This document shows, piece by piece, positions 1-64,000 of a stretch of 64,000 bases of DNA. The position numbers and the translations under genes were made by a program. The DNA lies in the NCBI GenBank assembly GCA_002496015.1, contig DAIF01000004.1, positions 26,196 to 90,195 of the forward strand, in the 5' to 3' direction. The stretch's first letter is position 1. Every line of letters starts with the position of its first letter. Source of the DNA: Candidatus Pacearchaeota archaeon UBA73. Its GTDB lineage: Archaea; Nanobdellota; Nanobdellia; Pacearchaeales; GW2011-AR1. The notes under the pieces were generated by a model that was not told the DNA's origin, ran no database searches, and worked only from the letters and a program-made list of their open reading frames with translations.

Positions 1-8
1 AAGAAATA

Positions 9-2501
9 TTGGAAGAAGAGAAGAAGCGCCGAACAAAAGACCAGATAAGCTCCGAGCCCGGAATAATCGGTGCCGAAATAGTCGAAGAAATGGAAAGGTC
101 ATATATTGACTATGCGATGTCTGTCATTGTTGACCGCGCCCTTCCTTCAGTTGAAGATGGACTCAAGCCTGTCCAGAGAAGAATCCTATATGCAATGCAA
201 ACCGTCGGAGTAGATCATACAAAACCGACGATGAAATCTGCGAGAGTCGTCGGTGATGTCATGGGTAAGTATCATCCGCACGGCGACTCTGCGATTTACG
301 GCGCGATGGTCCGGCTTGCACAGTCGTTTTCGCTCAGATATCCATTAGTTCACGGTCAGGGTAATTTTGGAAGTATGGACGGCGACTCTGCGGCAGCAAT
401 GCGTTATACAGAAGCAAAACTAAGCAAAATCTCATCCGAACTCTTAGGAGATTTGGATAAAGAGACAGTGAATATGATACCTAACTTCGATAATACCCTA
501 AAGGAGCCAGAGACTCTCCCTGCAAAACTTCCAAATCTTTTGTTAAATGGTGCTACAGGCATCGCAGTGGGAATGGCAACCAACATCCCGCCCCACAATC
601 TGACCGAGTTGTGCGATGCAATAATCGAATACATCAACAAACCAAATGTAACTGCAGAAGAGTTGGCAGAAATTGTAACTGGTCCGGACTTCCCAACCGG
701 CGGTGTCGCCTCCGGTCCCGGCATAAAAGAAATGTACAAAACCGGTAAGGGTAGAATTGTAATGCGTGCCACTCACACAACCGAAGAGCATAAAGGTAAG
801 GAATCAATCATCGTGACGGAAATTCCCTATATGGTTAACAAGGCAGAACTAATCAAAGATATCGCTCGCCTCGTAACTGAAAAGAAACTCCCTGACATCG
901 CAGACTTAAGAGATGAATCCTCAAAAGGAAAAGTCAGAATCGTGATTGAATTAAAAAAAGGCGTGACTCCAAAGTATACGATAAACAAACTCTACAAACT
1001 GACAAACTTACAAACCAATTTTGACGCAAATATAATTGCACTTGTCGGCAAACAGCCAAAGACCCTCAATTTGCGCGATATAATCGAAGAGTATGTAAAA
1101 TATAGAATAATAATCGTGACAAAGAGAAGCAAGTTCGAACTCAAGAAAGCAGAAGACCGGCTGGAAATCGTCCTCGGTTTGCTTAAAGCCCTCAACCAGA
1201 TTGATAAGATAGTGGACTTCATAAAGAAAAGCAAAAACGCGACAGAAGCTCACGAAGGTCTGATGCACAAGTTCGGCTTCACGACCAGACAAGCAAAAGC
1301 GATTCTGGAGACTCGCCTGCAGCAACTCACGTCCTTGGAATCCGAAAAACTTTCAGAGGAAGAAAAGAAACTCAATGAAACCATAGAATACCTTAAGAAA
1401 ATATTGGGCAGCGAACAGGAGATATTGAGAGTTATCAAAAAAGAAGTCACAGATATCAAGAAAGAATACGGTGACAACAGAAAAACAAAAATCTTAAAGA
1501 GAGTAGAAGAACTTTCTGAGAAAGATTTGATTGAGAAAAAAGACGTCGTAGTCACAATCACAAAATCAGAATACATCAAGAGAGTCGACGTTAAATCCTA
1601 CAAAGAACAAAGACGCGGCGGCTCTGGAATGGTCGGAGCCGATCTCAAAGACGAAGATCTCGTCGTGCATTTGCTGACTTGCTCGACTCATGATACCTTG
1701 CTCTTCTTCACAACTCGCGGCAGGGTTTTCTGGCTCAAAGCCAACGACGTCCCGGATGCGACCAGACAAAGCAAGGGACGCGCATTAGCTAATCTTTTCA
1801 ATCTTCGCGAAGAACAGATAGTTGATGTCCGGAACATCAAAAACTTCGAACAAGGTTATCTTTTCTTTGTCACAAAGAAAGGAATTGTCAAGAAACTGCC
1901 TGTGAAAGACGTTGCCAATCCTCGCTCTACCGGAGTAAGGGTGATGAATCTCCCAGCCGACGGCTCGGATTCGATTATTGACGTTAAATATCTGGAAGGT
2001 GGTCAGGAAGTTCTTCTCATAAAGAAAAAAGGAAACGCCGTCCGCTTCAACTCAGATGAAGTAAGGCCGATGGGTAGATCGAGCTATGGGGTAAAAGGTG
2101 CTGAGCTGGATAAGAATGACGAAGTCGTCTCTCTGGAGGTAATCCCCAAGAAAGAAAAAATAACAATTCTAACCATAACCGAATTGGGTTACGGCAAACG
2201 CTCCGATCTTGAAGAATACCGAAAAACGAGCAGGGGCAGCAAGGGTGTAATCAATCTAAAAATTTCCGACAAAACCGGCAATATCGTCCGTTCTCTTTCT
2301 GTTGACGATAAAGATTCGGTAATTGCCACAACAACAAAAGGAACAGTCATAAGGGTTGGAATGAAAGACCTTCGCGTTATGGGCAGGGCGACTCAAGGTG
2401 TCCGCGTCGTCAAAATCAAAGACGGCGACAAAGTCGCAGACATCGTCAAAGTCCCCCACGACGAAGATTTGGAAAAAACAGATTTAAGGGATTTTGCCTA
2501 A
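9..2501 (+). CDS. gyrA: DNA gyrase subunit A. Uses a TTG at 9; the true start may lie upstream of the window.
   Basis: N-terminal [32 protein letters not shown] and [10 protein letters not shown] (active-site Tyr region). C-terminal beta-pinwheel-like repeats. 830 aa. Confidence 0.95.
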
Positions 2502-2735
2502 GCAACTAATAAAGAATCGCCTGCGTTGTAATATAAATCTCGCTCTCTTCTTTGTTCGGGATCAAAAATTGTAACTCTAAATGCATATTTTTCATCTTTT
2601 TCTCTTGCAACTCTTCTGACTTCTCCAGACACAAGCCATTCTAACTCCGATCTAAACCAAAGGCAATTGATCACCAACTTCTAATTTGTCAACAGTTTTG
2701 TATCTCGTCATCTTCCCATTTTTATTATGAACTAA

Positions 2736-3149
2736 TCACCAATAACTCACTCTCGGATAATTGTAATAATTCCCGTAATCATTGCCGTAGTAATTTCCGT
2801 AATTATATCCTCCATAATCATAGTATCCACCATAATATCTGTTGCTGTTATAACCAGGATAATATCCGTAGCCGTAAGGCGTCTGCACTTTTTCTTTAAC
2901 ATAAGTTGTCCGGTCAACCCATGAATTTCCGTTCCAATACCTTGTGCTTACTTTGTCGTAACTTGTCGCAGTAGTCGTTTTCGGGCCATAATAACTGCCG
3001 GTCGTCCTGACATTGTAAGAATAATATGCATCGTAGCTTCCCCCATAATACGGGTCGTAATAACCTCCATAATAAGCCGCCGAACTCAAACTTATCAGTG
3101 CAATTAACAAAAACATTCCAACCGCAAATAATCCGATTGTTTTCTTCAT
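2736..3149 (-). CDS. Small secreted Tyr/Gly-rich low-complexity protein
   Basis: Signal peptide MKKTIGLFAVGMFLLIALISLSSA. The mature part is about 30% Tyr by my count, with YYGGYY, GYGYY and GNYYGNDYGNYY runs. Confidence 0.6.
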   Translation of the reverse strand: MKKTIGLFAVGMFLLIALISLSSAAYYGGYYDPYYGGSYDAYYSYNVRTTGSYYGPKTTTATSYDKVSTRYWNGNSWVDRTTYVKEKVQTPYGYGYYPGYNSNRYYGGYYDYGGYNYGNYYGNDYGNYYNYPRVSYW

Positions 3150-3247
3150 ACGTTTTCTAAAACCAGGAAATATTTAAACTTTTCGTTAATATTATCACTA
3201 ATAAATTACTACATAAAATCAACAACCAAATTGACAGAAGCAATAAA

Positions 3248-3697
3248 TTAAAATCTCCAATTATACGTTCCAGAAGTGTAATCATATCTCGGTTGGTAGT
3301 AATAATATCCATATCCCTTCACATACTCGTTATCAACTCTCGGGTCAAAGGTGGTTTTGTATCTCCAATCAGACGGCTTTGTCTCGCTCTTGTCCCCATA
3401 ATGATAATAAAATGCGTCCCCTGAAGATCTACCAGATTGAATATTATATCTCATGTCGTATGAGTTCGCCTGCCAGACAACTGCTCGGTATCTCTGTGTC
3501 TCTTCCTTCCATCCATCGCCATTCTCCACCCACTGGCAAACTCTGTCTGTTCTCCACTTAAACTCATTATAGTCCCAATATTTGCACGAGCTATCGTAAT
3601 CTCCATAGCTATAAGTTCTGTAAGTATAAGCATCAACACTCTGCAAAGCATTAAGAGCCAACAGCACTGCAAAAACTGATAAAATTATTTTTTTCAT
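3248..3697 (-). CDS. Small secreted Tyr/Trp/Arg-rich protein
   Basis: Signal peptide MKKIILSVFAVLLALNALQSVDA. Aromatic-rich mature region. Start is 1 nt downstream of the preceding ORF's stop (3699). Confidence 0.6.
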   Translation of the reverse strand: MKKIILSVFAVLLALNALQSVDAYTYRTYSYGDYDSSCKYWDYNEFKWRTDRVCQWVENGDGWKEETQRYRAVVWQANSYDMRYNIQSGRSSGDAFYYHYGDKSETKPSDWRYKTTFDPRVDNEYVKGYGYYYYQPRYDYTSGTYNWRF

Positions 3698-3698
3698 C

Positions 3699-4034
3699 TT
3701 AATTCATGCTCCCATATCCCAAAAGATTCATACTCAATCTCCGAGTTCCTTCTCTTTCTTTCAATTCCTGTTCTCTTGCTTCAATAGCCTTTCCAATTCT
3801 TATTAGAGAAGCTAAATTATCTGCATGTTGCTCCTCTGTTGTTTTTCCCAGTTTGTGTGCAGCATGAATAACTAACCCTAAGTTGGTATACGTTCTAAAA
3901 GCAAGACTATATTGTTTCCATGCCAGACCTAAATCTCGTGATGCACCAGCTCCCATTAATTCTCTCAGCACTGCCCTTTCTCCCCCTGTGAAAAATTCTT
4001 TCATGTATCCAGACTGTGTCGTATCCCCACTCAT
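3699..4034 (-). CDS. Hypothetical protein, first long ORF of the 4034-2736 minus-strand cluster
   Basis: 111-aa ORF abutting the next gene. No recognisable motif. Confidence 0.45.
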   Translation of the reverse strand: MSGDTTQSGYMKEFFTGGERAVLRELMGAGASRDLGLAWKQYSLAFRTYTNLGLVIHAAHKLGKTTEEQHADNLASLIRIGKAIEAREQELKEREGTRRLSMNLLGYGSMN

Positions 4035-4227
4035 CTTGCTCCTCCTCTCGAAAAGATTCTTTCTTGTTCTAAGTCTGCTCTTGGTCCATGTGCTTCCCTT
4101 TCAGCCATATTCCTCCAACTTCCCACTACTATATAAATCTTTCTGAATGTCACGCCTAACAAAAGACAACAAAACACCAAATCAAACCAGCAATCCAATA
4201 AAACCCTTCAAGAAAAATCTCCAAAAA

Positions 4228-4236
4228 TTTAAAAAA
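4228..4236 (+). promoter_or_regulatory. Possible archaeal TATA box for tRNA-Asp
   Basis: TTTAAAAAA centred about 31 nt upstream of tRNA position 1. Confidence 0.3.
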
Positions 4237-4262
4237 GCCTGCAATTATAATCTTTTTAACAT

Positions 4263-4334
4263 GCCTCGGTAGTTTAGTGGCTAGAACACGACCCTGTCGC
4301 GGTCGAGGTCCGAGTTCGATTCTCGGTCGGGGCG
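4263..4334 (+). tRNA. tRNA-Asp (GTC)
   Basis: Manual cloverleaf: acceptor GCCTCGG/TCGGGGC (two G-U pairs), D stem GTTT/GAAC, anticodon stem CGACC/GGTCG, loop CTGTCGC, T arm CCGAG-TTCGATT-CTCGG, discriminator G. 72 nt, no encoded CCA. Confidence 0.9.
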
Positions 4335-4378
4335 TAAGTACATTTTGGAATTTCTAAGGGGTGGATTGTGCATAATCG

Positions 4379-4870
4379 GTGTATGAAGTTTATAATTTCC
4401 GCCGAACACCCACAAGAATGAAAATAGATCCATACAGACACAAGGAAAGATATACGGCTTGGAAAGAAAGATCCAAAGAAGGAATTGAAGAGATCTCCAA
4501 GAAAAATTCAGATATAATTTTGAGATATATCATCAATATGGAACATGGAATAAACGTTTCTGTAAAAAGTTCTAAGGGGGCTCGCAGTTATATCCGAATC
4601 AATACTTTGCGAGAAAAAATGGTTTTTTTCGCAAAAAAGTTCAACGAGATTTACAGTCTGGAGGACATTACCGAAATCGATGAAGAAAAGTTGGTCTTGT
4701 TCTTCGCTCAAATGAGAAACGGAGAAATTAAAAGACGAGATGGAAAAACCTATGTGGGCGTTGGAGATTATGTCAAGTGTTTCAAGGCATTTTGGCACTG
4801 GTACCAAAAAATTAGTAAAAAAGAAAGTATTTCCCTGCCTAATAAGGAGATTTACTTCCTCTTTCTCTGA
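4379..4870 (+). pseudogene. Tyrosine-recombinase/integrase remnant (N-terminal SAM-like core-binding domain only)
   Basis: 163-aa ORF directly downstream of the tRNA. The pattern (...TLREKMVFFAKKF...DYVKCFKAFWHWYQK) resembles integrase N-terminal domains. No catalytic R..HxxR..Y domain follows in any frame. Confidence 0.4.
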
Positions 4871-4968
4871 AAGATTACTGGCCTGATTTTTATCTCCCCC
4901 TTCTGGAATGAAACCAAGTTTATCGATTGAGTCATCGATTCTTTTTGTTGTACACACTATTTGATATC

Positions 4969-5223
4969 TCATCTTACCAATTTCCTATTGCTCCTAACTT
5001 TAGCAACAACTCGGCCATAAGATCTTCCTACTGGCTGTAAACTAACAGTCCTACCTTGAATTTGCCTAGTCAATTTTGCTTTGGCTTCTCTGCCGCCAAA
5101 TTGGTGTAGCTCTGGAACATTCGCGCCGGCAAGTCTAACGAAATTACTTCCGTTTACTTTATGGTACGTTTCAAATGTGTCACCATCCACTACTCTTTTA
5201 ACGGTTCGATGTATTACCATCAT
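4969..5223 (-). CDS. Short thermonuclease (SNase-like) domain protein
   Basis: VVDGDTF...VRLAGANVPE...SYGRVVA matches the SNase motif pattern (DGDT, RL.G.D.PE, ygR). Only 84 aa. Confidence 0.55.
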   Translation of the reverse strand: MMVIHRTVKRVVDGDTFETYHKVNGSNFVRLAGANVPELHQFGGREAKAKLTRQIQGRTVSLQPVGRSYGRVVAKVRSNRKLVR

Positions 5224-5265
5224 GCTGGAAAAATTTTTATAGTTATAAATATTTGTACCTTACAA

Positions 5266-5958
5266 ATGTTACAAAATATACAAAATCAAAGAGTGCACAT
5301 ATTAAGCCCAGGTTTTGAGTTTAATTGGATTATTGAATCATTCAATAAATCAAGACCGGACAAAATTTATCTTATGAGAAAACCAGATAAAAATGAAAAA
5401 GCAGCTAAGGTAATCGAAGAAATAAAAAAATTTGCAAAAAGAACGAATGCAGAATTAGAAATAATAAAATCAGATGGGGATGTATATGATATGATAAAGG
5501 AGACGAAAAGAATTTTTGAATTAGAAAATGGAAACCTAATTTATTTATCCATCTCTTCAGGCGAAAGGGACTATGTGAGCGCGTTTATCTTGGCGTCAAT
5601 GCTTTTTTGTCGCAGTGCTAAAGAAGTCCATTTGTATTCCTTAAAAGAAGGAGAATTTATAGATTTGCCTCACTTCGAAGTGAAACTTCCTAAACCGGAA
5701 GTCATCGAAGCAATAAAATTCGTTGGAGAAAAAAGAAAATGCATTAAGAGAGATTTAAAGAAACATATGTTTGATAATAAACTTTTAGTAGTAGAAAATA
5801 AATCTAAATTTGAAGGACATAATCAATATGTAAAATTAAACAGGTCTGTTTTAGATTCCGCAATAGACTGGGGGTTGATAAAAATTGAAGGTAAACGAAA
5901 GGGCAGCAGGATTTATTTGACCGAAGAGGGAGAGAAGTGGTTTAAAATTTTTAAATAA
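5266..5958 (+). CDS. CARF-like (Csa3/HFX_2341-type) Rossmann domain plus C-terminal winged-helix regulator
   Basis: N-terminus RVHILSPGFEFNWIIESF...IYLSISSGERDYVSAFILASML resembles Csa3/HFX_2341-type ligand-binding domains. The C-terminal basic region is wHTH-like. ATG at 5266 chosen, which avoids overlap with the SNase gene. Confidence 0.5.
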   Translation: MLQNIQNQRVHILSPGFEFNWIIESFNKSRPDKIYLMRKPDKNEKAAKVIEEIKKFAKRTNAELEIIKSDGDVYDMIKETKRIFELENGNLIYLSISSGERDYVSAFILASMLFCRSAKEVHLYSLKEGEFIDLPHFEVKLPKPEVIEAIKFVGEKRKCIKRDLKKHMFDNKLLVVENKSKFEGHNQYVKLNRSVLDSAIDWGLIKIEGKRKGSRIYLTEEGEKWFKIFK

Positions 5959-6012
5959 AAAAATAAAAAACCATCCGAGGAGGGTAAATTAATTTAATCA
6001 CGCCGCAGAGAT

Positions 6013-6318
6013 TTACCCTTCAACTTCCTTCCCCTTCCGCTTACACAAAAATAATAAAATTGGCAGAACTTCTCCTTTTTTCTCGAGCTCCGAAAGTTCT
6101 TTTTTTACGTCGCCGTATGTCCTATTCATTACCATAAAATAACCGAAGCTTCCGCGCTTGTCTTTTAGCTGGGGAAACTCCTGTAGAATTTCTTTTTTGA
6201 ATCTGATTACACTCCATGATTGTGCGGACTCGTTATAGAATAAGTTTCCCTTTATTTTGATGGTTTCTTTCCTAGGGGATAGGAAACACAGTTCTCCTTC
6301 GTTTTCTGATTTTTTCAT
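6013..6318 (-). CDS. Hypothetical protein, possible last gene of the nucleotide operon
   Basis: 101-aa ORF 48 nt downstream of the CYTH gene on the same strand. Confidence 0.4.
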   Translation of the reverse strand: MKKSENEGELCFLSPRKETIKIKGNLFYNESAQSWSVIRFKKEILQEFPQLKDKRGSFGYFMVMNRTYGDVKKELSELEKKGEVLPILLFLCKRKGKEVEG

Positions 6319-6366
6319 TCATGCTCCCACCTATTTGCCTAAGGGTTAAGTATAGAATGTATCAGT

Positions 6367-6879
6367 TTATTTTTTGTCGAAAACACTGAACAATTCTTCA
6401 CCTGCTTTTTGGACAGTATCTCCTAATCCGTCAAGAACCTTTTGAATATCCTCGGATGTAGTGCATTCAACTTCTATCATTTCAAGATGAGCTGGTTTTG
6501 AATAAGTTATGAAAACGACTTCAATATTTTCTGCTCTCCAGTAGGAGCGAACGGAAGCGTTTTCTTTTATTATTTTATATCCCGACTTGAGGAGAATCTT
6601 ATGCATGGATTCCATGTCGCCAATTGAGACGTTTATCTCTTCACGGGTCCAGACGTTATTTTCGTCCTGACATTTTCCCTTGAAGGTAAGTTCTATTTTG
6701 TCTCCTTTTTTTCTGATTCGAACAAGCTCGTTCGTGTTTTCCATGCTATCGCCAGTCTGACTGTAATATCTATCACAAAGGTCGATGGTCTCTTCTTTAT
6801 TGAGGCCAAGATCTTCAAGCCTTTTCTCAACTGATTCAGCGTCTTTATAGGTTAATTTTATTTCAATTTCTTGTCCCAT
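6367..6879 (-). CDS. CYTH domain protein (triphosphate tunnel metalloenzyme / class IV adenylate cyclase family)
   Basis: N-terminal EIEIK (ExExK signature). About 170 aa, with the alternating charged beta-strand pattern typical of CYTH. Confidence 0.75.
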   Translation of the reverse strand: MGQEIEIKLTYKDAESVEKRLEDLGLNKEETIDLCDRYYSQTGDSMENTNELVRIRKKGDKIELTFKGKCQDENNVWTREEINVSIGDMESMHKILLKSGYKIIKENASVRSYWRAENIEVVFITYSKPAHLEMIEVECTTSEDIQKVLDGLGDTVQKAGEELFSVFDKK

Positions 6880-6881
6880 AT

Positions 6882-8105
6882 TTACTCCAATCCAACCCCC
6901 ATTTTTATATCTTTTCCTTGCTTTTTACTCTCGAGATATTTTTTTAATACCGGGACACATAGGTTAAAAAATTGCTCTGGTTTTGAAAGAAGGGTTTCCA
7001 ATTCTCTGAGGGAAATCCATTCATGATCCTTAGATTCTGCATTTGAATCATTTAATTTACCGCCAGTAACTCTGCATAAAAATGCTGTGCCGATGTATGC
7101 CCTATCTCCGACTTTCTGTTGAACACAGCAAAAAGGTTCAAAAGCAAGAGAGCTCTTTTTTGAAATCTTGGAAGAAAGTATCTGTGATTCATTTTTTACT
7201 TCAACCTTAAGTCCGGTCTCTTCGCGAATCTCCCTAACGACTGCCTCGAAGGCCATTTCTCTTTTTTCAATTAAACCGCCTGGCAATTCAAGTTTGCCTG
7301 TGTTTTCAAGGTCGATTGCGGGCTTATTTCTTGTCTGAATCAAAATCTCCTCGCCCTTAGCACCTTCTCTTTCAATAATTCCCAATACGACAGGTATGTT
7401 TAAGTTTATCTCGTCATAGTTAACATAGCTTCCAAAACAGGTTCTGTTGTAGCCGTATCTCTTTATCAGGCCGTATGTGTTTTTGCAACCTAATTTGATG
7501 AAGTCAAAATTTTTCACCACTTCAAACACAGTATTCAAATCATCCATGGCCTCTAGCACGCGGCAATTTTCAGGCCCACAGTTTCTTACTAAATCATTGC
7601 ATGATTTATCTGTGCTCCATTCAATTTTTTCAAACAGATTTCTTTTGAACGTTTTTGCTCCAATAAGATAAATCCCCCCATTGTGTTCTGGTCCGACAAC
7701 GAAGTCCCTTTCTTCTAAACCACTAAATGCTTGTGAGACTATTTTTTTAGAAATAAACGGAACATCCATTGGAATTAGAATAACTTTTTCATAGTCTGCC
7801 AAAAGTTTCTCAAATAAACCGCTCATCTTTTCACTTAATGCTTTCTTCCATTCCACAGATTTTGATTCTACAGTGAGGCCCTCTAATCCATATGCAAACA
7901 TGAAATTCTTCAATTCATCTTCCGTATCTGTACCAACCAATACATTATAATCTTTAGAACCTGAAAGATTTTCTACGACATCTCTCATGCAGGCCTTGCT
8001 GAATTCAAATGCAAACTCTTGGGAGGTCTCTGCAGCAATTCTACTTTTAGTTTTTCCAACTTCAGGCCACTTTGCCAAGATAACTAACGCATTTTTAGGA
8101 TTCAT
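6882..8105 (-). CDS. Fusion of a DUF2064-like (MobA/CofC-like GT-A fold) domain and a NUDIX hydrolase
   Basis: N-terminus ALVILAKWPEVGKTKSRIA (DUF2064-like). C-terminal canonical Nudix box GLIEKREMAFEAVVREIREETGL. Start set at ATG 8105, preceded by GGAGGGAAA. Confidence 0.75.
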   Translation of the reverse strand: MNPKNALVILAKWPEVGKTKSRIAAETSQEFAFEFSKACMRDVVENLSGSKDYNVLVGTDTEDELKNFMFAYGLEGLTVESKSVEWKKALSEKMSGLFEKLLADYEKVILIPMDVPFISKKIVSQAFSGLEERDFVVGPEHNGGIYLIGAKTFKRNLFEKIEWSTDKSCNDLVRNCGPENCRVLEAMDDLNTVFEVVKNFDFIKLGCKNTYGLIKRYGYNRTCFGSYVNYDEINLNIPVVLGIIEREGAKGEEILIQTRNKPAIDLENTGKLELPGGLIEKREMAFEAVVREIREETGLKVEVKNESQILSSKISKKSSLAFEPFCCVQQKVGDRAYIGTAFLCRVTGGKLNDSNAESKDHEWISLRELETLLSKPEQFFNLCVPVLKKYLESKKQGKDIKMGVGLE

Positions 8106-9084
8106 TTTCCCTCCAGTATGTAACACTTTGTCCTGGCGCTGTTTGAAGAAAATCTCTTGCTTGCGCAATTGCATTTAAAATTCCGCCCCGATCTCCGTCA
8201 CTGATTAAACTCGCTAACGGGATCGAATGGTCGCTTGCATGACAGGGTTTTATTTCTAATTGAGGCGTAATGAAAGTTTCATTGGATTTGTAACATGCTC
8301 TGCATACTTCTTCTCGCCCACATCCAATATCAACATAAACTCCTCTGGCAGAACCATACCTTAGTGGAACTGCAGGGAGATAATCAGACTGCCCCCTAAA
8401 TATTTTTTGCTCGTCTTCCTCTAAACAGCCAACGGCCTTTAGCCTTTCAACTATGTCTCTTGATTCTACAACTCGCGCCCCGTGCTCCTCAGTTACTGGT
8501 TCAAATTGTAGAAATTTAAACCTAAAGTCATATCGGTCACATAGTTCAAGAATCCCCTTCATCGAACCATCATCGAGATTATATCCATTTACTGGAACAC
8601 TTTTTATCTCGACTCTTCTACCAAGGCCAGATTCTCCTAAAATGTTCAAGTTACGATTGAGTTTTTCCCATTGTCTATGTGTGCCACCAGTCATTCTTGA
8701 CCAATTATCAAAATCAGTTGTGTGTAAAGAAACCCCTATTTTTGTGAACTCCCCTAGTCCACTTCGTAAAATTTCTTCATCAAGCTCGACTCCGTTCGAA
8801 TGAAAGAATCTTTTTTGAAATCTTAACCTGTTAGCTTCTCTAACAATTCTTCCTATATCTGGATGTAGTGTAGGTTCTCCCCCAGTAATGCTGACGTTTG
8901 ATAAACCGTGTTCTCTTAAAACTTCTAACAGGTAAACTGCTTGATCAACATTTATGTGGGTAGTATTCCTCTGTTCTTCATCCATCCCTTCATTGCTGCA
9001 GAAAAAACAATCAAGATTGCAATAATCTGTTACTGAGAGCCTGATTGGAAACCTGTCTAAAATTTGGGTTATTGGCAGCCTCAT
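8095..9084 (-). CDS. Radical SAM enzyme, MoaA-like (paralogue B)
   Basis: RLSVTDYCNLDCFFCSNEG (CxxxCxxC), ITGGEPTLHPD, FKFLQFEP, C-terminal CGREEVCRACY...KPC (auxiliary cluster). AGGAGG upstream. ATGA overlap with the upstream gene. Confidence 0.85.
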   Translation of the reverse strand: MRLPITQILDRFPIRLSVTDYCNLDCFFCSNEGMDEEQRNTTHINVDQAVYLLEVLREHGLSNVSITGGEPTLHPDIGRIVREANRLRFQKRFFHSNGVELDEEILRSGLGEFTKIGVSLHTTDFDNWSRMTGGTHRQWEKLNRNLNILGESGLGRRVEIKSVPVNGYNLDDGSMKGILELCDRYDFRFKFLQFEPVTEEHGARVVESRDIVERLKAVGCLEEDEQKIFRGQSDYLPAVPLRYGSARGVYVDIGCGREEVCRACYKSNETFITPQLEIKPCHASDHSIPLASLISDGDRGGILNAIAQARDFLQTAPGQSVTYWRENES

Positions 9085-10241
9085 AATTGAACCTCCTGTT
9101 CAGGCTCCTTATTCCAGCCGACAGTGCCAAGTCCTGGAGCCAACATAAGATACTCCCGCGAAGCCTTAAAGAGGGCGAATAGCTGACCCATGTCCCTATT
9201 TCGGATCGCAGGCGTTAGATCAATTCGAGTATTCGTGACAGAACAAGGTTTTAGATATAGCCCTCTGCCATCTTCATCAGATTTGACAAACATACAAAGA
9301 TAATCGTAACACGCTCTGCAAGCCCCCTCTTTCCCACATCCAAACATACTTTGTAATCCTCTAATCCCCTTATAATCAAATGTAACATTCGGAATGTACT
9401 TTCTTTCGTCTTCATCACTTAATAGGGCAGAATCAAATTCACACCCAAGACCTGCGAGTTTTTCAAATAGTTCTTTTCTTGGAACCTCCAAGATTTTTTG
9501 AGAAGGATATTGAGCTTCGAACTGTAGGAATTTCGGATGGAATCCATATTGAGCACAGGTGCCCAAAAAATCTCCGAGGTCCGTTTCTGAATCATTTATT
9601 CCTCGCATAATAACCGATTTTAAGAATACTCTGTCTGAAATTCCCCTGCCTCCAAGATAGTCTAGATTGGCAAGCAACGCGTCAAATTTCTTTCTCTGTA
9701 CATCTTCCGCAAAACATCCTCGTGGATTTGTGACTCTATTCCAGGTCTCAAAATTAGTGCTATTAAGAGTTATACCTATTCTTGAAAAAGTTCTCTGTAT
9801 CTGATCAGTTACCTGGGGGGTTAGAAGTATTCCATTAGTGTGAATAGAAAAGTGAGTTTCAGGATGCGTTTGTGTCCATTCTACCAACTTATAATCTCCT
9901 TGTCTAAAATCTGGATGAAGCAAGGGTTCACCACCGCTGAGATCTATGTTTTGCAAGGGTGTATTTTCTAGGAGCATGTCGGATAAATCAATAACTAAAC
10001 TCAAATCTGCCGGCTTATTGTTTCTTGACTTGTAATCTCCGCCTTCGTTTGAACAGTAACCACAGAACAGATTACATTGAGGCGTAAGACTCATCCTCAG
10101 TCTGTTTTTTCTGAACAATCCATTCATTTCTTCATCGGTTAAAGTCGTTCTACCTGTTCTAGTGATTGCTCTCTCTGAGAGATCGTAATATTCTCCGTCT
10201 TTATTTCTTCTAACGGTATGATCTGCTTCGTTGGTATCCAT
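9081..10241 (-). CDS. Radical SAM enzyme, MoaA-like (paralogue A)
   Basis: SLTPQCNLFCGYCSNEG, LSGGEPLLHPD, PKFLQFEA, C-terminal CGKEGACRACY...KPC. Same architecture as paralogue B with a longer N-terminus. Confidence 0.85.
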   Translation of the reverse strand: MDTNEADHTVRRNKDGEYYDLSERAITRTGRTTLTDEEMNGLFRKNRLRMSLTPQCNLFCGYCSNEGGDYKSRNNKPADLSLVIDLSDMLLENTPLQNIDLSGGEPLLHPDFRQGDYKLVEWTQTHPETHFSIHTNGILLTPQVTDQIQRTFSRIGITLNSTNFETWNRVTNPRGCFAEDVQRKKFDALLANLDYLGGRGISDRVFLKSVIMRGINDSETDLGDFLGTCAQYGFHPKFLQFEAQYPSQKILEVPRKELFEKLAGLGCEFDSALLSDEDERKYIPNVTFDYKGIRGLQSMFGCGKEGACRACYDYLCMFVKSDEDGRGLYLKPCSVTNTRIDLTPAIRNRDMGQLFALFKASREYLMLAPGLGTVGWNKEPEQEVQL

Positions 10242-10827
10242 TTCGGTGCATCCTCCTTAAGATTAAGGTACTATTTTGATCGAAATTATTGGTTCCGTCT
10301 ACTACTGTCAACCCGCTGGCGTTTTGAATTTCTCGGTATAGGGGAACAAGGGCCTTCAGCTCATCTGCCTCTTCAACACTCAATCCACCGTTCAAATGCG
10401 AATTGTCAAGACCCAGTCTAGCTTGTTCAGCGAGTCTAGCCAAAGAGACTTCTTCTGGAACAATAAATAAAAAGAAGTTACCTGTAACCTGAATGCCTGT
10501 TTCTGTGGCGTCCAGAATAGCAGCGTATTGTTCTTCCGAAAGAGCGCCCCTGCCAAAATCAAATCTCGCAAGGGTCTGCCTGTCTAAGAACCCTCTGTCC
10601 AACAAAATGTGGTCTCTATGTGTATTGGCGGCTATCTGACTAGAAAAGTGCTCAGCTAAAGACATGTGGAAATCATATAAAGAGGGGTAGTCTGAAAAAG
10701 GCACATCGGGTCTGTGTATTGTGACGACATCATAGCCTTGGCTAGTCAACCTTTTCTCAGTATTCCTTATTTGAGAAGTTTTTCCCGCTCTGGAAACCCC
10801 CAAAAACTCCACTAATTTCATAAACAC
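10210..10827 (-). CDS. P-loop nucleoside/nucleotide kinase-like protein (dNK/TMPK-like)
   Basis: Walker A GVSRAGKTS near the N-terminus, LLDRGFLDR (DR motif), about 200 aa. The start could instead be the M at 10821. Confidence 0.7.
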   Translation of the reverse strand: MFMKLVEFLGVSRAGKTSQIRNTEKRLTSQGYDVVTIHRPDVPFSDYPSLYDFHMSLAEHFSSQIAANTHRDHILLDRGFLDRQTLARFDFGRGALSEEQYAAILDATETGIQVTGNFFLFIVPEEVSLARLAEQARLGLDNSHLNGGLSVEEADELKALVPLYREIQNASGLTVVDGTNNFDQNSTLILRRMHRNGYQRSRSYR

Positions 10828-10906
10828 CGTTAATTCGGAGATTATTTATATATTTAGGAAATATATACAAACATTTAAATAAAAGTAAATACGTCTATAT
10901 ACAATT
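10828..10906. promoter_or_regulatory. Divergent promoter region between the kinase operon and the PhoU-like gene
   Basis: 79-nt very AT-rich spacer with several TATA-like elements (TTTATATAT, AAATATATAC, TTTAAATAAAAG). Confidence 0.3.
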
Positions 10907-11827
10907 ATGAAAAGAAAAGTTATTAAGACTGGAGAAGGAACATTTGTAATATCTCTCCCAAAGGGGTGGGTGCAGAGCAACAATATTCAGAAAGGACAAT
11001 CCTTAACTGTCGAAGAAGAGTTTGATTTGCTCAGAGTTTATGCAGAAGAAAAAGCCCTAAAGAAAACTTCCCTCAAACTTGGAAACGAATCGTTTTGGTA
11101 TCTCAATCGAGTGTTAAGAAAGATGTACGCTTCAGGATATGACGAAATCGAATTAAAACTAAAGGATCCAAAACAAATGGAAGACATCCGTAAATGTGTT
11201 GAATATTTGGAGGGTTTTGAGATTGTTAGGTCTGACAAAAATACTTGCCTTATCAAGGGGCTTCTTAAATCGGATGACCTTTCATATAAAGAAATAATCG
11301 ATAATATGCTTTGGCTAATCAAGTCGCAATTTGACTTACTTTACGAATTTATCATAAAAAAAGATAGTGAAATGAACAAGGAGATCGATGGTATTAAAAA
11401 CACGATAACTAAACTAGCTCATCTAGGAAGAAGACTGTTGAATATTCAAGAAAAGCAAGATATTGCTATGCTAAAGGATTCTTATCTACTTTTCACAAAC
11501 TTAATTTATATCTCTTCGTATATTGTTTATAGCGCAGAAGAAATTGTGAAAAATAAACTCATTCTTTCCAAAGAAGAGGTATCTTTAGTTAAGGATGCTC
11601 TAGAAATGTACGGCGAACTATTGTGGGCAAAAAAAAGTGGCAAGCTTATTGAAGTTCAGAAATTTTTTCAGAAAAGATCCGATTCTTTTGAATCGGACAT
11701 CAAACTACTCTCTGGGAAAAACCCGGCAGTAGTGCACTTTGTGCTGGGTATAAGAAAAGAGATGAACGGTGTTGGCAATTATTTGCTTTTGGAAAGCCTT
11801 GAGTCTAAGATTAATAGCGAGGATTAA
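10907..11827 (+). CDS. AbrB/SpoVT-type DNA-binding domain fused to PhoU-like domains (archaeal phosphate-uptake-regulator type)
   Basis: N-terminus KVIKTGEGTFVISLPKGWVQSNNIQKGQSL (SpoVT/AbrB swapped hairpin) followed by a helical PhoU-like region of about 200 aa. Confidence 0.75.
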   Translation: MKRKVIKTGEGTFVISLPKGWVQSNNIQKGQSLTVEEEFDLLRVYAEEKALKKTSLKLGNESFWYLNRVLRKMYASGYDEIELKLKDPKQMEDIRKCVEYLEGFEIVRSDKNTCLIKGLLKSDDLSYKEIIDNMLWLIKSQFDLLYEFIIKKDSEMNKEIDGIKNTITKLAHLGRRLLNIQEKQDIAMLKDSYLLFTNLIYISSYIVYSAEEIVKNKLILSKEEVSLVKDALEMYGELLWAKKSGKLIEVQKFFQKRSDSFESDIKLLSGKNPAVVHFVLGIRKEMNGVGNYLLLESLESKINSED

Positions 11828-12311
11828 TCAGGTCTTCATCTTTAATCGGATCGGCTTCTCTGATTTCGATTTGAGATTTTCTGCAGTTAATATTCGCAAT
11901 AAATTTTTCTCCGATACTCCTCCCAATCAGGGCCTGGGCAAGAGGTGAGTCGTATCTTATTCTGTTCAAATCAGAGTCTTCGTCTCCATAACCCACTAGT
12001 TTATAACTAAACTCCTTCCCATCTCTTATAATTACAACATTCACACCATAGCCCACTATGCCTCCCGTTACCTGTTGAGGGTATTCTCTAATCTGGCATC
12101 CAACAACTGCAGCTAGCTCATCTTTAAGTCGCCTGTCGAATATTGCGACATCTGCCCTTAAAACTTCAAAGGGGGCGTTGTCATGCCACGTTTCAGAGCT
12201 TTGAGATGCGGCTTCTCCCATCTTCTTTTGAACTTCTGACAGCTGCTCTTCTAATGTTTGCATTCTCTCCTGGATTTTTCTGAGTCCGTTCCTTGTGGCG
12301 TATCTTTCCAT
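11811..12311 (-). CDS. GreA/GreB-family transcript cleavage factor-like protein
   Basis: N-terminal coiled coil (LRKIQERMQTLEEQL...ETWHDNAPFEVLRADVAIFDRRLKDE) plus a C-terminal domain with IRYDSPLAQALIGRSIGEKF, matching the GreA pattern iS..SPlg.aLlGk..Gd. Confidence 0.65.
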   Translation of the reverse strand: MERYATRNGLRKIQERMQTLEEQLSEVQKKMGEAASQSSETWHDNAPFEVLRADVAIFDRRLKDELAAVVGCQIREYPQQVTGGIVGYGVNVVIIRDGKEFSYKLVGYGDEDSDLNRIRYDSPLAQALIGRSIGEKFIANINCRKSQIEIREADPIKDEDLINPRY

Positions 12312-12496
12312 AGTCCTTTCTCGAAATTTATGGTTTTAAAGATTTTCTGAATACATTTCAGGAATTTAAGAGATGTATATTCTGCGCAGTAATTAGATAT
12401 AATCCATCTCGACAATATTTAAAAATCAAAACAGTCTTAAGAAAATATCAAATTAAACGGAGCACAATACACTCCTCCGAAACGCCAAAATATGCT

Positions 12497-12760
12497 AGTG
12501 TCCGGTTGGGGCGTTCGCATATCTTGGAATTTTAAGGTGGTGGATAAAAATACACTTCCTTGAAGTGCCAGAAGATACGTTTGTCCGGTCGGGGCGTGGT
12601 GGCGGAGGTCTGGCGGTTGCGAAGCAAGGCGAATCGAGCGAGGATAGAGTTCGATTCTCTCAGATGTCGCGCAGCGGCGTCTGAATGACCGAGCGAAGCT
12701 CGGACTTGGTGGGGCGTCATAGAATCACAGATTCCATCCCGGACAGAATCCGTCGGAAAT
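12497..12760 (+). repeat. GC-rich non-coding patch with tRNA-Asp 3'-half-like fragments (att-site relics or an unclassified structured RNA)
   Basis: Copies of (G)TCCGGTYGGGGCGT at 12503-12514, 12586-12597 and 12708-12717. GAGTTCGATTCTC at 12647-12659 is identical to the tRNA-Asp T arm. GCGAAGC-type hairpins at about 12619-12625 and 12689-12703. Confidence 0.5.
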
Positions 12761-12855
12761 CTATAACTCTGTTCTTGAGAAGCTCTCAAAGACATTCTTA
12801 TATCGGGACCACTAATCCTTGTAAGATTAACTCCAACATTGTTAATATCCATACC

Positions 12856-15800
12856 CTACACATTTATTTCCGTAACTCCTTCCCACGATAAAGATACATC
12901 TCCAACAGCAACGCCAGTAGAACGATTAAGCTGCCATGCGACTAATTGCCCTTTCTCGACGAATATCTCATCAACAACATTCTCACAAGTATCCGGAACC
13001 GTCGAACTCAACGAACAACCAAAAGTAGTTGATTGATTATTTACCCATAAAATCATTTGAATTGCAATCGCTCCGGTTCCTTTATAGGCCCATAGATTCT
13101 TGAAGGTCATATTCATGGGCATCCTGATTGCTCTGTCATAGAAGTCTACATTTGGCGCCGAATCCCCGAAGAAACTAATAAATCCTGCGGCTCCGATAGT
13201 TCCTCCCGAATATCCGGTTGTGAATAGTTGAGAATAATTCCGTGTGCCGCCGCCTCCACCACTTGTGAGAAAATCGGCAAGAGGGTAACATGCTGTTGCA
13301 TTACACCATTGGTCAGCGTCGGATCTAATACTATCCACAGCACGGATATTCCCATTCACATCAAGGGTATATTCTGGAACATATGTACCAATTCCCACTT
13401 GTTTTGCTCCAATATCTACAGATAATGTCGGAGGCTCAGGGCTGGATAAAGTCCCACCCATAGTCACAAACCAACCATTTGCATCTGTATAAAAAAACGG
13501 CTCATCAAAACTATTACCCCAAATGCCCACATCCAAATCGTTCATTTTAGAGTTGATTCTGAAAGCAGTTGCTTGTATTGGCGGAAATACTGTAGTCGGA
13601 GCTATCTCTAAATCTAGTGTATATTCGGAAGTATTTGAAACAAAGCTAAATCGCGGCGTTCCAATCGACGGAAGGGAATAACCAAAACCTAGTCTAGTAT
13701 TGTCCGGAATTGCAGTATTCCCTTTTAACCAAATTAAATATGAAGGGTCTACACTAAGTCCCAAGTTGTTATTTATTACACTAAAATCAAATGAATTAGG
13801 CGCTGAGATAGTATTAAAACTAATCGTTGATATTACATCTCCGTTGCGAAAAAAGTTAAATTTTCCGCTTAGATTAATATTGCCCAAGGAAACAATGTCG
13901 TTCTCGCTCATATTGACATTTACTAATGCAGGATAAAGGGACCAGTCAGCAGGAGATGTAATAAAGCCCTGAGAATCTATATAATCTATCGCTGGTTGAG
14001 TTTGATTGTAAGAATAAGTGTCATAGGTAGAGTTAAACGTTGAAAACCACAAAGTTCTGTTAGACAACACATCAAGATAAGTGTCATGGTAAGTTTGATT
14101 AAAGGTGCCACTAGCGACGGTTTCGCATGACAAGACGCTTCCGTCGAATGTGAGATATTGATTTGCCGAGCAGGATGGAATATTGGAGATATTCTGATAT
14201 TTTATTATTACTGAATCATCAGCAATGGAAGTTAAAAACCCCTGTGGATTTAATGAAATTCTATGGTCAATCGTAAGATTATTTTTCGTGCTATTAAAGA
14301 AAACCCTTGTTCCGTTGTCAAACAAATAATCGCCATCAGTATCGATTAAACCAATGGTATTCGTGTCTATCAATGTGCAAAGATTGGAAGTAGTGCCGGT
14401 TATATTTGAGCAATGGACTAGTGTTTGATTTTCCAGTGGCAAGTCTGCGATATATAAGATTAAAGAAGAATTGGCAGTCCAAAGGGGGTCAGTTTCATTG
14501 TAGGAAGTCAGATAGCCCTGTGAATCTACGTAGTTGATTGCTTCTGTTGTATGATTATACCAAAACTCTCTGCCTGCTAAATCGTTCGTAAAGTTTGAAA
14601 GATGAGTATAGATTATTCCATCATCAGCCCAATCATCTTCATTATCTAGGATATACTGCCAGAGAGATGAATTGACATTCAATATTAAAAGGGTATCATT
14701 ATAAATAGACGCAGATGTGTCATTGATAAAATTCAAAGGATTTGTAATGGAATAATATAATGTGTCTGCTAAAGATTGGTTAAACGAGGAATTGCCGGGC
14801 GTTATAGAGTCATAAGTTTCATTGTAGGTTGAGAGCCATGCGGGAGTATTAGATATAATATGATTCCATAGCGTAGAATTAACATCTAAGATAAGTATGG
14901 TGTCGTTGAAGACTTGACCTTGAGTGAGATTGATGAAATTCGATGGATTTGTGATGGAGTAGTAAAGTGTATCAGTTAAAGACTGGTTAAACGTGGAATT
15001 ATCTGCATCGATTCCGGCGATTAAGCCCTGAATTTCAGTTTGATTGTAAAATCCAAGAGCCATAATATTTGATGAGCGATTTACAGACAAAATTAAAGCT
15101 GTTTCGTTGTAGCGTTGGTCTGATGTGTCCAACTTGTCGTTTATTGCAGCCCATAAAGTAGAATTTTCAGTTAAAAATACCGGGTCTAATTCAGTGTAAG
15201 AAGTTAGATAATTTTGAGAAAGAACCCAATCTGTGTCATTATAACGTTGGTCTGTTATGTCTAGTTTTCTTATTTCTAAATCTGTATAGTTTGCTTCTAT
15301 CTCGTTTCGCAGAGTCGATTCTGATTCCGTTCTATTTCCGACTATGGCTGTCCAAACAGGCGGACCGGTTATATAGTTTTGTGAGAGCACCCAATCTGTG
15401 TCATTATAACGTTGGTCGGATTTATCTAATTTCAAGTTGTCCAAATGTGTCGCATTAGCAATGACAACGCTGTCGGTGTATTGTTCTAATTCAGTTTTAT
15501 TGCCGGCAATCATCTGATAAATTATAACGCCGGTAAGGTAATCTCCAAGAGGTTGATAAATCAAGTCTAACCATGATTTCAACGAGACAGTGTTAAGAGA
15601 AAATGTCTGTCCAATAAGGGTCAGATTTGAACCGGCAATATATGTGTAAAGGGCATCTGTCAAGGTTTGATTAAACGTAGAGTTATAAGATATTTTGGAA
15701 TCGTAAGTAGAATTGTATGTCGAAAACCAACTAGAACGATTTGCGCTGACATCCATGCTTGTTGCATGATAAGAAGCATTGTAAGTTCCGATTTCCCCTA

Positions 15801-17835
15801 TTTGGTCTTCAACACAACTTAAAGTTGCCCCGTCAAAAGTTAAGATTTCATTAGCTGCGCAAGTAGGTATATTAGTTATGTTCTGATATTTTATTATCAC
15901 GCCGTCAATCCCTAATGATTCGTAGGAAGAATTATAGGTCGAGAGCCATGCAGACATATTGCCGGAGATTGCAGCCATCGCGACCGGATCGGTTTCTTCA
16001 TAGGATGTCAAAAATTCCTGCGAGTTAACATAATCAATCGCAGACTGAGTCTGATTATAACCCCAGATTATTGAAGAATAAAGAGTGTCTGTTAATGATT
16101 GGTTAAAGCTTGAATTTCCTGGTTCAATCTCCAAAATAAAATTATCAATCTCACTTCTATTATATACTTCATCTTTTGTATAAAAAATATCCTTAAACAA
16201 TTCTAAGAAATATTCAAATAAATCCGTAGTGTTTCTGCCATCGAGATGATTGGAATTATTTACAGAGCTTCCCGATAAATCAAGATTTGTCTCATTAAAA
16301 TAATTATGTGGATTTTCATTTAGAGGATAATACAAACTATCTGTCAGGGATTGATTAAAAGAGGAGTTAATTACAGAAGACAAAACAGAATCAATATCCG
16401 TTATATTGTAATAATTGTCAAACATTAATTCGATTTCTTCTAAAATAGAATCTATTTCAGTTTGATTATAATATTGTGAAAGCAACGCAATAACTTGGGT
16501 TTGATTGTAAAATGTCTGATTAATCCAGCTATCGTCATAACTTTCATTGAGATAATTGAGAGGATTTTCATTTAGAGGATAGTAAAGAGAATCTGCTAAT
16601 GTTTGATTAAAAGAGGAGTTAATTATAGAAGATAAGAAATAATCTATTTCGCTTTGATTATAATAATTGTCAAACATTAATTCGATTTCTTCTAAAATAG
16701 AATCTATTTCGGTCTGATTGTAATATTGTGAAAGTAACGCAATAACTTGAGTTTGATTGTAAAATGTTTGGTTAATCCAACTATCGTCATAAGGTGTTAT
16801 AACAAGGTCGTTCGTAAAATTAGAAAGATGAGTATAGGGGAAATTTGTCGAGTTGTAATATCCGGACGGATTCGTAGCAAGATAATAATCTCCTTTAGCT
16901 AAATCCCAGTCTGACTCTAGCAAATAATCGTCTATATCGAAGTCAGATGAATTGTAATAATTAAACCCAAGGATTTCTAATTTGTTGAAAAATGTCTGAT
17001 TAATCCACGCGTCATCATACACCGTTGTTTCATTTATGAAACCGTAAGGGTTACTTAATGGATAATAAATAGTATCAGCCAAACTCTGATTCCATGACAA
17101 ATTCATCCTAGAATCCAACAATTCATCCACATCCGTTTTATTGTAATAGTCAGATAAATCTACTTCGCTAGTAGGCAACCCAGTTAACAAACTTCCGTCC
17201 CCGATGAAATAACTCGCAGTTACATTTCCCGAGACATCTATATCCTGAACGAATAGCTTTGTTATTCTGCTCGTGATACTTCCGAGGAATTCAAAAAAAC
17301 CAGTCCCTGCAGCGGTGATGTTCCCTTCAAAAATTTCTGATTGATTTTTTAATGCATAATCTGCAAGATCGGCTTCTCCTCCACCAACTGCAATGCACTC
17401 AACGCTTCCGTCTTCATTAACGATTCTAACCGCATATCCTTCAGCACAACTCTGTATCAGTGAAAAGTTAAAGAATGACGCGTCATTTATCAGCCCCAAC
17501 GGCGACTGAAATTCAATTCTTTCATTTCCATTAAAGTCTAGATCATCCCCGTTTATTTCATAATCTTTCCAATAATATTTTCCATACTCTAAGTCTGGAT
17601 TAATCATCAGATTCCACGAACCGTTTACTATTGCATTCTGAACTGTTAAATCAAAAAGAGGGTTTCCTCCTATAGGAGAATCGTATATCCTAATGGTCAA
17701 GTCTCCCACTTCAAGCCGTTCTTGTGTTGAGATGTCTTTCACGTCAGTCCCCTGATCTGAAATTAAAACAGCAGACGCTAAACTAGAAAAAATTATAATT
17801 GCCAAGACAACCGTAACGAACTTACCCCTCACCAT
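12856..17835 (-). CDS. Giant secreted/surface repeat protein (1659 aa), N-glycosylation-sequon-rich, adhesin/S-layer-like
   Basis: N-terminal signal/anchor MVRGKFVTVVLAIIIFSSLASA. Asn/Tyr/Ser/Thr-rich. Many N-x-S/T sequons. Several internal repeat families. No C-terminal TM segment. Confidence 0.85.
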   Translation of the reverse strand: MVRGKFVTVVLAIIIFSSLASAVLISDQGTDVKDISTQERLEVGDLTIRIYDSPIGGNPLFDLTVQNAIVNGSWNLMINPDLEYGKYYWKDYEINGDDLDFNGNERIEFQSPLGLINDASFFNFSLIQSCAEGYAVRIVNEDGSVECIAVGGGEADLADYALKNQSEIFEGNITAAGTGFFEFLGSITSRITKLFVQDIDVSGNVTASYFIGDGSLLTGLPTSEVDLSDYYNKTDVDELLDSRMNLSWNQSLADTIYYPLSNPYGFINETTVYDDAWINQTFFNKLEILGFNYYNSSDFDIDDYLLESDWDLAKGDYYLATNPSGYYNSTNFPYTHLSNFTNDLVITPYDDSWINQTFYNQTQVIALLSQYYNQTEIDSILEEIELMFDNYYNQSEIDYFLSSIINSSFNQTLADSLYYPLNENPLNYLNESYDDSWINQTFYNQTQVIALLSQYYNQTEIDSILEEIELMFDNYYNITDIDSVLSSVINSSFNQSLTDSLYYPLNENPHNYFNETNLDLSGSSVNNSNHLDGRNTTDLFEYFLELFKDIFYTKDEVYNRSEIDNFILEIEPGNSSFNQSLTDTLYSSIIWGYNQTQSAIDYVNSQEFLTSYEETDPVAMAAISGNMSAWLSTYNSSYESLGIDGVIIKYQNITNIPTCAANEILTFDGATLSCVEDQIGEIGTYNASYHATSMDVSANRSSWFSTYNSTYDSKISYNSTFNQTLTDALYTYIAGSNLTLIGQTFSLNTVSLKSWLDLIYQPLGDYLTGVIIYQMIAGNKTELEQYTDSVVIANATHLDNLKLDKSDQRYNDTDWVLSQNYITGPPVWTAIVGNRTESESTLRNEIEANYTDLEIRKLDITDQRYNDTDWVLSQNYLTSYTELDPVFLTENSTLWAAINDKLDTSDQRYNETALILSVNRSSNIMALGFYNQTEIQGLIAGIDADNSTFNQSLTDTLYYSITNPSNFINLTQGQVFNDTILILDVNSTLWNHIISNTPAWLSTYNETYDSITPGNSSFNQSLADTLYYSITNPLNFINDTSASIYNDTLLILNVNSSLWQYILDNEDDWADDGIIYTHLSNFTNDLAGREFWYNHTTEAINYVDSQGYLTSYNETDPLWTANSSLILYIADLPLENQTLVHCSNITGTTSNLCTLIDTNTIGLIDTDGDYLFDNGTRVFFNSTKNNLTIDHRISLNPQGFLTSIADDSVIIKYQNISNIPSCSANQYLTFDGSVLSCETVASGTFNQTYHDTYLDVLSNRTLWFSTFNSTYDTYSYNQTQPAIDYIDSQGFITSPADWSLYPALVNVNMSENDIVSLGNINLSGKFNFFRNGDVISTISFNTISAPNSFDFSVINNNLGLSVDPSYLIWLKGNTAIPDNTRLGFGYSLPSIGTPRFSFVSNTSEYTLDLEIAPTTVFPPIQATAFRINSKMNDLDVGIWGNSFDEPFFYTDANGWFVTMGGTLSSPEPPTLSVDIGAKQVGIGTYVPEYTLDVNGNIRAVDSIRSDADQWCNATACYPLADFLTSGGGGGTRNYSQLFTTGYSGGTIGAAGFISFFGDSAPNVDFYDRAIRMPMNMTFKNLWAYKGTGAIAIQMILWVNNQSTTFGCSLSSTVPDTCENVVDEIFVEKGQLVAWQLNRSTGVAVGDVSLSWEGVTEINV
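16285..16788 (-). repeat. Two tandem 252-bp (84-aa) repeats inside the giant gene
   Basis: DDSWINQTFYNQTQVIALLSQYYNQTEIDSILEEIELMFDNYYN is identical in both copies. The DNA copies differ at synonymous sites, e.g. CAATATTATAATCAAACT versus CAATATTACAATCAGACC. Confidence 0.9.
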
Positions 17836-18088
17836 ATAATCTCTTTAACTGTCTTCGCTTCGAAATACGGAATCTTTTCCAAAACCTCAAATTTAAAAGG
17901 ATACCCTTTCGTTCATGTAATCTAATAATTGTTCTCTTTTTTATTATTTAAACATTTGGTTCTCCGAAGGGATTATACGTCGGAAAAATCAAATTGTGGC
18001 AATCTGACCTATTAAAAAGAAACCTTCATTTCTATAACTCAGTATAATAATTTAAAAACTATATCCCATTCAGATTTCCACGGAGAAA

Positions 18089-19786
18089 ATGAAAACCGAA
18101 ACAAGATTAGTAACTGCGGCACTGCCTTACATAAACAATGTCCCTCACTTGGGACACATAGTTGGATCTCACCTGCCCGCAGACATATTCGCGAGATTCT
18201 GCAGAACAAAGGGCTATGACACTTTGTTCATCGGAGGAACCGACGAACACGGTTCGACTTCCGAGATTGCAGCGAGCGAGGTCGGGGCGGACTTCGAGAC
18301 TTTCGGAGTGAAACTCCACGAAGAGCATAAAAAAATCTACGACTGGTTCAACATTTCTTATGACGTATTCTCTAGAACGCCCTCCAAGACTCACATCTCA
18401 ACCACGCAGGATTTCTTCAAAAAAATAAACACCAATGGATTCATCACCTCTGGCAAAATGAAAGTTTTCTATTCGCCAAAAGAAGACCGGTATCTGCCGG
18501 ACAGATATATTCGGGGAACTTGTCCAAGGTGCGGTTACGAAGACGCCACCGGCGACCAATGCGAAAACTGCACCGCCGTCCTCGACCCGACTCAACTGAT
18601 AAATCCTCGCTCTTCAATCTCCGGAGAAAAGATTGAAATAAGGGAAAGAGAACACTTGTTTCTCCGACTGGATAAACTCAGCCCCCAGCTCGAAAGCTGG
18701 ATAAAATCCCAGACAACCTGGCGCCCCCAAGTTACTTCTCTAGCACTGAGTTGGATTAAGGAAGGTCTGAAAGAACGTTGTATCACTAGGGATTTGAAGC
18801 ACGGCGTTCCGGTTCCTCTACCCGGCTTCGAAGACAAGGTTTTCTACGTGTGGTTCGACGCTCCAATAGGATATCTCTCATTTACCAAAGAAGCAGCGCC
18901 GAAACGCTGGCAGAAATTCTGGCAGGATGATTCATCAAAAATCTATCACTTTCTTGGAAAAGACAATATTCCGTTTCACACAATATTCTGGCCTGGCATG
19001 CTTCTCGCCCACGGAAATATCAACCTGCCGCATCAGGTCATCGGACTTCAATACCTTAATTACGAAGGCGGAAAATTCTCAAAGAGCCAAAAGCGCGGAG
19101 TCTTCTGCGAAAAACTTCCGGAAACAGGTCTCGACTCAGACGTAATGCGGGCATATCTTACTTTCCTCATACCAGAGACAGCCGATTCAGAGTTTAGGTG
19201 GGACGATTTCCAAAGACGGGTAAACACCGAAATCATCGGAAACCTCGGGAACTTCGTGAACCGGACGCTGCACCTTGTCAAGCAGAAAAACAACCAAATC
19301 GTCTCAAAACCAAAAGAAACCGAACTAGAACAAATTGACAGGGAGATACTCGTTTCAGTCGAAACAAAAGTCAAAAAAGCGACGGAACTTCTCGAACAGG
19401 CAAAACTGCGGGAAGCTTTCAGCGAAATCCTCAGCTTGTCAGCAGACGGAAACAAATACCTCTCTGATACAAAGCCTTGGTCGAGTGAGGATTCTGTCCG
19501 CACTAACACTGTTTTATATCACGGCGCGGCTATTTGTCGGTCTCTTGCGATTTTAATCTCGCCTTATCTTCCTACAACAAGCAAACGAATCTGGAATCAG
19601 CTGGCTCTTTCAGGAAAAGCCGACGCCGCAGGCAACTGGGACAGTGCCGCAGAGTTGGACTTACAGGAGAATCACCGGATAGGCGAGCCGGAAGTGCTTT
19701 TCGGAAGGTTGACCTCGGAAGAAGTCAAAAGGATAAAAAACACAACTTCGCAAACGACCGAAATCAAAGAACTTTTTAACAAGTGA
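18089..19786 (+). CDS. metG: Methionyl-tRNA synthetase
   Basis: ALPYINNVPHLGHIVG (HIGH), KFSKSQ (KMSKS), Zn knuckle CPRCGYEDATGDQCENC. 565 aa. Confidence 0.95.
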   Translation: MKTETRLVTAALPYINNVPHLGHIVGSHLPADIFARFCRTKGYDTLFIGGTDEHGSTSEIAASEVGADFETFGVKLHEEHKKIYDWFNISYDVFSRTPSKTHISTTQDFFKKINTNGFITSGKMKVFYSPKEDRYLPDRYIRGTCPRCGYEDATGDQCENCTAVLDPTQLINPRSSISGEKIEIREREHLFLRLDKLSPQLESWIKSQTTWRPQVTSLALSWIKEGLKERCITRDLKHGVPVPLPGFEDKVFYVWFDAPIGYLSFTKEAAPKRWQKFWQDDSSKIYHFLGKDNIPFHTIFWPGMLLAHGNINLPHQVIGLQYLNYEGGKFSKSQKRGVFCEKLPETGLDSDVMRAYLTFLIPETADSEFRWDDFQRRVNTEIIGNLGNFVNRTLHLVKQKNNQIVSKPKETELEQIDREILVSVETKVKKATELLEQAKLREAFSEILSLSADGNKYLSDTKPWSSEDSVRTNTVLYHGAAICRSLAILISPYLPTTSKRIWNQLALSGKADAAGNWDSAAELDLQENHRIGEPEVLFGRLTSEEVKRIKNTTSQTTEIKELFNK

Positions 19787-19843
19787 TCCATTTGTTAACG
19801 GAATTAACCTCCAACTTATAAAACATTCATATTAAATTAACAT

Positions 19844-20239
19844 ATGAAGACAAAAATAGTATTAGCGGTTCTCATTGCATTATTCGTGTTAGGTCTAACT
19901 TTCTTCATCCGTACAAACCAATCAAACTACCAGTCCTCAGAACAATCTTCCGATAATCTCGCAGGGCAGCAAAGCTCGACAACCGTGTTTATATCAGAAC
20001 TCACGAAACACAACACTCTCGAAGATTGTTGGATAGCCTACGACGGAAAAGTTTACGACATAACATCCTTCTTGCCAAGACACCCCGGCTCCGCCGGAGC
20101 AATCCTGCCTTACTGCGGCTCAGCGACAGAATTCGAACAGGCTTTCGTCGCCCAACACGGCACTTCAAAAATTTCAAACCTGATGCGCGTCGGCACTTTC
20201 ATCGGCGACTTCGATATAATAGGAGCACTTCAAAACTAA
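19844..20239 (+). CDS. Membrane-anchored cytochrome b5-like heme/steroid-binding domain protein
   Basis: N-terminal TM segment, then HNTLEDCWIAYDGKVYDITSFLPRHPGS, typical of cyt-b5-like domains. Confidence 0.7.
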   Translation: MKTKIVLAVLIALFVLGLTFFIRTNQSNYQSSEQSSDNLAGQQSSTTVFISELTKHNTLEDCWIAYDGKVYDITSFLPRHPGSAGAILPYCGSATEFEQAFVAQHGTSKISNLMRVGTFIGDFDIIGALQN

Positions 20240-20240
20240 A

Positions 20241-20630
20241 ATGGAAAAATACGCAAAACCAACACTCAGAATCGCAATGGCTTTAGTCTTTCTTTACTTT
20301 GGGTTCCAACAAATTTCTTCTCCAGACAACTGGGCAGGTTTTGTGCCGGAATTTTTGACCAGCTCTATAATAACTGCCAATAATCTGGTAATTCTTAACG
20401 GAATTGTTGAGCTAATCCTCGGTTTGTTCCTTATCCTCGGCTTGTACACGCGCGCCGCGTCCCTAATCCTTGCACTCCACCTATTCGGAATCTCCTTTTC
20501 GATTGGCTTCACTCCGCTCGGCGTAAGAGACTTCGGACTCTCGTTCGCGACCCTCGTAGTTTTCCTGAACGGCCCGGACCAATATACCCTCGACGCCAAA
20601 TTCGCCAGAAAGAAATCCAAAAAAGACTAG
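20241..20630 (+). CDS. DoxX-like small integral membrane protein
   Basis: Four predicted TM helices. ALVFLYFGFQQI... resembles the DoxX family. Starts 1 nt after the previous stop. Confidence 0.55.
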   Translation: MEKYAKPTLRIAMALVFLYFGFQQISSPDNWAGFVPEFLTSSIITANNLVILNGIVELILGLFLILGLYTRAASLILALHLFGISFSIGFTPLGVRDFGLSFATLVVFLNGPDQYTLDAKFARKKSKKD

Positions 20631-21475
20631 TCTTTTTTTCTAACTATCTTCCCTTCCTGCCAATCCTTCAAAACTCTTCTCGCTACCCTGTCTGTATCAA
20701 CTTCCCCGCCTTTCTTAAGAAAGTTCCATCTTCGCCCAAGCTCTTCTAACAACACATCGATTTCTCCTCCAGAATCAACGTCGTAAAATCTATCAAAAAT
20801 TTTCGGTTCTTCTTTCATTATTTCATTCAACACAATATCTGGATACTTCGCTTTATGGTAGTCTTTCGCTCCAACCTCTATCTGTTTCTTCACAATTCTT
20901 TCATTTATAGAATTCTCTTCGCCCCCGGTTATTACCCCCGGAGAATCGAGGATGTATATGCCGTCCCTGAATCTCACTTTTTTCAGACTCGTGGTAAAAC
21001 CTGCGTGCGGTGAAGTTCCCGCTCTTTTGCCCCCAACAAGGGCATTTATCAGCGAGCTCTTGCCAGTATTTGGATAACCAACAACACCAATCATAACTTT
21101 CCTTTTCTTTAGCCGCGAAGCTTCTATCGCAAGCATCTCCCGCAATCGCGCCCGACCAATCCGCCCCACAGCCGAAAATAGGGCATACGGCTGTATCTGC
21201 GTCAGGTCATAATTGAACTTCAACTCTTTAACTTCTATCAGGTCTGCCTTCATCAAAACGAACACAAGTTTCTTTCCTTTCTTTCGCACATCGTTCTCAA
21301 GCTCCGGATTTCTTGTCTTATCAATAAATCTCGCATCAATAACTTCAAGCACAATATCTGACTGATCAATCACATCTCGCGCCATTTGAACAAACGGCAC
21401 ACTATGTTTGTTAGTCATAGGTGATTTCCGAAACTTCTGAGTGAACTTAGACGAAAATGCGTATTTGTTCTTCAT
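20627..21475 (-). CDS. Circularly permuted ribosome-biogenesis GTPase (YlqF/RbgA/YawG family)
   Basis: The G4-like motif VLMKADL precedes the G1 motif GYPNTGKSSLINAL and the G3 motif LDSPG, which is the permuted order. Confidence 0.8.
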   Translation of the reverse strand: MKNKYAFSSKFTQKFRKSPMTNKHSVPFVQMARDVIDQSDIVLEVIDARFIDKTRNPELENDVRKKGKKLVFVLMKADLIEVKELKFNYDLTQIQPYALFSAVGRIGRARLREMLAIEASRLKKRKVMIGVVGYPNTGKSSLINALVGGKRAGTSPHAGFTTSLKKVRFRDGIYILDSPGVITGGEENSINERIVKKQIEVGAKDYHKAKYPDIVLNEIMKEEPKIFDRFYDVDSGGEIDVLLEELGRRWNFLKKGGEVDTDRVARRVLKDWQEGKIVRKKD

Positions 21476-21516
21476 AAGAAACTAATGCAGGCCTTCTTTT
21501 TAAATTGCTCTTCCAC

Positions 21517-22095
21517 TTAACCAAGCCCACTCTTTATGCCAAAGCTCACGCTTCCGTAAACTGGCTGGGCCTGCGGACCGTCCTCATTGGGAGGGACTGT
21601 TGGCAGTCCACTGTCGGATGTGCTTCCTCCCGGCGCATCGGGGTTGTCACCAGAGTCATCGTCTTGATTGAAACCGTCGTCGATTCCATCGTCATTGCCT
21701 GCGTTCGATTCGTCATCTCCTAAGTTATCGCTCTGGTTCGTGCCAGTCTCAGGATTGTTCTCAGAATTATTATCTCCCTCATTTGATTGCGACGAACCCT
21801 CTTCTTGCCGTACGACCGTATCCAATGTGTCATAGCCATATCTTCTCAATTTGTCATTTATGTATTGGAAAACGCTTGACTCCTGACCTTTCTTTTTCTG
21901 ATCTGAATCTCCTGTAACCACAACAGAGTCTTTTTGCACTTCTCCGTTAGGCAGAGTCATCTCGCCGAATCCGTCGCTAAGGCGATTCCCACCAAGCCCG
22001 AATAGATAGAATTGGACAGAAATGACATTAAAAAGAGACAACGCAAGTGCTAGAACCAAGAGCAGCTTCACGTCTTTTTGTACCCCTTTAGCCAT
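21517..22095 (-). CDS. Membrane-anchored acidic low-complexity protein
   Basis: N-terminal hydrophobic segment LLLVLALALSLFNVISVQFYLF, then a D/N/G/S-rich region. Confidence 0.45.
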   Translation of the reverse strand: MAKGVQKDVKLLLVLALALSLFNVISVQFYLFGLGGNRLSDGFGEMTLPNGEVQKDSVVVTGDSDQKKKGQESSVFQYINDKLRRYGYDTLDTVVRQEEGSSQSNEGDNNSENNPETGTNQSDNLGDDESNAGNDDGIDDGFNQDDDSGDNPDAPGGSTSDSGLPTVPPNEDGPQAQPVYGSVSFGIKSGLG

Positions 22096-22163
22096 TCCTT
22101 TTATACAAAAGTCTAATTTAAATGCATATGTTTTCCGAGAAATCTATGTTCCAAGCGATATTT

Positions 22164-23288
22164 TTAGGCCCTAATCATTTGCTGTTGCTGCTCCATAAGC
22201 ACCTTGAAATAGAATTGTTCTAACGCCTTCATTCCTATAACATTCTGATTTTCAACGTACGCTCCTATCAGCGAAGTCAACCTGACCTTTCTGCGGACAT
22301 ACGGCAGCAACGGTCTTAATAATATGGGGGATCTGTCAAAAAAGCCCATCAAAATCCCAAGCGTCTTATTGCCGGTATCTAGTTTATACTTCCCGATTCT
22401 GGGCAGGTCAGTCTGAAAAGCAAGATGGTCTATTGTATTTAAAACATATGTCCTTAGCATGTCGACCGCAAGATTTTGTTTCACGAGATAAGAATTTCCC
22501 CTGACAATATTTGCCCAGTACTCCTTGAACGTCTCGCCATGCGCAAGAGTATACCCCATCGTACCCGCATCTCCAAAATGTCCGTCGCTTCCGGCAGTCG
22601 TGCCTTTTTTCAGTACACCCGCAAGAAACTCTCCCGCAAGGTTCTCGAATAATGCACGGTTGCTGTTCGACGCTTCAATCACCGGAAAAAGGCGCGCATA
22701 CTTGAGAATTTTATCAAAATTGCCTTCATTGATTTTTGCATTCTCGCTAAGATCGAACCAAAGCGGATGATTATACTGAAAACTCAACTCTTTATCCTCG
22801 CAATATCTCACGAACGACTTGACGTCTTTCCTTAGCTTAGACAGGATCTCAAAATCTTTTCGTGAGTGCCCATAGACATTGACATGAATTATATGTCCTA
22901 ACTTCGGATCGTCGACGGTAAACTCTGTGCCGGGTATAAACTTTCTCAACAGCTCTGGATTATTTTTCAATTCCGCGATTACTACTTCATTCTGGGCATA
23001 CTCATCATGATCTGTTATCGTAACAAAGTCCATTCCTTGCTTCAATGCTGTGAAAAATATTTGCATCGGATGGAACTCCGGTCTCTCTTTGACATCGCGG
23101 GAGTAGAACGAGTGCGCGTGTCCATCCCATGCCTTTAATCTCAAGTCGTTTAGTTTCGTCTTTACAATGTGTGGACTTTCTCGACGGGAAATCAAGTCGT
23201 CGCCCGCGCCCTCCTTTTTGGCAGATGTTGTCATCCTAAGGGATATGCGACCACCATACTTAAAGATTGCGCCTGTCTTGCTGTCCAA
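22164..23288 (-). CDS. PHP-domain metal-dependent phosphoesterase
   Basis: WDGHAHSFYSRD and FVTITDHDEY motifs. The start may be the internal M at 23234. Confidence 0.75.
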   Translation of the reverse strand: MDSKTGAIFKYGGRISLRMTTSAKKEGAGDDLISRRESPHIVKTKLNDLRLKAWDGHAHSFYSRDVKERPEFHPMQIFFTALKQGMDFVTITDHDEYAQNEVVIAELKNNPELLRKFIPGTEFTVDDPKLGHIIHVNVYGHSRKDFEILSKLRKDVKSFVRYCEDKELSFQYNHPLWFDLSENAKINEGNFDKILKYARLFPVIEASNSNRALFENLAGEFLAGVLKKGTTAGSDGHFGDAGTMGYTLAHGETFKEYWANIVRGNSYLVKQNLAVDMLRTYVLNTIDHLAFQTDLPRIGKYKLDTGNKTLGILMGFFDRSPILLRPLLPYVRRKVRLTSLIGAYVENQNVIGMKALEQFYFKVLMEQQQQMIRA

Positions 23289-23484
23289 CTCTGCTCACGC
23301 TCCAAAATCTTATCTAAAGGACTTGCAAGTCACTCGTCTCTCGTTCTGGCAGACTATTTGTCAGCAAGATTTATCGTCGACAAAAATTTGCGATCGCAAG
23401 GCAAAATCCAGAGAATCTGGCGCGAGAGCAAAGCTTAAATACGTCTGCGATTTAAGTAACCTCATAGAGGTGATTGAAGGAGAA

Positions 23485-24693
23485 ATGAAATCGCTCGTAC
23501 TGTATCCATATCCAATGGAGTATGACGGCCAAAGTTTGCAAGGCCACTATCTTCTAAAAGGTCTCAAGGAAAACGGAGTGAGTGCTATCGCGTGCGGCCG
23601 CTACAATCGCACCGACAAAAAAGTTTTCTACGAGAAATACAAGCCCGATGTTGTAATCGGAATTGGATTCTGGGGAGACGCCCCGGAGCTGATTAGTCAT
23701 CCCCTCGCTAACAAGATGACCCCAGTGCCTTGGCTCAATGCGAACGGTTGCGTCTTCAACTATCACGACCTTCTTAATTCCCTTCCGCTGATCCTCGCGA
23801 CAAGCAACTGGGTGAAAGCAACGTACATCCGCGACGGAATAAAGCCCGAAAACATTCAGGTAGCTCCGATCGGCTACGATCCAGACATATTCTATCCTCG
23901 TCCCAAATACGATCCGGAAGTAAAAAGGTTGAGGGAAGAGGTTTTGGAGATAAAAGACGATGAGATAATGATTCTTACTGCCGGCGGCGACGTTACAAGC
24001 AAAGGCGCTCAGGAGATGATACGCGCTATAGCGAAAGTCCAGAACAAGCTGCCGAAGTGGAAATATGTTCTAAAAGTCTGGCCAAGTAAATCGGCGCGCG
24101 AGCATGGGATAGAAGAAGAGAAGCTGATTGACGAATTGGGTCTCGACCCTGATCAGTTCATCTATGTAAAAGGTAAATACAATCCCCATAAAATGTCTCT
24201 TCTTCTGAACGCTTGCGATATATACGCCGCGCCTTCAAGGATTGAAGGATTCGGGATGATTCAATTAGAAGCACAGGCGTGCGGCAAGCCCGTGATTTCT
24301 ATAGACGTTGGTGGCCCGCGCGACACGATTATTCCAAATGAAACAGGTTTCCTCGCAGAAGTTGAGTCAGAAGTAAAACTTGACAGCGAATGGGTGACTA
24401 GGAAGATGGGCTTCGAGAGGCGCCATCGGATGAAATTCCCTGAGCCAAAGACATTTGCTTATCGCGCAAATGTCAATCAGCTAGCCGAATCGTTACTCAA
24501 TCTGGCAACCGACGCCAAACTCCGCAACAAAATGGGCAAGGCGGCGGCTCAACACGCCTACGACACGTTCAATTATCGCATAACTGCCAAGCACATAGCC
24601 GATCTGATTAAGAAGTATGTGATTAAGGAAAAGAGCGCGGTCGAACAGCCAATAAATAATCCCGTCTATTCATTCTTGCAGACAAGAGTTTAA
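23485..24693 (+). CDS. GT4-family glycosyltransferase (paralogue 1)
   Basis: ATG at 23485 preceded by GAAGGAG. C-terminal PSRIEGFGMIQLEAQACGKPVI...ETGFL (E-x7-E region). The upstream 106 codons of the tracked ORF look non-coding. Confidence 0.85.
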   Translation: MKSLVLYPYPMEYDGQSLQGHYLLKGLKENGVSAIACGRYNRTDKKVFYEKYKPDVVIGIGFWGDAPELISHPLANKMTPVPWLNANGCVFNYHDLLNSLPLILATSNWVKATYIRDGIKPENIQVAPIGYDPDIFYPRPKYDPEVKRLREEVLEIKDDEIMILTAGGDVTSKGAQEMIRAIAKVQNKLPKWKYVLKVWPSKSAREHGIEEEKLIDELGLDPDQFIYVKGKYNPHKMSLLLNACDIYAAPSRIEGFGMIQLEAQACGKPVISIDVGGPRDTIIPNETGFLAEVESEVKLDSEWVTRKMGFERRHRMKFPEPKTFAYRANVNQLAESLLNLATDAKLRNKMGKAAAQHAYDTFNYRITAKHIADLIKKYVIKEKSAVEQPINNPVYSFLQTRV

Positions 24694-24717
24694 ATATTTC
24701 TTCTGCTTTTTTGCAAA

Positions 24718-25314
24718 ATGAAGAAAGCATTGATGGTTGTCGCCCATCCCGATGATGAGACGATTTGGGCAGGCGGATTAATTCTCCAAAATCCTGATTG
24801 GGATTGGACGATTTTTTCACTCTGTCGGGCTTCAGACAAAGACCGCGCGCCAAAGTTCGGAAAAGTTTGCAAGTACCTGAAAGCAAATTCAATTATTTCT
24901 GATTTAGACGACGAATCAGACGAACTGCTTCCAAGCATGGCTGTGAAAAATTTAATCCTGTCCAATTTGAAAGAAAAAAATTATGATTATATCTTCACTC
25001 ACGGCTCAAACGGCGAATACGGCCACATCCGCCATCTCGACGTCCACTGGGCAGTCACAGAACTAGTCAAAGAAAACAAACTCAAATGCAAAAGGCTCCA
25101 TTTCTTCGCTTATATTCCAAGCAGTCAGCGTTCTCTCCACGACAAAAAAACATTTATCCCCATCGCAGACAAAAAAGCCGATTGGGTAGTTAAACTCACA
25201 AACAAACAACACAAAGAAAAAATAAAACTCATTACAGGCATCTATGGTTTTAAACCGCCAATCTTCGAGACAATGGCTGCTGGCGACGAAGAAGCTTTCA
25301 GTTTACAGAAGTAA
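24718..25314 (+). CDS. PIG-L/LmbE-family N-acetylglucosaminyl deacetylase
   Basis: MVVAHPDDETIWAGG and FTHGSNGEYGHIRH (zinc ligands) are hallmarks of the PIG-L family. Confidence 0.85.
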   Translation: MKKALMVVAHPDDETIWAGGLILQNPDWDWTIFSLCRASDKDRAPKFGKVCKYLKANSIISDLDDESDELLPSMAVKNLILSNLKEKNYDYIFTHGSNGEYGHIRHLDVHWAVTELVKENKLKCKRLHFFAYIPSSQRSLHDKKTFIPIADKKADWVVKLTNKQHKEKIKLITGIYGFKPPIFETMAAGDEEAFSLQK

Positions 25315-26412
25315 AACTTTTTTCTTCTTTAAACTTTCATATGCGAGAATGTAAGCTCCGGCATTCCACGCTTGTATGCCTCCCTCGCTCGCCTCTCCCG
25401 TCTTGCCTTGTATCCACTCGCTGAAATTCCAGTCCCGGAGTTTATTTCCCTCAGCAACTTTCTCCAGCGCCTTCTCCGCCTCCATGAACCTACCCACTTT
25501 CAATAAAGCCAAAACATAAAATGCCCCGATGTAAGGCCAGACTCCTCCATTCAGATAAGAATAAGGATTCCGCGCGTCGCAATCCTCAAAGTAATCGTGC
25601 CATTCTTTGCTCCCCTTCTCAATCGCCGGCGAAATTGCTTTCAATGGATATGGTTTGTTTATCTTCTCATTTTCAATGTGCTTCAGGATTTTTGCAGCGT
25701 GCCCCGGCTCTGCCAGTCCAAAAACAATAGCAAGAATATTGCCTAACGAATCAAACCAATCACCCATCTCTTTATACTGCCTATGATTCTTCCAGCGATA
25801 TGGTACATAAAATTCTCCATTCCAAAGTCCGTCGTCTTTATCTTCATTTACAACTTTCTTCAGCGCGCGCCCCTCGCTGGCTCGCCCTTCAAGCAACAAG
25901 ACATAATAATAAAGCGCCTGCGTGTTGATTGTATATCCATAACGGTGCGGAAAAGCATCCTGCCAATCAGAAGTCGGGAGCTGTGTTAACATTCCAATTT
26001 CCCCGGTATCCTGAGCCGCCAGCCATCTCATCGCCCCTTCGATATTTCTCCGGTATTTCTTTAACAGCTTTCCATCAAATCTTTCCTTGTAAACATGATG
26101 TCCTATAACATACCAAAGCGACGAGTCAATTGTCTTAAAATCAACGTGCGGCTTCCGCTCGCTCCATTTGTCAACGCAGTTCGGAATCTGCCCATTCTTG
26201 CTCTGATGTTCACCAAGAGTGATCAGACTCTGCTTAAAAGCCTCTTTAAATCTCTCCCCAACTAAACTTGCACCAAACGAAGAAATCATCGAATCGCGAC
26301 TCCAAACCGCCGTGTATCCGTCCACGCCTCCCGATGCGTAAAAACCATGCGGCGTGCTAACCTTTTCCAAAACTTCTATCGCTTTCTCATATGCCTCTTT
26401 TTTTAAATCCAT
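25303..26412 (-). CDS. (alpha/alpha)6-barrel glycoside hydrolase, GDE_C / amylo-alpha-1,6-glucosidase-like
   Basis: YTAVWSRDSMIS, NGQIPN and TSDWQDAFPHRYGYTINTQALYYYVL match the GDE_C-type motif pattern. Confidence 0.65.
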   Translation of the reverse strand: MDLKKEAYEKAIEVLEKVSTPHGFYASGGVDGYTAVWSRDSMISSFGASLVGERFKEAFKQSLITLGEHQSKNGQIPNCVDKWSERKPHVDFKTIDSSLWYVIGHHVYKERFDGKLLKKYRRNIEGAMRWLAAQDTGEIGMLTQLPTSDWQDAFPHRYGYTINTQALYYYVLLLEGRASEGRALKKVVNEDKDDGLWNGEFYVPYRWKNHRQYKEMGDWFDSLGNILAIVFGLAEPGHAAKILKHIENEKINKPYPLKAISPAIEKGSKEWHDYFEDCDARNPYSYLNGGVWPYIGAFYVLALLKVGRFMEAEKALEKVAEGNKLRDWNFSEWIQGKTGEASEGGIQAWNAGAYILAYESLKKKKVLLL

Positions 26413-26432
26413 TTTATCTTAGTTATACTATC

Positions 26433-26894
26433 TCACCTCAGCGTGTCTGTTAGCGTTGCGCTCATAGACGAAGGAAAAGTCACAATGGCTATTCTCTTAA
26501 GTGCCAAGATAATATCGGAAGACCACGGCGCCCTTTGTATTAGTGTAAGTATGGTTGCTACAACTGCAAACGATAGAATATATGTCCCAGCAACTCTCTT
26601 TACGAATTCGTCTTGATGTTCCTTTCTGTCCCCCCCTTTCTGGTGATGATGGTGATGATAGTGATGATATGTGAAAAGTGATATGAACAATAACGAAAGG
26701 GCGACTAGTCCAAGAATATTTAATGTAGGAAGCGTTCCTCCCAAGTGCCATGTCTCTTCAGTGAACCCAATGGGAACTGCTAATATGCTCGCCCCCACCA
26801 CCACCTGAAGAAGATCTTTCCGTTTAAAGTGTGGAATAATTGGGTCTACAATATCATGAAATATCCGTCCCTTATATCCTCTTTTATGAACCAT
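26433..26894 (-). CDS. Integral membrane protein (DUF2391-like) with a His-rich loop
   Basis: About 4 TM segments. Loop YHHYHHHHHQKGGDRKEH. The family call is tentative. Confidence 0.4.
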   Translation of the reverse strand: MVHKRGYKGRIFHDIVDPIIPHFKRKDLLQVVVGASILAVPIGFTEETWHLGGTLPTLNILGLVALSLLFISLFTYHHYHHHHHQKGGDRKEHQDEFVKRVAGTYILSFAVVATILTLIQRAPWSSDIILALKRIAIVTFPSSMSATLTDTLR

Positions 26895-26967
26895 TCAAAT
26901 CTACCTATCAAAACCCACTTATAAATTTTTGTATAAACTTATAAATACCAGTATTCTTTCTGCAAAT

Positions 26968-28050
26968 ATGACATCAATTCCAAAGCTCCTCCTCACACCG
27001 AAGGACATTGAACCCTCTTTCCCCGACTGGGAAGTAAAAGGCGTTTTAAATCCGGGAGGCATAAGAGCAAAAGACGGGAAAATTGTTCTGTATGCGCGCG
27101 TAGCCGAAGCTCCGATTTACAAAGAAGCCGACCATTACAACTGCCCTGTCATCGTTTCAGAAAACGAATATGAAGCTTCATCAGAAACCGTGCATAAAAG
27201 AGTCATCGCTAAGATTGATGCGAACACGCCCAACGTGATTTTTCTTAAGGACAAGATATGCAAACTTACTACTATTTCTCATCTAAGAAAAGTCGTTCTT
27301 GACAAATCTGGATACAAAATTGAATACATAGACCCTCTCCCGACTTTTGTCGGCCGCCCCATCACAAGCGAATATGGCGTTGAAGACGGCCGCATAACCA
27401 AGATAAATGATACCTACTACATGACTTACGTTGCAGTCTCAGACCGCGACGGCGTCTCAACATCTCTTGCAGAATCAAAGGACCTGACTGTCTGGACGCG
27501 CTACGGACTTATCTTTCAGGAGCAGAACAAAGACGCAGTTCTCTTTCCGGAAAAAATAAACGGTCTTTACGTCGCGCTCAACCGCCCGGAAAGTTCTTTC
27601 GTCTTTTCAAAATCCAACATTTGGATTTCCTACTCTCCGGATTTAATCTTCTGGGGAAAAGAAAAGTCTCTTCTCGACGCCCGCAAAAATTCATGGGAGA
27701 CAGAAAGAAACGGCGCCGGACCTCCTCCAATAAAAACAAAAAAAGGCTGGCTAATAATTTATCACGGAGTCTGCCTGAAGGATGGTAAAGCGCGTTACAG
27801 CGCAGGCGCCGCCCTCTTGGACTTAAAAAATCCGGAAAAGATTCTTGCCCGCACACCAATAGATAAGCCTCTTCTGATTCCAAAATATAGTTTCGAAAAA
27901 AAGGGATTCATGAACAATGTAGTCTTTCCAACAACCGCAATACCAAAAAATGAAAAAGAACTCCTACTCTACTCCGGCGGCGCTGACGACGTCATAACAG
28001 TAAGAACCCTCACGTTCAAAGAAATATTCGGGAACATGGAGCCAGTGTAA
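26968..28050 (+). CDS. GH130-family glycoside phosphorylase/hydrolase (beta-mannoside type)
   Basis: VLNPGGIRAKDGKIVLYARV and GVEDGRITKINDTYYMTYVAVS match GH130 (DUF377) motifs. ATG at 26968. Confidence 0.8.
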   Translation: MTSIPKLLLTPKDIEPSFPDWEVKGVLNPGGIRAKDGKIVLYARVAEAPIYKEADHYNCPVIVSENEYEASSETVHKRVIAKIDANTPNVIFLKDKICKLTTISHLRKVVLDKSGYKIEYIDPLPTFVGRPITSEYGVEDGRITKINDTYYMTYVAVSDRDGVSTSLAESKDLTVWTRYGLIFQEQNKDAVLFPEKINGLYVALNRPESSFVFSKSNIWISYSPDLIFWGKEKSLLDARKNSWETERNGAGPPPIKTKKGWLIIYHGVCLKDGKARYSAGAALLDLKNPEKILARTPIDKPLLIPKYSFEKKGFMNNVVFPTTAIPKNEKELLLYSGGADDVITVRTLTFKEIFGNMEPV

Positions 28051-28085
28051 AAAAAGTTTAAATAACTCTTTGTTTTCATGCAGCA

Positions 28086-29228
28086 ATGAAGTTAATGATT
28101 CTTTATCCTTACGAATACGAGTTCTCAGCTCTGACAATTCAGGCGAGATTGTTGGAAAAAGGGCTCCGGGAATTATCTCACGAAGTGATTTGTTTGTGCG
28201 CCGGACACACCTTCTCAAAAGAATTGGAGTATTGCTCCTTCAACCCCGATTTAATAATAGGTATAGGTTTTTGGGGAGACATTCCCAGATTAATCCACGA
28301 ACCAATGAAACGGGGATTCAAGGCAATTCCTTGGTTCAATGCAAATGGTTGGGTCGCAAACTATCACGAAACGCTCAACAGTCTGCCTCTTGTTTTAGTC
28401 ACATCAGATTGGGTAAAGAATACATACATTCGCGACGGCGTCAAGCCGAACAACATCCATCCGGTTCACATAGGAATAGATGCTGATCTCTTCAGACCCT
28501 TATCAAAAGATAACCCCAAAGTCTCCAAGGTGAAAGAAATGTTCGGCATAAAAGAAGATGAAAAGATGATTCTTACTGTCGGCGGCGACGTTACAAGCAA
28601 AGGCGCTCAGGAAATTTTTCACGCGCTGGCAAAAATAAAAGATAAACTGTCAAAATGGAAATACGTCTGCAAAAGTTGGCCGTCGGATAATATGAAAATA
28701 TGGCACTCAAAAGAACTTCAGCTTGTGAACGAGTTGGACATTGCAGAAAAAGTAATATTCCACGACGAAATAATGCACCACGCATATATGCCCTACTTGT
28801 TGAATGCCTGCGACATTTACGCCGCACCATCTCGCCTCGAGGGCTTCGGCATGATTCACGTCGAAGCAATGGCTTGTGGCAAGCCCGTAATATCCATGAA
28901 AGCAATGGGTCCCTCTGAAACCATCCTTCACGAAAAAACCGGATTCCTCGCAGACATTGCTCATGAAGTAAAGCTTGACAGCGAATGGGTATATCCCAGC
29001 ATGGGTTTTGAAAAAAAACATCAAATAGAATTTCCTGTTTCAAAAACATTTGAATACCGCGCCAATGTAGATCAGCTAGCAGACTTCTTCCTGCGCCTGA
29101 CTCAGGACGATGACCTGCGTAAAAAAATAGGGCAAGCCGCAAGGCAACACGTCACGGAAAATCTTAACTACAAGGTAACTGCAAAGAGAGTGATTGAGCT
29201 GATTGAGAAATTTGCTTTTCAGAGATAA
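28086..29228 (+). CDS. GT4-family glycosyltransferase (paralogue 2)
   Basis: Roughly half of its residues are identical to the 23485-24693 product by eye (GIGFWGD, GGDVTSKGAQE, NACDIYAAPSR, EVKLDSEWV, YRANV.QLA). Confidence 0.85.
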   Translation: MKLMILYPYEYEFSALTIQARLLEKGLRELSHEVICLCAGHTFSKELEYCSFNPDLIIGIGFWGDIPRLIHEPMKRGFKAIPWFNANGWVANYHETLNSLPLVLVTSDWVKNTYIRDGVKPNNIHPVHIGIDADLFRPLSKDNPKVSKVKEMFGIKEDEKMILTVGGDVTSKGAQEIFHALAKIKDKLSKWKYVCKSWPSDNMKIWHSKELQLVNELDIAEKVIFHDEIMHHAYMPYLLNACDIYAAPSRLEGFGMIHVEAMACGKPVISMKAMGPSETILHEKTGFLADIAHEVKLDSEWVYPSMGFEKKHQIEFPVSKTFEYRANVDQLADFFLRLTQDDDLRKKIGQAARQHVTENLNYKVTAKRVIELIEKFAFQR

Positions 29229-29284
29229 GAAAGAGCTTTAACCCAGCAAGACATATCAAATTATGAAAAATACGATAAAGAGAC

Positions 29285-31486
29285 CTAAAGGTCCATCATG
29301 CTCAATCTCGCTAAAAGATATGCAATAGTTGACTCTGCACCTTGATTAAGATTGATAGTCCTCTCGCCAACCCCATCGTGACACCCGCCAGTCTTTTCGT
29401 TATAAACCACTTGCTTCAAGGTATTCTCTCCGGTAAACCACCTAAACGCCTGAAAAGCTTTTCTCCTAAATTCCTCCTCTTTAGTCGCCCTGTATGCCGT
29501 CACAAGGGTATCAACCATATAAGCCGCTTCAATCGGCTGCTGGTCATAATACTTCCTCTCACCATCTTTCTGATACCATCCATCCTGCCCAATTGGCACA
29601 AAAACATTCCCTTCAAAAGTCTTCTCAATCAAGAACTTCAGGCTCTCATCCGCGATGTTCATATACTCATCATTTCCAGTAGCCAAGTATGCGTAATAAA
29701 GGGCCTCTGAAATTTTGCTGTTCCCATAAGTCATGTACTTCTCAAACCATCTCCACTGTTCACTCCAATTGTCTGCATAAATACTGACCAAATGATCTGC
29801 AAACATAGTTATCTGCTCCTTTACGCCTCTGAATCGGTTCAACTTACCATGATGATACAGCCCCAGTATAATAAAGGCCACAGCTCTAGGTGACTTAACA
29901 TTCTCCACCGCCACCAGAGCCTTATCAAACATCTCCTCTGCCTCTCTCTTGAAATCTGCTGGAATGTGTGGTGCACTAATTAAATAACCTAATGCCCAAA
30001 GCGCCCGCCCTTGAGCATCTTCTATCCATGCGCCCTTATCAACCTCTTTATGCTGATTAACAAAATTGTACAACTTCCCATCTTTCCCCAGTACATACTT
30101 GAAATAATTAAGATACGTTCTTATCAGATTCAATTGCTTAAATTCATGAAATCTCTCGTAGTGCTTTACACAGACTATTAACGCTCTGGCATTATCGTCA
30201 AGCGTATATCCTGATGTTACGTCTGGAACCCACTGCTTTGAGAATTGTATCACTCCAAAATTATCAGTCAATCTTGTAAGATGTGAGGTGTTAACCTTCG
30301 GCAGCACGCGCGCCTCTTCAGACTCAACGTGAACATGGCTGTCGAATAATCCGCAATATTTGAAAGCGACATTTGGCCAAGTCATCTCCCGCGTCTCGTG
30401 ATATGCGTGGCTCTCCATGCTCTTTCGTTTTTCTGGATCGTTTAGTATTTCAATTATTGCTTTTGAAAATGATGCAGGATTATCAAACTCAGCGAGCAAG
30501 CCTTTGTTTGGCGTGACAATGTCCTTTGCGTGCAAAAATGGCGTCGAAACAACCGCTCTCCCGCAGCCCATCGAATAGACTAGTGTGCCGGAGGTTATCT
30601 GGTCAGGATTCTGGCTTGGTGAGATATAGATGTCTGCGGCTTTGACATATAATATAATTTCATCCAACGTCAGATACTTGTTGTAAAATTTTACGTTATT
30701 CTCAAGCTTTAGATGCTTTATCCTTCTAATAAGCCCATTTCTGTATTCCTCCCCTGAGGTCTTTCTCACAACAGGATGCGTTTCCCCAACAATAAGATAG
30801 ACAAGGTCAGGAAACTTCTCGACAACAGAAGGCAATGAATCTATTACATCTTCATATCCCTTTCCCGGCCCAATCATTCCAAACGAACAAATCACCGGCT
30901 TGCCAGGATAACCTATTCTCACCTTGGCTTTGGTCTGGTCTTCAAACGAGGTTGTTGGAATTCCATGCGGAATCATATGTATCCTATTCTCCAGCCCATA
31001 TGTCTCTCTTAATATGCTCACTCCAGTCTTAGTCATGACAATAAAACCTTCAACGTGCTTAGCTATTTCTCTCACCACCTTCAGCAGCTTATCATTCGGA
31101 TTAGGCAGCACGCTATGGAATGTCACGACAATTGGCTTCTTGATTTTCTCAAGAAACATCAACAGATGATCTCCCCACTCCCCTCCAAAAATCCCAAATT
31201 CGTGTTGTATGCAAATTAACTTTACATCTGTCCTTCGGTTTATTTCCTCCGCAACCTCAATGTAATCGTTCAAATCAGAATCGCTTATTTCATACTGGAC
31301 CTTTTTAGGGTAGTTGTAAATACTGACGCCATTATGATTAAGTGCAATGATGCCAGTATCAATAACTTGCGACAGCCGATGATCGACTGCAGTTACAAGA
31401 TCCTTCGTGAATGTAGCGATGCCGCATTCCCTTGGTGGGTAAGTACCCATAAAGAGAATCGTATCTCTACCACCCCCCTCTTTCAT
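29285..31486 (-). CDS. Fusion protein: N-terminal GT4 glycosyltransferase plus a C-terminal (alpha/alpha)6-like domain
   Basis: N-terminus LFMGTYPPRECGIATFTKDL and the GT4 core to about residue 390. The C-terminal region of about 340 aa is helical-repeat (DDNARALIV...DAQGRALWALGYL). Confidence 0.8.
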   Translation of the reverse strand: MKEGGGRDTILFMGTYPPRECGIATFTKDLVTAVDHRLSQVIDTGIIALNHNGVSIYNYPKKVQYEISDSDLNDYIEVAEEINRRTDVKLICIQHEFGIFGGEWGDHLLMFLEKIKKPIVVTFHSVLPNPNDKLLKVVREIAKHVEGFIVMTKTGVSILRETYGLENRIHMIPHGIPTTSFEDQTKAKVRIGYPGKPVICSFGMIGPGKGYEDVIDSLPSVVEKFPDLVYLIVGETHPVVRKTSGEEYRNGLIRRIKHLKLENNVKFYNKYLTLDEIILYVKAADIYISPSQNPDQITSGTLVYSMGCGRAVVSTPFLHAKDIVTPNKGLLAEFDNPASFSKAIIEILNDPEKRKSMESHAYHETREMTWPNVAFKYCGLFDSHVHVESEEARVLPKVNTSHLTRLTDNFGVIQFSKQWVPDVTSGYTLDDNARALIVCVKHYERFHEFKQLNLIRTYLNYFKYVLGKDGKLYNFVNQHKEVDKGAWIEDAQGRALWALGYLISAPHIPADFKREAEEMFDKALVAVENVKSPRAVAFIILGLYHHGKLNRFRGVKEQITMFADHLVSIYADNWSEQWRWFEKYMTYGNSKISEALYYAYLATGNDEYMNIADESLKFLIEKTFEGNVFVPIGQDGWYQKDGERKYYDQQPIEAAYMVDTLVTAYRATKEEEFRRKAFQAFRWFTGENTLKQVVYNEKTGGCHDGVGERTINLNQGAESTIAYLLARLSMMDL

Positions 31487-31494
31487 CCATCTAA

Positions 31495-32583
31495 TTAGAC
31501 TTTAGATTTTAAAAATCTTTTCCTGCCCAAGATTTGCCCGACGACAAATCGTCTTGGCAGTCGTTTTTTTATCTCCTCAATCCCGACTCTATACGCCCTG
31601 ACGAACGAGTCATTAACATGTGAATACACTAAAATATGTCCCTCATCAAGCGCAAAAACCTCGCTGGCAAAAGTTATTGTTGTAGCCTCAGGGTCCTCAA
31701 TCAGATGTCTCGAGTCTACCCAAGGGATTTCCCCTGTCTCTGGATTATAAAGCGCTAGCCCTGGCCTGAACTTCCCATACATTTTCTTCCCTTTTCTCAC
31801 AGCATTCTTAGCTCTTCCATTGATAAGCAAAACTCTCAGCCCTCTTCTTAGCTTAATCATATCTTCAGATAAAATCCTGCACGGCGATACATGCCCCCCA
31901 TACCAAGAATGTTCTATTTCATTAGGGCGCAGGGATATTTTTTCAAAGCCCCACCTCTTACCAAACTCACTCGCCCGTATACAAGCAATCACCGAACAGC
32001 CAAACTCCTCTCCCTTTTCAATTCCTTCCACCAAATGAAACCAATGCCCTTCGACCCTATTTGGAGTAGGAGCCAACTCCTTAAATCCCATAAATTTCCC
32101 TTCAATCGGTCCAAGCAGAGGATTCGTCGCTCTCAGATTTTCAAGACTCTTCCCAAAAGCGTGCCCAAGAAAAACATCATATTCCTTACCGTTCAAATAG
32201 CTATAAGCAATCGTAAAATAAACATGCAAAACCCCTTCCTCATCAACAACAATGTCAGGGTCTTCAAACCCTATAAACCTAGTGTTATCTTTCTGAAATT
32301 TCTCAACAACATCGTCAATATTCTCTATCTTTAAATCTCCGATAACTTTCCACTTTAACAAATCATTACTCTCAACAATAACAAGCTTGCTCAAATCCAT
32401 AAACCCCGGAACATCTTCGCTCCCCTCCCGATTTGTAACTTGTCTTGCTAACCCCCTGAATAATCTATTTGTGCCCGGCTGCAGACAAAGCGCCATGAAC
32501 CTCTCGCCTTCGACGACTTTGACATTCCCTAGACACGGCTTCTCAAACATTTCAACTCCCTGCGAAATTTTCTTCCAGACCAT
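31495..32583 (-). CDS. Putative beta-propeller glycosidase/phosphorylase-like protein
   Basis: FEDPDIVVDEEGVLHVYFT and the beta-rich pattern resemble GH130/GH43-type propellers. Weak call. Confidence 0.4.
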   Translation of the reverse strand: MVWKKISQGVEMFEKPCLGNVKVVEGERFMALCLQPGTNRLFRGLARQVTNREGSEDVPGFMDLSKLVIVESNDLLKWKVIGDLKIENIDDVVEKFQKDNTRFIGFEDPDIVVDEEGVLHVYFTIAYSYLNGKEYDVFLGHAFGKSLENLRATNPLLGPIEGKFMGFKELAPTPNRVEGHWFHLVEGIEKGEEFGCSVIACIRASEFGKRWGFEKISLRPNEIEHSWYGGHVSPCRILSEDMIKLRRGLRVLLINGRAKNAVRKGKKMYGKFRPGLALYNPETGEIPWVDSRHLIEDPEATTITFASEVFALDEGHILVYSHVNDSFVRAYRVGIEEIKKRLPRRFVVGQILGRKRFLKSKV

Positions 32584-33708
32584 CTACTTACCTCTTCTCT
32601 CGAATGTGAAAAACAAAAAGAACAAGCTCGCAATTCCCGCCATAACAAATGCCCAAGTGAACTTGTCAGCCACCAAAATCAGGATTATCCATAAGCTCGC
32701 CCTGCCGATGTAAGTAGGTATCTCTCTAAACCATACAAACTCATCCACATCTTTATTCTCTGCTGCTTTGTCATAAAATATTGCATTAAATGACAGACTC
32801 AACATTATAGCAAAGAATCCTGCAGCAAGACTTGTGGCATATAACAAGAATACCGAATCAGTGTACAATCTAAGCATCCAAACTGCCGCATATAAAACCG
32901 CTCCCAGTTTCATCAGGAAATACTTGCTTTTCCTATCGTGGAACCTCCCAACAAACAAGGTAAATGCGATTGAGCCAGCTCCAACGACAAAAGATATCTG
33001 TCCCACAGAAATAAAATTCTTCAGAGCGAGAAAAATAAAAATCGGCCAGATGATACCCTCGACTTCACTCTTTATGCTATCAAATATCTCGCCGGCAAAA
33101 TATCTTTTGTGATCCTTCGCAAGAAGAACGACCCTCGCGGGTTTGAACTGAACTGTAGGTTTGATGTTCTTGAGCGTAAATAGGGGGATTATTGAAAGGA
33201 CAACAAATATTAAAGAAAACAAAAATAACAAGGAAAATCCTAGGTATGTTGCAATAACTCCCCCTACAATCGGCCCGACGAGACCCGCGAACTGTCCGAC
33301 AGAGATAAGGTGGCTCAACCTAGTCCCACGTTCACCAGTTTGCGTAAGGCGAGTAAAATACCCGTGGAGTGGAGTAAAATAAAATGCATCGTTTAATCCA
33401 ACAACTAAAGCGACAAGATAGACCGGAATCATAAGCGGTTCAAGATATTTAAGCATAAGGATAAACATTATCACAAATATAACGCTAGAGATTATCAATG
33501 GCTTGTAACCAACTTTTCTGGACAAGGTCATATTCACCGGAGTAAAAATAAAAGTCGTGGTGTGATGGATTAAAAAGTATAACAGGACTTCATTTAAAGA
33601 ATAATCGTGAGTCAAAAGATATATCGGAACAAAAATACCAAAAAGAGAAAACGCAATTCCCCGCAAAATCGAATTATAATAAATCGGATGCAATTCTTTA
33701 CTCATCAA
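32584..33708 (-). CDS. MFS-type transporter
   Basis: About 11-12 hydrophobic helices over 374 aa. ATGA overlap with the upstream cupin gene; abuts the downstream gene. Confidence 0.7.
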   Translation of the reverse strand: MMSKELHPIYYNSILRGIAFSLFGIFVPIYLLTHDYSLNEVLLYFLIHHTTTFIFTPVNMTLSRKVGYKPLIISSVIFVIMFILMLKYLEPLMIPVYLVALVVGLNDAFYFTPLHGYFTRLTQTGERGTRLSHLISVGQFAGLVGPIVGGVIATYLGFSLLFLFSLIFVVLSIIPLFTLKNIKPTVQFKPARVVLLAKDHKRYFAGEIFDSIKSEVEGIIWPIFIFLALKNFISVGQISFVVGAGSIAFTLFVGRFHDRKSKYFLMKLGAVLYAAVWMLRLYTDSVFLLYATSLAAGFFAIMLSLSFNAIFYDKAAENKDVDEFVWFREIPTYIGRASLWIILILVADKFTWAFVMAGIASLFFLFFTFERRGK

Positions 33709-34082
33709 ACTCTCCCATACTTATCCTCAACCCTGACAATATCTTTCTCATCAAACTTCCCAAAAGCAATCTCAAGAAATCTCACCGGCTTCGAAAGCGC
33801 CTCAATACTATGGATTGCTCCGCGCGGAATAACTACCTCATCATCTTTCTTCACAACAAAAGTCTTCTTCCCCAACGTAACGCGGGCAGGATTGTCCAGA
33901 AACCTCCAGAATTCCTTCCTTTTGTGGTGGTACTGCACGCTCAATTTTTGCTTTGGCTTTACTGTAATTATCTTTACAGTAGAAACCTCGTTCAGTGTGA
34001 ATCTCTCAAACTGCCCCCACGGCCTGACCTCTCGCTTCAGCTTGCTGAGCGTTGAGCGCAGCGAACTTTTCTCTTTTTTCAT
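33705..34082 (-). CDS. Cupin-type mannose-6-phosphate isomerase (type II PMI C-terminal-domain-like)
   Basis: RPWGQFERF...VKIITVKPKQKLSVQYHHKRKEFW...IPRGAIHSIEA matches the PMI cupin motif pattern. Confidence 0.8.
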   Translation of the reverse strand: MKKEKSSLRSTLSKLKREVRPWGQFERFTLNEVSTVKIITVKPKQKLSVQYHHKRKEFWRFLDNPARVTLGKKTFVVKKDDEVVIPRGAIHSIEALSKPVRFLEIAFGKFDEKDIVRVEDKYGRV

Positions 34083-34127
34083 AGTTCATGGAGAAAATGC
34101 CTATTTAAATTATTATCGAAATTCCAT

Positions 34128-34610
34128 TTACCAATTATCATATCCTCTTTCCTTTGCAGAATACGGCCGATTCATTTTCCATGGCGGCGTTCTAAACATC
34201 GAATTCCAGCACACCTTAGCAGCCCCTCCAGCCAAGCAACCAATACCTCCTAAAAAAAGTAAGCCGGATAATATTTCTAAGCTAGTATTTCTTCCAAACA
34301 TATAAGATGTGACTGGACTTAGAATTAAAGGGGCTACAAATAATTCGCCCACCACTATTGCCGTCATAGAGCGCCTATAACTTCTTTCCAATTTTAAATG
34401 TTCTAGAGGATTAAACCCTTCAACATGGTTTCTCATGTCAATTAATTTATCAACTTTGGATGGATATTCTTCGAGATATCCTCGAGGAACCAACCTGACA
34501 AATTCTCGAATTTCGGTTTGGCTGTAATCAGCCGCCCTCAGGTTTTCTTCTAACCGTCGGAAATCTTTTCTTCTCTTAGCCCGAGCCATTAAACTCTTAT
34601 TAACTCTCAC
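34128..34610 (-). CDS. Hypothetical membrane protein
   Basis: 160-aa ORF with two C-terminal hydrophobic segments. Confidence 0.4.
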   Translation of the reverse strand: MRVNKSLMARAKRRKDFRRLEENLRAADYSQTEIREFVRLVPRGYLEEYPSKVDKLIDMRNHVEGFNPLEHLKLERSYRRSMTAIVVGELFVAPLILSPVTSYMFGRNTSLEILSGLLFLGGIGCLAGGAAKVCWNSMFRTPPWKMNRPYSAKERGYDNW

Positions 34611-34769
34611 AAGAAGGTTGCTATAACCTAATTTAAAAAATTATCTAGCATAATCCGCAGCTGGATTATTCTCCTTTTATGACGAATTGCCGAAAGTAGG
34701 TTCGAACAACTTTTTCAATAGCTCCCCAGTTTGCGTTAACCTTTTAAATTCTCCCAATAATGAAAACCC

Positions 34770-35108
34770 ATGAATAATGTAGAAATGACGCGATACTCTC
34801 CACAATCAGACAAGTTGCTCGAAGACAGTGCCGAAAGAGCATCGCTTTATCGCCAGCTCGACGCCGCAGCAAGAGGGACCATAGTGGACCTTTCTAAGGT
34901 AGCCTACATCTCGATGGAAGGTCTTAATATTTTGGTCATGGCGCAAAGGCGCGCTCAGAAATCTGGAAAAACTCTTGCAATTACCGGTATTCATAATGAC
35001 AATGTAATAAATACATTCAGGACGAAGAAACTGGATAGCTTTCTGGAGATTTACGAGACTCCAGAAAAAGCAGAAGAATCTATTACCCGTCGGGATAGGA
35101 ATCTTTAA
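34770..35108 (+). CDS. STAS-domain protein (anti-sigma-factor-antagonist-like)
   Basis: VDLSKVAYISMEGLNILVMAQRRAQKSGKTLAITGI fits the STAS/SpoIIAA pattern. Confidence 0.65.
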   Translation: MNNVEMTRYSPQSDKLLEDSAERASLYRQLDAAARGTIVDLSKVAYISMEGLNILVMAQRRAQKSGKTLAITGIHNDNVINTFRTKKLDSFLEIYETPEKAEESITRRDRNL

Positions 35109-35132
35109 ATTGTTTTATCTGTTTTTAATAAA

Positions 35133-35594
35133 ATGTTAAAGAGGACACATCTGGCGCTCGGAATTGCAATAGCATTTTATTTTCTCCCACACATCCAGAC
35201 CAATAAATTTATTTTCCTAGGAGTAGTTCTTTTGGCAAGCCTTCTCCCCGACATAGAATCTGGCTTTGCCGCCGCTCAGCGCTACTCTCTTTTCAGTCTT
35301 CAGCCGACCGAAAACGTTTACCATAAAAATCACCTCCTCCACACATATACTTTTCTTATTCTGATAACTATAGCGATTGCCATATACTATCCGGTTCTGG
35401 CTCTTCCGTTTTTTCTGGGCTATTCATTTCACCTGTTTATTGACAGCTTCTCGCCAAACGGTATCCGCCCCTTTTGGCCACTCAGACATCGCACCAAGGG
35501 AAAAATCGTTCCGAGCGGCGGCATAGATAAAATCTTGTTTGTCATATTTCTCGGCTTGGATGTCCTGTTAATAATGCGCTTTATATTAAGCTAG
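35133..35594 (+). CDS. Membrane-bound metal-dependent hydrolase (YdjM/DUF457-like)
   Basis: N-terminus RTHLALGIAIAFYF, LLPDIES, FHLFIDSFSPNG. Confidence 0.6.
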   Translation: MLKRTHLALGIAIAFYFLPHIQTNKFIFLGVVLLASLLPDIESGFAAAQRYSLFSLQPTENVYHKNHLLHTYTFLILITIAIAIYYPVLALPFFLGYSFHLFIDSFSPNGIRPFWPLRHRTKGKIVPSGGIDKILFVIFLGLDVLLIMRFILS

Positions 35595-36034
35595 TCAATT
35601 ATCCAAGTTTGAATAATTATTACGATGATTGCGATTATGCTCATTATCCCCTTTATCGCCAGAAACCCTACAGTCTCTATCCTAATCGGCGGCAGACTGA
35701 ATATTCCTGCTAGAATTGCGATAACTCCTATGACTACAGTTGTCAGATGGGTGAAATTACTGGACGTCAGTCCCCATCTAATTGTCTTTATTTTCTCGAG
35801 CTTAGCTTCAAGCACCATCCCGATACCTATGATAAACATCAATCCAGCTTCAACATATCCTCCAAGGTCATAACTAAAAAGTGTATCACTCACAATTCCC
35901 AAAAATCCTAGAATAGATACTATTGACAAAGCTGTGACGAACCGGTGACTTAACTTTATCTTTCCGGAAACCTTCCCTTCTCCATTCAGAATTTTCTGTT
36001 CCATTGTCTCCAAATTTTTCATGTTATCTTTCAA
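35591..36034 (-). CDS. Hypothetical integral membrane protein
   Basis: 147 aa, four hydrophobic helices. Confidence 0.45.
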   Translation of the reverse strand: MKDNMKNLETMEQKILNGEGKVSGKIKLSHRFVTALSIVSILGFLGIVSDTLFSYDLGGYVEAGLMFIIGIGMVLEAKLEKIKTIRWGLTSSNFTHLTTVVIGVIAILAGIFSLPPIRIETVGFLAIKGIMSIIAIIVIIIQTWIID

Positions 36035-36089
36035 AAGTAAGGAGATTACATTTAAAAAGATTATTCATTTACAAAAACAGCATATTCAA

Positions 36090-37157
36090 ATGGAACACAA
36101 AGAAGTACAAAAAAATATCGTTGAAGGAACTCCAAAAACCGACAAAGCCACGCAGGAAGAGCTGTTTGCAGTTCTAAAGTTGGTCGCTCCCGGTACAAAT
36201 CTCCGCGCTTCTCTTGACGGTACGCTCAAGGCAGGCAAGGGCGGTTTGATTGTGGCTGAAAATCAATATACAAACTCTCTTTTCGACGGCGGCTTTTGGC
36301 TCAACACAAAATTCAGCCCACAAAAAGTTATAGAACTCTCAAAGATGGACGGAGCAATAATTTTAAGTCGCGATATGAAAAAGATAAATTATGCTAACGT
36401 CTTGCTCACTCCAAGCAGCAGGATTCCAACTCACGAAACCGGCACCAGACACAAGGCTGCAGAGAGAATAGCCCGTCAAGCCGGAACTCTCGCGATAGCG
36501 ATTTCTGAAAGAAGGAACGAAATAACCCTCTATTTCAAGAACGTTAGGTATCCGTTAATCCCGACAGGGGAGTTATTAAGGCGCGCAAATGAAAATATCC
36601 AGCTTCTCGACAAACAACGCGAGCTCTATGATAAGCAGGTTGAAAGGCTGGACAAAATTGAGCTGAGGGGTTCATCTAGCCTAAGGCAGGCAATCGCTCT
36701 CATACAAAAGGGAAGGATAATTCTTAAATTGGCTGAGGACCTGTACAAATCTCTGATTGAACTCGGCCGCGAAGGAACTCTCTTGAGAATGCGACTGAAA
36801 GAGATTACGCTTGGAGTGGAACGCGAGACAGACCTGGTCATAAAAGATTACACCGCCCTCGATTTAAAGAAATCAAAATTCTTCTTACAAGAACTGTCAT
36901 ACGATTCAGTACTGGAAGAAGAAAACATAGCTAGCATCTTGGGTCACGAAGGCACGATTACAACCCAACAGCTCGGCGGCTGGAGAATTTTGTCAAGAAC
37001 TTCTTTGCTTGATTCCGAAATTTCTATTTTAATCAGGGAACTCCAAACACTTTCAAACATACTGAACATCTCGCTTGAAAAAGCAATAGAACTTTTCGGC
37101 GAAGAAAAAGGAAAAACTTTCAAGGATGAATTAAGCAAATTAAAAGCGTCTGCTTAA
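36090..37157 (+). CDS. disA: DisA-type diadenylate cyclase (DNA integrity scanning protein)
   Basis: DAC domain motifs DGAIILS and HETGTRHKAAERIARQ. Central helical linker and a C-terminal HhH-like region. ATG at 36090. Confidence 0.85.
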   Translation: MEHKEVQKNIVEGTPKTDKATQEELFAVLKLVAPGTNLRASLDGTLKAGKGGLIVAENQYTNSLFDGGFWLNTKFSPQKVIELSKMDGAIILSRDMKKINYANVLLTPSSRIPTHETGTRHKAAERIARQAGTLAIAISERRNEITLYFKNVRYPLIPTGELLRRANENIQLLDKQRELYDKQVERLDKIELRGSSSLRQAIALIQKGRIILKLAEDLYKSLIELGREGTLLRMRLKEITLGVERETDLVIKDYTALDLKKSKFFLQELSYDSVLEEENIASILGHEGTITTQQLGGWRILSRTSLLDSEISILIRELQTLSNILNISLEKAIELFGEEKGKTFKDELSKLKASA

Positions 37158-37483
37158 ATTTTAATTTTCTCAGCCAGCTCCTGGACCAGCCACGTTTTCC
37201 TTCTTTCACCAGAAAGTGCGTTTATCCAAGCGATCGCCCACAGTATGACCACAAACAGTAAGAACAACTGCCCTATTATGGGAACAATCTGGAATATTCC
37301 ACCAATCGCGAATCCAACGAACAAAACAAGACCTTGCTTGGCGTAATACATGACGTATTCGTCATCCCTCCTCAACATCAATGCGATAACAAACCCGATA
37401 ATTGTAAAAAACGTCGCAAGCCATGCAAACAACTTTGACTCATCCCCCTTTCCTGTTTTGTTCACCGCCTTCTTTTTCGCCAT
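37154..37483 (-). CDS. Small membrane protein (DUF4870-like)
   Basis: Three TM helices. YAKQGLVLF...WINALSGERRK resembles DUF4870. Confidence 0.5.
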   Translation of the reverse strand: MAKKKAVNKTGKGDESKLFAWLATFFTIIGFVIALMLRRDDEYVMYYAKQGLVLFVGFAIGGIFQIVPIIGQLFLLFVVILWAIAWINALSGERRKTWLVQELAEKIKI

Positions 37484-37505
37484 CTTTTTACTAGGAAATT
37501 CGCTC

Positions 37506-37793
37506 TTATAAGTCTTCCTCTCTCCAGTAATTTACGTTTTTCTTTAAGTAATTTTTGTCTGGCGCCTTTCCGGCAGCCCATCCGAATAGTCCCCCTAAAA
37601 TTACAAACCCAAATGCGATTCCATATATTCCCCACCACCCCCCAGCGTTTTCCAGAATAAATTTTGAAAACGAAAAGACCACAACAATTCCTATAAGCAT
37701 TCCAAAAACACCCCCTAAAATCATTCTTCCCGAGGGATCTCCGACTTCCTCGTCTTTTATCCACCAGCTCGGCTGCGTTACTTTATCCACCAC
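37506..37793 (-). CDS. Small membrane protein
   Basis: 95 aa with two Gly-rich TM helices. Confidence 0.4.
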   Translation of the reverse strand: MVDKVTQPSWWIKDEEVGDPSGRMILGGVFGMLIGIVVVFSFSKFILENAGGWWGIYGIAFGFVILGGLFGWAAGKAPDKNYLKKNVNYWREEDL

Positions 37794-37835
37794 TTAATTA
37801 TCAGAAGACTAGCGCTTATAATTCTGTCGAAATTC

Positions 37836-38114
37836 CTAAACGTTTCGTCTTCGTAGTCTCTTCTGATAACTCTTCGATTCTCTAAAAACAAAAGTCATAA
37901 AATTAGCAATCGTTTTTTTAAAATATTTATCAAACTTTCCTTTTTTGTGCATAGTCCTCATCTGACGTTCTCTCTTTTTGTCTATGACAGGCAAGCCCCT
38001 TTTTATTTTGCACAGCGCAATTTTCTCAACCACGCCCCTGCGCTCATGCAAAAGCCGGATAATCTCGTCGTCTATTTTATCTATCTTTTTTCTTAGTTTA
38101 TCTAGCGAATCCAT
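37836..38114 (-). CDS. Chorismate mutase (AroQ class)
   Basis: LRKKIDKIDDEIIRLLHERRGVVEKIALCK..GLPVIDKKRE is typical of CM type 2. Confidence 0.8.
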   Translation of the reverse strand: MDSLDKLRKKIDKIDDEIIRLLHERRGVVEKIALCKIKRGLPVIDKKRERQMRTMHKKGKFDKYFKKTIANFMTFVFRESKSYQKRLRRRNV

Positions 38115-38278
38115 TGCTATTTGAGAATAAATCGTTTTTTTATCTTTTCGTTTATGGGTAAAATGAATTTTTATTCAGGAATTATTCTTCTTTCTTTTGT
38201 AGCAATTACAACATCTTTAGTTTCTTTTTCAAATTCTTAAATTACCTTGGATAAATGTTCATTTCCATTTTTAGGAAT

Positions 38279-38300
38279 TGCCCGTGCGGGATTTGAACGC
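38279..38300 (-). other. Orphan tRNA 3'-end-like fragment (T loop plus acceptor 3' strand)
   Basis: Minus strand reads GCGTTCAAATCCCGCACGGGCA. No matching 5' acceptor strand or T-stem 5' strand is found nearby. Confidence 0.4.
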
Positions 38301-38331
38301 GTGTCAATGCATAGCTCATTTTAAGCGTGAA

Positions 38332-38502
38332 TGCTCCTACCGGGAGTCGAACCCGGGCCTCCGCCGTTCTCCATTACCTCGATTTGAGGCAATGTTAAGT
38401 AAAACAATGCCTGTCCTAGAGAGGACTGAAGTTATCATCTTTGACGACATAAACTTCGGCCATTCGAGAGGGCGACGTCCTTAACCACTAGACTATAGGA
38501 GC
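38332..38502 (-). tRNA. tRNA-Glu (CTC) with a 98-nt intron (38367-38464) at position 37/38
   Basis: Exon 1 is GCTCCTA-TA-GTCT-AGTGGTTAA-GGAC-G-TCGCC-CTCTCG. Exon 2 is C-GGCGG-AGGC-CCGGG-TTCGACT-CCCGG-TAGGAGC-A. Perfect acceptor and T stems. A relaxed bulge-helix-bulge can be drawn (CTCT/GGAG helix flanked by the 3-nt bulges CGA and AAC). Confidence 0.75.
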
Positions 38503-38663
38503 TTTTTGTTGCCTGTAGTCGCGAGCAGCCTTTCCATTGCTCTAGACTATAGGAGCTTTTTGTTGCCTGTAGTCGCGAGCAGCCTTTCCATTGCTCTAGA
38601 CTATAGGAGCATCTTCGCCACTATAGCCTTTGAGAAGCTTTGCTTCGATTAGACTATAGGAGC
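38503..38663 (-). repeat. Three tandem units of 53-54 nt, each beginning with the first 14-15 nt of tRNA-Glu
   Basis: GCTCCTATAGTCTAG recurs with 5' ends at 38556 and 38610, and as GCTCCTATAGTCTA at 38663. Units 38503-38556 and 38557-38610 are identical (GCTCCTATAGTCTAGAGCAATGGAAAGGCTGCTCGCGACTACAGGCAACAAAAA). The third unit diverges after the tRNA-like part. Confidence 0.9.
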
Positions 38664-38713
38664 TATTGTCATCTATAGTAGTTATTCTGCCTAGAAATTC
38701 TTCTTTAAAAAAC

Positions 38714-39001
38714 TTATCTCTTCTTACCACGAACTAATTTCTCCGCCCGTTCAATCATCTCCTTCTTCAATCCAATAAAAACCCCTCCGCTCTTCGCCCC
38801 GACATAACTATTCTCCCCGGGCTTGATAATCTTGTTCAACTCGTCCAATTCAATATCTAGATGCGTCACCGTCGCCCCACTCTCACCCCTAAGATGAACA
38901 TAAACATCCGCCTTCCCAAGCTTAATCTTTCCTTTTCCCGGTCCAGACATATCTTTACCAGAATTTTTTAGTTTAAATCTTTTTGGCTTCCGCACCTTCA
39001 T
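38714..39001 (-). CDS. Hypothetical basic protein
   Basis: 95-aa ORF overlapping the upstream ORF by 29 nt. Confidence 0.4.
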   Translation of the reverse strand: MKVRKPKRFKLKNSGKDMSGPGKGKIKLGKADVYVHLRGESGATVTHLDIELDELNKIIKPGENSYVGAKSGGVFIGLKKEMIERAEKLVRGKKR

Positions 39002-39281
39002 TGGCTATGATGCATTCAAGCCTTCCCAATCCAAGAAAAACAAGAGCCCTTTCTTGTGCGCCCAGACTTTCTCCATAAACATGATCTATAAAGTTACATT
39101 GGGTATCAGGATTCCCTAGCATCAAATCATACATTCTCCTAAGAGTCCCTCCATCCTCGTAAAACTTTTGATCTCCCTGCGACACCGCTCGATTCTCCGG
39201 CGCCTCCCGCGGATTAACATTACTGGCTAAGAGTATCAACAAGTCTGCAAATTCCTTACAATTAAATTCGTCGTATCTCAT
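38973..39281 (-). CDS. Hypothetical protein downstream of aEF-2
   Basis: 102-aa ORF 13 nt after the EF-2 stop on the same strand. Confidence 0.4.
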   Translation of the reverse strand: MRYDEFNCKEFADLLILLASNVNPREAPENRAVSQGDQKFYEDGGTLRRMYDLMLGNPDTQCNFIDHVYGESLGAQERALVFLGLGRLECIIANEGAEAKKI

Positions 39282-39294
39282 ATTATTGGAATCA

Positions 39295-41484
39295 CTATTG
39301 ATTCTCAGCCAGGCCCTTTCTATCTCTAATCTTTCTAATCACGCCTGCCTGCAATTCAAATGGCATCCTCTGGAATTCCTGATCTACTAAAGACGAAATT
39401 CCTCTCCCCTCTGTCGCAGAACGCAGGTCATTGCTCCAACCAATCATCTCCGCGACAGGAATCTTTCCAGTGACAATAACCGTTCCCTCTTCCTGCTCGA
39501 CATTCACAAGCGTTCCTCTCTTACTCGAAACGAGCTGCGTTACAGTGCCCATGAAATCTAACGGCGCCTCTATCCTATGTGTCTGAACCGGCTCAAACAT
39601 TGCTGGACCGGCTGTCTTCAACGCTTCAACAATTCCTGTCCGGACTGCTGGATAAATCTGCGCCGGACCACGGTGCATGTGGTCGACGTGAATTTTCGCA
39701 TCGTGTAGAATAAATTTGGTCTTCATCAAAGGTTCTTTAGCTAACGGGCCGCTGTCCACCATCAACCTCCACCCATCCATTATTGAATCTATAATCTCTC
39801 CAAGCAGCACAATGCCCCTCGTTCTATCCTCGAAAATATTACCTTTGTAAATTTCTTTCACCTGTCTGGCTTCATCGTTGCTCATTCCACACTGCCCAAG
39901 TTTATCCCAAACTTGTTCAGCTCTTTTCTTTAGTCTTTCTTCAGGCAGATCTCCTCTTTCAATAGCTTTGTATATGTCGTCATCAAGCGGCTCAATACTG
40001 AAATTGAATATGTTATGTCCGTTCGGAGTTCTTACCTCAACAGTATTGCTCTTCTTGCTGACAGTCTCTCTATAAACAACTATTGGTGGACCAGTCTTGA
40101 TTTCAAGACCTTTCTCATCCTTGATTCTTCCTTCAATAATCTCAAGGTGCAATTCCCCCATTCCGGAAATCAGATTCTCACCTGTCTCGTCGTTGATTTC
40201 AATTTTCACGCTCGGGTCTTCCTTGCCTACTTTTCTCAGGACTTCAATTAGCTTCGGCAGATCAGCGGAATGTTTGACCTCGACAGACTTCGTGATTACA
40301 GGCTGGAATATGTGCTTGATTTCTTCAAATGCCTGCTGTTCATTCACCGTCAGGGTCTCTCCGACATCAATATTCAATCCTGAGACAGCAAGAACATTTC
40401 CGGCTGGAACTTTCTCAAGTTGTTCTGGCTTGATTCCATTGTACACGAAAAGCTGTTGAATTCTTCCTCTTTTTTTGGCATTATTCGCATAAAGCTCCAT
40501 CCCGTTCACTATAGTCCCGGAGTAAAGTCGCCCGGCGCAAACTTCTTTCTTAGATTTCTGGTCAATGATTATCCTTGTTACAACAAATCCGACTTCGCCG
40601 TTCGCATTGCAATTCACAAGATCTTGCCCAAATGCGCTCTCAATGTCTCCTCTCCAGATTTTAGGGATCCTATATTTCTGCGCCTCAAGCGGATTCGGCA
40701 GATGCTTTACCGCCATGTCCAGAACAACCTCATGCAGGGGCGCGTTTTCCCAAACCCACTTTTTTCTCTCTTCCTCTTCCATCTCATAGATTTTGTAAAC
40801 ATCTTTAAAACTCACACTTTTCTTCTTCATGAAAGGCATTGATAACGCCCAATTTTCCCTCGCTGAACCAAACGCGACACTGCCGTCAGCCACATTAACT
40901 TGCCACTTTTCTTTGTATTCCTGCTCAGCAAGTTTCATAATATGTATATTAAATTCATTAATGAGCTTGACAAATCTTTCTTGCATCTGCTCTGGCGTAA
41001 CTTTCAGTTCTTTAATCAGTCTATCAACTTTATTGATAAACAAAACTGGTTTTACCCTTTCTCTCAGCGCCTGCTTCAAAACAGTTTCAGTCTGCGGCAT
41101 GATTCCCTCGACCGCACAAACCAAAACGAACGTGCCGTCAATCGCTCTCATAGCTCTTGTAACATTTCCGCCAAAATCAACATGTCCCGGCGTATCAATT
41201 AAATTAATCAAATATTCTTGATTTTGATATTCGTGCGCCATCGAAACATTCGCCGAGTCAACTGTCATCAATCTTTCCTGCTCGTCTTTGTGCTGCCATG
41301 TCGCCATTCCCTCTTCCAAGTCGCCAGCATTTTTAGCAGCCATCAGGCCCGCAGCCGCGAGTAGATTATCTGTGAAAGCTGTCTTTCCATGGTGGATGTG
41401 CGCAGACGTTGCTACGTTTCGAATATTCTCTTGTTTCGACGTTAATCTCTGAATTTTCTGCAAACTGCTTTCTTTTTCTGCCAT
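39295..41484 (-). CDS. fusA: Translation elongation factor 2 (aEF-2)
   Basis: NIRNVATSAHIHHGKTAFTDNLL (G1), DTPGHVDF (G3), NKVDR (G4). The diphthamide-region H of HRGPAQ is present. 729 aa. Confidence 0.95.
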   Translation of the reverse strand: MAEKESSLQKIQRLTSKQENIRNVATSAHIHHGKTAFTDNLLAAAGLMAAKNAGDLEEGMATWQHKDEQERLMTVDSANVSMAHEYQNQEYLINLIDTPGHVDFGGNVTRAMRAIDGTFVLVCAVEGIMPQTETVLKQALRERVKPVLFINKVDRLIKELKVTPEQMQERFVKLINEFNIHIMKLAEQEYKEKWQVNVADGSVAFGSARENWALSMPFMKKKSVSFKDVYKIYEMEEEERKKWVWENAPLHEVVLDMAVKHLPNPLEAQKYRIPKIWRGDIESAFGQDLVNCNANGEVGFVVTRIIIDQKSKKEVCAGRLYSGTIVNGMELYANNAKKRGRIQQLFVYNGIKPEQLEKVPAGNVLAVSGLNIDVGETLTVNEQQAFEEIKHIFQPVITKSVEVKHSADLPKLIEVLRKVGKEDPSVKIEINDETGENLISGMGELHLEIIEGRIKDEKGLEIKTGPPIVVYRETVSKKSNTVEVRTPNGHNIFNFSIEPLDDDIYKAIERGDLPEERLKKRAEQVWDKLGQCGMSNDEARQVKEIYKGNIFEDRTRGIVLLGEIIDSIMDGWRLMVDSGPLAKEPLMKTKFILHDAKIHVDHMHRGPAQIYPAVRTGIVEALKTAGPAMFEPVQTHRIEAPLDFMGTVTQLVSSKRGTLVNVEQEEGTVIVTGKIPVAEMIGWSNDLRSATEGRGISSLVDQEFQRMPFELQAGVIRKIRDRKGLAENQ

Positions 41485-41642
41485 TTGACTAGAAGTAAGC
41501 TTTGATGTAGAAGTGGGTTTTTAAAGTTTTAGTTAGGTTATTTCTCGATGTATATCTCGGCGTCCTTCAGAATTAACCCGCACTTTAAACTTAGAGACTT
41601 AAAATTCATAAACAACTTAAACCCTGGATTCTAAACTAAAAG

Positions 41643-42896
41643 ATGGGATTTTTAGACTTTTTTAGAAAAAAACCGGAACCACCTAAATCCCCTGCAGGGG
41701 AATTTACAGTAGAAGAGTTGAACGTCTGGCTCGCTGAACAGAAATCTCAGGAATACGAATCTTTGGGCAAAAAGACAGGCGAGTTGCAGAAACTAGTTCT
41801 TGAGGAAAAGGAAACGCTTAAGGCAAACTTGCAAGTTCTCCAAAAAGCCGAACCCCGGAACAAGGATTTGCCTGAGAGGATAAAGCATGTAATGGAGGGA
41901 AACCGCCAGATTTATCTGCAGAAGACGAACGCGCTCTTGGAAAAACTTGTCCTGCCCAAAAGGACTGAGGAACTTCTTTCTTTCATAAAAGAATTTGATA
42001 AGGAGTTGGATCATTTTGACCGCAGCATCTCAAAAAGCCACCAAATCATGGAGGAAATATTTCAGGAAAAAGCCAGTGTGATAGCTAAAGGCATAAAGAA
42101 AATCGACAAATCTTTTAAGGAAATCGATAGTCACATAAAAGGATCAAAGTTAGAAGGGATTAGTCGGATTCAGGAGGATTTGGCAGCGCTCCTTTCAATG
42201 AAGTCGCACTCTCTCGAAAGGAAAAAAAGTATTCTTCACGAAAAAGAAGAACTATCCGCTATCAAAAAAGAAATCTCCCGAAAAGAAGCCCGTCTTGCCG
42301 GACTACAAAAAGAAGACGAATATGTTCAACTTCAGAAATCTCTGGCAGAAAAAGAGAAAATTCAAAAAGAAATATCAGATCTACGCTCAAGGATTCGTGG
42401 GATATTCTCTGAAGTTGAGCCCGCCCTCAAAAAGTATGAAAATCTCTCTCAAAGCAAACTTTCTCTTGAATACCTTACAGATCCAATCGAAGCTCTGCAC
42501 AGGGATGAAGGTCTGGAGATAGCGAAAATCTTTCAGGCTGCGCACAAAGCGATTCTGGCAGGAGAGATTACCCTAAAGGACAAAAAAAGAGAGAAAATAC
42601 TTTCAACTTTGTTGAAACTAGATTCATCTTTCTTGCAGGGCTTGTTGAAAGAAGAATCATCCCTTGGCTCCCGACTAGATGAAGCACAATCCGTCTTAGA
42701 GTCCTCTCAGCTCTTAAAAGAGATTCATAACATGAAGAGCGCAATCAAAAAAGAAACCCTCGAATATGAGGATAAGTTGGCGCGGCTCGAAAAGAACGCA
42801 AAACCAAAATTGAACGACTCAATCGAGGAATCAAGAAATATGATAGAAAATAACATTCGTCAATTACTTAATGCTGAAATAAGGATAATTATCTAG
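41643..42896 (+). CDS. Long coiled-coil protein (K/E/L-rich)
   Basis: 417 aa with heptad-like K/E/L composition throughout. Orientation is opposite to the flanking translation genes. Confidence 0.6.
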   Translation: MGFLDFFRKKPEPPKSPAGEFTVEELNVWLAEQKSQEYESLGKKTGELQKLVLEEKETLKANLQVLQKAEPRNKDLPERIKHVMEGNRQIYLQKTNALLEKLVLPKRTEELLSFIKEFDKELDHFDRSISKSHQIMEEIFQEKASVIAKGIKKIDKSFKEIDSHIKGSKLEGISRIQEDLAALLSMKSHSLERKKSILHEKEELSAIKKEISRKEARLAGLQKEDEYVQLQKSLAEKEKIQKEISDLRSRIRGIFSEVEPALKKYENLSQSKLSLEYLTDPIEALHRDEGLEIAKIFQAAHKAILAGEITLKDKKREKILSTLLKLDSSFLQGLLKEESSLGSRLDEAQSVLESSQLLKEIHNMKSAIKKETLEYEDKLARLEKNAKPKLNDSIEESRNMIENNIRQLLNAEIRIII

Positions 42897-43497
42897 CAGA
42901 ATCTGCTTGCTTTTCAGATTCATTCTTCTTGCTCATTGCATAACTCTCCATATTCTGGCTAGCTGCTTTCATGATTTCATCAGCAAGAGCCTCAACCATT
43001 TTCTTCTTTTTGCCAAAACTTCTCTGATATGCGCCCTGCACCATCCATCTTATCGCTAAGTCCACGCGCCTCGTTGGCGAAGTGTCAACTGCCTGCGGAT
43101 ATCTAGCGCCTCCGTGTTCAATTACTGTGATTTCATCTCGCGGCGATGCATTCTCGATTGCTCTGACAAGAACTTGAATTGGATTATCTCCAGTTTTCTT
43201 CTCGATTAATTTCATAGTCTCAATTACAATCTGCATATTTCTGTTGTACTTCCCACTAGCCCACGAAGTGATTATTCTGTGTTTCTTTCCGACATGCCCT
43301 GGCGTCGCAATTCTATTTGCAATCCTCTCTAGCAATCCAACTTTCGTCTTGCCAAACTTGCCTACATTTCTTCCCTGCGACTTCATGAGAAGTTTCGGCT
43401 CGAGATTAATGTATTGCTTTAGAGCAGGATCTTTTATCTCAATATTAGAAACATCAAACATATCAAATAATTTTAATTGTTGAGTCTGTTCCGTCAT
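42889..43497 (-). CDS. rps7: 30S ribosomal protein S7 (uS7)
   Basis: Archaeal-type uS7 sequence (RIITSWASGKY..., AIENASPRDEIT...GGARYPQAVDTSPTRR). Confidence 0.95.
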   Translation of the reverse strand: MTEQTQQLKLFDMFDVSNIEIKDPALKQYINLEPKLLMKSQGRNVGKFGKTKVGLLERIANRIATPGHVGKKHRIITSWASGKYNRNMQIVIETMKLIEKKTGDNPIQVLVRAIENASPRDEITVIEHGGARYPQAVDTSPTRRVDLAIRWMVQGAYQRSFGKKKKMVEALADEIMKAASQNMESYAMSKKNESEKQADSAR

Positions 43498-43919
43498 TAT
43501 CTCCTTCCCTTCTCAATCTTGCCGGCAACAAGCCTATGCAATGGCTGATCATTTACTTTAATTACTTGAAATCTAATTCCTCTAATATCTCCCTTTGAAC
43601 GCCCCTGCTTCCCGCCAATTCGCTCAATCACAACTTCATCATGTTCATCAACAAACTTCTGAGCAAGATTTCCCGGAATAAATGCTCCGACTTGGATTCC
43701 ATTTTTCACGAGTTGTACCTTGCAGCATTTTCTCATCGCAGAGTTTGGCTGTGCAGCTTCTTTCTGGAACTTCTCGATAACAATTCCCTTTGCCTGGCTA
43801 GAACTCCCAAGAGGATCAGATTTAATTTTCAGATTCTGCATCTTGGCGTTGTAAATTTTGTCAGCCCATCTAAACTTCTTTCTCTTCTTCGCTAGTTTTC
43901 GAGCGCTCATTAATCCCAT
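43497..43919 (-). CDS. rps12: 30S ribosomal protein S12 (uS12)
   Basis: [18 protein letters not shown]... and the conserved C-terminal region. Its stop overlaps the rps7 start (TAATG). Confidence 0.95.
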
Positions 43920-44035
43920 GCTTATACCTTAAAGAAATTGGTTTTTAAATCTTCTGCTTAATTCTTTATCAACAATCTATTTCATAGATTATTCCTAATC
44001 TGGAAAATAAGTCCAAGACTAAATGGGCATCCCTA

Positions 44036-44452
44036 TTAAATTATCCTGAGATCCAATCCGTAAGTATCATGAATTATTTTCTTTAATTCTAAAAACCTTC
44101 TTTTATTTCTTCCAATCAAAGAGGCTTTGTTCTGGCTGCTTCCTGCCGTGATAGTGACGCTCCCATCCTTGACCTCCACATACTTTGGCTTTATAGGTGA
44201 TACGACATCAACAATAAACCTCTCTATATCTTCAAGTCCCTCATCTTCCCTTATTACTTTTATCTTCTTCCCTATCTGTTCTTGGATTTTCTTGACGTTA
44301 ATCGCTGCTGGACCAATCGCGCGGGAAACGTCCTCTTTGTTCACTGCAAAGAAAATTACATTATTATGTACAAAGCACTTTCTGGTTTTTACTCTAGCAA
44401 CTTTGTCCAAGAGGTTGATATACCTCATTGCCGTCATATCAATTACGCCCAT
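44036..44452 (-). CDS. nusA: Archaeal NusA-like protein (two KH domains)
   Basis: About 140 aa, KH-type GxxG regions (IGPAAINVKKIQEQIGKKIKV; LIGRNKRRF). Position is after rpoA, as in archaeal operons. Confidence 0.85.
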   Translation of the reverse strand: MGVIDMTAMRYINLLDKVARVKTRKCFVHNNVIFFAVNKEDVSRAIGPAAINVKKIQEQIGKKIKVIREDEGLEDIERFIVDVVSPIKPKYVEVKDGSVTITAGSSQNKASLIGRNKRRFLELKKIIHDTYGLDLRII

Positions 44453-44702
44453 TTTAATTATGTAGAATGTTTTATTATAATCCTTTGTTAGTTAGTTTAT
44501 AAATTTATCGCGGCTGCACAAAATTTACAATGCGCTGCTCGTCTTTTGTAAGCTCTGTTCGATTCTCAATTCACCTCCGCAACTCAGACTTGCAGTCTAA
44601 ATCTTTCATCTATGCATTATTTGCATAAACCCTTCTAAACTGCTGAACGCCCACCCATGACATCAACAATTAATCCCATAACTATCCCTCGAATTTATAA
44701 GG

Positions 44703-47700
44703 CTATTTCTTCTCGCTCTTAATTTCCTTCGCCAAGGGCCCTGTAACTTTAACAAGCAATCCGGGCAATCCGGTTCCAACCGGAATAGGTTGATTCAACA
44801 AAATATTCTCAATCACCGAATTCAACTCATCTTCCGCACCCTTTATCGTCGCATTTACAAACTGCTTGTCTGGAGTTTCAAATGTTGCTCGAGCCAAAAT
44901 CGAAGCCTTATCAGTAATAATTCCCATTCTCGTTACTCCCTTCACTGTTCCTGAAGAAGTCATCGCATCAGCAACAAGTTGCAGGTGCCTCTCATTAATA
45001 TCAAGACCCTGCGTTTGAATAACATTCTTAATTTCATTAATTATCGTCTGTCGCGCAGCTTCAATTCCCAGCACCCCCTTGACGTCGTGAATGTCGTTCG
45101 AGAAAATCTTGTCTCTATTAACTCCTTTTATTTCCATGACTTCTTTCAAATTACTCCCATTAGTTAAAATGACAAAGTCTCTCTCTTTCTTTGAGACCAC
45201 AACCTGCGGAATTCCTTTAACACCAGATACTACAGTCTCCTTCAGTTTTCCTTTTAGTTTATACATCTCCTTGAAGCCGATATCTGGTAGAGGGATTATT
45301 ATCTTGTTTCCATTTACATTGACCTTAAACTTCTTGTCCGTCAACTTATCTGCGATTTTCTGCACGCCTATATGCGTTCTCCTTACAGCCTCATTGTTAA
45401 GTTCAATCTCAATTTTCTTATTTCCAAAATCAAGATTAATTGCTGATAAAACCTCTTCAAGTTTGACTTCTTTAATCCTTTCAGCCAAAACCCTCGCTTC
45501 TTTTTCGTTGTTATGTTCTTTATCAAGATAAATCTCCATCATGGGAGTGGACGGCTGTTTTCTAGCGTCGAGAATTTCAATTAATCTGGGCAAACCCAAC
45601 GTAATCTGCATTTGCGCAACTCCTGCATGGTGGAAAACGCTAAGGACCATCTGAGTAGAAGCCTCACCAAAAGACTGGGCAGTCACAACTCCAACAGCCT
45701 CGCCCGGCGCAATTTTATCATCTCTCAGGTGAAGTTTTGCAACATCCTTTCCATCGTATCCGTACGCAAACTGAACAATATTCTCTGAAGCATCTCTGAC
45801 AGTTCCATCATATTCCACCTTTAGGTCTTGCAACGCGCTAACAAGTCTCCTGTACAGATAACCAGATTTTGGAGTTCTGAGAGCAGTATCCATCATACTA
45901 TCTCTTCCGGTTATTGCCCCGAAGAAGAATTCGGTCGGTTTAAGTCCGCTTAGGAAAGATGATTTGATAAATCCTTTAGACTCTGGACTCAAGTCTCCCT
46001 GCTTAAATAAAGACAGCGTTCTATTATTATATCCAAAACCAATCCTTCCATTCCACAAAACCTGCTGCCCGACGCAACAACTCATCTGGGTAAGGTTGGT
46101 AATTCCGCCGCCACTTCCGGACTTGATCATCATGTTTACGTTCGCCTCTGCAGGTAGATTTTCTTTAACAACTTCTCCGACGTCTGTTCTGACAGCATTC
46201 AGTATCTGCATAATCTTTGTTTCTCTTGTTTCTTCCTGTGTCTTACCTGGAGCGATCTCTAATTTACCAGAGTCATACTCTTCAATAATCTCAAGGGTTT
46301 TCTTCTGCGCTCTCTCAATAATCTCTTTAGTGCTCTCTTTAACCTTATCAGAAAATTCAAAATCATGGAATGAGAGTGTATAACCGATTCTGCTTAAATA
46401 TGACGTGCCTAAGGTAAATGCCTTATTTATTGTATCAACAGTAACATCTCTTCCTAATTCCCTATCAATCACCTTAACTAACTCACCGTCTTCAGCACCA
46501 AATGTTTTTGACCCTGTGATCACTGAAGGAACGTTAATTTTTGCTTCTTTTGGGATTATCTCGGAAAAGACTTCTGTCCCGGGAATTTCTTTTTTCTTTA
46601 TATTGTTAATAACGCCTGCAGAAAACAACAACTGATCTGCCACGGTCTTGCCCACAGTGGCCTTTCCTAACAGATACGCACCTGTAACTGCATCAGCAAC
46701 TGTTCCGACAAGATTTGTATTATTCTTCGAAGAAATTATGTTATTCTTAATATCCAGCAAAATTCTGGCTTCAGATAATGCCTCCTCATTCTGCGGGCTG
46801 TGAATATTCATTTCATCTCCGTCAAAGTCCGCATTATAAGGCTCAGCCGCAGCCGGATTCAATCTGAAAGTCCTTCCAGGCAAAACTTTAACATAGTGTG
46901 CCATCAGGCCTTGCTTGTGCAGGGTCGGATGTCGGTTGAACAATACAATGTCTCCGTCCCGAAGATGTCTTTCTACCCTATATCCTGGAACTATCTCATT
47001 CGTTATTTCTTCCTTTAAGTCTTCTGTCACCCTCTTCCTTCTCCCATCTGGTCGGATAACATTATTTGCTCCGGGATAAGACGTCCCGTTTCTTACAAGC
47101 TCTTTCATCTCATCAAGGTTTGTCGTAGTAACAGACTCTGCAACAGTAATTATTCTTGCTATCTGTTCAGGAACCCCGATTTCATTGATTCTCAGGTAAG
47201 GATCAGGTGAGACGACTGAACGTGCAGAATAATTCACTCTCTTTCCGGCAAGGTTGTGTCTTATTCTTCCTTCTTTTCCCTTGATTCTTTCAGTGATTGT
47301 CTTGAGAGGTTGTCCCGACCTGTGCCTCGCCGGCGGAATTCTCGTAACATTATTGTCATAGAAAGTTGTAATATGATATTGCAGCAAATCCCAAAGGTCC
47401 TCGATGATAACTTCAGGCGCGCCAGCATTCAGGTTCTCCCACAATCTTTGGTTAGCTCGGATTATGTCAGAAAGCTTGTGCGTTAAGTCGTCTTCACTTC
47501 TTTCTCCGGTATCCAATGTAATAGAAGGCCTTACAGTTACAGAAGGAACGAGCAACAGCGAGATGACTGCTCTTTCCGGTCGGGCTGTCTTGGTATTAAT
47601 TCCAATCTTCCTCATCTCTTCATCGGGAATGTTCACAAGTCTCTCTCTAATCTCAATAGGGTTGAGTCTTTTCTTGTCTATAAAGAAGTTTGTCGGTTTT

Positions 47701-48137
47701 TCAAGTTTAACTCTATCAATGTTTTCATTGCAATTCGGACATTTCTTCGCGTCACGCGCTTTTTTAGCTCTCTCTGCCGGAGATAATCCTTTCTGCTTCT
47801 CCTCTGATAGCGTTAGCTTGCCGCAGTGCGGGCAGAAGCTTCGCAAACATAACTCAATCAATGGGATATACTTAATATGCAAAACAGGTCTTGCCAGCTC
47901 GATGCTTCCGGGATGTCCGGGGCATTCTTTGACTCTCTTTCCGCACGTTCTGCACCTTACCCCCGGATCAATTGCTCCTAGTCGTAAATCCATCAGTCCG
48001 CCGTCAACCGGGAATCCGTCGATGTCATAAAGTTCTGGCGTCACTACCTTAACCGAGCTGATTTTCTTTATCTGGTCTGGACTAAGCAGACTAAAACTCA
48101 TGCTCCTTATCTGTTTGCGTAGATATTTATTGCTCAT
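44703..48137 (-). CDS. rpoA: DNA-directed RNA polymerase largest subunit, with A' and A'' regions in one ORF
   Basis: Zn ribbons near the N-terminus, YNADFDGDEMNIH (catalytic NADFDGD), bridge helix GRDSMMDTALRTPKSGYLYRRL, then in the same frame the trigger-loop region VTAQSFGEASTQMVLSVFHHAGV...LGLPRLIEILDARK and the A''-type C-terminal end NQPIPVGTGLPG. Confidence 0.95.
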   Translation of the reverse strand: MSNKYLRKQIRSMSFSLLSPDQIKKISSVKVVTPELYDIDGFPVDGGLMDLRLGAIDPGVRCRTCGKRVKECPGHPGSIELARPVLHIKYIPLIELCLRSFCPHCGKLTLSEEKQKGLSPAERAKKARDAKKCPNCNENIDRVKLEKPTNFFIDKKRLNPIEIRERLVNIPDEEMRKIGINTKTARPERAVISLLLVPSVTVRPSITLDTGERSEDDLTHKLSDIIRANQRLWENLNAGAPEVIIEDLWDLLQYHITTFYDNNVTRIPPARHRSGQPLKTITERIKGKEGRIRHNLAGKRVNYSARSVVSPDPYLRINEIGVPEQIARIITVAESVTTTNLDEMKELVRNGTSYPGANNVIRPDGRRKRVTEDLKEEITNEIVPGYRVERHLRDGDIVLFNRHPTLHKQGLMAHYVKVLPGRTFRLNPAAAEPYNADFDGDEMNIHSPQNEEALSEARILLDIKNNIISSKNNTNLVGTVADAVTGAYLLGKATVGKTVADQLLFSAGVINNIKKKEIPGTEVFSEIIPKEAKINVPSVITGSKTFGAEDGELVKVIDRELGRDVTVDTINKAFTLGTSYLSRIGYTLSFHDFEFSDKVKESTKEIIERAQKKTLEIIEEYDSGKLEIAPGKTQEETRETKIMQILNAVRTDVGEVVKENLPAEANVNMMIKSGSGGGITNLTQMSCCVGQQVLWNGRIGFGYNNRTLSLFKQGDLSPESKGFIKSSFLSGLKPTEFFFGAITGRDSMMDTALRTPKSGYLYRRLVSALQDLKVEYDGTVRDASENIVQFAYGYDGKDVAKLHLRDDKIAPGEAVGVVTAQSFGEASTQMVLSVFHHAGVAQMQITLGLPRLIEILDARKQPSTPMMEIYLDKEHNNEKEARVLAERIKEVKLEEVLSAINLDFGNKKIEIELNNEAVRRTHIGVQKIADKLTDKKFKVNVNGNKIIIPLPDIGFKEMYKLKGKLKETVVSGVKGIPQVVVSKKERDFVILTNGSNLKEVMEIKGVNRDKIFSNDIHDVKGVLGIEAARQTIINEIKNVIQTQGLDINERHLQLVADAMTSSGTVKGVTRMGIITDKASILARATFETPDKQFVNATIKGAEDELNSVIENILLNQPIPVGTGLPGLLVKVTGPLAKEIKSEKK

Positions 48138-51100
48138 ATTTGTTCTTCAGTTTGAATTTAGTATGTATCCCAAGCCCAAGTAGCTCATCTACAAGCAGCT
48201 TGAACGCGTAAGACACTTCGATTGGCTCCGCCTCGCTGCTGCCGCACATCGAACAGACTGACTTGTTGCGTATCGCATCTTCGTAACCCATGTTCCCGCA
48301 GTCCTGACAAACGTGAATAATTGTCTTGTCAGAATCATATCTCTCCTTCAGCAATAATGAGGCTCCATGTCCTGCCAGCGCCTGCTGCTCCATCTCTCCA
48401 AGTCTTAAACCGCCGCCACGAGCTCTTCCCTCGATGGGCTGTCTTGTTAGGAGCGCAACTTTGCCTGAAGCTCTGGCGTGGATAAGATTCTTGACCATTC
48501 TCTGCAACTTCAAATAATACATACTTCCAATGTAAATCTTGACCTGCATCTTCTCTCCTGTTATTCCGTTATAAACAGTCTCTTTTCCATCATAACTAAA
48601 TCCATTTTCCTGAAGTCGTTCCTCAAGTTCCTCGACTTTCGCGCCGGTAAATGGCGTACCATCCATTATCTTCCCGTCTATCGCAGCAGTTTTGCTTGCA
48701 AGCAGTTCAAGTAGATAACCTGCGGTCATTCTGCTGGGAATTCCGTGAGGATTAAACATAAGGTCTGGCCGAATCCCGTTAATCGTGAATGGGACATCAT
48801 CATTGTTTGCGACCAATCCAACAACTCCCTTCTGTCCGTGCGGTGAGGAATACTTGTCTCCGACCTCTGGCAGTCTCGTGTCTCTTGTTCTGACATCAAC
48901 GACCTTGTTACCCTCACTATCGACAGTTATGAAGACTGCATCAACCGTTCCACGTTCGCCTTGTCTTACGGACGAGCTGGCTTCCTTCTTTGCCTGAATG
49001 CTAAGGTCTCTTGCTTCAGACAGGAACTTCGGAGGCGTGACCTTGCCGATAACAACGTCTCCCGAATTCATATCTGCTTCCGGATAAGCTATACCATCAT
49101 CTTCAAGGTGTCTATAAATCTCCTCTGTTCTATATCCCGAGACGTCCTTGTCCGGAATCACGATTTCATCAGAGAGACCCCCCGCATATTGGAGCTCGCT
49201 GGCAGAATACGGCCTAAAATATGTGCTCCTTCCCATTCCTCTATCAATGCTCGCTTTGTTCAAAACAACAGAGTCTGCAATATTATATCCCTCAAAAGGC
49301 ATAACTGCTACAACAATGTTCTGCCCTGACGGATAAACGTCAAGCGTATCATAAATGAAACTTCTAACCAGCGGTCTTTGTGGATAATGCAGAATTGAAA
49401 CATTAGTGTCAACTCTTAGAAGATAATTCGCAGCATAAATTCCCAGACTCTGTTTATTCGTTTTACTTCCCCTCATTAATCTCGGAGACTGGTCATGATT
49501 CGCAAAAGGAACAAGTGAAGTTATCAGTCCAAAGACATCTATCGGATGGACCTCTAGATGCGTATGTTCTGGAGTAAGCTCCTCTTCGATTAACGCTACA
49601 AAAGCATTCTCTTCCTCTGCAGCATCGATGTATTCAATAATTCCATTGTCCACAAGGTCAGACCATTTAAGCTCGCCCTGCGAGAGCAGGACAATTTCTT
49701 CATTCCTAATTTTTGGTGCGCCGTTCTCAACGACTATTACAGGTCTAAGGACTCTCCCGACTTCAGAAGATAATGTCACTTGAGACAATAGCGTATCATA
49801 CCTAATGCTTAACTGTCTGGGTAGCTCCTTATTTCTCCTGAGTTCTCTTAATTTTCTGGCAAACTCCTGCGGATGTTCAACAAATCCTATAAACTTCCCA
49901 TTCATAAAAACATCGCTCCCCTTGACATTTTCCTTTTTCAGCCCAACCGACTCAAATTTCTTGATTGCTGCTTTTTCATCAAACTCAACAACAGTGGATA
50001 TTTTTGCGAGCAATGAAAGGTTCTTTCTCAGACCAATCTCTGTTCCTTCCGGCGTTTCAGTAGGACAAAATCTCCCGTAATGTGTCGGATGTAATGTTCT
50101 TGCTTTAAAGTTTTCCTGGTCTCCAGGCAGCAGACTCGTAACTCTTTGCAACTGTGAAAGAACATCAAGGTAATTCGTCTTATTCATATTTTGCGTAACG
50201 CCGCTTCGCTCTCCAATCCAGCTACCGGTGGCTATCGCACTTTCAACTCTATGCGTGAACAAGGTAGATTTCGCAATAGTTTTTAATGAATAGAACTTCT
50301 TTCTCTTGGAAACTTTTTGCAGCGAGTACTGTATATCTCTGACAAGTATCTTCAAATTTACTTTGAACAGATCAGACATCAAATCGCCGGAAAGCTTGAC
50401 CCTTTTATTTGCATAATGGTCCTTATCGGTTCGGATATTCTTATCTTCTTTGGCTTTAAGATATGTTCTGACAAGCCTGCACAAAGTTAGCGCTTTCTCC
50501 TCTCGACTCTGTTTGGTTATCCCGATGTTTGGAAGCAAGAACGAATCTATTCTCTGCTTTACCCTGTCCAATATCTCTTTCTTTGTTCCCTGTATCCCAG
50601 ACTTCTCGGCGATGAACATCATAGCATCTTCGACTTCCTGAACCTGCGCGTACTCATAGAGATTAACAATTAAACAGTCATTCTCCATTCCAATGCTCTT
50701 TGCGATATCTGCCTCCTTCGTCATCCCAAGAGATTTTAGCAGAACCATTATAGGGATATTCTTTAGTCTGCTGAACGTCAACTCTAATATGCCTTCATTT
50801 GTTTCGCTTATAGTTGTCGGGATTCTGTACGACCCTCTTTCTGAGAAAACCCTCAGAGTCAAGCCTTGCCTTCCTTCTTCGATGAACGGTTGGTTCGGAG
50901 CGAGATCCTCAGACATCACGATAACTCTTTCATTGCCATTGATTATGAAATATCCTCCCTGATCAAGTTTGTCCATATAATTCTTTGTCAGTTCTTCTTT
51001 ACTCATTCCATATGTTGTGCATTTGGAACTTCTTACCATTATAGGTATTCTTCCGACCTCAACTTCCGAACTCTCAGTCTGATTCTCATACTTCACGCTT

Positions 51101-51384
51101 AACTCAACAAACACCGGCGCAGCATAGGTTAGATTTCTCAATTTTGCTTCGATAGGCATTATTCTGCTCACGCTTCCGTCCGCTTCGATTATGTTTGGCT
51201 CGCCCACACGAACCTTCCCGAATTTTATCTCTACATCCTGATCCGTGAGGGTTTCGTTTATTTCCTCCACTATCTGCTGGATTCTATTTTCGATAAAATC
51301 ATTAAACGAAAGAATATTAGATTCAACTAAAGAATGCTCTTTTAGATATTTCTCAACCAAAATATTTTTCTTCTTATTCGTCAT
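48127..51384 (-). CDS. rpoB: DNA-directed RNA polymerase subunit B (unsplit)
   Basis: 1085 aa. GRHGQKG-like SPHGQKGVVG, GEMEQQAL (GEME motif), C-terminal Zn ribbon CQDCG...CSMCG. Overlaps rpoA by 11 nt and rpoH by 4 nt. Confidence 0.95.
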   Translation of the reverse strand: MTNKKKNILVEKYLKEHSLVESNILSFNDFIENRIQQIVEEINETLTDQDVEIKFGKVRVGEPNIIEADGSVSRIMPIEAKLRNLTYAAPVFVELSVKYENQTESSEVEVGRIPIMVRSSKCTTYGMSKEELTKNYMDKLDQGGYFIINGNERVIVMSEDLAPNQPFIEEGRQGLTLRVFSERGSYRIPTTISETNEGILELTFSRLKNIPIMVLLKSLGMTKEADIAKSIGMENDCLIVNLYEYAQVQEVEDAMMFIAEKSGIQGTKKEILDRVKQRIDSFLLPNIGITKQSREEKALTLCRLVRTYLKAKEDKNIRTDKDHYANKRVKLSGDLMSDLFKVNLKILVRDIQYSLQKVSKRKKFYSLKTIAKSTLFTHRVESAIATGSWIGERSGVTQNMNKTNYLDVLSQLQRVTSLLPGDQENFKARTLHPTHYGRFCPTETPEGTEIGLRKNLSLLAKISTVVEFDEKAAIKKFESVGLKKENVKGSDVFMNGKFIGFVEHPQEFARKLRELRRNKELPRQLSIRYDTLLSQVTLSSEVGRVLRPVIVVENGAPKIRNEEIVLLSQGELKWSDLVDNGIIEYIDAAEEENAFVALIEEELTPEHTHLEVHPIDVFGLITSLVPFANHDQSPRLMRGSKTNKQSLGIYAANYLLRVDTNVSILHYPQRPLVRSFIYDTLDVYPSGQNIVVAVMPFEGYNIADSVVLNKASIDRGMGRSTYFRPYSASELQYAGGLSDEIVIPDKDVSGYRTEEIYRHLEDDGIAYPEADMNSGDVVIGKVTPPKFLSEARDLSIQAKKEASSSVRQGERGTVDAVFITVDSEGNKVVDVRTRDTRLPEVGDKYSSPHGQKGVVGLVANNDDVPFTINGIRPDLMFNPHGIPSRMTAGYLLELLASKTAAIDGKIMDGTPFTGAKVEELEERLQENGFSYDGKETVYNGITGEKMQVKIYIGSMYYLKLQRMVKNLIHARASGKVALLTRQPIEGRARGGGLRLGEMEQQALAGHGASLLLKERYDSDKTIIHVCQDCGNMGYEDAIRNKSVCSMCGSSEAEPIEVSYAFKLLVDELLGLGIHTKFKLKNKYEQ

Positions 51385-51590
51385 GCAACAACCGCCCGAA
51401 AATATGCTTCAGTTTTATCTCCTTCCTTCCGTTCGATTTTTATAACATCGCCGACGACGCAACCTTCGGGCAGAGCCGGATCATTCGCATGTATCTTCGG
51501 TAACTGTGACAAAGAAATGTTATATTTTTCAAGTAGTTTTTTTACCTCGTCGGCTTTCAGTTTCGTGTGTTTCGGCTGTAATATATGCAT
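51381..51590 (-). CDS. rpoH: RNA polymerase subunit H (Rpb5-like C-terminal domain)
   Basis: HTKLKADEVKKLLEKYNISLSQLPKIHANDPAL...GDVIKIER. ATG at 51590 chosen, because the longer tracked ORF would run up against the 3' end of tRNA-Lys (51691). Confidence 0.85.
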   Translation of the reverse strand: MHILQPKHTKLKADEVKKLLEKYNISLSQLPKIHANDPALPEGCVVGDVIKIERKEGDKTEAYFRAVVA

Positions 51591-51690
51591 ATTTAGGCAA
51601 TCGCAATTATAATTATCATTAACGACTGGGCGATGATAAATGATTTTGTGAAAGTGGCTTTTTAAACTTTTCGCCAACACATTCTCCAAG

Positions 51691-51765
51691 CGGCCCCGAT
51701 GGGATTTGAACCCACGACACCTGGCTTAAAAGGCCAGTGCTCTGACCAGGCTGAGCTACGGAGCC
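51691..51765 (-). tRNA. tRNA-Lys (TTT)
   Basis: Minus strand reads GGCTCCG-TA-GCTC-AGCCTGGTCA-GAGC-A-CTGGC-CTTTTAA-GCCAG-GTGTC-GTGGG-TTCAAAT-CCCAT-CGGGGCC-G. All stems pair, with one G-U in the acceptor. Confidence 0.92.
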
Positions 51766-51812
51766 ATACCAACAGTCAAGAGAAAAATTGCTTTTTAAGG
51801 TTATCTAATGAG

Positions 51813-52133
51813 TTACTTGATTTCCTTAACCCTTTTCATAACCTCTTCTTTAGATAAGACGCCGACTGCCTTATCAACTGGTTGTCCATCTCTGAAAAAC
51901 ATTATCGTTGGAATAGACATAACTCCAAACCTCTGCGCCAAGTCCGAATTCTCATCAACATTAACTTTCGCAAATTTTGCCTTGTCCTTCAAATCTTTCG
52001 CAGCTTCCTCAAAAATAGGACTCATCATTTTGCAAGGCCCGCACCATGGCGCCCAGAAATCAATCACCGTCTTGTCGTCCTTAATGAATTTATCGAAGTC
52101 ATTAGAAGTCAACTCTCGGATTTTTCCAGCCAT
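51813..52133 (-). CDS. trxA: Thioredoxin
   Basis: WAPWCGPCK active site. 106 aa. Confidence 0.92.
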   Translation of the reverse strand: MAGKIRELTSNDFDKFIKDDKTVIDFWAPWCGPCKMMSPIFEEAAKDLKDKAKFAKVNVDENSDLAQRFGVMSIPTIMFFRDGQPVDKAVGVLSKEEVMKRVKEIK

Positions 52134-52278
52134 AAGTCCTCTAAAAAATTCTGATTAATAAAGGTTTTGTTAATCTCGTTAACCGAGGTTAACACTGCGA
52201 CAAGTTAATATCCCGGCACCCATTAGAAAAAAACTTCCAAAACATCTTATACCTCGTCTCGGCATCACCATAGCGCTG

Positions 52279-52500
52279 CTAGCCAAAGATGATTCTCACC
52301 AAAACTCCAATTGCGATAACCGCCAAAAATCCCGCAAACAATGGAGATATCTTGCCCATCGTTTCCACCCCGGAAAAAACACCTTCTCCGCTAACGGCCA
52401 TTGCGTTCACCCACGAAGAAAAAAAGAAGAGCGACGCTGTGGCAGCGACCAACACCACGAGCAATGCAATGCGTTTGTAATTCATCAAAACACAAGCCAA
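52279..52500 (-). CDS. Small two-TM membrane protein (uncertain)
   Basis: 73-aa hydrophobic ORF. No other support. Confidence 0.35.
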   Translation of the reverse strand: MACVLMNYKRIALLVVLVAATASLFFFSSWVNAMAVSGEGVFSGVETMGKISPLFAGFLAVIAIGVLVRIIFG

Positions 52501-52570
52501 GAAGATTATTTATCTTTTTGGGTTATTCCCCGCACCCCTCCTCGTCTCACTCTTCCCCCACCTTCCTGCG

Positions 52571-55471
52571 TTACTCTCCGCAACCTGAACGAGTAGTCTG
52601 TTTGCAACTCGTGCACATTATCGCGCAATTCCCGACTCTCTTTGCCACCCCGCCGCAAATCGGGCAAGTGATTCCCTCATCAACCGAAAATTCCTCAAGA
52701 GAAGCCTGCTGCTCATTTATTGTCGGCTCTTCGGTAATATCCACATGTATGCCTCCAGCCCCCTCGCCAAAATTATTCATCATAAATTGCGCAACATAAT
52801 CAACGATTGACGAAGCAGTTCGGATTTGGTTTATGTGTTTATCTATCTCTCCACCACCGAGATTTTTTACAAAGCCCGCCGGCTCAAACTTCTGATGCCT
52901 GAATCTCTTAAACAAATCAGTGACGCTCGCCCCGTATTGCAAATTCACTGAAACTGAAGTCGCCCAAGCGTCAAGTAAACCTCGCGTCGTTGAACCCTGT
53001 TTGTGCATCGTTACAAAAATCTCTCCGGGTTTCCCGTCGTCGTATAATCCGATAGTAAGGTAGCCCTCGTGTCCGGCAATCTCGAACTTGTGCGTTATCG
53101 ACTTTCGCGTCTGCGGCAGTTTCATCCTCTCACCTATTTTCAGAGCTGTAGCTTCCTTTTTCTTGACAACTTCTCCTTCAGTTTTTTGTGTATTCAACGG
53201 CTGCGACCTCTTGCTGTTCTCTCGGTAAATCGCGACCGCTTTCAGCTTCTGCTCCCACGCATAAATATATGCCTGCATTATGTCTTCAACAGCAGAATCC
53301 TCAGGCATATTTATTGTCTTGGAGATAGCCCCGGAAATGAATGGCTGAGTCGCACCCATCATTTTTATGTGTCCTTTGTAATGTATCGCTCTCTTTCCCT
53401 TCGCCGCCTTAAACGCACAATCAAAAACCGGCAAATGCTCCTCGGAAATATGCGGCGCTCCTTCAATAGTCTCATTCTTGTCAATATAGGAAATTATTTC
53501 CTTTATCCGCTCCTCGCTATATCCTAACTTTTTCAGACCTATCTTTACACTATTGTTTACAATCTTCAACATCCCGCCGCCGGACAAAACTTTGTATTTC
53601 ACAAGTGCGATGTCTGGTTCAACTCCAGTTGTATCGCAATCCATCATAAACGCGGTTGTTCCGGTAGGAGCTAAAACTGTTGCTTGAGCGTTCCTGTATC
53701 CAAACTTCTGCCCAAGCTCGACGGCATCACTCCACGAATCCCATGCATCGTTAACAAGATACCTCAGTGAAGAAGGCATCGCCTCAACATTTATCCCCTT
53801 TACAGATTCCTGGTGCATCTTCATGACCTCAAGCATCGGCTCTCTGTTTTTCGCAAAACCTGGGAAAGGTCCGACCATGCCCGCGAGTTCTGCCGAAATC
53901 TTGTAAGCTTCCCCAGTCATTATTGCAGTTATGGCTGCGGCGACAGCCCTGCCCGAATCTGAATCATAAGGCAATCCAAGACTCATCAACAGCGCGCCAA
54001 GATTTGCGTAACCCAAACCCAATGGCCTGTAATCATGCGAGTTCTGCGCAATTTTTGCCGTCGGATAACTGCCTCCGTCAACAATCAGTTCCATTGCGAT
54101 TATAAATGTCCTGACTGTCCTTCTGAACTTCTCGACATCAAACTTTCCATCGCCCGTCAAAAACCTCATTAGGTTTATAGACGCCAAATTGCACGCAGAG
54201 TCGTCTAAAAACATATACTCGCTGCAGGGATTGCTCGCATTTATCCTGCCGGAATTTTTGCACGTGTGCCACTTATTGATTATCGAATCAAACTGCATTC
54301 CCGGATCACCGCACAGGTGTGTTCCTTCAGCAATCTTCTTCAGGATACTTCTGGCTTTGAATGTCTCACAAATTCCTCCATCCTGGACATATCGCGTTGA
54401 CCAGCTCCCGTCTGCCTTCACAGCATGCATAAATTCATCCTGCGCCCTAACAGACATATTGCAATTCTGGAATTTGACGCTTGCATAAGCCTGACCATTT
54501 AACCCTCCGTCATATCCCTGTTCAATTAAAGCCCACGCCTTCTTCTCCTCAGTCGGCTTCGCGTCAATAAACTCCAGAATATCGGGATGGTCAATATTCA
54601 ATATTTCCATCTTCGCAGCTCTTCTTGTCTTCCCTCCAGATTTGATTATCCCTGCATAAGCGTCATATCCTTTCATAAAGCTCACTGGTCCCGAAGCTCT
54701 GCCTCCGCCAGTTAATGTTTCCTTCGAACTCCTCAATGGCGAGCGATTAGTTCCTGTCCCACTCCCTGCTTTAAACAAATTCGCTTCAGCAACCTGCACT
54801 TCCATAATAGAATCCATATTATCGCTGATGCTCTGGATGAAACACGCAGAACACTGCGGTCTATCCATCTGTTTGTGAGACCTCACAACGCCCCCGCCGG
54901 CACTGTCCCAGACGTAAGCCGAAACCCCTCCAGCATTCTTATCATATTCCTGAATTCCCACATTAAACCAAACAGGAGAATTAAAGACAGCAAGCTGATT
55001 CAGACAGATTGCCGCGATTTCATCTTTCAGCGCTCGTGCATCGTTCTCTTTGAAATATCCCTGAACTATCGCCTGCCTTTCAAAGAACCTCGACACTCTG
55101 CTAATTAACATCTCAATTGACTGTTCTCTCTCATTTTTCTTCTGGTCTCCCCAGAAATACTTGCTGGCGACAACTTTCATCGCAAGTGGCGACCAAAAAT
55201 CAGGTCTCTTGACACCCGGCTGAGTGAACACTACTTTTCCGGAGTCGTCGTTCACCGAGACGCTTTCTGCGACCCACTTTATCGGGTTCCCGTAAATATC
55301 GAATTCAAATGGATTTTTCCCTTCTCGGGTAAAGAATCTTGTGAATGTCATTGTCTGTCTCGCAAATCCGGAATTCATTCGCTGCTCAACAATCTTCGGA
55401 TGCTCCTCTCCATTTCCATTGCCGTTCCATCCGTTCCCGTTGCCGTTTGTTTCATAAACTTTTTCCATCAT
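52571..55471 (-). CDS. nrdJ: Class II (adenosylcobalamin-dependent) ribonucleotide reductase
   Basis: 966 aa. NPCSEY active-site Cys loop (SNPCSEYMFLDDSACNLASINL), CGDPGMQF, C-terminal Cys-rich tail CPICGG...CTSCKQTTRSGCGE. Co-oriented with nrdR (4-nt overlap). Confidence 0.9.
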   Translation of the reverse strand: MMEKVYETNGNGNGWNGNGNGEEHPKIVEQRMNSGFARQTMTFTRFFTREGKNPFEFDIYGNPIKWVAESVSVNDDSGKVVFTQPGVKRPDFWSPLAMKVVASKYFWGDQKKNEREQSIEMLISRVSRFFERQAIVQGYFKENDARALKDEIAAICLNQLAVFNSPVWFNVGIQEYDKNAGGVSAYVWDSAGGGVVRSHKQMDRPQCSACFIQSISDNMDSIMEVQVAEANLFKAGSGTGTNRSPLRSSKETLTGGGRASGPVSFMKGYDAYAGIIKSGGKTRRAAKMEILNIDHPDILEFIDAKPTEEKKAWALIEQGYDGGLNGQAYASVKFQNCNMSVRAQDEFMHAVKADGSWSTRYVQDGGICETFKARSILKKIAEGTHLCGDPGMQFDSIINKWHTCKNSGRINASNPCSEYMFLDDSACNLASINLMRFLTGDGKFDVEKFRRTVRTFIIAMELIVDGGSYPTAKIAQNSHDYRPLGLGYANLGALLMSLGLPYDSDSGRAVAAAITAIMTGEAYKISAELAGMVGPFPGFAKNREPMLEVMKMHQESVKGINVEAMPSSLRYLVNDAWDSWSDAVELGQKFGYRNAQATVLAPTGTTAFMMDCDTTGVEPDIALVKYKVLSGGGMLKIVNNSVKIGLKKLGYSEERIKEIISYIDKNETIEGAPHISEEHLPVFDCAFKAAKGKRAIHYKGHIKMMGATQPFISGAISKTINMPEDSAVEDIMQAYIYAWEQKLKAVAIYRENSKRSQPLNTQKTEGEVVKKKEATALKIGERMKLPQTRKSITHKFEIAGHEGYLTIGLYDDGKPGEIFVTMHKQGSTTRGLLDAWATSVSVNLQYGASVTDLFKRFRHQKFEPAGFVKNLGGGEIDKHINQIRTASSIVDYVAQFMMNNFGEGAGGIHVDITEEPTINEQQASLEEFSVDEGITCPICGGVAKRVGNCAIMCTSCKQTTRSGCGE

Positions 55472-55911
55472 CTATTCACCAAAAACGTAATCTCTTTTTT
55501 GAAATCATCTAACTCTCTAAACTCCCTATATACTGAGGCAAATCTAATATATGCTACCTTGTCAATCTTCTTCAGCTCGCTTGCGACAATATCCCCAATC
55601 AAGGTGGACTTGACTTCCTTTCCTCTTTTCCTTAGCCTTTCTTCTGTTCTGGCAAGCATTTTATCTATTTTTTCTGAACTGATAGGTCGTTTTTCACACG
55701 CCTTCAGCACGCCCCTTTTCAGTTTCTCGTAATCAAAGTTTTCCCTTCGCCCATCTTTTTTGATGACTCGGAACTCAGGTCTCTCAACCGCCTCAAGCGT
55801 GTTGAATCTCTTCGAACACTTCAGGCACTCGCGCCTCCTTTTGGTCAGGCTTTCGTTGTCTCTCTTATCAATTACCTTCGTTTCGCTGTTGAGACAATAG
55901 GGACAAAGCAT
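55468..55911 (-). CDS. nrdR: NrdR transcriptional repressor (Zn ribbon plus ATP-cone)
   Basis: MLCPYCLNSETKVIDKRD...CLKCSKRFNTLE Zn ribbon followed by an ATP-cone. Start set at 55911 (MLCPYC), as in typical NrdR proteins; this places box 1 upstream of the CDS. Confidence 0.9.
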   Translation of the reverse strand: MLCPYCLNSETKVIDKRDNESLTKRRRECLKCSKRFNTLEAVERPEFRVIKKDGRRENFDYEKLKRGVLKACEKRPISSEKIDKMLARTEERLRKRGKEVKSTLIGDIVASELKKIDKVAYIRFASVYREFRELDDFKKEITFLVNR

Positions 55912-55919
55912 TATTACGA

Positions 55920-55935
55920 ACACAATATATTGTGT
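55920..55935. promoter_or_regulatory. NrdR box 1
   Basis: ACACAATATATTGTGT is a perfect 16-bp palindrome matching the known NrdR-box consensus (acaCwAtATaTwGtgt). Confidence 0.7.
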
Positions 55936-55950
55936 TTTCCTCTTTTTTTA

Positions 55951-55966
55951 TCACAATCTATTGTGT
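55951..55966. promoter_or_regulatory. NrdR box 2
   Basis: TCACAATCTATTGTGT is a near-palindrome. Its centre is 31 bp from box 1, the usual tandem spacing of about three helical turns. Confidence 0.65.
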
Positions 55967-56135
55967 GATTCTAGGTTTTAGTGTTAGACATATTTAAACA
56001 TTTCTGTGCTATTGTTTATGTCGTCGTTAAAAATGCCCAAACGCAAATTCTTACTTTTAGAGTAATAAACTACGAGTTCTGTTAATTAAATGTTTTCTGC
56101 CAAAACTATATAAACTCTTTTTTGTTAATTAAAAT

Positions 56136-56375
56136 ATGTCAATCGAATCTATTATTGCATGGACTGAAACTTTGCCTGCATGGTTCATTATTCTGGTCGC
56201 AATTTGGTCGCTGGTTTGGAAAGGCCTTGCACTCTGGAAAGCCGCAGCAATAAAGAAAAATCAAACTTGGTTCATCGTTCTATTAGTGGTAAATACTATC
56301 GGACTTCTTGAAATTCTCTATCTCTTCATATTCTCCGAAATGGGAAAGACTCATAAATCAGCAAAGAGGAAATAA
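56136..56375 (+). CDS. Small membrane protein (DUF5652-like)
   Basis: WSLVWKGLALWKAAAIKKNQTWFIVLLVVNTIGLLEILYLF resembles DUF5652. Confidence 0.55.
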   Translation: MSIESIIAWTETLPAWFIILVAIWSLVWKGLALWKAAAIKKNQTWFIVLLVVNTIGLLEILYLFIFSEMGKTHKSAKRK

Positions 56376-56380
56376 TCTTT

Positions 56381-57217
56381 TTATTTGGTAAGCCACTTAT
56401 TCAGACTATCGTTCAAAGTAAAAATTTTTCTTGGCTCTGCACCCAACTCAATTCCTTCACCAAATCCCTCCCTCTTTCCCCCGAGCATTCTCTTGTAAGC
56501 GCACCAGTCGCACCACGGTTTTTCGCACGCAGGCCACTCTTTTGTATTGTTTATTTTATCAATTAAATCTAAAGTTTCATTTTTCAATTTCATTAGCTGC
56601 TCTTGCGTTCTAAACGAATGAATCTTCTTATTATGCGCAAGGAAATGCCATGTCAGTATAACTCGAACATCTGTCCCAAACAAATCCTGCAGTCCAAGAT
56701 GATAAAACGCAAGCTGCCTATCCGCATCAACCTCTTCCTGCGACTTCATCTTTTTATTTGTCTTGTAATCATGCACTTCATAACTTCCGTCTTCCTTCTT
56801 CTCAATCCTATCAATATATCCTACTATGTAAATTCCCTCAGCCAGCGGAAAATAAATCTTTCTCTCAAGGTCAATTGTCTCCCCAGAAAACGGCAAGTTG
56901 CTGTGATAATAATCAATTAAAAACTTCATGCCTCTGTTAAAGAAATCTTCCGCTCTTTCTCCCACAGGAACCCGGATATCCAGCGCATAATTGTCATGCC
57001 ACGTCCTAGCAAAAAACTCAATCAGTTCATCCAGCGTGATGACCTTGCCGCCCATGAGCTTTTCGTACAAATATTCCAACGCTGAATGCACCGCGCTCCC
57101 CAAAAACGCGTGAATGCTCGACGGCAGCTCTGGAAAAGTCTTGTCAATATATTTGACTTTGTATGCCTCAGGACAACTTTCATACAAACACAACTTCGAA
57201 TGTGAATATACCTCCAT
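56381..57217 (-). CDS. PD-(D/E)XK nuclease with an Fe-S cysteine set (Cas4/RecB/AddB-nuclease-like)
   Basis: N-terminal Cys (YESCPEAY), GYIDRIEKKEDGSYEVHDYKT (D..E.K core plus DYKT), C-terminal CEKPWCDWCAYK. Confidence 0.75.
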   Translation of the reverse strand: MEVYSHSKLCLYESCPEAYKVKYIDKTFPELPSSIHAFLGSAVHSALEYLYEKLMGGKVITLDELIEFFARTWHDNYALDIRVPVGERAEDFFNRGMKFLIDYYHSNLPFSGETIDLERKIYFPLAEGIYIVGYIDRIEKKEDGSYEVHDYKTNKKMKSQEEVDADRQLAFYHLGLQDLFGTDVRVILTWHFLAHNKKIHSFRTQEQLMKLKNETLDLIDKINNTKEWPACEKPWCDWCAYKRMLGGKREGFGEGIELGAEPRKIFTLNDSLNKWLTK

Positions 57218-57259
57218 TTTAATTTACTTCCAATTACTATAAAAGAGATATTAAAGTAT

Positions 57260-57568
57260 TTAGTTTCTTCTTGTTTCAAATAGCTCAATTTCACTTCTGA
57301 ATGCATCCATTCTTCTTAACATTTCAACATCCCCTCTCGTTTCAGCAATATCAAGGTACATTACTAAAAGGAGTCTAGTCTGCATGATGCAATCCAGACA
57401 TTGTTCCACTAATAAGTGCGCCATAAGACGTGGATTCATAGCAGGGTTATAGTAATCTTTTCTTTCTTCAGGCATTATTTTATGAGCCACCCATCCAACT
57501 AGCACGTCTTCAGTTATTCTCCCATCTCTCGGGCAAACATATTCATCCATAAAATTCGAGCAGAACAT
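57260..57568 (-). CDS. Hypothetical protein
   Basis: ORF shortened to the ATG at 57568 to avoid the divergent neighbour. No motif. Confidence 0.35.
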   Translation of the reverse strand: MFCSNFMDEYVCPRDGRITEDVLVGWVAHKIMPEERKDYYNPAMNPRLMAHLLVEQCLDCIMQTRLLLVMYLDIAETRGDVEMLRRMDAFRSEIELFETRRN

Positions 57569-57596
57569 TATTAAATAAATCTTTCTTTTAATACTA

Positions 57597-57842
57597 ATGA
57601 ACACAAAATTCAAAAAGCACGAAAAAGTCCGGCTCCTGATAGATCCCGACCCAGAGTACATAGAATATGATCCTGCTTATGACGAACAAAAACCCCCAAT
57701 AAAAAAGGGCGCATTGGGCAGAATTAATGTCATTCTACCAAACGGTCAGTATCACGTCGAGATTCTGGACGAAAACAATAACACAATCGCTTATGTTATG
57801 ATAGACGAAGACTTCTTGGAATCTCCGGGCAGTTTCAATTAA
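57597..57842 (+). CDS. Small hypothetical protein (DUF4926-like SH3-type fold, tentative)
   Basis: FKKHEKVRLL...GALGRINVILPNGQYHVEILDENNNTIAYVMIDEDFLE. Confidence 0.45.
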   Translation: MNTKFKKHEKVRLLIDPDPEYIEYDPAYDEQKPPIKKGALGRINVILPNGQYHVEILDENNNTIAYVMIDEDFLESPGSFN

Positions 57843-57991
57843 ACTCAATTTTATCTCTCATCTTTGGCGTCTTGCCGATGGCCGGTGCTCCGAGAGATTT
57901 AATTGAAAGTTTGGCGTTCGCCTAAACTCATTTCCTTTTTTACTTAGAATTTCTCAACATATAACAAATAAAATAAAATAAAAATTTTCTT

Positions 57992-58363
57992 TTAGTGACG
58001 TGCTAGGGTGAACACATGCTTCAATGCAACGATTATTGTTGCAGGCACAAACAAAGTCGTTAGGGATTGCAATGTCCAGTAAAATACTGGTACAGCAAGG
58101 ACTATACTCTGTCCTAGACTCGAAACGATCACCAGAATAGCACCTGACATTAAGAATGGAGTTACCTCTTCATCGACGATATTCAACAGGCCGATGATTA
58201 TACCAAGCACTACTAAGACGTACGTCACTCCTGGGAGCAAACCATTCCAATATTGGCTCAACAAGCCAAATATCAACGCCAAAATGACGCCGATTAGAAA
58301 GGACCAACTTCCCAGCAGACTTCTACCTCTTCTTTTAGCCATTTTTAACCTCCTTTTATGCAT
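57992..58363 (-). CDS. Small integral membrane protein
   Basis: 123 aa, three to four TM helices, basic N-terminus. Confidence 0.45.
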   Translation of the reverse strand: MHKRRLKMAKRRGRSLLGSWSFLIGVILALIFGLLSQYWNGLLPGVTYVLVVLGIIIGLLNIVDEEVTPFLMSGAILVIVSSLGQSIVLAVPVFYWTLQSLTTLFVPATIIVALKHVFTLARH

Positions 58364-58531
58364 TTAATATGATACTTTCTTTTATATATGTTTCTCTAGG
58401 CAGACTTTTTGAAAATGTTCTACCCATCAGAAATGTTGCCATTTTCAGTTGAAACTCTAAATCTGCCAACCTTTAATGTAACAATGAACAATATTCAAAA
58501 CTTTTTTTAATCCATTCCGACACAAATTAAT

Positions 58532-61210
58532 ATGAAAAAAGAGGAAGTAACTTCTCATCCATCTCAATCAACGGATGCAACCAACAAACAGAGCGGGCTG
58601 TCACAGGACGAAGCAAAAAAAAGATTAGACCAATACGGAAAAAACGAGATAAGAGACATAGCTAAAAGAACGCCCCTAAAAATACTGCTCCTCCAGATAA
58701 AGAGCAATTTTATTATTTATCTCCTTCTTGTAGCCGCGGCAATTTCTTTTTTTGTCGGAAAATCGCTGACAGCATACGCAATTCTGGCAGTTGTAGTCCT
58801 CGTAATTCTCACAGGGTTTGTTCAGGAGTATAAATCAGAGAAAGCAATCAACGCTCTGAAGGGAATGCTCGTTCCGATTTCGATTGTAATTCGGGACGGA
58901 AAAGAAAAAGAGATTCCTTCTGCAGAAATCGTTCCGGGAGATATTCTTATTCTGCGCAATGGTGAAAAAATCCCGGCAGATTGCATAGTACTAGAAGAAA
59001 AGGAGCTCCGCGTAAACGAATCAACTCTCACAGGCGAATCGCACGAAATAAAAAAAGAATCTGTAAAAGATTTCAAAAATTATAAGGAGATAAATCAAAT
59101 TTTCATGGGAACATTTGTCGTAAGCGGTCGCTGCATCGCGCAGGTCACTCACATAGGGATGAACACGCGCTTCGGTAAAATCTCAGGCATGATCTCAACA
59201 GCAGAAAAAGACCTTCCTTTACAAAAAAAGGTTAACAAAATCGCGAAAGTTATGGCAATAATAGCAATTGTGGTTTCAGTCCTTACCGGAGTGATCATCC
59301 TGCTGGAAAGCGAGGCAATCACAACTGACCTATTCATTAGTGTTCTAATCTTGATAATCGCATTGTCAGTTTCAGCATTTCCTGAAGGCTTGCCTGTCGT
59401 TTTGATTACTTCCCTTGCAGCAGGCGCCCGAACAATGGCAAAACAAAATGCCATAGTCAACAGAATGTCCATAATAGAAACTCTTGGCGAAACAACTGTA
59501 ATCTGCACCGATAAGACAGGCACATTAACAAAAGGCGAGATGACTATAAAGAAAATTTTTCTAAACAATTCCATAATCGATGTCTCAGATGCAAGCTACG
59601 AAGGAAGGGGAAAATTCACGCTCAGCGGCAAGGAAATCGATCCAATAAAAGACGAAACACTCAACCTCTTGTTGAAAGCTGGCGTTATCTGCAACGACTC
59701 AAACATCGAGCGAACTGACGAACACGTGCGCGGCAATTCAACAGAATCAGCACTTCTTATGATGGCAGCAAAAGCAGGCGTATTCAAAGAAGACTTGAAA
59801 TTCGTAAGAAAAGAAGAAATTCCTTTCAGCTCTGAGAGAAAAATCATGGCTGTTTCATGCAAAACTCCGGAGGGAAAATTTGTTTACTCAAAAGGCGCCG
59901 CAGAATGGCTCTTAAAAAAATGCAAATACATCCGGAACAACAACGGAGTTTTCAGGCTGACAGAAAAAGAGAGGCAAAAAATCCTCAAGGAAAATGCAGA
60001 GGTAAATTCAGATTCATTCCGAACTCTCGGCATTGCTTACAAAAAAATTGAGTCTTTCAACGAAAAACTTGACGACAACTTAGTTTTTATTGGTTTTGTC
60101 GCCATGGAAGATCCTCCGCGAGAAGAAGTCCAAGCATCACTCGAAACATGCCGCAGAGCAGGAATAACTGTAAAAATGATAACTGGAGACAATAAAGAAA
60201 CTGCGCTGGCAATAGCAAAACAAATCGGCTTAAAAGGAAAAGTGATGGATGGAGAAGAACTCGATAACATCACCGATGACGAATTAGAAAGAACAATCGA
60301 GGGAATCACAATATTCGCAAGAGTAAAACCAGAAGACAAACTAAGACTTGTAAAAGCACTCAAAACCAACGGAGAGATAGTCACAATGACTGGCGACGGA
60401 GTCAATGACGCTCCCGCCTTAAAAGAAGCACACATCGGAGTCGCGATGGGCAAAACCGGCACAGACGTCTCTCGCTCTGTGGCAGACCTGACTTTAAAGG
60501 ACGATAATTTTGCAACAATTGTCATGGCAATCAGAGAAGGCAGAACAATATTCAAAAACATCAGAAAGTTTGTCACATACCAGCTTTCTTGCAACACCGC
60601 GATAATCTCAATCCTTTTTCTTGGTGTCATGCTCGCGCCTCTTCTCGGTTGGCAGATTCCCCTTCTTCTTGCTTTGCAGATTTTATTTATGAATCTTGTA
60701 ACCGACAACTTGCCCGCAATCACACTTGGGTTCAACCCACATTCTGACGATGCGATGGAGCATCACCCTCGAAAAAACCGCGACATCTTAAATCGCACAA
60801 TGATATATCTGCTTCTCTTTAATACAGCCGTCTTGGCTTCGCTTACGCTTTTATCTTATTTCATAAGTTTCAACATCGAAGGCAACGACATGGCTTACTC
60901 CAGAACGACCGCACTGGTTTCATTAATCCTTCTCGAACTTACTTCGGCATTCAACTTCCGCTCGTTCAGAAAAGGCGTTTTGAATCGCTCGCCTTTGGCA
61001 AATCCATACCTCTTCTTTGCAGCCCTCTTTTCACTAATCGCAACGCTAATCGTAATTTACACACCCTTGAACAAACCATTTGAAACTGTGCCGATAGGAA
61101 TGCAGGGTTGGCTGATAGCAATAGGCCTCGCATTATTTTCAATAATTCTCTACGACGTTCTAAAAGTAATCAACAACAAAAAGAATTTCATAAATCTGGA
61201 AAACGCGTAA
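58532..61210 (+). CDS. P-type cation-transporting ATPase (type II, Ca2+/Mg2+-like)
   Basis: TGES, ICTDKTGTLT (phosphorylation site), MITGDN, TGDGVNDAPALK. About 10 TM segments. 892 aa. Confidence 0.92.
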   Translation: MKKEEVTSHPSQSTDATNKQSGLSQDEAKKRLDQYGKNEIRDIAKRTPLKILLLQIKSNFIIYLLLVAAAISFFVGKSLTAYAILAVVVLVILTGFVQEYKSEKAINALKGMLVPISIVIRDGKEKEIPSAEIVPGDILILRNGEKIPADCIVLEEKELRVNESTLTGESHEIKKESVKDFKNYKEINQIFMGTFVVSGRCIAQVTHIGMNTRFGKISGMISTAEKDLPLQKKVNKIAKVMAIIAIVVSVLTGVIILLESEAITTDLFISVLILIIALSVSAFPEGLPVVLITSLAAGARTMAKQNAIVNRMSIIETLGETTVICTDKTGTLTKGEMTIKKIFLNNSIIDVSDASYEGRGKFTLSGKEIDPIKDETLNLLLKAGVICNDSNIERTDEHVRGNSTESALLMMAAKAGVFKEDLKFVRKEEIPFSSERKIMAVSCKTPEGKFVYSKGAAEWLLKKCKYIRNNNGVFRLTEKERQKILKENAEVNSDSFRTLGIAYKKIESFNEKLDDNLVFIGFVAMEDPPREEVQASLETCRRAGITVKMITGDNKETALAIAKQIGLKGKVMDGEELDNITDDELERTIEGITIFARVKPEDKLRLVKALKTNGEIVTMTGDGVNDAPALKEAHIGVAMGKTGTDVSRSVADLTLKDDNFATIVMAIREGRTIFKNIRKFVTYQLSCNTAIISILFLGVMLAPLLGWQIPLLLALQILFMNLVTDNLPAITLGFNPHSDDAMEHHPRKNRDILNRTMIYLLLFNTAVLASLTLLSYFISFNIEGNDMAYSRTTALVSLILLELTSAFNFRSFRKGVLNRSPLANPYLFFAALFSLIATLIVIYTPLNKPFETVPIGMQGWLIAIGLALFSIILYDVLKVINNKKNFINLENA

Positions 61211-61473
61211 TCTTTTCTCACAAAGAAATTGATTCACTTGTAATTTTACCATCTAATTTCAACTTATTACTTCTAAAAATATCTTCAACAACCCCCCAGT
61301 TAAGTTCATATAAGTAATAGTTATCAAAAAATGGAATCTCTCTTTTTATTAATCTCAACAAATAATTTAATATTCTTAAACTTCTGAAAATTTCCTAAAA
61401 AATTCAAAAGGATTGTAATGAAATGTCCCAACTCAAACCAAACACTTAAATTCTTCTTAAACTTTTGTAAATA

Positions 61474-62421
61474 ATGGCTGCAAATTCTGAAATAGCCGGA
61501 ATCTTCTACGAGATGGCAGACATTCTGGAAATTAAAAAAGTGAGGTGGAAACCAGCGGCCTATCGCATGGCTGCCCAAACTCTCGAATCCCTAAAATACG
61601 ACGTTTCAGAAATTTACAAGCGGGAAGGCAGGGAAGGGATAGACAAACTGCCCGGCATCGGCTCCAGCCTGACAGACAAAATAATTCAATATATCAAGGA
61701 AAAAAAGATTGATGCGTTTGAAAAATTAAAGAAAACCTTGCCTTCGGGAGTCTACAAAATGATGGACATCCCGGGAGTCGGCCCCAAAAAAGCCACATTG
61801 TTTTACAACAAACTCAAAATAAAAAACATAGAACAATTAAAAAAAGCAGCCAAAGAACACAAGCTCCGCGCCCTTCATGGATTCAAAGAAAAAACAGAGA
61901 AAAATATTCTCGAGAGCATAAACGGAGCCAAACAAAAAGACCGAATTCCCCTAGCTGAAGCAGAAAAAATTGCTTCCCAGATTTTAAGAAAATTAAAAAT
62001 CCTACCGGAAGTAAAAAAAGCGATAGTCGCCGGTTCGCTAAGGCGAAAAAAACCAACTATTGGAGACCTCGATATTATAATTCTCACGAATCGCCCGGAA
62101 AAGGCGGTTGAAAAAATAATCAGAACAATTTCCATAGGTAAAATTCTGAACAAGGGAAAAGAAAAAGTAACAATTCTCACTCAGACAGGTTTGCAGATGG
62201 ACTTTCGGTTTTTCAACACAGACAATTTCGGCGCCGGACTTTTGTATTTCACAGGCTCAAAACAACATAACATTAAACTAAGGGAAATCGCAATTAAAAA
62301 AGGGCTCAAACTAAACGAATATGGCCTTTTCAGAAGGAACAAAAAACTTGCCGGCAAAACAGAAAACGAAATCTTCAAGGCACTTGGGTTAAAATTCATC
62401 CCGCCGGAAAAAAGATTATAA
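61474..62421 (+). CDS. Family X DNA polymerase (Pol beta-like core, no PHP domain)
   Basis: N-terminal HhH region (IAGIFYEMADILE...LPGIGSSLTDKI, IPGVGPKKA) and nucleotidyltransferase motif GSLRRKKPTIGDLDIIIL. Ends at 315 aa. Confidence 0.85.
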   Translation: MAANSEIAGIFYEMADILEIKKVRWKPAAYRMAAQTLESLKYDVSEIYKREGREGIDKLPGIGSSLTDKIIQYIKEKKIDAFEKLKKTLPSGVYKMMDIPGVGPKKATLFYNKLKIKNIEQLKKAAKEHKLRALHGFKEKTEKNILESINGAKQKDRIPLAEAEKIASQILRKLKILPEVKKAIVAGSLRRKKPTIGDLDIIILTNRPEKAVEKIIRTISIGKILNKGKEKVTILTQTGLQMDFRFFNTDNFGAGLLYFTGSKQHNIKLREIAIKKGLKLNEYGLFRRNKKLAGKTENEIFKALGLKFIPPEKRL

Positions 62422-62473
62422 CCTTTTCTGGAACACAGTAAATTTTATAAATCCAGACAATCCATAGAAATTC

Positions 62474-62743
62474 ATGAGATTAATCCCAATAGGCGAACGC
62501 ATAGTTTTGAGGCACGTCGCGAAAGAAGAGCGCACAAAATCAGGAATTTATCTGCCAAAATCAGACGACAAAAAAGAGGGCATCGTCGTGGAGATAGGCT
62601 CGTTAAAAGACGGCTCCCTCATCCCCTTGAAAAAAGGCGACAAAGTCATCTACGGGGGCTATTCCAGCGAGGAATACGAAGTCAACGGCGAAAAGCTTTT
62701 AATAGTCGAATTCAAAGACATTTTAGCGAAGATTGAGGGTTAA
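62474..62743 (+). CDS. groES: Co-chaperonin GroES
   Basis: LIPIGERIVLRHVAKEERTKSGIYLP...GDKVIYGGYSSEE. 89 aa. Confidence 0.9.
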   Translation: MRLIPIGERIVLRHVAKEERTKSGIYLPKSDDKKEGIVVEIGSLKDGSLIPLKKGDKVIYGGYSSEEYEVNGEKLLIVEFKDILAKIEG

Positions 62744-62744
62744 C

Positions 62745-63086
62745 ATGAGCGACAGCGAACAACACAAATACAGAGTTACAAGAAGAATAAATGGGGTTAG
62801 TATGGAAAGAATGGTAACCTTAGGACAAATGATTCTTGGAGATATTGTAACAATTCACGTTCCGCCAATAGGGGCAATCGAACTTACCGAACCACCAAAC
62901 GGTGAGCTAATTGGCAGAGCATTACCTAAAATACCAGATTCTAAATGTTATGGTGCTATCCAGAGAATTCCAATAGGAGACCTAGAACCGGACGAACGAG
63001 GGCGCATAGTTAATACACGTTGCTCTTTTTCAGAAGGAAGACCGCCCACATTTACAGATGGAGGTAACAATAAATATTGTTGTTAA
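62745..63086 (+). CDS. Hypothetical protein inserted between groES and groEL
   Basis: ATG 1 nt after the groES stop, with GAGGGT 4 nt upstream of it. 113 aa, ends ...NNKYCC. No recognisable motif. Confidence 0.45.
   Translation: MSDSEQHKYRVTRRINGVSMERMVTLGQMILGDIVTIHVPPIGAIELTEPPNGELIGRALPKIPDSKCYGAIQRIPIGDLEPDERGRIVNTRCSFSEGRPPTFTDGGNNKYCC

Positions 63087-64000
<914 letters not shown>

Follow-up and report, generated by a model that had tools for sequence, protein, structure and literature searches.

A conserved cassette of radical-SAM and nucleotide-handling genes in DPANN archaea and CPR bacteria: a candidate nucleotide-modifying pathway

The stretch of DNA analysed here (64,000 nucleotides, referred to as the window) harbours a tightly packed minus-strand operon in which two MoaA-like radical-SAM genes, rSAM-A and rSAM-B, are accompanied by genes for a kinase, a DUF2064-NUDIX fusion and a CYTH protein. 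This raises the question of whether the operon serves the synthesis of the molybdenum cofactor (Moco) or a pathway of its own. As set out below, a dedicated nucleotide-modifying pathway distinct from that of Moco is very probable, the individual catalytic steps being deduced from fold and family.

Reading frames of the operon

The ORF list of the window contains six minus-strand ORFs at the coordinates compiled in Table 1. The kinase and rSAM-A genes overlap by 32 nt, rSAM-A and rSAM-B have an ATGA at 9081-9084 in common, and 2 nt lie between the NUDIX stop and the CYTH start. Use of the internal ATG at 8105, which is preceded at a distance of 4 nt by GGAGGG and agrees with the start of DUF2064-NUDIX orthologues, leads to an 11-nt overlap of the fusion gene with rSAM-B. 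Orthologues of the kinase suggest that it starts at ATG 10821 (MKLVEFLG) rather than at GTG 10827. Within the translations, the motifs GVSRAGKTS, CNLFCGYCSNEG, CNLDCFFCSNEG, FLQFE and EIEIK are found, as are GGEPLLHPD/GGEPTLHPD and a C-terminal GCG....CRACY...KPC in the radical-SAM proteins and a canonical Nudix box (GX5EX7REUXEEXGU) in the fusion. An earlier reading made from the letters of the window (the sequence-only reading) had given these coordinates, overlaps and motifs as well as the GGAGG-preceded start correctly. The AT-rich region between the operon and the divergent gene is presumed, to judge solely from its position, to be a promoter/operator shared by both.

Table 1. Features of the cassette and its immediate vicinity in the window
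Feature	Position	Strand	Remarks
Kinase	10210-10827	-	first operon gene; ORF list
rSAM-A	9081-10241	-	ORF list; Radical_SAM 3.2e-17
rSAM-B	8095-9084	-	ORF list; Radical_SAM (Pfam/NCBIfam); AF2 model
DUF2064-NUDIX fusion	6882-8174	-	likely start ATG 8105
CYTH/triphosphate tunnel metalloenzyme (TTM), triphosphatase type	6367-6879	-	CYTH 2.8e-14
orf101, small conserved protein	6013-6318	-	last gene of archaeal-type cassette
Gre-factor paralogue, 166 aa	11811-12311	-	Pfam GreA_GreB 7.8e-12
AbrB/SpoVT-type DNA-binding protein, divergently transcribed	10907-11827	+	MazE/AbrB N-terminal domain
AT-rich intergenic region, ~80 bp	10828-10906	no strand	between divergent regulator gene and operon

Radical-SAM enzymes and their enzymatic partners

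Both rSAM-A and rSAM-B contain a Radical_SAM domain (Pfam, NCBIfam). rSAM-A is a paralogue of rSAM-B which is extended at its N-terminus by about 45 aa, possesses one extra cysteine (CY...C.F.K) and keeps CX3CX2C, GGEP and the three auxiliary-cluster cysteines of MoaA. The AF2 model of rSAM-B (pLDDT 90.5) has MoaA as its top fold match (TM 0.71, E 1e-14), followed by viperins (TM 0.62/0.70); profile matches comprise MoaA (2e-17) and then viperin-like enzymes (1e-13 to 1e-11). The viperin structures matched are those crystallised with CTP/UTP. Sequence and model thereby point to rSAM-B as the core radical-SAM enzyme, with a predicted MoaA fold, an N-terminal SAM cluster and a C-terminal auxiliary cluster.

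Among named families, MoaA gives the highest score with either protein, and homologues carry the label "cyclic pyranopterin phosphate synthase" in some source databases, two observations which would suit ordinary Moco biosynthesis by two copies of this GTP 3',8-cyclase. We nevertheless accord this explanation next to no probability. The two proteins reach 73 and 105 bits where TIGR02666 demands 284, and stay below all MoaA cutoffs (231-325), rSAM-B falling short of every viperin equivalog cutoff as well. In neither of them does Pfam detect a Mob_synth_C domain, and a residue comparison reveals that the Arg pair of the MoaA motif C-N-R-x-R and the C-terminal Gly-Gly are missing from both. On the profile of the rSAM family its members exceed 200 bits, while true MoaA reaches about 100-130 bits. 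Moreover, moaC, moaD/E, moeA and mogA are found neither among the 40 window ORFs scanned nor in the annotated related loci. The sequence-only reading, which had argued against an ordinary MoaA and had noted the lack of Moco partners, is thus upheld. The family is discrete, with about 57 clusters at 40-70% identity followed by a gap, and in the rSAM-B family search 30 of 1.84e9 representatives reach E<=1e-30. Among radical-SAM enzymes, the pair constitutes a new branch, small and well separated, within the MoaA/viperin group.

The kinase as a single sequence yields a sub-threshold match to the Thymidylate_kin P-loop. Its family profile, compared with the PDB, retrieves thymidylate kinases at about 1e-6 as well as dAK/dCK and dGK at 1e-4, which suggests a P-loop nucleotide kinase of the thymidylate/deoxynucleoside-kinase fold with GVSRAGKTS as Walker A motif. 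In CPR loci, its place is occupied by another TMPK-like family, distinct from the housekeeping Tmk (24-43 bits, cutoff 83). One or the other family is present in 11 of the 14 loci with full flanks, and in L052 the kinase is apparently fused to DUF2064-NUDIX. Since two non-orthologous TMPK-like families fill the same position, the kinase step appears to be essential.

Pfam assigns DUF2064 (6.9e-18), CofC (1.9e-8) and NUDIX (2.8e-13) to the fusion protein, which scores 108 bits against the TIGR04282 cutoff of 134. The PDB entry closest to its N-terminal half is 3CGX (2e-11), and those closest to its C-terminal half are MutT-like proteins. The DUF2064 domain is accordingly a putative MobA/CofC/GT-A-like nucleotidyl- or glycosyl-transferase, and the Nudix domain is probably MutT-like. 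DUF2064 directly follows rSAM-B in 40/40 usable loci; its fusion to NUDIX is limited to loci with rSAM-A (8/10 versus 0/4 without, full-flank loci).

CYTH proteins comprise class IV cyclases and triphosphatases, which are distinguished by published signatures (PMC8233210). As the cassette family displays RxR and ExE in 32/32 members but the HF motif of cyclases in 0/32, and as its closest solved relative is the triphosphatase SaTTM (7NS8), the protein is of the triphosphatase type, and an assignment as cyclase is rejected. Of the proposal that Nudix and CYTH "trim or cyclise" a nucleotide, only the trimming therefore survives. The CYTH gene is present in 12 of the 14 full-flank loci. Behind it, homologues of orf101 (motif FPQLK[ED]KR) occur in L009, L012, L022, L028, L031, L033 and L036, and one is located nearby in L004; orf101 itself has no Pfam match, and its AF2 model (pLDDT 46) is unusable. 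The flanks repeatedly contain additional genes for NUDIX, His_Phos_1 and PHP nucleotidase proteins. The earlier domain calls agree with Pfam and NCBIfam and, for the kinase, with the comparison of its family profile with the PDB, as does the view that all components are enzymes acting on nucleotides or phosphates.

Conservation, transcription-related partners and genomic setting

The gene order, whose conservation had been proposed as a check, recurs in 50 non-redundant loci of DPANN archaea and CPR/Patescibacteria; 40 of these were usable for DUF2064, 39 for rSAM-A and 14, with full flanks, for kinase, CYTH, Gre and AbrB. rSAM-A lies upstream of rSAM-B in 32/39 loci. Pairwise distances correlate with those of rSAM-B at r=0.86 for rSAM-A, 0.79 for CYTH, 0.72 for the Gre-like protein and 0.65 for DUF2064. 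Because the order recurs and the closest homologues of the Gre-paralogue gene lead back to the cassette (3/3 that could be looked up), the arrangement is not due to chance. The cassette, which can comprise as many as eight genes, is hence a conserved unit of archaea and bacteria that live as tiny symbionts. While the suspected sixth gene, orf101, indeed belongs to it, the unit is larger than the five or six genes envisaged before, as it also takes in the AbrB-type regulator and the Gre paralogue. A targeted literature search found no description of this gene combination, as the sequence-only reading had surmised.

The Gre paralogue aligns with TIGR01462 over residues 5-152 (53.7 bits, cutoff 139) and has a full-length GreA-like architecture. 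The coiled-coil tip, however, which reads D-L-S-E-N-A-E-Y in canonical GreA, is E-T-W-H-D-N here, and D-x-W-H-D-(E/N) is at least 80% conserved in the family. The gene adjoins the cassette in 8/14 full-flank loci and does so, archaea included, only alongside rSAM-A (8/10 versus 0/4, Fisher p=0.015). L017 encodes a separate canonical GreA in addition, and the window contig also bears archaeal RNA polymerase genes. The AbrB-type protein, presumed to regulate the operon in archaeal-type cassettes, is encoded in 6/14 full-flank loci, always together with the archaeal-type kinase (p=0.005). In 5/5 family members a MazE/AbrB domain makes up the N-terminal part; it is followed by a helical C-terminal part of about 250 aa with a faint PhoU-like signal (E 0.08); a sequence search of the PDB gave no match. 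That the product of the cassette acts on or through transcription appears to us only a little short of an even chance.

As the Trp-His-Asp tip is invariant and strictly coupled to rSAM-A, the two could be substrate and enzyme, a macromolecule being modified instead of a free nucleotide: either this tip, in the manner of the modified tips of EF-P, eIF5A and EF-2, or a tRNA/rRNA nucleoside, for which the tRNA-modifying TYW1 as a secondary match of rSAM-B may speak. We regard this as quite improbable, since the TYW1 matches are weaker than those of MoaA and viperin and cover part of the barrel, since the kinase, Nudix and TTM partners point to free nucleotides, and since in six loci the core is complete with neither rSAM-A nor the Gre-like gene. 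One whole class, AbrB / B-DUF2064-kinase-CYTH-orf101, is devoid of both genes, from which it follows that the core function is independent of the link to transcription.

The Gre-like and AbrB-type proteins, as conserved non-enzymatic components, could be the receivers of a second messenger or alarmone made and degraded by the cassette, acting via the Gre-like secondary-channel factor in rSAM-A versions (cf. ppGpp/DksA) and via the AbrB-type regulator in archaeal ones. Kinase, Nudix and triphosphatase are typical turnover enzymes of signalling nucleotides, and genes for HD_4 (SpoT-like), MazG, NUDIX and DHH surround the cassette in L003. Yet by its signatures the CYTH protein is no cyclase, the CARF protein beside the window cassette is not conserved elsewhere, radical-SAM chemistry spends one SAM per turnover, and to our knowledge there is no precedent for radical-SAM enzymes in messenger synthesis. 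We deem a messenger improbable.

The "tRNA-flanked island" with CARF regulator and nuclease, to which the sequence-only reading had attached importance, is particular to the window: the second tRNA lies at a distance of 40 kb, and neither the CARF regulator nor the nuclease fragment occurs at any other cassette locus. Nor did the idea of enrichment near defence genes find support. Among the 148 genes that flank about 20 of the loci, housekeeping functions prevail and a defence-island signal is absent, restriction-modification genes being adjacent in a few loci only; PADLOC models give weak matches (pVip, 50-60 bits, covering the protein in part), and no member of the family is found on IMG/VR viral contigs. 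In L028, a close relative, the cassette is set between wholly different flanks. It is horizontally mobile, moving between genomic sites and between domains.

That the cassette builds a small-molecule cofactor or a metabolite along the lines of Moco or F420 synthesis is unlikely in our estimation. Here, the radical-SAM enzyme(s) would rearrange a purine nucleotide, TTM and Nudix would take off the polyphosphate, as MoaC does by cyclisation, and DUF2064 would attach a nucleotide as handle, the result being a cofactor of the dinucleotide type for an enzyme encoded elsewhere. The MoaA fold with its intact auxiliary cluster, the invariable rSAM-B/DUF2064 adjacency, the relation of DUF2064 to CofC and MobA, the dedicated regulator, the CobC-like phosphatase of some loci and the housekeeping flanks, including Fe-S assembly genes in L001, are all consistent with it; two paralogous radical-SAM proteins plus a CofC-like gene recall CofG/CofH/CofC. 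On the other hand, the extreme rarity and patchy distribution of the family and its shifts between sites and domains are at odds with such a role, no conserved client enzyme is seen in any flank, the company of the Gre paralogue with rSAM-A is left unexplained, and a MutT-like Nudix domain would undo the nucleotidyl transfer of the very transferase it is fused to.

Proposed pathway and comparison with known systems

Taken as a whole, we tentatively favour, at somewhat less than even probability, a self-contained mobile cassette which starts from an ordinary nucleotide and turns it into a modified one or a modified nucleoside, possibly an antimetabolite of the viperin type accompanied by a Gre rescue factor. 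To judge from fold and family, the TMPK-fold kinase would maintain the substrate as a di- or triphosphate; rSAM-B would bind the nucleotide, its 5'-deoxyadenosyl radical abstracting a ribose hydrogen to initiate rearrangement or dehydration. Where present, rSAM-A may perform a second radical step or form a heterodimer with rSAM-B. The DUF2064 transferase would make an NDP-linked substrate or conjugate the product, while the MutT-like Nudix domain and the TTM triphosphatase would remove pyro- or triphosphate, joined in some loci by a CobC-like histidine phosphatase or PHP nucleotidase. Such trimming could serve maturation of the product or keep its level low in the producer. In archaeal versions, the AbrB-type regulator would govern the operon from the divergent promoter, and the Gre paralogue would tie the rSAM-A-dependent product to RNA polymerase.

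As product, we favour a viperin- or oxetanocin-like antimetabolite, e.g. a chain-terminating or polymerase-blocking nucleotide analogue, which may serve as a weapon against viruses or in conflicts between symbiont and host. The Gre-like factor would then cut it out of the producer's own stalled transcripts. This antimetabolite or defence role with Gre-type self-rescue is possible but rather doubtful: a dedicated regulator and a CofC/MobA-like transferase that strictly accompanies rSAM-B would sooner be expected of an operon for metabolism or cofactor synthesis. The rarity of the family and its patchy spread across domains do agree with a function that is accessory or serves in conflict. Compared with known systems, the radical-SAM family shares with MoaA the three auxiliary-cluster cysteines but not the GTP-specific residues, and it differs from the viperins, which have no auxiliary cluster, in retaining that of MoaA, whereas the partner repertoire of the cassette parallels that of the viperins.

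Gene models, architectures and spread of the cassette

The ORF list exactly reproduces the coordinates which the sequence-only reading had assigned to the minus-strand operon. Three conserved partners had been overlooked by that reading, namely an AbrB-type protein, a paralogue of the Gre factors and orf101, the sixth ORF, which it had counted only with a "perhaps". The junctions were recovered as described: the kinase gene overlaps that of rSAM-A by 32 nt, the genes of the two MoaA-like radical-SAM paralogues rSAM-A and rSAM-B have an ATGA in common, and the NUDIX stop is separated from the CYTH start by 2 nt. The internal ATG at 8105, proposed as the start of the DUF2064-NUDIX fusion, is preceded by GGAGGG 4 nt upstream and agrees with the starts of the orthologues. 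All motifs quoted at that time are found in the translations, and the calls of two radical-SAM domains, DUF2064 plus NUDIX and CYTH are backed by both Pfam and NCBIfam. Neither a second copy of any cassette component nor a further radical-SAM gene is present within the window.

Components of the cassette, with positions in the window
Feature	Position	Strand	Assignment
Kinase	10210-10827	-	ORF list
rSAM-A	9081-10241	-	Radical_SAM (Pfam, NCBIfam)
rSAM-B	8095-9084	-	Radical_SAM (Pfam, NCBIfam)
DUF2064-NUDIX fusion	6882-8174	-	DUF2064 with CofC-like signal, NUDIX (Pfam, NCBIfam)
CYTH	6367-6879	-	CYTH (Pfam, NCBIfam)
orf101 (sixth ORF)	6013-6318	-	Conserved small protein
AbrB-type protein, 306 aa	10907-11827	+	AbrB/MazE-type N-terminal DNA-binding domain
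Gre-factor paralogue	11811-12311	-	End-to-end alignment with GreA

Related loci were taken from species-representative genomes, metagenomes and the contigs of individual homologues, their ORFs being labelled with HMMs made from the window proteins. Made non-redundant at 95% identity of rSAM-B, the set comprises 50 loci, archaeal as well as bacterial, across which the gene order recurs, thus answering the check for conservation that had been suggested. DUF2064 follows rSAM-B in all of the 40 loci with enough sequence, and rSAM-A precedes it in 32 out of 39. Full flanks are available for 14 loci; 12 of these contain CYTH, 11 a kinase, eight the NUDIX fusion, eight the Gre-like gene, six the AbrB-like gene and five orf101. 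The pairwise distances of the components correlate with those of rSAM-B (r=0.86 for rSAM-A, 0.79 for CYTH, 0.72 for the Gre-like protein and 0.65 for DUF2064), which indicates that the cassette is inherited as a unit.

Four architectures were observed, and the window represents the union of all cassette parts seen across them.

Architectures of the cassette (A, rSAM-A; B, rSAM-B; kinase2, the TMPK-like kinase of CPR loci)
Type	Gene order	Loci
CPR	A-B-DUF2064::NUDIX-kinase2-CYTH(opposite strand)-Gre-like	
Archaeal with A	[Gre-like]-AbrB(divergent)-kinase-A-B-DUF2064(+/-NUDIX)-CYTH-orf101	Window, L028, L031-L033, L036
Archaeal without A	AbrB(divergent)-B-DUF2064-kinase-CYTH-orf101	
Second archaeal	A-B-DUF2064::NUDIX-kinase-CYTH-Gre-like	

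In L028, the locus of a close relative of the window organism, the cassette resides at a wholly different site, namely between sulfate-activation genes and Rhs/Tc toxin genes. By their taxon names, the archaeal homologues come from Pacearchaeota, Woesearchaeota and Nanoarchaeota and the bacterial ones from Falkowbacteria, Buchananbacteria, Saccharibacteria and Patescibacteria; some labels of third-party assemblies (TPA), such as "Gammaproteobacteria", are probably unreliable. The cassette constitutes a conserved, mobile and co-evolving gene set; its carriers are all CPR bacteria or DPANN archaea, and it has crossed the boundary between the domains as a unit.

Enzymes encoded by the cassette

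The CX3CX2C radical-SAM motif is invariant in both paralogue families and reads CNLFCGYC in rSAM-A and CNLDCFFC in rSAM-B. Alignment with the bona fide MoaA P0062 reveals that the three auxiliary-cluster cysteines of the latter (C255, C258 and C272) are likewise invariant in both families, each of which adds a fourth conserved cysteine (GCG); the motifs of both Fe-S clusters are kept. The segment C-N-R-L-R-L-T of P0062, however, aligns with C-Y-K-S-N-E-T in rSAM-B and with C-Y-D-Y-L-C-M in rSAM-A, i.e. its Arg pair is replaced. This pair following CxxC (R266/R268 in S. aureus MoaA), which we take, also from the title of PDB entry 2FB2, to contact GTP, is the same that is mutated in that entry, a triple mutant. 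Both proteins terminate about 10 residues past a PG...W motif and the Gly-Gly tail is missing. Beyond rSAM-B, rSAM-A possesses an N-terminal extension of about 45 residues and one more cysteine.

MoaA is the best named HMM for both paralogues, yet their 73 and 105 bits stay far below the cutoffs of 231-325 bits of the MoaA equivalog models used as test (TIGR02666, TIGR02668 and NF001199). The viperin model NF038283 comes next with 49 and 54 bits against a cutoff of 180, and the PADLOC pVip model yields 50-60 bits at partial coverage of the protein. Mob_synth_C (PF06463) was not found in either protein by Pfam search. The AlphaFold model of rSAM-B (pLDDT 90.5) has MoaA as its top full-length structural match (TM 0.71), followed by NTP-bound viperins in complex with CTP or UTP (TM 0.62 query-normalised, 0.70 target-normalised), and the same ranking is obtained when the rSAM-B family profile is compared with the PDB. 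A further match, PDB 8WM2, is labelled "Fe-S radical SAM"; a literature search on this entry found nothing related. The rSAM-B family is discrete, comprising about 57 clusters at 40-70% identity before a steep fall to true MoaA at E 1e-12. When 1.84 billion representative proteins were searched exhaustively with its HMM, only 30 matched at E<=1e-30, with about 11 exceeding 200 bits, while true MoaA reaches about 100-130 bits.

As the cluster cysteines are kept while the Arg pair and the Gly-Gly tail are lost and the scores remain below the cutoffs, rSAM-A and rSAM-B are, judged by sequence and predicted model, MoaA-fold two-cluster enzymes with a putatively re-modelled substrate pocket, distinct from MoaA. 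This, together with the missing Mob_synth_C domain and Moco genes, bears out the earlier suspicion that they are not ordinary MoaA proteins: no moaC, moaD/E or moeA/mogA was present among the 40 window ORFs scanned, in the annotated loci or among the top flank families, and ordinary Moco synthesis, in spite of the likeness of the pair to MoaA, is effectively excluded. In each of the very long proteins P0091, P0093-P0095 and P0097 (895-1927 aa) the rSAM-B profile matches 3-4 separate stretches, from which they look like multi-radical-SAM fusion proteins.

The window kinase as a single sequence gives a sub-threshold Thymidylate_kin match, and when the profile of its family is run against the PDB, thymidylate kinases and deoxynucleoside kinases are retrieved. 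Its score with TIGR00041 (dTMP kinase, cutoff 83 bits) amounts to 20 bits; a relationship to thymidylate kinase is, according to these profiles, supported at fold level only. The window-type kinase is characteristic of the archaeal loci, whereas the CPR loci contain a different TMPK-like family, which, at 24-43 bits with the same model, is not the housekeeping Tmk. This non-orthologous replacement between archaeal and CPR loci implies that a kinase step would be required by the pathway. In L052 one ORF running to the contig end (1977-3500) comprises DUF2064 (residues 5-224), NUDIX (231-405) and, at 432-507 (VDGPDGSGKG), the beginning of a CPR-type kinase; it is either a true triple fusion or due to a frameshift in the assembly. 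In two other loci, L043 and L045, the kinase is encoded in another frame and its gene overlaps the last part of the fusion gene.

The DUF2064 domain reaches 65 bits with PF09837 (cutoff 25.8) and 108 bits with TIGR04282 (cutoff 134), and matches 3CGX in the PDB at 2e-11, an entry with the nucleotide-diphospho-sugar transferase fold. The Nudix box GX5EX7REUXEEXGU of the fused domain (PF00293, 2.8e-13) reads GGLIEKREMAFEAVVREIREETGL, its best PDB relatives being MutT/NUDIX proteins.

The CYTH protein just passes the NCBIfam model TIGR00318, labelled "class IV adenylate cyclase" or "cyaB" (62 bits, cutoff 58), and has the Sulfolobus triphosphatase SaTTM as its nearest solved relative. In the study on SaTTM, triphosphatases are set apart from cyclases by sequence signatures, those of class IV cyclases being HFxxxxExExK, an xxRxR whose first Arg is exchanged for a small residue, and ExA on strand beta-8 (PMC8233210). 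Within the CYTH family of the cassette the HF motif occurs in none of 32 members, ExExK in 28, and both RxR and ExE in all 32; the window protein contains EIEIK, LVRIR and EVE. Since HF is absent throughout while RxR and ExE are invariant, the cassette CYTH is, by its signatures, predicted to be a triphosphatase-type triphosphate tunnel metalloenzyme. Despite the "cyaB" label a class IV cyclase is contradicted by the published signatures, and the option that the operon "cyclises" its product had to be abandoned.

Regulator, Gre-factor paralogue and genomic surroundings

The AbrB/MazE-type DNA-binding domain is found at the N-terminus of all five members of the family of the 306-aa protein, whose gene is divergent from the operon across an AT-rich spacer of about 80 bp (10828-10906). 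For the C-terminal part no PDB match was obtained with a profile, and the match to PhoU is faint (E 0.08). orf101 has no Pfam match and few homologues in a word-index search, and its AF2 model (pLDDT 46) is unfit for a fold search. In L030, a 76% identical homologue (5526-5828) stands alone without the cassette and is divergent from an operon encoding a HAD protein, a protein labelled unknown, a B12-binding radical-SAM protein and a nucleoside 2-deoxyribosyltransferase. Different nucleoside-modifying radical-SAM operons may have orf101 in common as a small adaptor or regulator.

The Gre-factor paralogue exhibits the full GreA architecture with N-terminal coiled coil and GreA_GreB C-terminal domain (residues 5-152 against positions 2-149/151 of the models), its GreA score being 53.7 bits compared to a cutoff of 139. 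At its tip, D-L-S-E-N-A-E-Y of GreA is replaced by D-x-W-H-D-(E/N) in the family and by E-T-W-H-D-N in the window. This altered tip and the locus L017, where canonical GreA and the cassette paralogue are both encoded, lead us to reject an assignment as housekeeping GreA. All three of the closest homologues of the window protein that could be looked up adjoin the same cassette. The Gre-like gene is restricted to loci with rSAM-A (8/10 compared to 0/4, p=0.015). From this paralogue one may suspect that the product which depends on rSAM-A comes into contact with RNA polymerase.

Archaea normally employ TFS, and we found no paper in the literature which links GreA to DPANN lineages. In the window the bacterial-type Gre homologue is located on the same archaeal contig as the genes for Rpb1/Rpb2-type RNA polymerase subunits (44703-51384), which is unusual in itself. 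An archaeal Gre paralogue raises the question of whether a bacterial-type secondary-channel factor works in archaea or has adopted a function independent of RNA polymerase. Rpb1 domains 1-5 are contained in a single ORF of 1144 aa (44703-48137, minus strand). While the largest archaeal RNA polymerase subunit is mostly split into A' and A'', that of the window appears fused and rather short. The window is archaeal, encoding also an Rpb2-type subunit with Rpb2 domains 4 and 5, an EF-G homologue of the size of aEF-2 and a tRNA with a presumed intron.

The sequence-only reading had seen the operon as part of an island flanked by tRNA genes, with a CARF-like regulator and a nuclease beside it. The CARF call is sound, as a CARF-wHTH gene of the HFX_2341/CARF3 type (5161-5958, plus strand; PADLOC CARF3 1.2e-26) adjoins the cassette, but this setting is peculiar to the window: the CARF gene and the nuclease fragment were found in no other HMM-labelled cassette locus, and the second tRNA is about 40 kb off. 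CRISPR-cas genes were not seen near the CARF-wHTH gene; a Cas4-like PD-(D/E)XK nuclease is encoded at 56381-57217, distant from it. The gene for tRNA-Asp (4262-4335) is followed by an ORF without Pfam match (4379-4870, plus strand) and by one coding for an 84-aa fragment with weak thermonuclease similarity (4969-5223, minus strand; E 5e-4). Both ORFs could be remnants of an integrated element, for which there is no supporting match. The G+C content is only slightly lower across 4-12 kb of the window.

A bulk PADLOC and Pfam scan of 148 flank genes from about 20 loci returned mainly housekeeping functions (PheRS, rRNA dimethylase, Fe-S assembly, cell envelope), which speaks against the defence-gene context considered previously; type I R-M or AbiEi is encountered in the flanks of a few loci only. 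Among the cassette proteins themselves PADLOC produced, in terms of known defence systems, only weak pVip, PDC-S07 and generic CARF matches, and a scan of viral contigs for the family gave just two distant partial matches of 29% identity, the family itself being absent there. Other nucleotide phosphatases are recurrent in the flanks: stand-alone NUDIX genes make up 8 of the 148, and besides CobC-like His_Phos_1 proteins a PHP nucleotidase similar to 3',5'-bisphosphate phosphatase is encoded. In L003 (3041-6153) the cassette of Falkowbacteria is preceded by a series of genes of the nucleotide pyrophosphohydrolase type, for NUDIX, MazG, HD_4 (SpoT-like HD), DHH/DHHA2 and a second NUDIX protein.

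Some further features of the window deserve mention. A DisA-like diadenylate cyclase (DAC plus DisA-linker; 36021-37157, plus strand) suggests that the archaeon may use c-di-AMP signalling. The gene at 12856-17835 (minus strand) encodes a protein of 1659 aa without Pfam match, which has a hydrophobic segment at the N-terminus and numerous N-x-S/T sequons. It contains long internal repeats, YDDSWINQTFYNQTQVIALLSQYYNQTEIDSILEEIELMFDNYYN for example occurring twice, and is probably a glycosylated surface protein. A tRNA gene at 38332-38502 (minus strand), unreported by ARAGORN, is recognised by a 171-nt Rfam match covering positions 1-71 of the model and presumably contains an intron.

Proposed pathway and relation to known systems

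The catalytic sequence that we infer from the folds and families of the components would begin with the TMPK-fold kinase supplying a di- or triphosphorylated nucleotide, on which rSAM-B would perform radical chemistry, with rSAM-A catalysing a second step or acting as heterodimer partner. The DUF2064 transferase, always adjacent to rSAM-B, might build an NDP-linked substrate or conjugate the product, and the MutT-like Nudix domain and the TTM triphosphatase would trim polyphosphate. In the reading we favour, the product would be an antimetabolite, and the Gre-like factor would rescue stalled transcripts of the producer itself. Four points weaken such a view: the flanks are housekeeping in character, the auxiliary cluster of MoaA type has been retained, there is a dedicated regulator, and some complete cassettes have neither rSAM-A nor the Gre-like gene. 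Its main rival, a cofactor pathway of Moco/F420-like logic, accounts for the MoaA-like cluster and the CofC/MobA-like partner, yet leaves the rarity and mobility of the cassette, the fused Nudix domain and the link to the Gre family unexplained. A signalling nucleotide and the modification of a macromolecule are less probable alternatives.

Enzymes of the MoaA/viperin group carry out unusual chemistry on nucleotide sugars, from which an essential cofactor precursor and also natural chain terminators with antiviral action arise. The radical-SAM proteins of the cassette form a third, sharply separated branch within a conserved pathway of kinase, transferase, Nudix enzyme and triphosphatase. A new nucleotide-derived molecule is predicted; the enzymology, too, is probably new, with its pair of A/B paralogues and a substrate pocket that is altered while the auxiliary cluster within it is kept. 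The carriers, CPR and DPANN, rely on partner cells for nucleotides, and their biology is largely uncharted. If the product were an antimetabolite, it would represent a new natural nucleoside analogue and a potential polymerase inhibitor. Carried to its full extent, the antimetabolite reading would have this mobile CPR/DPANN cassette generate a new RNA-polymerase-directed nucleotide analogue by new MoaA-type radical chemistry, with a Gre-family factor that protects or modulates the polymerase of the producer, the first Gre-type secondary-channel factor to operate in Archaea. The ultra-small symbionts would then possess a nucleotide-based conflict system of a new class; in this comprehensive form we consider the reading rather improbable.

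The view that the gene combination is not a described system holds, as no description of it was found in targeted searches of the literature, nor any mention of it among MoaA-like or viperin defence systems. MoaA is closest with respect to the best full-length structural match, the N-terminal CX3CX2C, the same three C-terminal auxiliary cysteines and the best named HMM; the cassette family differs from it in forming an A/B paralogue pair, in its extra conserved cysteine and in having no MoaC, MoaD/E or MoeA partners. With oxetanocin A synthesis, in which the sugar moiety of a phosphorylated purine (deoxy)nucleotide is rebuilt by the radical-SAM enzyme OxsB before the phosphohydrolase OxsA trims phosphates to give a nucleoside-analogue antimetabolite, the proposed pathway would have its logic in common, i.e. 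radical-SAM sugar remodelling followed by phosphate trimming. However, OxsB is B12-dependent and OxsA an HD-domain protein, and neither is homologous to a cassette protein.

Viperins and pVips, enzymes which act on the ribose of NTPs and are characterised by forming 3'-deoxy-3',4'-didehydro-NTPs and by anti-phage activity, are likewise radical-SAM proteins with a patchy spread over the domains of life and constitute the second-best match by structure and profile. Genetic linkage connects them with NMP-kinase-superfamily kinases and, in occasional cases, with a triphosphatase/cyclase domain (10.1101/2023.09.13.557418), a partner set resembled by the TMPK-fold kinase (11 of the 14 full-flank loci) and the triphosphatase-type CYTH protein of the cassette. 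Unlike the radical-SAM proteins of the cassette, viperins are devoid of an auxiliary cluster, and DUF2064, Nudix, a regulator and a Gre-like factor are additions of the cassette.

In the ArsS arsenosugar cassette a DUF2064 protein of the same Pfam family is strictly paired with a radical-SAM gene, but the present radical-SAM proteins are MoaA-like rather than ArsS-like, and their DUF2064 partner is fused to Nudix in most loci and falls below the TIGR04282 cutoff; nucleotidyltransferases of the CofC/MobA type are grouped with DUF2064/TIGR04282 as a related kind. SaTTM, the nearest solved relative of the CYTH protein, has its triphosphatase signatures ExExK, RxR and ExE represented there. Within the Gre family (GreA/GreB, Gfh1, Rnk) the window paralogue conforms to GreA in its full architecture, whereas the catalytic tip D-x-x-E-N-A-E-Y is replaced and the paralogue is found in archaeal genomes too. 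All component folds and the combination of an NTP-modifying radical-SAM enzyme with a kinase, as in viperins, are already known, whereas the subfamily of paired rSAM-A and rSAM-B paralogues, its strict pairing with DUF2064(-Nudix) and a TTM triphosphatase, and a dedicated Gre-factor paralogue which crosses the boundary between bacteria and archaea together with the cassette are new.
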